Source: Octopus bimaculoides
Lineage: Eukaryota
Length of the DNA stretch: 37,919 bases
NCBI RefSeq assembly: GCF_001194135.2
Contig: NC_068986.1
Location: 9,065,363 to 9,103,281 of the forward strand
Direction of reading: 5' to 3'
Shown here piece by piece: positions 1-37,919 of this stretch. Every line of letters starts with the position of its first letter. Positions within the stretch are counted from its first letter, which is position 1. The position numbers were made by a program, and so were the translations under genes. Below the pieces are notes generated by a model. That model searched no databases. It had not been told where the DNA came from and worked only from the letters and a program-made list of their open reading frames with translations.

Positions 1-60
<60 letters not shown>
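1..60. repeat. (TA)n/(TG)n microsatellite
   Basis: Seen directly. Similar TA/CA/TG tracts recur at about 1880-1935, 3570-3605, 4080-4180, 30885-30945, 34415-34480 and 37870-37919. Confidence 0.97.
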
Positions 61-61
<1 letters not shown>

Positions 62-749
62 TTTGTGCATATATTCATGAATATGTCCATCTACATCCCC
101 CTCTCGTTAACGAGTGAAGAGAGGGTTCCCTAACGAAAATATGGACGTGCGTACCTTCTCGTTTAGTTCCTGTCAGGATGGGGGGAATAGATGAGTAGAT
201 AAACAGATAAATGTGTACAAATTCTCTTCAATGCCTCCACCTTCATCACCGACGTGTTTGACTGCAAGGTTTGTCGTGCATCGAAGCAAAGTCATTCACA
301 AGCTATTTTCTCCATCAAAATGATTAATGTTTATGCATTACAAGTAACGAGACTACACAATCACATCGATCTACCGCCGTACATATATATACACATACAT
401 TAAGGACGGGAAAACGACCAGTAAAGTTGGCTCCCGTTTCATACTGCAACAAACCAATGTGCGGTGGTTTCTGTGACAGAAAAGGAGGCATCATTCGTTG
501 GCAAGTGGAGAGAAAACGGATAAAGAGTTGGAGAAGACAGAGATACATATTATTAAAGCAAGAAGACAGACATACAGGCAGTCTTTTACCCAACTTCGTG
601 ATAATGTTGTTGTGTTCGTTCACGAGAGAGAGAGAGAAATGGGTGGATAGTAACTTGTCTAAAACGATAGGCAGATGAGTAGATGGAGAGACTAAATAGA
701 CAGGGAGAGGAAAAGACTGTAATATAAAGAATATCAGTTTCCCACTCAC

Positions 750-900
750 CTATTACTAATTTGCTGTTGTATTTCCCAGTAGCAGCAGCAGTAGTAGTAG
801 TAGTAGTAGTAGTAGTAAATTAAAGAAACAAACGTTACGGTGATGAGAGAGAGAATTGTGAAACGAGTAAAAGCATGGCGCAGCCAAATGACGCGTACAC
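750..900 (-). other. Candidate non-coding first exon of a minus-strand gene running off the left end
   Basis: Strong donor AATAG|GTGAGT (intron starts at 749) in CpG-rich surroundings. Contains a (TAC)n/(TGC)n tract at 781-817. The 5' boundary is a guess. Confidence 0.35.
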
Positions 901-1374
901 ACACACACNNNNNNNNNNGGGGGGGGGGGGGGTAGGAGGTGCGAAAAAGATATCTACATGCATATTTATACACACGCAAATATTCATATATATGCAAATT
1001 TACACATACACACACACACAGACAGACACACACGCCAGAATCCAACCTATGCCAACATGAAAAAATAGCATTAAATGTACGTCTGTGTATGTACAAACAC
1101 ACACACATATTTACAGTATATATACACACACACAATATACAGCTGGATAATGGGTTCGATTCCTCGAAAGAGCGTTGTTACCATGAACAGGCAGGGTACT
1201 TTATTATTCCAGTCTTCTCAGCTGATAGTGTGTACCAGCCTTTCCTGATGTCTCTCTCTCTTTCTCTCCCCACACACACACTCGGCCTCTGGCTATAATC
1301 GTGTCTCTTCCCGACCACACAACGACCTAAAACTACCCGTAAAGGCATCGTACGTTACCGATTCACATTTGCGA

Positions 1375-1722
1375 TTCTTTCCCAACTACATGGTTTCAGG
1401 TTCAGTCCCACTGTGGCACCTTGGGCAAGTGTTTTCAACAATAGCCTCGAACCGACTAAACCCTTGAGTGTATTTCGTAGGTGGAAATTGAAAGAAGCCC
1501 GTTGTGTGTGTGTATGTGTGTGTGTGCCTTTGTCTCCCACCACCGCTTGAGAACCTGTGTTGGTATGTTTACGTTCCCATAGCTTAGAGACCGACTGATA
1601 GAATAAATAACAAGCTTTAAAAAAAATTTTTTAAACTAAGTCCTGGATTCGATTTGTTCGACTAAACACCCTTCAAGGCGGTGCCCCAGCATGGCCGCAG
1701 TCTAATAACTGAAACAAGATAA
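1375..1722 (+). mobile_element. tRNA-derived SINE, family 1 (degenerate copy)
   Basis: Matches the near-intact copy at 30493-30886 (GGTTCAGTCCCACTG...CACCTTGGGCAAGTGT, central TG tract, CAGCATGGCCGCAGTC 3' end). Confidence 0.85.
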
Positions 1723-1883
1723 ACACACACAAATATATATATATATACATGTATGAGTGCGTGTGTACATTTATGCATATATACACGTGTGGGTGTATCT
1801 ACATTCGTACGTTTGTATGTACATTATATACACACACACACGCACTGTATAAAATAAATACTGTGGGTCTACAAGTTCCCATA

Positions 1884-1923
<40 letters not shown>

Positions 1924-2559
1924 TATATATATATATTAGTACACACACATAAATATATATAGTTCATAGATGCGCGCGCGCATATATCTTATCTTTTACT
2001 TGTGAACAGCCATCGGATAGATGCCATGCTGGGGTTTTTTCATGCTTATTCTATCATTCTTGCTTTACGAACCACTAACATTGTGCGTGTAGATGTGTAT
2101 CATTCTATTTTAATGCATATATATGTGTGTGTATGCATGTATATATATGTAAGCATACACACGTCTATGTGTGTATGTATGTAATGTCTACAGCCGCAAG
2201 TGTCCATCAATCCGATCAGGCCCACCTTCTGCATTTCTATAATCAGTTGATGAAAATCGAACACAAGAAATACCAGTAAAAGTTTGGTCGAAGAGAGAGA
2301 CTAAGTTATAACAAAGAATGTGTCGAGGTTGCTTCTTTCAATTCTCATTCTCTTCTGTTATGGCAGACGAGGAATTCGCTATCAAAAGACCATGGCCTTC
2401 CAGTTCAATTTCGTTCTCAAAAAGCATTTCATTCTTTTTTTTTTCCCCCACAAGTAAAAGGAAAAAAGCATTAAAAATTATAAAAGATTAAATTATCAGG
2501 AAAAAAGCCCAGAACTACCTCACCAAAAAAAAAAAAAAATGAAAACGAAAAGGGAGGAA

Positions 2560-3440
2560 TTAAGCAGCGGAAGATGGGTGGGGGAGAGAGTAACGGGTTG
2601 CACACCCCAGGAACAAATGGCGTGTTTGGCCACACCTCACGGATATAATTGCGAAGGCATTGCCGCAGAGAATGGCCCAGAGATTCTCGCTACAACAACC
2701 ACCCCCACCTCGCGGGACTCATTCCTCAGATGGGCTGCAGTCATCTCAATTTTTAATTAGGAAATCGGTAGTGCGGACTTCCAGAGCACCTAAGGTTACG
2801 AAGGCGACCGGCACAAACTGATAGCGGCTCGTCAGGCTCCTGTTTTCTTTGTTTTAACTTTCTCACCTCTGCAATGCGGGCAGCGACACCCGGGTTCGCA
2901 ACCACATCCCCAGGTAAGTGTTGACCCAGACATAAGCTGAACTTAGACAGCTCTCTATGTCTGAATCACTTCAGATGATACTTATAGAGTATGGACTCCA
3001 AATGCTGTTGGAAGAGTTTCTGTTTGTGCAATATTCTCCTTCATGTTAAAGGCGTCCACAATGTTAATGCGTCGGCTATAAGTTAATACATCCCTGTGCC
3101 AGTCATTTCCCGCGCTCATAGAGGGAATTGGGAAGAAAGACTGGGGGGGAGTGGATAGATGAGGACCTTCGTATGGAGACTGAAATGACTATTTAGAAAG
3201 ACTCAGTTTCTGAGAGAGACTGGTTTGAACTGGTTTACTCTCTCACCTCTTTCACATTATAATTGTTAGAAATGAGGAGTGTGTCGCTGTTGTATCGACC
3301 GCATAGAGAGACGATAAGATGGTGCACTGTGCCCAGTGTCAGAAAACTCCAGCTTGGCCGGATGTTGGCGCTCTTACCGAGGCGATGGTACTTACGGCTT
3401 CCACAACACAGACCTGCGTACAGTTTCCGTTTACCAAATT
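2560..3440. promoter_or_regulatory. CpG-rich segment containing a candidate plus-strand first exon (ATG 2874 to donor after 2913, MRAATPGFATTSP)
   Basis: GC and CpG content are visibly above the background, and there is a perfect donor CCCAG|GTAAGT. It could instead be repeat-derived (e.g. a LINE 5' region). Confidence 0.3.
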
Positions 3441-3570
3441 CCTTAAAGTATATGCGCGCGTTATATACATGTGTTTATGCGGAGAGAGCGATTTATAGGA
3501 TATACATACAAGAGATCATGCAAAAGATTTACATAAAATAAGGACATCATTAGAAACAAAATTACAGATA

Positions 3571-3605
<35 letters not shown>

Positions 3606-4085
3606 GGCACGGCTGTGTGGTTAGGAAGCTTGCTTCCCAGAAACATGGTTCCAGGTTCAGTCCCACTGAGTGGAATCTTGGGCGAGTGTCTTCTGCTATA
3701 GTCTCGGGCCGACCGAAGCTTTGTAATTGAATTTAGTAGGCTGGAGTTGCTGCTGTGTGTGCACATGTGCTTGTGCCTCCTAACAGAGAGGGAAAAAAAC
3801 TACCCCACTTGGTAACAGGTGGGTGTTGGCGTCAGGAGGGGCATCCGGTTGTAGAAAACTTTCCACACGAATAGTGCTGCACATATGTATATAAATGCTT
3901 TAGAAAAATAGGCACAGGAGAGTGACTGTGTGGTAAGTAGCTTGCTTACCAACCACATGGTTCCGGGTTCAGTCCCAATGCATGACACCTCGGGCAGGTG
4001 TCTTCTACTATAGCCTCGGGCCGACCAAAGCCTTGCGAGTGGATTTGGTAGATGGAAACTGAAAGAAACCTGTCGTCGTGTGTGT
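3606..4085 (+). mobile_element. Two family-1 SINE 5' halves (3606-3775, 3911-4085)
   Basis: A-box-like GGCTGTGTGG and B-box-like GGTTCAGTCCC heads that closely match 30493-30660. Confidence 0.9.
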
Positions 4086-4131
4086 GTGTATGTGTATATG
4101 CATGTATGTATGTATGTATATATATATATAT

Positions 4132-4182
<51 letters not shown>

Positions 4183-4311
4183 ACACAAAGACCATTGCAT
4201 AATTTCCTGTTCCTTCACAATTTATTTCATTTCATATTACACTATGTACTCGACTAATGTTTTATTCCTGAGAGAACTAATGCCTACATACGAGTTATTA
4301 AAGTAAGACTT

Positions 4312-4890
4312 TAATAGGCACTCCGTCGGTTACGACGCCGAGTCTTCCAGTTGATCCGATAATCAGAACTGCTCGTGAAATTAACATGGAAATGGCTGAG
4401 CACTCCGCAGACACGCATACCCTTAACGTAATTCTGAGAGAGATTCAAAGTGACACAGAATGTGACAAGGCTGGACCCTTCGAAATACAGGTACAACTCA
4501 TTTTGAAATACAGGTACAACTCATTTTGAAATACAGGTACAACTCATTTTGAAATACAGGTACAACTCATTTTGAAATACAGGTACAACTCATTTTGAAA
4601 TACAGGTACAACTCATTTTGAAATACAGGTACAACTCATTTTGAAATACAGGTACAACTCATTTTGAAATACAGGTACAACTCATTTTGAAATACAGGTA
4701 CAACTCATTTTGAAATACAGGTACAACTCATTTTGAAATACAGGTACAACTCATTTTAACCAGCTGAGTGGAGAGGGGCAATGTGAAATAAAGTGTCTTG
4801 CTCGAGGACACAACACGTCGCCAGGAATCGAATTCATGACCTTATACGATCGTGAGCCGAATGCCCTAACCACTAAGCCACACGCTTTCA
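4312..4890 (-). mobile_element. tRNA-headed SINE, family 4, with an internal tandem amplification
   Basis: The minus strand begins GCGTGTGGCTTAGTGGTTAGGGCATTCGG...GAATTCGATTCC (A and B boxes). The body matches 29320-29480. Confidence 0.8.
4482..4757 (+). repeat. Minisatellite: 12 exact copies of the 23-bp unit GAAATACAGGTACAACTCATTTT
   Basis: Counted directly: 276 bp = 12 x 23, with no spacers. Confidence 0.97.
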
Positions 4891-4974
4891 CGAGTAAAAA
4901 AAAACTTAGAGACAAAGGAAGTGAAACTATTCATGTTGAAAAATAAGTAAAAATGATAATTATATAGTTCTGTA

Positions 4975-5125
4975 TTTAAGAGATGAGGAATTATGTACAT
5001 TTACATTTGACGGATGTTTGTCCTCATCTTGTTTGTTGTTAACACAACGTTTCGGCTGATATACCCTCCAGCATTCATCAGGTGTCTTGGGGAAATTTCA
5101 AACCTGGGTTCTCATTCCTAACGAT
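4975..5125 (-). mobile_element. Penelope-like element pseudo-LTR fragment
   Basis: Carries the CTGATGA...CCGAAACGTT motif typical of Penelope-like terminal repeats. No RT or GIY-YIG ORF is seen. Confidence 0.6.
5041..5086 (-). ncRNA. Minimal type I hammerhead ribozyme motif (probably decayed)
   Basis: Minus strand reads GACAC-CTGATGA-A-TGCTG-GAGGGTATAT-CAGCC-GAAA-CGTT-GTGTT. Helix I is GACAC/GTGTT, helix II is GCTG/CAGC, helix III is the palindrome ACGT, and the cleavage triplet is GUU. Confidence 0.65.
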
Positions 5126-5140
5126 GTTACTATTATTATA

Positions 5141-5171
<31 letters not shown>

Positions 5172-5328
5172 TATTAATCACTAAAAGAAGCAGCACATAT
5201 GCTAGGACACAACAACCTCCTAAGCAGACCGAGTGCAGATATGAATAGCATATGGGAACCGGTATTGAGGAAGGATAGGAAAAATAATAGATTTATAAGC
5301 CTTAAAATTCACCCCATAATTGCCTACG

Positions 5329-5382
5329 GGCATATGGCGTAGTGGTTAGGAGCGCGGGCTACTAACCCCAAGGTTCCGAGTT
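5329..5382 (+). pseudogene. Truncated tRNA-derived SINE head
   Basis: A-box TGGCGTAGTGG and a D/anticodon-like region, cut off within the T arm. No acceptor stem. Confidence 0.7.
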
Positions 5383-5559
5383 AGTAGTCGGATGCCATTC
5401 CTGTCGCCAACCGTCACCTGTTTATAGGCAACGGAATATCCCATCCACACCCACCCCATGACCAGAAAGGTTACCCACGGAAAACGGACAAGATTGCTTG
5501 TATGACGGTGATGTTTGTGATATCAAGTGATATCAAGATTGCACACACACACACACACA

Positions 5560-6815
5560 CACGAATGTGTGGATGTGTTTGGCACTTCTGTATGCAACCG
5601 TCTACATCCATAAGCATCACATGACCAAACCAGTGCAGTCTTCTCTCTTGCACACAGCATCTGATTCTTACACCCAGCTTTTCACTCAATACACTAACGC
5701 CGTTGCACATCCAGCAGAGCATACTACCTTTATTCCTCTCTAGCCTTCACATGTTCTCTGCATTCAGGACCCACGTCTCACTATCATGGTGCATTGCTGT
5801 TCGTATACATGCATCATACAATCTTCCTTTCACTCGGAAAGAGATTTTTGGTTGCCAACAGATGTAAAAGCTCTCTGAATTTCCTCCATCCTTTCCATGC
5901 AGCCTCCCCTACAGCTAATTAGGTCCCCTAGGTAGCAGAAATTATTCTCAATCCCTGAAGAGCCTCCAGAGAATTTGAGAGAATCAAAATCCTGAGTATC
6001 TAGTTTCTATGGCTCCTGTGCATTTTCCACAATTGAACACTACTTTCTCTGTTAACCTTCCTATAATTCCACTGCACTTCATGTGTGTCCATAGCTTGCA
6101 CTAGGTACACCATATACAATTCCTCCCTACACCTTTTCTATATATCACACAGAGCTACTTATCTGATGGGGGAAGAGTCCTTTCCTGCTAAGTTAACCTT
6201 GATTCCAGGTTTTGCTTCCACACCTGGAATTTCTTTTCTAGTTGTTACAGAATCTTATATGAGGGTAAGATCACCAGTATATGATTTCCTCTTATGGCCT
6301 GGAGGACGATGATAAATAGGAGGGCACTGAGAACAAAACCCTGATAAACGCCTGTTTGTACACTAAATTCATCACTATCACCTCACTGACAGAACCTCTG
6401 TATATGACTTGTATGGCTTCCACACACCACTCGTGTCAACCCCTAGCTTCCTCAGAGCCCACCATATCACACAGCAGGGTACTTCTCTGTCAAAGGCTTT
6501 CTCTAAGTCAACAAACGCCAAGTACAATGCTTTACCCATGGCCAAATACTTCTGCTGCAGTTGCCTGATTGTAAAGATGGTGTTAGTAGTGTTTCTCCCC
6601 AGCACAAAGCCAAACTGCACTCCTAATCTGATTCTGCTCCTAATCAATAGGACAATAACTCTCTCTGTAACTTGCATAATCTGGTCCAGCAACTTGATGC
6701 CTCTGTAATTTCTTGTCTAAAACATCTCTCTTACTCTTGTATAATGCTGCTACACCAATCATCAGGGATCACACCTTTCCTGAATAACCTGATTAACTGT
6801 TCAGGTGACTAGACC
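5560..6815 (-). mobile_element. Decayed RTE-type LINE (reverse transcriptase and C-terminal region)
   Basis: Translations include QFGFVLGRNTTNTIFTIRQLQQKY..LYLAFVDLEKAFDR, QGFVLSPLLF and RRLHWFGHV, with many stops and frameshifts. Confidence 0.92.
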
Positions 6816-7535
6816 ATATCTTGCTCAAATATAAAAATGTAGCATTTACAATAGAATTGAAGGTGAACTTTAAAATCAGCAGCCAACAATCTACTGGATT
6901 ATCTTTGCTTAATAATCAAAAAGGTTATATTAAAGTCCGTGGGAAACAAAATGTAGAACTAGAATTTTAATATCTGTCTAAATATTGCCTTATCTTTCAT
7001 TTATAAAGAACAGCATACTGTGATTGTTTACCAAATTCCATAATACACTCACACACATACATATTTGCAGCACATATATAATTCTCTAATTTGTCTTTGC
7101 TTATTCTAAATACAATTATTGTTTAGTTAAACAGACTTTATATGCAAGCATGAGCTACAATAGATTTGAACAATAACAATGAAGAAGAGTGTTGAATGAC
7201 ATTGTATCATCCACAGATAAAAGCTTCCATCCATCAATATTTCAATAAAAACAGGAACTGTATTATTTGGGTCCCATGACAGGGAGAAAATAGGAGAATC
7301 TTGTTCTTTTTTTTTTTTCTTTGGCTTTTATTATCTAAAATGGCAATGACCTCATAAAGGATTAATGAGAACCATGGAATGAAAGAATGGCTTTTCTAAA
7401 AAACACATGATGAGACAAAAGTTTTATAACACAAAACTGCCACCACCCCCTCTCTGCCTCCTCCCCACCTTTCTATCTCACAACAACCACACTTTATAAT
7501 TGACATTCATGAACAACTTTGGAAATCAGGACTAA

Positions 7536-7705
7536 AATTTAACTCTTTAGCATTTAAGCCGCCCATATTTGGCCCAAATATTCTGCTTTATGTTCAAAGC
7601 AGCCAGATTCGGCATCTCACACGTCCTTTACAATACCATTCTAAAATTCAACAATCACATCAAAATCCCAAAGCTATGAGATAATACAAGATTAATTAAA
7701 ATGAT
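7536..7705 (-). mobile_element. TTAA (piggyBac-type) MITE family A, partial
   Basis: Reverse-orientation match to 17836-18067. Terminus is TTAACTCTTTAGCATTT. Confidence 0.75.
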
Positions 7706-7732
7706 ATGAACAAATAAGAATTTGATAGAGAA

Positions 7733-7995
7733 ATCATCATCATCATCATCAATTAACATCCATTTTCCATGCTGGCATGGGTTGGACGGTTTGACTGAGG
7801 TCTGGAAAGCCAGCAGCTGTACCAAGCTCCAATCTGGTCTGGCAGAGTTTCTACAGCTGGATGCCCTTCCTAACGCCAACCACTCTGAGAGTGTAGTGGG
7901 TGCTTTTTTATGTGCCACCAGCACAAGAGCCCGTAAGGCAGGCCTGGCAACGATCATGTTCAGATGGTGCTTTTTACGTGCCACCAGCACAGGGT
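7733..7995 (-). mobile_element. Family-2 interspersed repeat with a (GAT)n tail (SINE or LINE 3' end)
   Basis: Shared core GGAAGGGCATCCAGCTGTAGAAAC...CCAACCCATGCCAGCATGGAAA followed by (GAT)n. Other copies: 5385-5550(-), 8300-8455(-), 9195-9376(+), 21230-21440(+), 27120-27310(+), 32150-32320(+), 32690-32970(+). Confidence 0.85.
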
Positions 7996-8506
7996 TTAAA
8001 TATGTTCCACTCTTGATATACTGATTTTTTTTGTTTTGTTTTGTTGTTGTTTTTTTGTTTGTTTTTTTTGTTTTTTTGTTTTTTCAGATCTAAAAAAAAA
8101 AATTGTTGGACGTTTTGATATTAAAGATTTTCCTGAAATTCTGATGTTTAGAAACTTTATTTTAGTGAGACATATTTCATTAGAAACAAAATTCTACAGG
8201 GAAAGGGAGATAGGGAATACCATGAGGATTACAGCTGCCGTCTGGCATCCATTTTTTCTCTCCATACACTCTTACTGGAACGGTAATATTGGTGCCATTC
8301 ATCATCATCATTTAACGTCCCCTTTTCTATGCTGGCATGAACTGAATGGTCGGACACGAGCTATTGAGCCACTGGCCTGAATGATGCTCCAATGTCTGCT
8401 TTGGCATGGCTTCTCGGTTGGATGCCTTCCTTAATGCCAACCAATTTAAAGAGTGGACTAATTATGAGGGTACCAGCATCAGTGAGATCAGCAAGTAACT
8501 TGCAAG

Positions 8507-8801
8507 CAGGGCTGTGAAGTGAAAACAAAAAATTTTGACTCCAACTGACTCCTGTACTATTGGCACCTCTGACTCCGACTCCTCTTTATGTAATTAAGTG
8601 ATTGTGGTCTACATATCTCATAAAGCATATGTATACGCTTGGACTTTGAGTCAGCCCATATGTTACAACTGGTTTATATTAAAGAATAAAGACATTATGG
8701 GTCGGAGTCAGAGTCGGTAGAGCTTTACTGACTCAGACTCCAGCTACCCCTTAATTGTTTCTGATTCCAACGCCACGACTCTGACTGACTCCACAGCCCT
8801 G
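8507..8801. mobile_element. hAT-type MITE
   Basis: TIRs CAGGGCTGTG(A/G)AGT. Exact 8-bp target duplication CTTGCAAG at 8499-8506 and 8802-8809. Internal GACTCC/GGAGTC subterminal repeats. Confidence 0.9.
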
Positions 8802-8833
8802 CTTGCAAGACAAAATTCCTCAACTGAGAAAAG

Positions 8834-8834
<1 letters not shown>

Positions 8835-8886
<52 letters not shown>
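8835..8886. repeat. (TAG)n trinucleotide microsatellite
   Basis: Seen directly. Confidence 0.97.
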
Positions 8887-10467
8887 TTGAGTGAGATGAC
8901 TTTTCATCAAGTGGTGAGAGATTCAAGTGTGATAGGGGAAGAGGAACAAGTGTCATGCTGTAAGGGAGAGACACACAATTACCCCAGTTGGAAAAGAAAA
9001 CGGGTGGTGGTGGTGGTGATGTGTCAGGACATAGCCTCAAGACAGAGGAAGATGAATATAAGTGGTAGCGGTGACATCTGTAGGTGATGAAGATTTCATC
9101 AAATCCCCAAATACTTATAAGAACTACCACCACCATATCAAACACACACAACACTATTTTACACACTAATACAATGTGGAATTACACTCACCACTGTTTG
9201 GTGACTGTTGATGCTGGTGCCACACAAAAGAACACCCAGTTCACTCAGTAATGTGGTTGGCATTGGAATGGGCCTCCAGCCACAGAAACCATGCCAAAAC
9301 AGACAATATATCCCCATGTGGCTCCTGGCAAAGAATCCAACCCATGCCGGCATGGGAAATGGATGTTAAATGATGGTGTAGAGAAGAAGGACAGCTTAAT
9401 AAATTCAAGCTCATTCCATAAAGCTGGTGAAATTAAATTGCTCTGCAACCAGATTTATTCCTAAAGAAACTGAACAACGGTAACACATTCCCCACCACCC
9501 CACCCCATGAAGCTGCAGCCATATTACTTTAAATCCTCATAATAAAATCCCAATTTCTCAATCTAAATCTATGACTAGTTTTTATCCATCTCTGTCCTAG
9601 GTAGCTTCTAATTAACAAATCAATTAATGAAATCATTCTCTTTACAACAGAAATTGAAGAGAAACTAATTTAACAAATGTTCTGCTTAGAAACACTGAGC
9701 TTGCGGTCTGCTTTTTTTTTTTTTTTTTTCAATTAGAAACTGTTACTCATTAATATATCACAGTAATTAATGATAAACCTATTAAGAATAATTTTATAAA
9801 TGAGAAAAGGAAATAAATTAGAGGAAAAATTTCCAGTAATTGCAGGTCAAATGAGAGAAAGAGAAATGAAGAGAATCCAACAAAAATGAAATTTTACATT
9901 TTATCTCTAAGAATATTTCCCTTTTACTTGTCTCTGTCATTAGATTGTGGCCATGCTGTAGCACCGCCTTCAAGAATCTCTTTAGTCAAACAAATCGACC
10001 CCAGTACTTTCTTTTTAATCCTGGTACTTGTTCTATTTTGCTGAACTGCTAAGTCACAAGGACACAAATTACACTAACACTGGTTGTCAAGCAGTGGAGT
10101 ACAAACACAAAGGATAAACACACACTATATATATGTATGTGTGTGTATATATACATATATATATATATAAAGCAGGAGTGTATATCTGTATGTATGTGTG
10201 TGTGTGTGTGTGTGTATATACCCAACAAAAGATCTGAAACTGCATCGTTGAGAAAAAAAAAACAGATTTGATTTTCAAAATGTGCATCCCAAATTGGTTT
10301 TCAGTAAATAATGATCAGAAAATATAATTTAACACAGGAAATAGCTCAACTTTTTAGATCGCTAAATACCCTTCTTACCACAAGCGTGCTATCCCTCTTG
10401 ACCTGACCCATATTCTCATGGCTTCATCCAAAAGGAGCACATATCCTTTTTTTCCCCCTACACCTAT

Positions 10468-10900
10468 ATCATCATCATCATCATCATCATCGTTTAACAT
10501 CCGCTTTCCATGCTAGCATGGGTTGGACGATTTGACTGAGGACTGGTGAAACCGGATGGCAACACCAGGCTCCAGTCTGATTTGGCAGAGTTTCTACAGC
10601 TGGATGCCCTTCCTAACGCCAACCACTCAGAGAGTGTAGTGGGTGCTTTTACGTGTCACCCGCACGAAAACGGCCACGCTCGAAATGGTGTCTTTTATGT
10701 GCCACCCGCACAAGCCAGTCCAGGGGCACTGGCAACGATCTCGCTCGAAAATCCTACGGGAGCCAGTCAGGCGGTACTGGCAACGGCCACGCTCAAAATG
10801 GTGCATCTCATGTGCCACCCGCACAAGAACCAGTCCAGGGTCACTGGCAACGATCTTACTTGGCTTGCCGGGTCTTCTCACACACAGCACAGCCATGTAG
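10468..10900 (-). mobile_element. Family-2 repeat, long copy with an internal duplication
   Basis: (CAT)n start on the plus strand and the same core as 7733-7995. A unit of about 75 bp is duplicated at about 10668-10741 and 10783-10857. Confidence 0.88.
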
Positions 10901-13027
10901 CTACCAGTTGAAATTTATAGTTGTATATTCCAATTTATAGTTGGAGGTGTTCATACATCTTGAATTCACTGCTTATGGATCAGTTTACACATCTGGTTAG
11001 ACACAAACAGGTCATGACATTTAATAACTGAGCACCCCACCCTCCTCACACCTAGAATCAACTATGTTCAACCAGGTACATCTACATACATATGAACACA
11101 CAAGTCAAGATATTACCTGATGCTACAGGTACACGTATGGAAATGCCCACAAATTTGGACGTGTGTGTGTGTGTGTGTGTGTAACCACCACTTAACAACT
11201 AGTGCCAGTGTATTTACGTACCCATAAATTAACAGCTTCGTAAAAACAGACCAACAGAACAAGTGTCAGAAATGGAAAGAGAAATAAGTCCTGGGTTGGA
11301 GTCATTCGACAAAAAATTCTTCAAAGCAGTAATCCAGCACGGCCGCAGTCCAGTGACTGAAGCAAGCAAAGGATAAAATATCAATCTGGATCTCTCTCTC
11401 GCTCTCACACATGATGCATATGGCTGTTGTGATTGAGCAAATAGAAAGAAAGAGGTGAAAGCAGTTAAGAAATATAAAAATGGGTCAGTTGTTTTGTGTG
11501 ACAGAGGATATACTTGCATAAAAAAAACATGAAGACACTCTTGCTCAGGAGAGGCTGTCTGTAGCAACAGTGTAACTTGTTTTTTTTATATATTTGTTAA
11601 TAATCTTAACTAAAAAAAAAATGTAACAATAAAAAAAAGCAGCACAGACAGACATAAATGATTTGTAGGGAGAACTACATAAAAATAGTTTGGTGCCTTA
11701 CAATTCTGAAATTAACTTTTGATGAAATGTGAAACAATAGGTAATGTGAAAAAAAAAAATTCAAACTTCTCTCCACATAAAAGCAAAACAACATTGATAA
11801 AGTTAGAAACAGCCAGGGTTGCAGAATAAAAAATTTGCAGTCAGAAAAGCAAAATGTTAAGCTTAACAGTTTCATGCAATGCAAGTTATAGTAATGGGAG
11901 GGGAAAAAAAGGACTCAAAAAGTTTAAAATCCAACATTTGATTGATCAGTTAATCCTTTTTCCTTAAACTATACAGTATCTGCCTAAAATAATTTCCTTT
12001 ACAAAAAGACTGGATTATTGAGAATGTTCAAGTGTCTTGAATGAAGAAATTAATGTGGTTTAATTTTCAGCTTACCTAAAAACTCATTTTTTTAACATTC
12101 TTTTTATTATCATAGCTGTTGCTTAAAAGAAACAAATTTATTATTGTTGTTGTAGTTCCAAATACTATAAATTTTGAGGTAGAGATCCTGGTATGGAAAA
12201 TAAAAAATCCTGTTAAAAAATTGTTTCTCTAAACAAAGTATATTTCGAATACAGAGTAGGCAGTTATCTCCCCTACACTTTAAGGCTGTAAAAATGAAAC
12301 TCTTACAGGAAAGCCACCTTCAAACAAAGGAAAATGTTAAGATTTTATAGTTTTATTTAGAAAGAAAAGAAAACCCACAAAGTGTTTCTATGCTCCTAAA
12401 TATAAATAAAGAATGAAGTTATTAGTTATAAGATCCTCGGTGAAATTTTAAATAGAAACTAATTTCAAATAAATTTTTAGATGTAATACAATATTTATTT
12501 TTACAAACGAAAATACATTTCAAAATCTTTTGTTGTTTCTAGAATTTTTTGTCATTTTTGGAAAGATTAATATCTGCAAATATTTGAAATAACAATGCAT
12601 TAACTCATAATCAAATCAGGAAAACAAACAACAAAATATGGAGAAGACTATATAATAATAATAATAAATCTAAATAAAATGCAGTTTTAATATATTAATT
12701 ACAAACATGCAAGTATCAGCTGAAAATAAACAATGTTAATTAAATATTTTAATGAGACACATTATAAATAGCCAGATGAAAGAAAGAAAAAAGCAACAGG
12801 CCTTTCAGTGGCCCTGTTGTGTCTTTCCAGTTTAAAATGTTTCCTATTCATTGTTTTCTACAACTTTAGATGGAATGGTTCATCACAAATTGTAGAGTAT
12901 TTGATGTAATATGAAACATTTCTTGTATTAGGACAGGTGCTAAGACCAAAATTGTGTCAAACAGGTCAGCTTAAGCTCCTTCACAAACAGGAATTCCAAA
13001 AATCCTCCACCCAACCTGCTAATTTTT

Positions 13028-13059
<32 letters not shown>

Positions 13060-13605
13060 GTAATTCTATAACAACGCGTTTATGTAAGCAACACCAAGAT
13101 GAGCAAAACTTAGTTTTAGAATTAAGCAATAGATTATGAAAGACAACACCACAACAAACATTTTAGTCAATTCAACAAAAATATCAACACTTGGAAAACA
13201 AAAGGCATACCAAAACAAGAACCTGATTTTAAAATAACGATCAACAGAAATATCACACAAAAAAAAAAAAAATTAACCAGAGCTATTGAATGTCACATGC
13301 TACTTTTTAATTTTTACCCTAAATTGTTATTTCAATGACACAAAGGAAACACAATTCAACCAAATAAATTTGGTTATACAAAAAAGATATTAAACACAAA
13401 CAACATCAAAAACGATAAAAAGGAACTAGAAAACAAGATCCGATCAGAGGAGCAAACAATTAGCATTTGACCTTAGATTGTCGACTAATGACAACATTGG
13501 TGATTATTACAAATATTCTTTTAGATGTAGCTTGATTCTGATGAACTAAATCTAAATTTTCGTGAAGAATTGTATGGCTGTAGATGGGAAATTAGATCAA
13601 CTGAC

Positions 13606-13926
13606 CTGGTTCTGAGATGTAGACGATGTTGAAAAGCTTAAACAAAGCTACTTGGGCAGCTGCTGCCTTGGCAAGTTTCTTGCTGCGACCAGCCCCCTGC
13701 ACCGTTTGGTCATTAGCCTTTACCGACATGACAAAATTCCTATCATGAGGAGGACCAGATTCTGACATCAGTTCATAAACCAAAGGTTCGGGCAACAATT
13801 CATTTAGATACATAACCGGGTTTTTGGTTGTAAGAGTTGGTTTAAGAGACTGCGTTCCTTTGTTCTCATTGTCAGCATTGTCTTCAACAGTTTCAATTAT
13901 AACATTAGGATCTTCAGTGGAGTTTC
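13606..13926 (-). CDS. Exon encoding an ADAR2/NF90(ILF3)-class double-stranded RNA-binding domain with an acidic linker
   Basis: KNPVMYLNELLPEPLVYELMSESGPPHDRNFVMSVKANDQTVQGAGRSKKLAKAAAAQVALFKLFN has the KNPVM.LNE, GPxH, FVMSV and KKxAK..AA..AL dsRBD hallmarks. Acceptor is ttttatttag|GA and donor is CCAG|GTCAGT; 321 nt, phase 1-1. Domain call is confident, gene identity is not. Confidence 0.9.
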
Positions 13927-14850
13927 CTAAATAAAAACAGTTGAAAACAAAGTAATTAGAGAATAGGACACGAAACATTTCCTACCTCTACATAACTGAT
14001 TACGACAACTACTTATCGCAAGCAACTAACAAATTAAGCAGAACCATTCCAAAAGAACTCTATACCATTTAAACAAATCCTGCTAAATCTACTCAACAGA
14101 TGATCAAAATCTAAGAATCTACTGCAATGTGACAGCAAACATTCACTGAATCAAACTCAGGTGTCCAGTTACTACTATGTAGGTAGCAGTAAATGAAATA
14201 TATACCATAAGGAACAATGTGATATCAACTAATTTTACTACAAAAACTGAATTCAAACAAAAGCAGATATGAAGCACAAATACGAAACAAACAGAAAAGA
14301 AAACTGAGACAAGCATTTCTAATAAAAGAAACAAAATTTCATACTAAAAATATCTGAAAAAGCTCTCAAAACTGGAAAAACATTGTTGCATGATTACTGA
14401 AAATGCCATTTATAACTTGATTGTGGAATTGAGATGTTAATACAGCAACAGTTGATGTGTTCTTAGAAGATCCAAGTTCAATCTAAATATATAACATGGA
14501 AATTATTAACCCTAATACTTACAGAAAAACAATAACATTGTTTTCATGTTCATTATAAAACTAAGAACCTTATTCGACCAAAAAAAAAAAAAAAAAATTA
14601 ATAATAATTATCATAAATATAAAAGAGAACAAATGAAAAACTGAATCCGTTGATGGAATTGGAATATCACATCAAATCATTCTCAGCAGATAATTTAGTT
14701 GTTTTGGATTTTAGTTTAAGCTCCAAATGTTGAAAAAATAAGTTTCGTTTTGAACAGATTTNNNNNNNNNNAGAAATCTAGGTTCCTTTGCGTTTTTTTA
14801 GGTTAACGATAACTTTCAAATCCATATTTTGAACAAAATATTGCAGTGTA

Positions 14851-16162
14851 TAAGGGTGGGCTGAAAAGTTCATAGGCTGACTATGAAGGAGTGACTAAGA
14901 AGTGCTGTGAAATCTTGCATACATTAATTTCAACCCTTCTTATTAATTACTGCATTGTTTCTTTCCAGATAAACTGACATCTGACTGTTCAAAAAAGACT
15001 TCAAATGTAACTGGTAGTGACTTCTCATGAAAATGGACAAAATTTGGCATCATGATGCTATGAAGTACCTGCAGAAAAAGGGTTTGGCCCCCAATAGCAT
15101 TCATGCTGACATGGTTGCTACATTAGAGGATGATGCTCCAGCTTTATCAACAATCCAAAAGTGGGGAGCTGAATTTAGGAGATGAAGGGAGTGTTTTGAA
15201 GATGACCCAATGTCTGGACATCCTGCAACTGCCACCACTGAGGAAAACCTTGATCGTGTTCACCACATGGTGATGGATGACAGGTGATTGACTAGAAACC
15301 AAATAGCCAATGCTATTAGCATATCCCTTGACAGAGTTGAGAATATTCTGCACAATGAACTTTGCATGACAAAGGTTTCTGCTTGGTGGGTGCCACATCT
15401 TCTGACACCTGATCAAAAGTGCACCAGACTGATCACATCACAGGAGAAATCCGACATTGTCTGAGGCAGATCCNNNNNNNNNNNNNNNNNNNNNNNNNNN
15501 NNNNNNNNNNNNNNNNNNNNNNNNNNNNNNNNNNNNNNNNNNNNNNNNNNNNNNNNNNNNNNNNNNNNNNNNNNNNNNNNNNNNNNNNNNNNNNNNNNNN
15601 NNNNNNNNNNNNNNNNNNNNNNNNNNNNNNNNNNNNNNNNNNNNNNNNNNNNNNNNNNNNNNNNNNNNNNNNNNNNNNNNNNNNNNNNNNNNNNNNNNNN
15701 NNNNNNNNNNNNNNNNNNNNNNNNNNNNNNNNNNNNNNNNNNNNNNNNNNNNNNNNNNNNNNNNNNNNNNNNNNNNNNNNNNNNNNNNNNNNNNNNNNNN
15801 NNNNNNNNNNNNNNNNNNNNNNNNNNNNNNNNNNNNNNNNNNNNNNNNNNNNNNNNNNNNNNNNNNNNNNNNNNNNNNNNNNNNNCCTCCCATTCTGCCG
15901 ATTTGGCCTCATTTGACTATCATCTGTTCCCTAACATGAAAAACACTTGGCTGGGAACCAATATCAAAGTGATGATGTTGTCACGTCTGCTTTTGATGAC
16001 TTTTTTGACCAAGCTTCTTCACCAGCAGGGTCCAAGCACTGCAACACTGATGAAAGAAGTGTGAGAACTGCAGGGGGGGGAGGGGGGTAATGTAGAAAAA
16101 TAAAACCTTGTTTGGTCACATTCCATGAGAGTTTAGCCTATGAACTTTTCAGCCAACCCACA
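14851..16162 (+). mobile_element. Full-length decayed mariner transposon
   Basis: 28-bp TIRs (25/28 matching) with flanking TA at 14849-14850 and 16163-16164. Transposase from ATG 15033 has stops, a WVPHLL motif, and a frameshifted YSPDLAPxDY-like motif after the gap. About 1.3 kb including 412 N. Confidence 0.93.
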
Positions 16163-16557
16163 TAAGTCTCAGGATAAAGAAATAAATTTGAATCTGATTC
16201 TATATAGAAATTCCAGTGAGCCAGAGGATGGTCAAGAAAAATACCAGGATGGACACACATGAGTGTACATGTATAAACACACATACACAGGGCACACCAC
16301 ATGTACTAGCTTCAGATTATGTAGCTCAGAACATTAAAAACATCTAAGAATCCCTCAAAAAACAAGGTCAACTGCTGGTAAACAAAGATGCCAAGTTTCA
16401 ATTCTCTACTAAAGCCATTTCCCTTTGCTTTCATCGCTAATTTCTAACTTTCCCTCTTTAATTAGGCCTTATGCCAAGTCAAAAGAAACCACCATTTCAA
16501 GCTAATAAATCATATCCAAGTATAAGAGTCAATAAGATAACTGGACGGAACAGTAGG

Positions 16558-16644
16558 CTACAACAAAAATGTATTAGGAAGAACATGCTCCAAGAATTTG
16601 TCTAAATCTTCAACATAATTCAGCCGATACCTCCATGTGAAAAC
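16558..16644 (-). CDS. Terminal coding exon of the multi-exon gene (VFTWRYRLNYVEDLDKFLEHVLPNTFLL*)
   Basis: Acceptor ttttgtcttcag|G. Open only in phase 0, which matches the upstream microexon. TAG at 16558-16560. Confidence 0.7.
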   Translation of the reverse strand, partial: VFTWRYRLNYVEDLDKFLEHVLPNTFLL

Positions 16645-16885
16645 CTGAAGACAAAATAATTTGTTTGAATTTTGCCACAAAAGATAACATAATTGAATCC
16701 AACACCGACAAGCCAAAATTTTCCAAAATGGAATCACAGTGATACTTCCAACATTACCTGAAGATAATTGGAGGAAAAGAAAGTCAAAAACAATGGGTTT
16801 TTTTATTGGGGTTTTTTTGGTTTTTTTTTTTAAGTAAATCTTTATTTATAAAACTAACTTTGTACTGAATCTGGGGAACTGTCAC

Positions 16886-16902
16886 CTTCAGGATGACATC
16901 AG
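16886..16902 (-). CDS. 17-nt microexon ((A)DVILK)
   Basis: Long pyrimidine tract ending ttttgcag| and donor AAG|GTGACA. Phase 1 to 0 links both neighbouring exons in frame. Confidence 0.65.
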
Positions 16903-16959
16903 CTGCAAAAATGGAGAAAGGAAAAAGAAACAAAATATTTTAAATTGAATTTTTTTTAC

Positions 16960-17086
16960 CTGGAGATCCTACAGATTTGTTCAGTTTCAGAGAACTTGAC
17001 CACTTTCGCAGATATTCCAATACTTCTACTGCCTTAACCTGACCATTAACTATGCTAGAAAACAGCAAGAACACCAATACACAAGC
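16960..17086 (-). CDS. Internal exon (ACVLVFLLFSSIVNGQVKAVEVLEYLRKWSSSLKLNKSVGSP)
   Basis: Acceptor tttttctag| and donor CCAG|GTAAAA. 127 nt, open, phase 0 to 1. Confidence 0.75.
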
Positions 17087-17835
17087 CTAGAAAAATCAGC
17101 ATAAAATCAGCTATGACCATGTGCTTTAGAAGATCATTTCATAATCATGGAGGTTCCAGGTTCAAATCCATTCTCTGGCAAAGTTGTTGTTTTTTTTTTT
17201 GTNNNNNNNNNNNNNNNNNNNNNNNNNNNNNNNNNNNNNNNNNNNNNNNNNNNNNNNNNNNNNNNNNNNNNNNNNNNNNNNNNNNNNNNNNNNNNNNNNN
17301 NNNNNNNNNNNNNNNNNNNNNNNNNNNNNNNNNNNNNNNNNNNNNNNNNNNNNNNNNNNNNNNNNNNNNNNNNNNNNNNNNNNNNNNNNNNNNNNNNNNN
17401 NNNNNNNNNNNNNNNNNNNNNNNNNNNNNNNNNNNNNNNNNNNNNNNNNNNNNNNNNNNNNNNNNNNNNNNNNNNNNNNNNNNNNNNNNNNNNNNNNNNN
17501 NNNNNNNNNNNNNNNNNNNNNNNNNNNNNNNNNNNNNNNNNNNNNNNNNNNNNNNNNNNNNNNNNNNNNNNNNNNNNNNNNNNNNNNNNNNNNNNNNNNN
17601 NNNNNNNNNNNNNNNNNNNNNNNNNNNNNNNNNNNNNNNNNNNNNNNNNNNNNNNNNNNNNNNNNNNNNNNNNNNNNNNNNNNNNNNNNNNNNNNNNNNN
17701 NNNNNNNNNNNNNNNNNNNNNNNNNNNNNNNNNNNNNNNNNNNNNNNNNNNNNNNNNNNNNNNNNNNNNNNNNNTTTTTTTTTTTTTTTTTTTTTTGTAG
17801 ATGAGAAACTACATTATTCAAATTAACCTTTTTAC

Positions 17836-18067
17836 TTAACCCATTAACATTCAGATTATTTCATAATCTAGTCATAATCCTTATTCATTCATACTGTTTC
17901 AAATTAATTATGCATCATCTCATAGCTTTGAGATTTCAATGATGTGATTGTATATTTTTACAATGACATTGAAGGGTAGGTGTGAGAGGCTGGATCTGAC
18001 CAGTTTGAACATAAAATAGATAAAATATTTGGGCCAGATATGGCTAGTTTAAATACTAAAAGGCTAA
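17836..18067 (+). mobile_element. TTAA (piggyBac-type) MITE family A
   Basis: Termini TTAACCCATTAACATTC and AATACTAAAAGGCTAA. Further copies at about 21940-22170 and 35871-36052. Confidence 0.8.
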
Positions 18068-18151
18068 GACAGTAGGGTGTGTGCTGAGGGAGATTTGGCT
18101 ATTATTTCTAGCAAGTCATGTAATTCATCTAAGCTGTGATATTAAGTAAAC

Positions 18152-19997
18152 TTGTGGCCAATGATCCAACTCCTGGACTTTGGTTATTGTGCCAATTATT
18201 TGTGGAAACAATTCTTTACAGTTTAACCCAACACAAATTCTGACATTCCAAGACAAAAGAAAGAAACCAATAAAAGACATTTTGGTTCCAGTTTTATATT
18301 TGGATTGCCTTATCCAAATATAAAGCATGATTATTCTTGTATTGCTCCTGATTTTGACTGAATTCAGAAAACAAAATTAAATTGAACTGAAATAGAAAAA
18401 GTACAAAAATAGAATTGGTACTTTATTTTGTTTTGGGGGGTTTTTTTGTTGGCTTTTTTTGTTGTTGAGAAAATTGGTTTCTTTCATTCTTTGGTGAATG
18501 AGATTTAAAATAAAAGGTTTCTTTAACTTTTTTAATACCAAACCACATGAAAACACCCAATTCTATAAATGCAAGCTTTTGGGTTTAAAGTGATCTAAAG
18601 TAAAAACTTTCTTCCGTCAAAATTTCATGTTAATTTGTTCCAAACACTAGATTAATAATGACAAAGTTATTTCACTAACTTTTTCATTATTTTCAAAATT
18701 AACAAAAATAAAATGAATGTACTTCAGTAAAAATATGGTAACAACAAATGGTTTGAAGATAAAATATTCAAGTACATATTTACATTTCAATATTTGGTTA
18801 TCACCATAAAAATATGCACCACCAGATATAAAATTAATAGTTTTTGTAAGCTTTTAAAACAAATTTACAAATTCCTACAAGGTTTTAATGTAAATCTTCA
18901 TTGAGAAAGAATTAAACACTGTTGCAATACCAGTCCTTAGCAAATCAATCAAAATGGAATTTATTTACAAGAATATTCCCAACTTATTTCATTCTGTTCT
19001 TCTATGATGTGTATCCTTATCTGCGCATTTGATTTTTTATTACCCATGCGGGCTAACAAAAGATGAAAGGCAAAGTGGACCTCAGCGTAATTTGAGAACG
19101 TAACGGTAGATGAAACACCGCTGAGCATTTCGCCCAGCTTGCTAACGTTTCTGCCAGCTTGCTGCCTGTGTGTATCCTTCTGTGCGCATCATAAGGGTGC
19201 ATCATAAGGGTGCGCATCATAAGGGTGCATATCACAGAAGAGCAGGATGAAATAAGTGGAGCAAAAGCACACACGAATATTTCAAACATTATGTAAAAAC
19301 TTAAAAGAGAGAAAATATAATTAAAACCGCTTTGAATATTCAGTAGAACCAGACCATCACTCCCTTTATAAGTTGAGACTATAGAAGCAAGCAGACTTCC
19401 TTAGTTTATATACCAACATAAAAGGGTGGCAAAAATTTTGAATGGTACCCCTAACTACCAGTGCTACTTTTAGTAATCCACTTGTTCTGAAGAAACACAT
19501 CTCTGCTAATACTAATCTAATTTGGAATCATCAATTCAGCTTGTGACTATAAATATTTGCTGAATATGTTAACCTGGACTCCATCACCTGAAGATCTTCC
19601 ATCAAATTGATAAGAAAATTCTTAAAACCTAATTTTGAAAATTACTCTTCTAAAGTCTCTACACTAAGTCACTTAACTCCTCTAAGAATATGGATACAGA
19701 CAATAGGGAAAGACTACATATTAGGACGTATTTAAATCCTTAGTAATTTCCCACCCCTCTTGATTTCAAGCTAAAACCAAACATGTTTGAGTGTTTGGAT
19801 ATCAAGGAATTCAATAACTACTGTGACTACTGAAGAAATTCATTCAATCTCTGAGAATCTTCAGATCTTCAACTCTAAATGTTTTTAAATATTTCACTCA
19901 CAAATTTCCATCAATTTCTGCATGCCATGTTTTATATAATCATTACCTACGTACACTCACCTCCTTGACTGTTTGCTTGACTAAACAAAATGCATTT
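18152..19997 (-). CDS. Three candidate internal exons (19961-19997, 19574-19628, 18152-18239)
   Basis: AG/GT-bounded, stop-free, and phases chain 0-1-2-0 (KCILFSQANSQG / GFKNFLINLMEDLQVMES / RICVGLNCKELFPQIIGTITKVQELDHWPQ). The last donor (GTTTAC) is weak. Confidence 0.4.
18522..18745 (+). mobile_element. TTAA MITE family B, uninterrupted degenerate copy
   Basis: Matches both halves of the interrupted element at 22355-22812. Confidence 0.7.
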
Positions 19998-20688
19998 CTA
20001 TGCAAATAGTTGTGACTGCAGCCATAGCACTAATCCTTCTCTCTGCTTTATTCCTTGTTTTAACATGAAAGACGAAGCTTAGATGAAATTACAAAGAGAA
20101 CTACTAAAAGCCAGCAATTTGTAGCCAGTTGAATTAATTGTGGGTGCTTATTTGATTCACCTCTGAGGAACACAAGACAAATTCCATCTGTCAGGAGGAT
20201 TTGAACATGGAACAAAGAAATGGAGGAGCTAAATACTGTAATCCATCAAGTCTGACACTACCATTACTGCCATTACATCACCACATTCTTCAGACTTAAG
20301 ATGTCCATCATGCCAGGTTTTGGTAAGCCATCACTTAAGTGAATTATGTTGGAACTAATGGCCAGACATCTTTAGTGAAAGAATGCAGATTGAAAAATTA
20401 GGATTTAAAACACATTGCCAGTAACATACTTTAAAGCTGACAAGATTAAGAACAAAGTTGGGATTAGAAGAATCTAAATTCTAATTGTGGAACACAGAAT
20501 ACTTGGAAGTTTACATTTCTCATAATGGAATAATATTAGTCGCTCACTGATACCTTTATCTCAAGTTAGCTTTCTATGAGAAAACTAATTTAAATGGTTT
20601 ATATGCAGATGGCATTTTGAATTATTTCATATCTAAACAAATTTATTTTCCTAAGTCAATAGATGAACAATTTTGTACATTTTCTTAC

Positions 20689-20788
20689 TATATCATTGCA
20701 TATTTTCATCTCTATGTTGGCAAGCAGAGTAAAGTTACGTTGGTTGATGAGGTCAGTATAATACTGAAACCTGTCTACCAATATTTGA
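20689..20788 (-). CDS. Internal exon (QILVDRFQYYTDLINQRNFTLLANIEMKICNDI)
   Basis: Acceptor ttttcattccag| and donor ATA|GTAAGA. 100 nt, open, phase 2 to 0. Confidence 0.8.
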
Positions 20789-21486
20789 CTGGAATGAAAA
20801 TAACATTGCTTTGTTTTTTTTTCCTAACTTCATATTTTTAGCCTTTAACATTCCATGTATTAAATCTGTTCCCATTAATTTGTTTATAAATTTATTTGCT
20901 AAAAACAAAAATCAGTTCTCAAATTTTGTCTATTAAAACTTTACTCATGTTCATTTCCCTCTGATTTTGATGTTTTCAGTCCTAAAATGTCATGTTATAT
21001 TCTAGGAATCATTTTAAACAGTTACAATCTGTAGGGTGAAGAAGCTTCTTTCCCCACATAATTTTGAGTTCAGTCCCACGGCATGGCACCTTGGGCAAGT
21101 ATCTTTTACTATAACCCTAAGCCAACTAAAGCTTTATGAGCAGGTTTGGTAAACAGAAACTAAAAGAAGTCCATGATGATGATGATGATGTATGTATGTA
21201 TGTATGTATGTATGTATGTCTGTGTGAGCCAATCACCTGACACCACATGGTTGTCAATGAGCATCCCATCATGTTATTCATTTGCAGTTTTCCATGAAAC
21301 ATGTCTGGCCATGGAGAAATATCATTTAGAAATGAAGGTTTGCAACGGGATGTGGCAAGAAGCCATAGAAAATGTTCTTCAATGAAGTCCATCTAACCCA
21401 GGCAAGAATGAAAAAATGGACATTAAAACAACGATGATGGATATTGATTAGAGGAGAAACTGAAAATGGTTATGTTCGTTAGTCAC

Positions 21487-21600
21487 CTGTTTCCATTCAT
21501 TTGATGTGGTCTTATTAAAAGTTCTGAGAAATATTTAAACCAAAGAAAAAAACATCTGATTAATCCAAATGTGCTGCTTGAAACTGTCTGGAATAGAATC
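21487..21600 (-). CDS. Internal exon (ILFQTVSSSTFGLIRCFFLWFKYFSELLIRPHQMNGN); acceptor ambiguous
   Basis: Donor ACAG|GTGACT with a phase-2 end matching the next exon. Open for 114 nt with three possible acceptors. A 37-nt exon at 21666-21702 may precede it. Confidence 0.6.
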
Positions 21601-22354
21601 CTGAAAACTGTTATCTTTATCGCACAAAGAAAATGTTAGTAATTTTTTTTTTTTATATAAAATACCTGCAGATGTGTAAAAAATATGGTAGAAATTACAG
21701 TGCTGCATGAAAATAATTTTGATAGTAGCATTGTTTATAAATTAGTTTGGGATAAATCCAGGTATTATTGGAAAGAAATACATTTAAATCAGCAAAAAGT
21801 ATAACAAACCTCCCCCACCTCCCCCTGAAAGTCTCATATCTTTAATTCCATCATTTTCCCCAAGAATTCTAGATCAATGGTTCTAAAGGTAGGCTGTGTC
21901 TCTGACCAAAATACTTGGCTTTTGTTGCTAGATCAACTCCTAACTCTACCATTCAATTTATTTCTGTCAAATCTAATCTTAATTTATTCACATGGTTTGG
22001 AATTAACCATGTATTGTCTTGCAGCTTCAAAATTTCAATGACGTGTTTGCTTATTCTTTAGAATGACATGGGAGGACTAGTGTAAGAAGCCCGATCTGGC
22101 AGGTTTGAAACATAAAACAGGGAGAATATTTGGACCTGATATGGCCAGTTTGAATGCTACACGGATATACTATTGTAGATTGGACAAATATTTCAATAAT
22201 TTATCAGCAAAGGGCACCAAAGATGGGTTTCATTGTATTCCAACCCACCCCACCCACCCCCAGAAAATTCTAGTGATTCTTCTACAGGGTTACCCCTTAA
22301 AAAGCAGAGGGTTAATAGTCATAGGTCTTCTTTTTTTTAAAGAACAAATCCTTT

Positions 22355-22812
22355 TTTGAATACAACCAGAATATAGTCAGCCTGAGACTACTCCTGGTTC
22401 TATGATACGACCTTCCGGTCTTAACAGGTAATCTAAATTAAAATCTTCCATCAAAATTTCAGGTTCCAGACACCACCTTAACCCTTTTGTTACCAACTTG
22501 GCTGAACCGGCTCTAGCTCTGAGTACAAATGTCTTGTTTTCATAAGTTTTGAATTAAAATCTTCCACCAAACCTTAGTCACAATTTATGCTCCCAACACC
22601 AGCTTAATGATAACCAAGTTATTTTACTAAATTCTTTGTTGTATATAAAGTAATTGAAAAAAACACAGAATATCTCAAAATAAATACAGTAACAAAAGTG
22701 TTAATAATAATAAAAATAATGTTATTTTACTTAATTCTTCGTTAATTTTCAAACTTAGATAAAACAAAGGCAGTGTATTTCAACAGGAAAATAGTAAGAA
22801 AAGAATTAAACA
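22355..22812 (+). mobile_element. TTAA MITE family B interrupted by a related MITE (inner element 22482-22700)
   Basis: Inner element is TTAA|CCCTTTTGTTAC...GTAACAAAAGTG|TTAA. Joining the flanks recreates the copy at 18522-18745. A partial reverse copy of the inner element lies at about 24711-24800. Confidence 0.85.
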
Positions 22813-23159
22813 TAATGCTGGCTTTTAGTCATCTAGAAATAATATGCAAGAAAAGTAATATCTTCAAAATGTTCCTTATGCTCATGAAAAGAAGAAAAAA
22901 AAACAAATATTAGAGTCGTAGACATTAAGGTGCTTTGCAAACAGAGTATACATTTGAAATAATAATAATAATAATACTAATAATGGTTTCAAATTTTGGC
23001 ACAAATTTCAGTGGAGAGTAAGCCAATTATATTGACGCCAGTGTTCTACTGGTCCTTATTTTATAGACCCCAGCAAGATTTGAACTCAGAATGAAAAAAC
23101 AAGCAAAATGTTACTGAGCACGTTACCTGGCATGCTAACAATCCTGCCAGCTTTCCACC

Positions 23160-23198
<39 letters not shown>

Positions 23199-25360
23199 TG
23201 GCCAATAAAATACGCCAATTAACTGTGCAGGTATACATGCGCCCAACCTTTGTCATCAGGTGTTAAAACTGTTATCGATGTATTCTGTAACTTATCTAAT
23301 ATATTAACTAATAGATGAGAGTGAAATGAAGTTTAGCCGCTTAGACGTCCACAAGCAGAGGGTAAATACGGTTGCCGATAAAGAGAACATTAAAGTACAA
23401 AAGACAAAGACAGCAACATAAAAAAGTCGTTCCAACAATGTTTTTAGATTTTATTCCCAACTGTCCAAATTATTAGAAACATCATATTGGTAGCAAATCA
23501 ATAAATACAACAAACAGATTGGTTGCAAAAAGGCAGCAACAGCCGCAGCTGCTCTAAATACCGACTCTCCACCACAAATCTACAGTCGGTGAAGAAATTC
23601 AGTTTTCTTAAAACATTTCTTACATAATCTATAAATAATTCTAAGAAGATTTCCTCCTCCTTCTCCCAACCCACCTCATATTTTACAATGTTTTTCTAAT
23701 TATAAAAGATACCTCCATAAATTCTGGTTCATGAATAAATTTGTAAGTAAATGTTTTTACAGCTGAATAGCCCTGCTTTGTGAGTGAAATAAGAACAATC
23801 GTATGGCATTTATGGAGTTTTATTCCATTCCTCAATCAATCACTCAATATTTAGCCGAGGGACGGGGAGAGGCAGAGGTTTATTACAATAAATATTTTCA
23901 GTTAAAGAGAGCAGAGTTGAAAGAGTGCTAGCCTAGTGACCAAAGAAATGACCAACAGTTTATACCCAATTAAATAATATCAATGATGACCACATTGCTT
24001 TTAAGCCACTATTGTAGCTTGTGGGTCATTGTAGGGTTGATGTGAAAGTGGAAGAAGGCCACAGGGAGGTAGTGTAGAAAGAATATTCCTGCCCTTTATC
24101 TCAAAAAGATAACCTACTGCATCCTTTTAGTTTAATTAAGCAATTATTTCCCATCTCTTGCTCAGTTTAATAAGTTCTTGTTTATTCTTTAAAGAAATAC
24201 ATGTACAAGTTGAATATTCCTAGTAATTGGCTGAACTAGTAATTCCATGACCAGGAACTCAAATCTCCTTATTCTAGACTCAGTGACACTCAACTGAGAC
24301 CCATAGAAGGTTTTAGTAAAACTTATCTGAAATAAATCAGTTATACTTCTACAATACACAAAATATTAATTTTTTTAATCCAATTCCCAATAATATTTAA
24401 TTAGTAAGATTTTTTTTTCTTTTATATATGGTGAATGGCTGTGGAGGTCCAGTCAAGTAAAACAGGAATCAAAGAGATCCATGAGCCAAAAATGTTTGAG
24501 AACGACTGTTCTAGAGAATTCTTGCTTCAGTCGAACAAAAGATTCCACCATTCTTGAATTGTTAGGATTCAGAAAGTGTATCCCAAGATGTAAAAGAAAC
24601 ATCTAGCATTGCATCATCTCAGCCTTTATTTAATGCTGCAGATGAAGAAATTACCAATTCCATTATGACGGCAAGTTGACTGAGAGATCTGAAGTTTTCA
24701 TCCATGTCCATTAACCCTTTCTTTACTGTATTTATTTTGAGAGGCTCTGTGTTTCTTTCAATTACTTTAAATATAACAAAGAATTTAGTGAAATAACTTA
24801 TTAATAGTTGCTCTGGCAGATATGTTAGATAAACCAGTTAATAAATGCTAACAAATGTTAACAGAGAGAATTGAAATATCATCCACAAAACTTTAAAAAG
24901 TTAGTTATATTTCAGGTCATCATGAACAAACAAATGAATGCTATGGAATTTGAAAACTTAACTTTTCAAAATATCAAGGTGACAATATGTATTTTGTTGT
25001 CTGGCCGTAGAGAAACACGCACACACTATGCTAATGTACAAAATATTTTGTACATCAACCTCAATTTAATTTACTGAACACCAGCCAAATGATATATCAA
25101 TACATTTGATACATAAGTAACTCAATATAATTGATTTCTTAATAAGCCCCATTAAAAGTTGAACTAATTAATCAACCAGGAGGATAAAAGTGAAAAATTG
25201 TTACTATTTACCAAGTTCAGGTTATAAACCACAGCATGAACCTTAGAGTTCCCTAAGAACCTACACCAATAATTTAAGAAGTTACGGGTGAAGATAGAAA
25301 TTGTTGTCATGGTTTGGTTTAAGGAGAGTATTCCTTTGAATTTATAAAAAACAATTTCAC

Positions 25361-25474
25361 TGTATTTTCATATAATTTTTGTTTTTAATCAAATCAAAAT
25401 AGCATTCTTTCCAAGATTGAAGATTCTTCAGTGATGTAAAGAAATCATTGATTAAACACTCGAAACAATGTAAT
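25361..25474 (-). CDS. Internal exon (LHCFECLINDFFTSLKNLQSWKECYFDLIKNKNYMKI)
   Basis: Acceptor ttttatttag| and donor CA|GTGAAA. 114 nt, open in one frame only, phase 2 to 2. Confidence 0.65.
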
Positions 25475-25679
25475 CTAAATAAAACCAATCTAAAAATCTA
25501 TGTTAAACTACAATAATATTGTAATAATCTGGAAAAGGGAAAACATTAAGTTGAAATGGTGCAAGGTTAGTTATTTGGAATCAAAATATATATTTCAAGA
25601 ATTTCTGTATAATACTCAATCCATATTAGTAAAGGAGATGCGAGTTGGTAGTGAATATTTAGTCTTGAATATCTAATAA

Positions 25680-25895
25680 GCAGCAAATTGGTAGAATTGT
25701 TAGCATGCCAGACAAAATGGTTAATGGCATTTTGTTTGTCTGTACGTCCCGAGTTCAAATTCCACCAAGATTGACTTTGCCTTTCATCCTTTCAAAGTTG
25801 ATAAAATAAGTACCAGTTGAAAACTAAGGTCAATGTAATCGACCTGGTCCCTTATCCTATAATCGCTGGCCTTGTGCCAAAATTTTAAGCCAATA
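25680..25895 (+). mobile_element. tRNA-derived SINE, family 3
   Basis: Core GAGTTCAAATTCC..CAAG.TTGACTTTGCCTTTCATCCTTTC. Other copies: 19040-19165(-), 22985-23160(-), 32480-32665(+), 33022-33240(+), 33270-33450(+), 34670-34870(+). Confidence 0.82.
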
Positions 25896-26897
25896 CTTAA
25901 TAAGCCTTTCATACATGACAAAGCAAATTTAAACTTCCGTTTTTAAACTGTAAAACTGAAATACAAATCATGTCTGACATGGTGAAAGCATAAAAACTAC
26001 ATAAATAACAAATGTTGCTGCATCAAAGATAAAATAGGGATATAAAACACCAAGTGGGGGCCCTTAGATTATGAAAGAGCGAAGTATAATTGATTTCATG
26101 GGTTAAAAAGCAGAGAATGAAAAGTGGAATATTATAAGAGCTCCAAGAAAAAATAATTCCACCAAACACTAGAAATACATTCCCACATGTACTAATACCC
26201 ATTTCTTTCAGCAGGGGTTTATATGCCCCCCCTCCCATATCAGATTATTTGGTCAATAGATATGGTGAAAACTTATATTTACAAAATTTTCACTTATTTC
26301 TTAACTTACACAGACTACACATGTTTAAACAGCACTATGAAATCATAGTTCTTAAATTTAAAGGAAAAAATAAATGGGTATATTAGTGTAATCAGTAAGC
26401 ACATTTATCATGAAAATAAGAGGTATGAGTTCAATTTCCATGCATGCGAATACCCACTTTTTTTTTTTTCCTCAGGAAAATATCAAACTATTTTCTATAA
26501 TCAATATATGGTGAAAACTTAAAATTATATAAATTATATTTATTAAATTTTCACTAGAAACGGAGTATTTAAAAAAAAAACATAGAAATTCATTAATAGA
26601 GGGAAAAGTCACATTTTTATTTGAAGGAGATGCTAACAAGAAATCAATTTTGATATAACTTATTGGAATTATTGATACATGTCAAAAAGTTGTTAGACTG
26701 AACTAAATATATTGATTTTTTATAACTAAGTACAAAACCAATTCCACAAAGTCAATTGAATCAATCCTCATTTATGGAGATGGAGAAAGTGACATGAAAA
26801 AAACCTCAAACTCAGAATAGTCAATCTAGTATGTTTTCTTTTTTTTTTACAGCACCAACACAATGGTTAAATACAGCAAGAAAACAATCCTGTACAT

Positions 26898-27059
26898 AGG
26901 TGCAGGTGTGGTTGTATGGTAAGAAGTTTGCTGTCCAATCACATGGTTCTAGGTTCCGTCCCATTGTGTGACACCTTGGGCAAGTGTCTTCTATTATAGC
27001 CTCAAGCTGATCAAAGCCTTGTAAGTGAATTTGATAGATAGAAACTAAAAGAAGCCCAT

Positions 27060-27100
<41 letters not shown>
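26898..27100 (+). mobile_element. Family-1 SINE 5' half
   Basis: Matches 30493-30690 and ends in a (TG)n tract. Confidence 0.88.
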
Positions 27101-27101
<1 letters not shown>

Positions 27102-27418
27102 ACTGTCATCTTGTCTTGACTTCATATGATGGTTGTAAACAAATGTTACCATCATACGAGATGCGTCCTTTGTTCCAATCATCCATGAAAATGTCTGGGG
27201 GATATTACCATGCTTGAAGTTGGCAAATGGGAGGGCATCTGGCAGTAGAAAATGTGCCATCAACAAAATCTGTTCAACCCATGCAAACATGGAAAAGTGG
27301 ATGTTAAAACAATGTTGAACATAAAAGCCATGCAACAATCAGAACTGAAGATTCACAAAGTCCAGATAGGAATGGTATCAGCATCTCAATGGAACCATTC
27401 TAAGTTTAGATTTCTAAC

Positions 27419-27474
27419 ATTGTTGCAGAGCTATGTTTTGGACAAGGAACTAAATCTTTCATCTCTCTCTCTCT
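27419..27474 (-). CDS. Internal exon (REREMKDLVPCPKHSSAT)
   Basis: Strong acceptor ttttattgcag| and donor AT|GTTAGA. 56 nt, phase 0 to 2, fitting both neighbours. Confidence 0.55.
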
Positions 27475-27835
27475 CTGCAATAAAAGCAAGTCAGAAAAAG
27501 AGAAACGTCACAGCATAATCTTGAATTTCCACTGTTAAGGAATTTCAAAACTTACAATATCAAGATTAAATCATCTCACATGATAAAAGAATTAATGGTC
27601 TGTGATTTAATAAAAATTCTTCTCTCAACCATTAATGTCGGAACAGCAGAGACAGTCTTGTTTAAAAACCACCTTATCTATTGATACACACCTTCAATAT
27701 GAAACTTTAATAATAATAATAATAATAACAATAATAATAAGACATATTAATCACAATAAATATAGAAAGAACTGCCTGACAGTGATAATGTCAAAAAGAA
27801 TTTTCTAGATCTGAGATAAAACCCACTAAACTCAC

Positions 27836-27891
27836 ATTATCAATTATAAGAATTGCTGCTAAATCTTTTCTATACAGCTGAAGCCAACTTC
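27836..27891 (-). CDS. Internal exon (SWLQLYRKDLAAILIIDN)
   Basis: Acceptor tttcttag| and donor AAT|GTGAGT. 56 nt, phase 1 to 0. Confidence 0.7.
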
Positions 27892-27904
27892 CTAAGAAAT
27901 TGTA

Positions 27905-28279
27905 TATCTTTCATGTGTTTCAGTCATTCGACTTCAGCCATGCTGAGGCACCACCTAAAAGAATTTTAGTCAAGCAAATCAACGCCATTACTTTTCTCTT
28001 AGTCAAGTACTTATTCTATCAATCTCTTTTGTTAAACCATTAAGTTACAGAGACATGAAGACACCAACACTGGTTGTCAAGTGGTTGTGGGGGAGAAACA
28101 CAAAGAGACACACATACGATGGGCTTCTTTCAGTTTCCATCTACCAAATCCACTTACAAGGTTTTGGCTGGCCTGAGGCTATAGTAGAAGACACCTACCC
28201 AAGGTGCCACAAGTAAGGTTGAACCCAGAACCATGTAGTTGGGAAGCAAGCTTCTTGCCACACAGCCACTCCTGCACCT
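27905..28279 (-). mobile_element. Family-1 SINE, near full length, reverse orientation
   Basis: Reverse complement matches 30493-30886. A reverse 3' half also lies at about 9920-10095. Confidence 0.88.
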
Positions 28280-28804
28280 TATTTTTATGTGGAGGAGAAG
28301 CAGGGTTATATTTTCCTCACGATATCTTTTAACTTATACAAATTGAGAGCTAACCACCAACACCAAAAATGCAAATAATAGAAACGATTTATTTGCTAAA
28401 TGATGGAGCTTCCATATATAAAACATGAATGGTCGACTTGTAGATTTCTCAGAAAGAAAACACATTTGTTCTGTTCAACATTTTCCATAAGCTTTCATTT
28501 CAAAAACCAGTTTTTTACGGTTTATACCACTTCCTGGCATAATTCATAATCCCTTTAGGAATAGACCTACTACAAACAGAAAACCCCCAAAATTAGCAAC
28601 AATTCTCACCAAGCTTTTCAGTCTTTCTCAATACCACACAAAGTTATGGTAAGAGGTTCCATTCCTTTTTCACTTTTCCAATTTCTCTGCTATTCACTAT
28701 TAAGATGAGGAAAGCAATAACTGACCAATTCCTAGAATTTCTCTTCCACTTTCTTTATGACAAACTGGTTTCTGCTTAAATGTTAAGAAACTAATGTAAC
28801 ATAC

Positions 28805-29175
28805 ATTAGTGTCGCATAACCAGCCCACTCAAAAGTACCTTGGATCATAGGGTGACAATGCCGTGCTTGAGGAGACCTATTGAGTCAAGTACATCAAAAT
28901 CAAATGGAAATTGTAGTTGTGATCCCTGTGCCAGTGGCACGTAACAAGCACCAACCAATCGTGGTCGTTGCCAGCCCCCTCTGGCCCCTGTGGCGGTGGC
29001 ACGTAAAAAGCACCCACTACACTCTTGGAATGATTGCTGTTAGGAAGGTCATCCAGCTATGGAAACACTGCCAGATCAGACTGGAGCCTGGTGCAGCCTC
29101 CTGGCTTCCCAGACCCCAGTCAAACCGTCCAACCCATGCCAACATGGAAAACAGCCGTTAAACGATGATGATGGT
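28805..29175 (+). mobile_element. Family-2 repeat with a (GAT)n tail
   Basis: Same core as the 7733 and 10468 copies, in the opposite orientation. Confidence 0.85.
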
Positions 29176-29319
29176 GTCATGCCTACCAAGTGACCTTTCT
29201 TTTCTTTCTTTTTATAGTAAAACAACAACAACAACAATATATCAACTTATGTACAGAGCATTTCGTTTCACAACTCAAACATCTGAACACAATCCGCTTT
29301 GTCATATGACCTCTGTAAT

Positions 29320-29690
29320 CGTGACACTGTGTCAGTTACGACGACAAGGGTTCCAGTTGAAATTAACATGCAAAGTGGCTGAACACTCCACAGACACATG
29401 TACCCTTAACATAGTTCTCAGGGAGATTCAGGGTGACACAGAGTGTGACCTGGCTGGCTCTTTGAAATACAGGTACAACAGAAACAGGAAGAAAGAGTGA
29501 GAGAAAGTTGTGGTGAGAGAGTACAGCAGGGTTTGCCACCACCACCACCACCCACCCCCCCTGCTGAAGCCTCGTGGTGCTTTAGGTATTTTTGTTCAAT
29601 AAACACTCACAGCGCCCAGTTTGGGAATTGAAACCATGATCCTACGACCGCGAGTCCGCTGCCCTAACCACTGGGCCATTGTGCTGCCAC
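29320..29690 (-). mobile_element. tRNA-headed SINE, family 4
   Basis: Minus-strand head GCACAATGGCCCAGTGGTTAGGGCAGCGG...GGTTTCAATTCC. Body shared with 4312-4500. Confidence 0.8.
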
Positions 29691-30114
29691 TACTTCAGTA
29701 ATACTTAACACTACAATCACAATACAAATATCAGGAACATATTCATTTGAACTACATTTTAGGGATTGCCAGGCAGATAATCCTGTGTATATCACTGGGC
29801 AACAATGATTGTCTTCTAAGTGTTTTAATAGTCAGTTCTAAGTGTGTTGTATGCTGAATCAAAATGTGGAATATATTTCCTATCAAGCTTATGGTTCTTA
29901 TGATACTATGTTCATTTATACCTCATTAAGCAGACTGGATTTATGTGTAACGCTAATTATGGCAATGAATTTCCAGAAAAATATTGCTTGTATAGGATAA
30001 ACATGGACTTTCCTCTAGTGTTACAATGTATAGAAAAAAAAAGAGCTTTCAGTGGATTAGGTTGATGGAATCTGAAAGAAGCCTGACATATGTATAAATA
30101 CACACACAATGTAG

Positions 30115-30886
30115 ATACATGTGGCAAGAAGTTTGCTTCCCAACCACGTGGTTTCCAGGTTCAGTCCCACTGCATGACACCTTGGGCAAGTGTCTTCTAC
30201 TATAGCCTCAGGCCAACCAAAGCCTTGTGATTGGATTTGGTAGACGGAAACTGAAAGAAGTCCATCTATATGTGTATGTGCGTGTGTCCACCATTGCTTG
30301 GCAACTGATGTCGATGTGTTTATGTCCCTGTAACTTAGTGGTTCAGCAAAAGGGATTGATAGAATAAGTACTAGGCTTACAAAGAATAACTCCTGGGGTC
30401 GATTTCTTTGACTAAAAAACCCTTTAAGGCAGTACTCCAGCATGGCCACAGTCAAATGACTGAAACAAGTAAAAAGAATATATATATATATAGGCGCAGG
30501 AGTGGCTGTGTGGTAAGTAGCTTGCTTACCAACCACATGGTTCCGGGTTCAGTCCCACTGCGTGGCACCTTGGGCAAGTGTCTACTACTATAGCCTCGGG
30601 CCGACCAAAGCCTTGTGAGTGGATTTGGTAGACGGAAACTGAAAGAAGCCCATCGTATATATGTATATATATATATGTGTGTGTGTGTGTTTGTGTTTGT
30701 CCTCCCACCAACGCTTGACAACTGATGGTGGTGTGTTTACGTCCCCGTAACTTAGCAGTTCGGCAAAAGAGACCGATAGAATAAGTACTAGGCTTCCAAA
30801 GAATAAGTCCTGGGGTCGATTTGCTCGACTAAAAGGCGGTGCTCCAGCATGGCCGCAGTCAAATGACAAACAAGTAAAAGAATAAA
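30115..30886 (+). mobile_element. Two head-to-tail family-1 SINEs (30115-30478 degenerate, 30493-30886 near intact)
   Basis: Direct repeats of the full element separated by (TA)n. Further copies at 11185-11372, 21045-21170, 31683-32005 and 34260-34415. Confidence 0.92.
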
Positions 30887-30890
30887 TGAG

Positions 30891-30922
<32 letters not shown>

Positions 30923-33900
30923 TACATACATATACATATATACGCACACAGTCTTGTATGTACAGGATTGTGCTTCCTTGTCTTGAGATTGCAGGATTCA
31001 TGTAATGAATGTCATCCGTTTCCAATTTTCTAGAAAACCACATCTGGCCATGGAAAAAAACTGCCTCACTAACCCCCATGAAACCCAAACAGAAATGGAA
31101 AAAAATGAGGACGGTTTCTGCTGCCGAATTATATTATTATATTCCTAAAATAAGAAACAAACTTGATGGAAACAATCCCTGACATAGGCAGACATATAAA
31201 ATATAATTGATGTCTCATATAAGAGCTGTATTGTTATTACAGTAATTTAAATAGTTTGTTACACAACACTTAACTTGGAAAGTAGATTTCCGGTCACATT
31301 GTCCCAAATATACAATATTGTGGACGGAGGAAAATAGATATTTACTTTGTTGAGTATATGGTGCACTACATTCTAAATTTATGTGTATTATAAAAAAAAA
31401 AATTATATATTAATCTAAGTATGTTAACTTATATTTTAATAAAACTCAAAGAAAGTAACTTAACCCTCTCAACCTGCACCAACACCAATGTGTTTTTTTT
31501 TTGGGGGGGGGGTATGGTTTATCATATCAAATGAGCTGAAATAACCTCTTCAATTTAAATGAGAGCATTAATGAAAATCTCGTTACTCTGTTCATGAAAA
31601 CATGGCTTCACTGTTGCCTTATATTGCACCACACCTTTTAATATGAGACTTATGTCCTACAACTTCCACCCCACCCCCCCATAGGTGCAGGAGTGGCTGT
31701 GTGGTAAGTACCTTGTTTACCAATCACATGATTTCAGGTTCAGTCCCACTGCGTGGCACCTTGGGCAATCGTCTTTGGGCAAGCGTCTTCGGGCCAGCCA
31801 AAGCCTTGTGAGTGGATTTGGTAGACGGAAACTGAAAGAAGCCCATCATAATATGTGTGTGTGTGTGTGTGTGTGCTACTGTGTTTATCCCCACCACCAC
31901 CACCACCATCACTTGACAACCAATGTTAATGTTTACGTCCCCATAACTTAGTGTTTCAGCAAGAGACAGAATAAGTACTAGGCTTACAAATGACTGAAAC
32001 AAAAGAATATTGCTATTGTAACTATTAAACTTTGTGGATTTTTATGACAGAAAACATGGATACCAGCTTCACATTCACAAACAGTGATTCTGACTGGTGT
32101 TTTCCTTTAAAATAAACCAAATATTTTAAGTTTCAACAGTGAAAGCAACAACTCACTGGTGCCATTAGAAAAAGCACTCAATACACACAGGAAAGCAATA
32201 AGAAGGGCATCCAGCAGTAGAAACGATGCTGATGCTGTCAACAGACCCATCAGATCCTGTCAAACTGTCCAATCCCTACCAGCATGGAACATGGACATTA
32301 AATGATAATGGTGATGACATAAGCATCTGAATGGAGTGGGGGGGCTGCAGATTGTCCTTGCCCCCTCCCCTCACTTTTCAACACCTGTACCTGCACATGC
32401 TTTCATACCTTTGTACAAAAGGGCCATGGTGGCACTAATAAAGAAATTATTATTATTATTGGTAAAAGCAAGAGAGGGTGGATTGGTAGAATTGTTAAAG
32501 CACAAAATGAAATGACTTGAAGTATTTAGTTCTGGTTCTTGAGATTCTAAGTTCAAACCATGCCAGGATCAACTTTGCCTTCCATGGTCAATGAAACAAA
32601 GTACTGAGGCCAATAAAGTCAACTCAATCCTTCTCATTAAGATTGCTGCCCTTGCACCTAAATAAGGAACATAATAGTGCCACGTGGTCAATGCTAGCGC
32701 CCCCTGGCTGGCTGCTGTGCTGGTGGCACATAAAAAGCACCATCCAAATGTGATCGATGCCAGGCCCGCCTGACTGGTCCCTGTACCGGTGGCACATAAA
32801 AAGCACTCACTACTCTCGGAGAGGTTGGCATTAAGAAGGGCATCCAGCTGTAGAAACATTGCTAGATCAGATTGGAGCCTGGTGCAGCCACTGGCTTCCC
32901 AGACCTCAGTCAAACTGTCCAACCCTTGCCAGCATGGAAAACGGACGTTAAACAATGATGATGATGATATCCATCTATTTAAGGCCTTGTGCCTTAAATA
33001 GAGGGGATTATTATTCTTATAAAGGCAGCAAACTGGCAGGATTGTTAGCATGCTGGGCAAATGCTCAACAGCATTTCATCCGTCTTCATGTTCTGAGTTC
33101 AAATTCAGCCAAGGTTGACTTTGCCTTTCATCCTTTCAGCATCAATAAAATAAGTACCAGTCAAACACTGGGGATCGATGTAATCAACTAGCCCCTAACT
33201 TCTGAAATTGCTGGCCTTGTGCCAGAATTTTAAGACATTATTATTATTATTAAAAGGTGTTAAGCCATTAGAGTTGATAAAGCATTGGAAAAAATTCCTT
33301 GCAACATTTGTTCAAATCCTCCACGGGGTCAACTCTGGCTTTCATCCCTTCAGAGGTGATACAAAGAAGTACCCAGCAAGCACTGGACTCAATAGAATCT
33401 ACTAAACCCCTACCCTCGAAATTGTTGGTCAGGTACCACCTAAATTAGAGACCATTATGTAGTTTGCTGTGTGGAGACTGGCATGAGAAAGAACAGATCC
33501 AACGTCTCCTCTCTATATTGTAAAAGTCAACTAAAGAAGGTTGAATTAGGGCCCGCACACCAACCTCATAAAAATCCTCACCAGCAACGACTAGCCAAAA
33601 AACAGACCCATGGGCTGGAGGTTTGTTGTCTGAATGGCACAAAAGTGTGACCTACCAGGTGTAGTAGGGAATCCACAATAAATTGGTAACTGAGTAATGA
33701 TACACTGTTACAACACAAAACCCCATACCACTACAACTACTCCTAGTATGTAGTAATTACAACTTCCAAATAAATTAAGTTTTTAATAAAATTTTAACTA
33801 TGTATCAAATTCAATTTAATTAAAGCATAAATTGACACCTTTTTATTTTTTATAAAAACAGAAACATTAAATAAAAAAGGGATACCACATTTCATATTGA

Positions 33901-34437
33901 TATTCCAGATTATACTCAATAATCTAGATTTTAAAGGACTACAATCGTGGAAGAATTAAAATTAAATCTCATAAATGAATGTTTATTTTTTTTTAATGGC
34001 TGACAGGATTAAATTCTGTTTTGTTTTTGAATCAATATTCAATTTCTAAATAGAATCACTGGTATTCTTAGAGTTAATACTATGTTACTGAAATTACTAG
34101 AACAAAAAGAATTTCACAGACAGATGACTGAAATACAAAATTTTTTTTAAAAGCTGCAGATACTTAACAGATGAATGATAATGAGTTTCCAATCAATTAA
34201 TAATTTAATCATTTTTATCAAAAACAGAGAATTATTAATGTTTTTGTTTTTAATTATTTGCAGGCATGGCTGTATGGTAAGGAGCTTACCTCCCAACCAC
34301 ATGGTTATACGTTCTGTCCCACTGCGCAGCACCTTGGGCAAGTGTCTAGTTCTATAGCCTCGGGCTGACCAAAGCCTTGTGAGTGAATTTGAAAGACAGA
34401 AACTGAAAGGAACACATACACATACATACATACATAC

Positions 34438-34480
<43 letters not shown>

Positions 34481-36804
34481 CAAATATGCGATGGGCTTCT
34501 TTCAGTTTCTATCTATCAAATCCACTCTCAAGGCTTTGGTCAGCCCAAGGTTACAGAAAGGGTTGATAGAATAAGAATCAGTTAAGCACTGGGATGAACA
34601 TAAACATCCACTCCCCTCAAACAGCTGGCCCTGTGTCAAAATTTTAAATCATCACATTATTATTATTGTTGTTGGCAAACTGGCAGAATTATAAACACAT
34701 CAGACAAAATGCTCAGCAGTATTTTGTCTGCCTTTAAGTTCCAAGTTCAAATTCCACCAAGGTCGACTTTATCTTTCATCCCTTTGGGGCTGATAAGTAC
34801 TAGTTGGACACTGGTGTCAGTGTAATCAATATACTCCAAAATAGCTAGCCTTGTGCCAAAATTTAAAATCATCATCATTATTATTGACAACAAGTACAAA
34901 AGGCATCATTACTAAAAGACCAAATTACAAAAGAATACCTTTGCTGACACCTCAAGTTCGACCAGCCTGTCATGACTGGAACAATACCCAAAAGAAGATT
35001 ATCAAATTGTTGAAATACAAGATGCGACATGTAGAAAAGTGTAAACTAAAGAATTAATAGTTTTAAAACAAACAAACAAAAAATATTTAAATTCCAAGCA
35101 AAGGCAAGAAAAATCATAATAGTACCAGGCACAAGAGACAATCCCTGCAAAAATAGCGGCCTCTCAATTGGAGCATATAAAACTTTTACACAAAAACGAA
35201 ATACAAAAATAAAAGCAACTTTTTGTCTGCACTTGAGAAATATGGAATTAAGTATGTAATGTAGAAACAGTGATGTACTTAACAGGCAGATACTTAGCAA
35301 AACTTTCTAACAAAAAAAAACTATGTATAAACAAACTAAAGAAATGTTAAAATTCCATAATTCAAACAATCTGGAGAAAATTATAACAGTTCTTTCTAAG
35401 ACAAATTAAGGGAAGAGAGGAAAATAAGTTACTTTTGCAGATAATTATGTAATAAACAATTATTTTGGTTGTAGTGAAAGAAATATAAAATAAAACGCTG
35501 CCACTTTCCACCAGCTGAACATGATGAAGAGAACAAGGAACAGCTGCAAGACTAAGTATCGCAAAGTTTACACAACGAAGAATGAAACAAACCATTTACA
35601 GCTGGGAAAATAAAAAGGTCACATTTAAACGACGACCACCATCACCGATGCTGAATCAAAATATACATCATCTGATCATCAAATGCAACTTGGATATGAT
35701 GGCAGGAAATGCACAAACCCATACAAGAATCAGTTAATGCCATGAAGACTGCAAGACTTTCTTTAAAAAGGCAGCAATGTCAGAAACAAATCATTGATTA
35801 CCTTTAGGATTCTTTCTAGTCACATTGATATCAGAATGTTTTTTGGCTTTTGTTTTTTCGTACACAAAGATTAATCTTTTAGCATTCAGACTACTCTGTC
35901 AAATGTAATATTTATTTATTCCCATTGCTTTGAATTAATCATGCATTATCTCAGTTTGGAGATTTCAATGATGAGATTGTATATTTCTAGAATGACATTG
36001 TAGGATAGGTGTGAGAAGCCTGATCTGGCCAGTTTCAATGTTAAAGGGTTAAACAAACTCCGGGTAGTTAGATTTGGTACTGAATGAAAACAGAAGCTAC
36101 GGGCAAACACTATAGAAAATCACAGCTACTCAAAGATGACTTTTTTTTTTTTTTTGCATTAGAAATGAGAATAATAGAATTGGTTTGAATAAAAATGCTG
36201 GATTTAAAAGTCAATGAAGTCATTGAGATTAGAGTAAACCAATTAACAGCTAACTTTGAAGTCACTAAAGGTAGTAATTAAAGAATTACAGGTTAAGCTT
36301 TTTATTATTTTTCTTTAAACCACTTATATGTAAATGGAGCTGCAGAAATAAATTAGAAAGGAAAACCCAACCTACTGCAGACTTATCAAAGAAATTTAAT
36401 ATTTTAGCATCAATATCAAATTTAAAACAACAGAGAAAAGACTGCAGAGTAGAGCAGAAATTTAGGGTGTTCATAGGTCTGGACAGGGATAAAACAAATC
36501 AAAAAAGGATGCAATTATAGAGAAAAATAAATTTCATTCATTGTGTGCTGGACAGATGAGCTATAGCAACCTCTATAAATAGTAATTAAGATATGAGGCT
36601 TTCATGTAAATGTCAAGAGTATAATACAGAAATAATAGAGAAAAATTAATGATATAAATAACTGGAAAACAGTAAACCTCACAGATATAAAGGTGAATAC
36701 AGCATTCTATATAAGTGGGCGCATGTGTATGCACGCATATATCTATTTAGATATATTGTCCCACCCTTGCCAGCATGAATGGCAGACATTAAGTGATGAT
36801 GATA

Positions 36805-36925
36805 TGAGGGTGTGCTGAAAAGTTCCTGACTTTAAGGGCATTGCGAAAGGCCCAGTTGGAGACCCAACTTTCTCACTTCTTTATTGGGGTCTTTGAAAAA
36901 CTGAAGGAGTGTTGCAACAATTGTG
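36805..36925 (+). mobile_element. Mariner-derived MITE, left-end fragment
   Basis: TA|TGAGGGTGTGCTGAAAAGTTCC resembles the TIR at 14851. No right TIR is seen. Confidence 0.65.
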
Positions 36926-37880
36926 GCATTAAGTGGGAGGACCGCATCAGTGATCTTGAGATATTAGCCAAACCTGTTTTTGCAGAGTATTGGCAATGAA
37001 TGACACCCACTGAACGATAGCATCACTCATTTACAACTGATGCAATATCAAAACAAGGGGACACAAACACATAGGCCCACACACATACCTACAATATTTA
37101 CAACAGGCATTTTTCATTTTCTCTCCATCAAATCTACTCACAATGCTTTGATTGGCCTGAGGTTATGGAAGCCGAAGCTGTTGCTCAGCAAAACCCAAGT
37201 CCAAAACCATATGATTTGGAAGCAGTCTGCAAGCATATACATATGCATGCATCAACAATCACTGTAACAGGATTTCAACTGATGCCTTTACTCGAATGTC
37301 TTCTTGAGCATAAGTGGCACAGATGTGGCTTTTCAGTCCTGGTAGTGACCTACATACTTTTGCACAGATGTGGGAATGATGAGCACCTCTTACAGCAAGT
37401 GTTAAAGCCTTCATGGAATTTTCCAGTCAGTGTGTTTTGCCTTTCTCTGTTACAACCAGCCAGAGTATGCTACACATAATAGTAATGCTAAAAATCAAAC
37501 GCTGTTTTGCTTAAAGCTTTTTTAAGTGAAGAAAGGACTTGCGCAGGGCCTCCACTCCCTAAACAACGTATGCATTTGCTTATAAAGAAGAACTACTTTA
37601 CATCAATGGATGCAAACAAAGTTGCAAGTGTCACAGTTTACTTTCTAGAAAGACATCTAAACAAAGACTAGGGGCTCTCTCATTCCCAGCTGTTTGTTTG
37701 CCCATTGAGGTTTTGATTTTTGTCCTGCAGGGTGTCCAACAAAAGCCACCCGCCTTACCAAACAGGCTTGGTATGGTTGCTCTTTAGACACCAATAGCCC
37801 GATAGGCTGTAATGGCTACATTATATATATGTATACATAGATACACACATTTTATATATATAAATACACATGCACTTTTA

Positions 37881-37919
<39 letters not shown>

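Follow-up and report, generated by a model that had tools for sequence, protein, structure and literature searches.

A lone dsRBD exon in a 38-kb octopus window is very probably the alternatively spliced cassette exon of ADAR2

A 38-kb stretch of DNA (37,919 nucleotides, the whole of which we call the window) holds a single exon that encodes a dsRNA-binding domain (dsRBD), and the locus raises the question of which gene this exon belongs to. The preliminary description of the locus regarded it as an orphan and offered three readings: an optional ADAR2 exon set in very large introns, a piece of some unannotated dsRNA-binding gene, or a domain cassette that has been relocated. We are close to certain that the exon is an annotated, alternatively spliced cassette exon of octopus ADAR2, corresponding to the optional exon 2 of squid ADAR2. 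For octopus, its inclusion and its skipping are both predicted by annotation models, namely those of RefSeq and of the O. vulgaris genome project.

The features assigned in the window are collected in Table 1. Only one of the three frames of the exon is open, the one starting at 13924. Two nucleotides precede the whole codons and one follows them, and the exon is therefore of phase 1-1. The acceptor reads ...ttgttttcaactgtttttatttAG/GAAACTCC (slashes mark splice junctions throughout), with its AG at 13928-13927, and the donor reads ...GAACCAG/GTcagt, with its GT at 13605-13604, both on the minus strand. The 106 residues specified by whole codons are NSTEDPNVIIETVEDNADNENKGTQSLKPTLTTKNPVMYLNELLPEPLVYELMSESGPPHDRNFVMSVKANDQTVQGAGRSKKLAKAAAAQVALFKLFNIVYISEP. 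Taken with the split codons, the cassette contributes a Gly, then NSTEDP...VYISEP, then the first base of an Asp codon. The AG acceptor, the GT donor and the one open frame bear out the 321-nt, phase 1-1 exon with splice sites that had been described, and the motifs listed with it could be located as VMYLNEL, SGPPHDR and SKKLAKAAAA.

Table 1. Positions and strands of features assigned in the window.
Feature	Position	Strand	Details and basis
ADAR2 (ADARB1 orthologue) cassette exon	13606..13926	-	321 nt (3 x 107), phase 1-1, 107 codons; sequence and translation
Acidic N-terminal linker, G-NSTEDPNVIIETVEDNADNENKGTQSLKPTLTT	13826..13926	-	Translation; within the alignment to Argonauta P0281 (whole exon peptide 92% identical)
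dsRBD core, residues 34-100, KNPVMYLNELLPEPLVYELMSESGPPHDRNFVMSVKANDQTVQGAGRSKKLAKAAAAQVALFKLFNI	13625..13825	-	Pfam dsrm, E=3.1e-12
3' splice site, polypyrimidine-rich tract and AG, ttgttttcaactgtttttatttag	13927..13950	-	Sequence; kept in L001
5' splice site, GTCAGT after ...CCAG	13600..13605	-	DNA match to L002 ends at 13608; kept in L001
Part of upstream ADAR2 intron, ~24 kb	13951..37919	-	Repeat-rich, three assembly gaps
Part of downstream ADAR2 intron, ~13.6 kb	1..13599	-	SINE-like repeats, decayed reverse-transcriptase fragment
SINE-like repeat copies	1379-1523, 3613-3739, 3908-4117, 21029-21219, 26913-27098, 28098-28286, 30120-30287, 30490-30694, 31681-31868, 34267-34487, 34416-34556		
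Decayed reverse-transcriptase fragment	6381-6716, possibly on to 5474-5746	-	RVT_1, E=8.9e-6, below gathering score

The exon peptide matched the Pfam dsrm profile (PF00035) at E=3.1e-12 and 47.3 bits, where the gathering cutoff is 23, and this match is far beyond chance. Membership of the dsRBD family is seen both in the profile score above that cutoff and in the presence of the helix 1 motif, the GPPH loop and KKLAK. Among solved structures, the best match was the dsRBM2 of rat ADAR2 (PDB 2b7v; E=7.7e-17, 64.5 bits), followed by dsRBD2 of ILF3 at 54.7 bits, and the two-domain ADAR2 chain 2l3j matched at E=1e-29 over both domains. That ADAR2 dsRBM2 and then ILF3 dsRBD2 are the best solved relatives agrees with the ADAR2/NF90-type class given in the preliminary description, whose call of a cephalopod genome was also correct.

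In structures of ADAR2 dsRBMs with RNA, contacts are made by Val-Met in helix 1, by Ser and His in the beta1-beta2 loop, and by KKLAK. The cassette keeps each of these, aligned with the RNA-contact parts of ADAR2 dsRBM2. Its likeness to the dsRBM2 of vertebrate ADAR2 (ADARB1; PDB 2b7v, 2l2k, 2l3j) amounts to 59% identity over 66 aligned columns in the human protein, and the two have in common KNPVM..LNEL in helix 1, the SESG..H loop and KKLAKA. In vertebrate ADAR2, however, the dsRBM2 type is the second, constitutive dsRBD, whereas the octopus cassette is an additional N-terminal copy and an optional one. Identity to octopus ADAR2's own third dsRBD, the canonical dsRBM2-type domain, is 53%. 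In a neighbor-joining (NJ) tree of 55 dsRBDs, the first dsRBDs of cephalopod ADAR2 formed one clade with 100% bootstrap, placed on the dsRBM2-type side of a tree whose deeper branches are poorly supported. These cephalopod domains are 59% identical to human dsRBM2, as against 42-47% to most dsRBM1-type domains (lowest 35%). The grouping published for the extra dsRBM of squid is reproduced by this tree.

Annotated octopus proteins contain the exon in full. The 106 residues are 100% identical to residues 15-120 of a 784-aa protein named "double-stranded RNA-specific editase 1" (P0273), deposited as O. vulgaris CAI9725036.1 and O. sinensis XP_029637250.1, and to residues 16-121 of the 785-aa isoform X1 of O. 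sinensis (P0282; XP_029637249.1). Both proteins also carry dsrm domains and A_deamin. Identity to the Argonauta hians protein GAB1608333.1 (P0281) is 92%. Compared as protein and junction codons, the long isoforms of O. sinensis and O. vulgaris show no detectable difference from the exon, and the window appears to be the ADAR2 locus of O. sinensis/O. vulgaris or of a very close relative.

The term orphan therefore does not fit a peptide that is an internal segment of annotated ADAR2 models of O. sinensis/O. vulgaris and Argonauta hians, and neither an unannotated dsRNA-binding gene nor a relocated cassette is called for when the exon already lies inside an annotated ADAR2 gene. The first of the three initial readings, the optional exon in very large introns, is the one that stands, given annotated include/skip pairs and a gene of ~114-115 kb. 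The protein comparison and phylogeny proposed along with those readings yielded the 100% match to ADAR2 isoforms and the clade on the dsRBM2 side. The preliminary description had also allowed that this might simply be a constitutive exon, with the rest of an annotated ADAR2 lying beyond the window or in its gaps. Apart from the exon being annotated as alternative, this is essentially what the comparison shows.

The skip isoforms, annotated as XP_029637252.1 and XP_029637253.1, differ from the long ones by precisely this exon: P0275 (677 aa) is P0273 without exactly 107 residues, and P0274 (678 aa) is likewise related to P0282. The P0273/P0275 pair shares the first exon MAATSAMNMEVER and reads MAATSAMNMEVER/G-NSTEDP...ISEP/DGEQDV versus MAATSAMNMEVER/DGEQDV, while the P0282/P0274 pair uses another first exon, MRDLHISKMKDLSL. 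The two skip junctions are ...MEVER/DGEQD and ...KDLSL/DGEQD. The include junctions (ER/G..P/DGEQ) and the skip junction (ER/DGEQ) are both compatible with phase 1-1: the last G of exon 1 and the GA of the cassette make Gly, the last G of the cassette and AY make Asp, and on skipping the G of exon 1 with AY yields the same Asp. Three more annotated isoforms (P0185, P0283 and P0276) splice other first exons straight to exon 3.

These proteins did not surface at once. A first word-indexed protein search gave only two anonymous ORF calls from short genomic contigs. When the cluster representatives were searched exhaustively with HMMER, many matches to ADAR2, ILF3-like and other dsRBD proteins were obtained, none of them a close cephalopod protein. 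Both searches missed octopus ADAR2 because the sequence that stands for its 90%-identity cluster, the 701-aa isoform P0185, has no such exon. The cluster was reached by a search with a bivalve ADAR2 (P0116) and comprises 13 sequences from O. vulgaris, O. sinensis, O. bimaculoides, Argonauta hians and Sepia pharaonis. We accordingly rejected the apparent support for an orphan exon from the first search as an artefact of a cluster representative that lacks the exon. It may be observed more generally that clustered protein databases can hide isoform-specific exons if the representative does not contain them.

Other cephalopod sequences support the limits of the exon. A genomic contig of another octopod (L001, SRR11869391) aligns through the exon and both flanks, with 87% DNA identity across 1.85 kb when gaps are counted. 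Its exon has 98.8% DNA identity (4 differences in 321 nt, one amino-acid change) versus ~93% in the aligned flanks, and the exon is thus more strongly conserved than its surroundings. Both splice sites are unchanged in this contig, with 0 differences in 13927-13932. A contig from a marine metatranscriptome (L002, JGI 3300018952; protein P0165) is a near-full-length ADAR2a-type mRNA, and its source is taken to be a decapodiform (squid- or cuttlefish-like) because it is near-identical to Sepia pharaonis ADARB over the next exon. It joins the cassette to that exon as ...VYTSEP/EGDHGDVK..., its dsRBD is 93% identical, and at the DNA level it can be matched to the window as far as 13608, right at the predicted donor. 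A further cephalopod genomic contig (L003, ERR12370324) matches the dsRBD core only, up to the donor.

The annotated ADAR2 gene covers ~115 kb in O. vulgaris (GCA_951406725.2) and ~113.7 kb in O. sinensis (GCA_006345805.1), with a divergent HRG-family gene upstream and no other gene listed within its range in either assembly, and a span of ~114-115 kb places the other ADAR2 exons outside the window. In agreement with the preliminary description, the window showed no other dsRBD, deaminase or DZF exon: of 148 dsRBD, ADAR and other dsRNA-binding proteins compared with it by tblastn, none matched anywhere but at this exon. Extensions of tblastn matches beyond the donor, to 13340-13424, cross stop codons and were discarded as spurious. 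The peptides of every other definable octopus ADAR2 exon (the first exons; for exon 3, GEQDVKSEEG and NALMQLNE) are absent from the window. Among the 149 largest stop-to-stop ORFs, the meaningful Pfam matches were this exon and a decayed RVT_1 fragment only, next to two weak matches to domains of unknown function (E ~0.002-0.003). As no other ADAR2 exon or gene is supported there, the remainder of the window is read as ~24 kb of upstream and ~13.6 kb of downstream intron, and the extra dsRBD lies entirely within one exon, with very large introns on either side.

Two earlier statements about these surroundings are either incorrect or without support. The window, which had been called ungapped, contains N runs at 909-918, 14762-14771, 15474-15885 and 17203-17774; these are assembly gaps of 10, 10, 412 and 572 bases (1004 in total), and small exons could in principle sit within the two larger ones. 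The exon had also been placed between the stop codon of an unrelated gene and another first exon, and we found support for neither. The proposed first exon at 750-900 was rejected, being a (TAC)n/(TGC)n trinucleotide and (CA)n repeat beside a gap, without a Pfam match. On the minus strand of 750-907 the GT is a chance occurrence in the repeat; on the plus strand the ATG at 876 (MAQPNDAYTHT) runs into the CA repeat and then into the gap at 909. No match of 750-907 to any ADAR2 first exon was found.

The arrangement has a well-described precedent in squid. Squid ADAR2 has five coding exons in ~175 kb (Vallecillo-Viejo et al., 2023; PMC10278661), its exon 2 is the optional first dsRBM, its first three introns measure 40-65 kb, and the extra dsRBM groups with human ADAR2 dsRBM2 (PMC10278661). 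An optional exon adding an "extra" dsRBM was described by Palavicini et al. (2009), as cited within PMC10278661 and PMC7192619. It separates sqADAR2a, with three dsRBMs, from sqADAR2b, and both proteins, of 89 and 71 kDa, are seen on western blots (PMC7192619). The longer form was found in cell bodies (somata), while nerve and axoplasm samples contained exclusively sqADAR2b, and the discussion in the same study suggests that the extra dsRBM might help explain why sqADAR2a is more nuclear (PMC7192619).

Squid exon 2 and the octopus cassette are each one optional exon that encodes an N-terminal dsRBD upstream of the exon with two canonical dsRBDs; the introns on either side are very large in both, and in both the domain groups with human ADAR2 dsRBM2. 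The decapodiform protein P0165, with its 93% identity over the dsRBD, uses the same donor. In squid it is the optional exon 2 that sets ADAR2a apart from ADAR2b, and the octopus exon corresponds to it. A point of difference lies in size: the squid gap between 89 and 71 kDa exceeds what the octopus 107 aa would predict, so that either the optional segment may be longer in squid than in octopus or the tags may differ.

In the octopus models, the included exon puts 107 codons after a short first coding exon and ahead of the large one that encodes the two canonical dsRBDs. The inserted codons specify an acidic linker and one complete ADAR2 dsRBM2-type dsRBD, and the predicted product is a three-dsRBD editase of 784-785 aa; skipping would give the canonical two-dsRBD enzyme of 677-678 aa. 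The frame is kept on skipping because the exon is of phase 1-1 (G/GA = Gly, G/AY = Asp). In squid, the extra dsRBD is reported to increase both the affinity for dsRNA and the editing activity. By analogy it may do the same in octopus, where its inclusion may also affect the subcellular location of the enzyme.

It could be argued that the exon is a constitutive exon of ADAR2 and that the annotated skip isoforms are annotation artefacts. The annotated XP_ isoforms are indeed computational models, and the comparison with L001 indicates that the exon is under strong purifying selection, both of which favour constitutive use. We nevertheless consider it highly improbable, since two independent first exons would each have to carry a false skip model beside the include model (P0273/P0275 and P0282/P0274), P0185, P0283 and P0276 bypass the exon from other first exons, and the homologous squid exon is experimentally optional, with both proteins detected on western blots (PMC7192619). 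An alternatively spliced ADAR2 cassette is the reading we retain.

The remaining explanations would take the exon out of ADAR2 altogether. That it is an orphan, belonging to an unannotated dsRNA-binding gene or representing a relocated dsRBD cassette between two unrelated genes, has a close to negligible chance: annotated ADAR2 proteins contain the peptide internally at 100% identity, the ADAR2 range has no other gene listed in it and the 149 ORFs support no flanking gene. The points in its favour were the absence of other ADAR, ILF3 or STRBP exons from the 38 kb and a first database search that gave anonymous genomic ORF calls only; that search missed ADAR2 only since the representative, P0185, lacks the exon. 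An origin in an ILF3/NF90- or STRBP-type gene is suggested by the 54.7 bits of ILF3 dsRBD2, the second-best solved match. Yet ADAR2 dsRBM2 scores better, neither tblastn nor Pfam on the ORFs detects a DZF exon in the window, and ADAR2 isoforms bearing A_deamin contain the identical exon. With no DZF domain and an exon that is ADAR2 sequence, we rejected such membership, the probability of which we put at practically nil.

The cassette exon of ADAR2 is already known: public ADAR2 models of octopus and argonaut contain it, and biochemical work on the squid counterpart dates from 2009 onward. The only mildly new point is that a third, N-terminal dsRBD occurs in many ADAR2 models of non-cephalopod molluscs. 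Three dsRBDs are present in models of Haliotis, Gigantopelta, Patella, Crassostrea, Saccostrea, Mytilus and Ylistrum (labels within P0157-P0166 and P0172). The scallops Argopecten and Mizuhopecten have models with four, and for Mizuhopecten both long and short models are present. In the gastropod and bivalve models the extra dsRBD lies N-terminal to the two canonical ones, as in octopus, and its motifs resemble those of the cassette (KHPVMYLNEL ... LFNxVYVPD), but identity to the cassette is only 39-50% and the NJ tree leaves orthology unsettled. Such similar N-terminal domains suggest that the extra domain may predate cephalopods. The N-terminal extra dsRBD, usually called a squid or cephalopod peculiarity, may thus be an ancestral molluscan feature, a tentative proposal to which we give slightly less than an even chance. 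Should these domains prove orthologous, the cassette of octopus would represent the cephalopod form of an ancient exon, perhaps one that is widely optional.

With introns of tens of kilobases, it is to be expected that a 38-kb cephalopod window may show a single, frame-symmetric domain exon, and such an exon should not be taken for an orphan. The exact coordinates and junction sequences can now be used for measuring ADAR2a/2b-type splicing in octopus, and such measurements bear on the way in which coleoids adjust their exceptionally extensive RNA recoding.

The introns themselves contain several repeat-derived features. Rfam and tRNA scans of the window were both empty. The RVT_1 fragment is probably a LINE remnant in an ADAR2 intron. 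The ORFs at 15150-15437 (minus strand) and 15888-16061 (plus strand), beside the 412-base gap, bear a tentative resemblance to mariner/Tc1 transposase remnants (...DLASFDYHLFPNMK...); Pfam gave no match for these two ORFs at E<=0.1. Eleven or more copies of a SINE-like repeat of ~190 bp are spread over both strands, mostly beside TA/CA microsatellites, and yield recurrent pseudo-ORFs.
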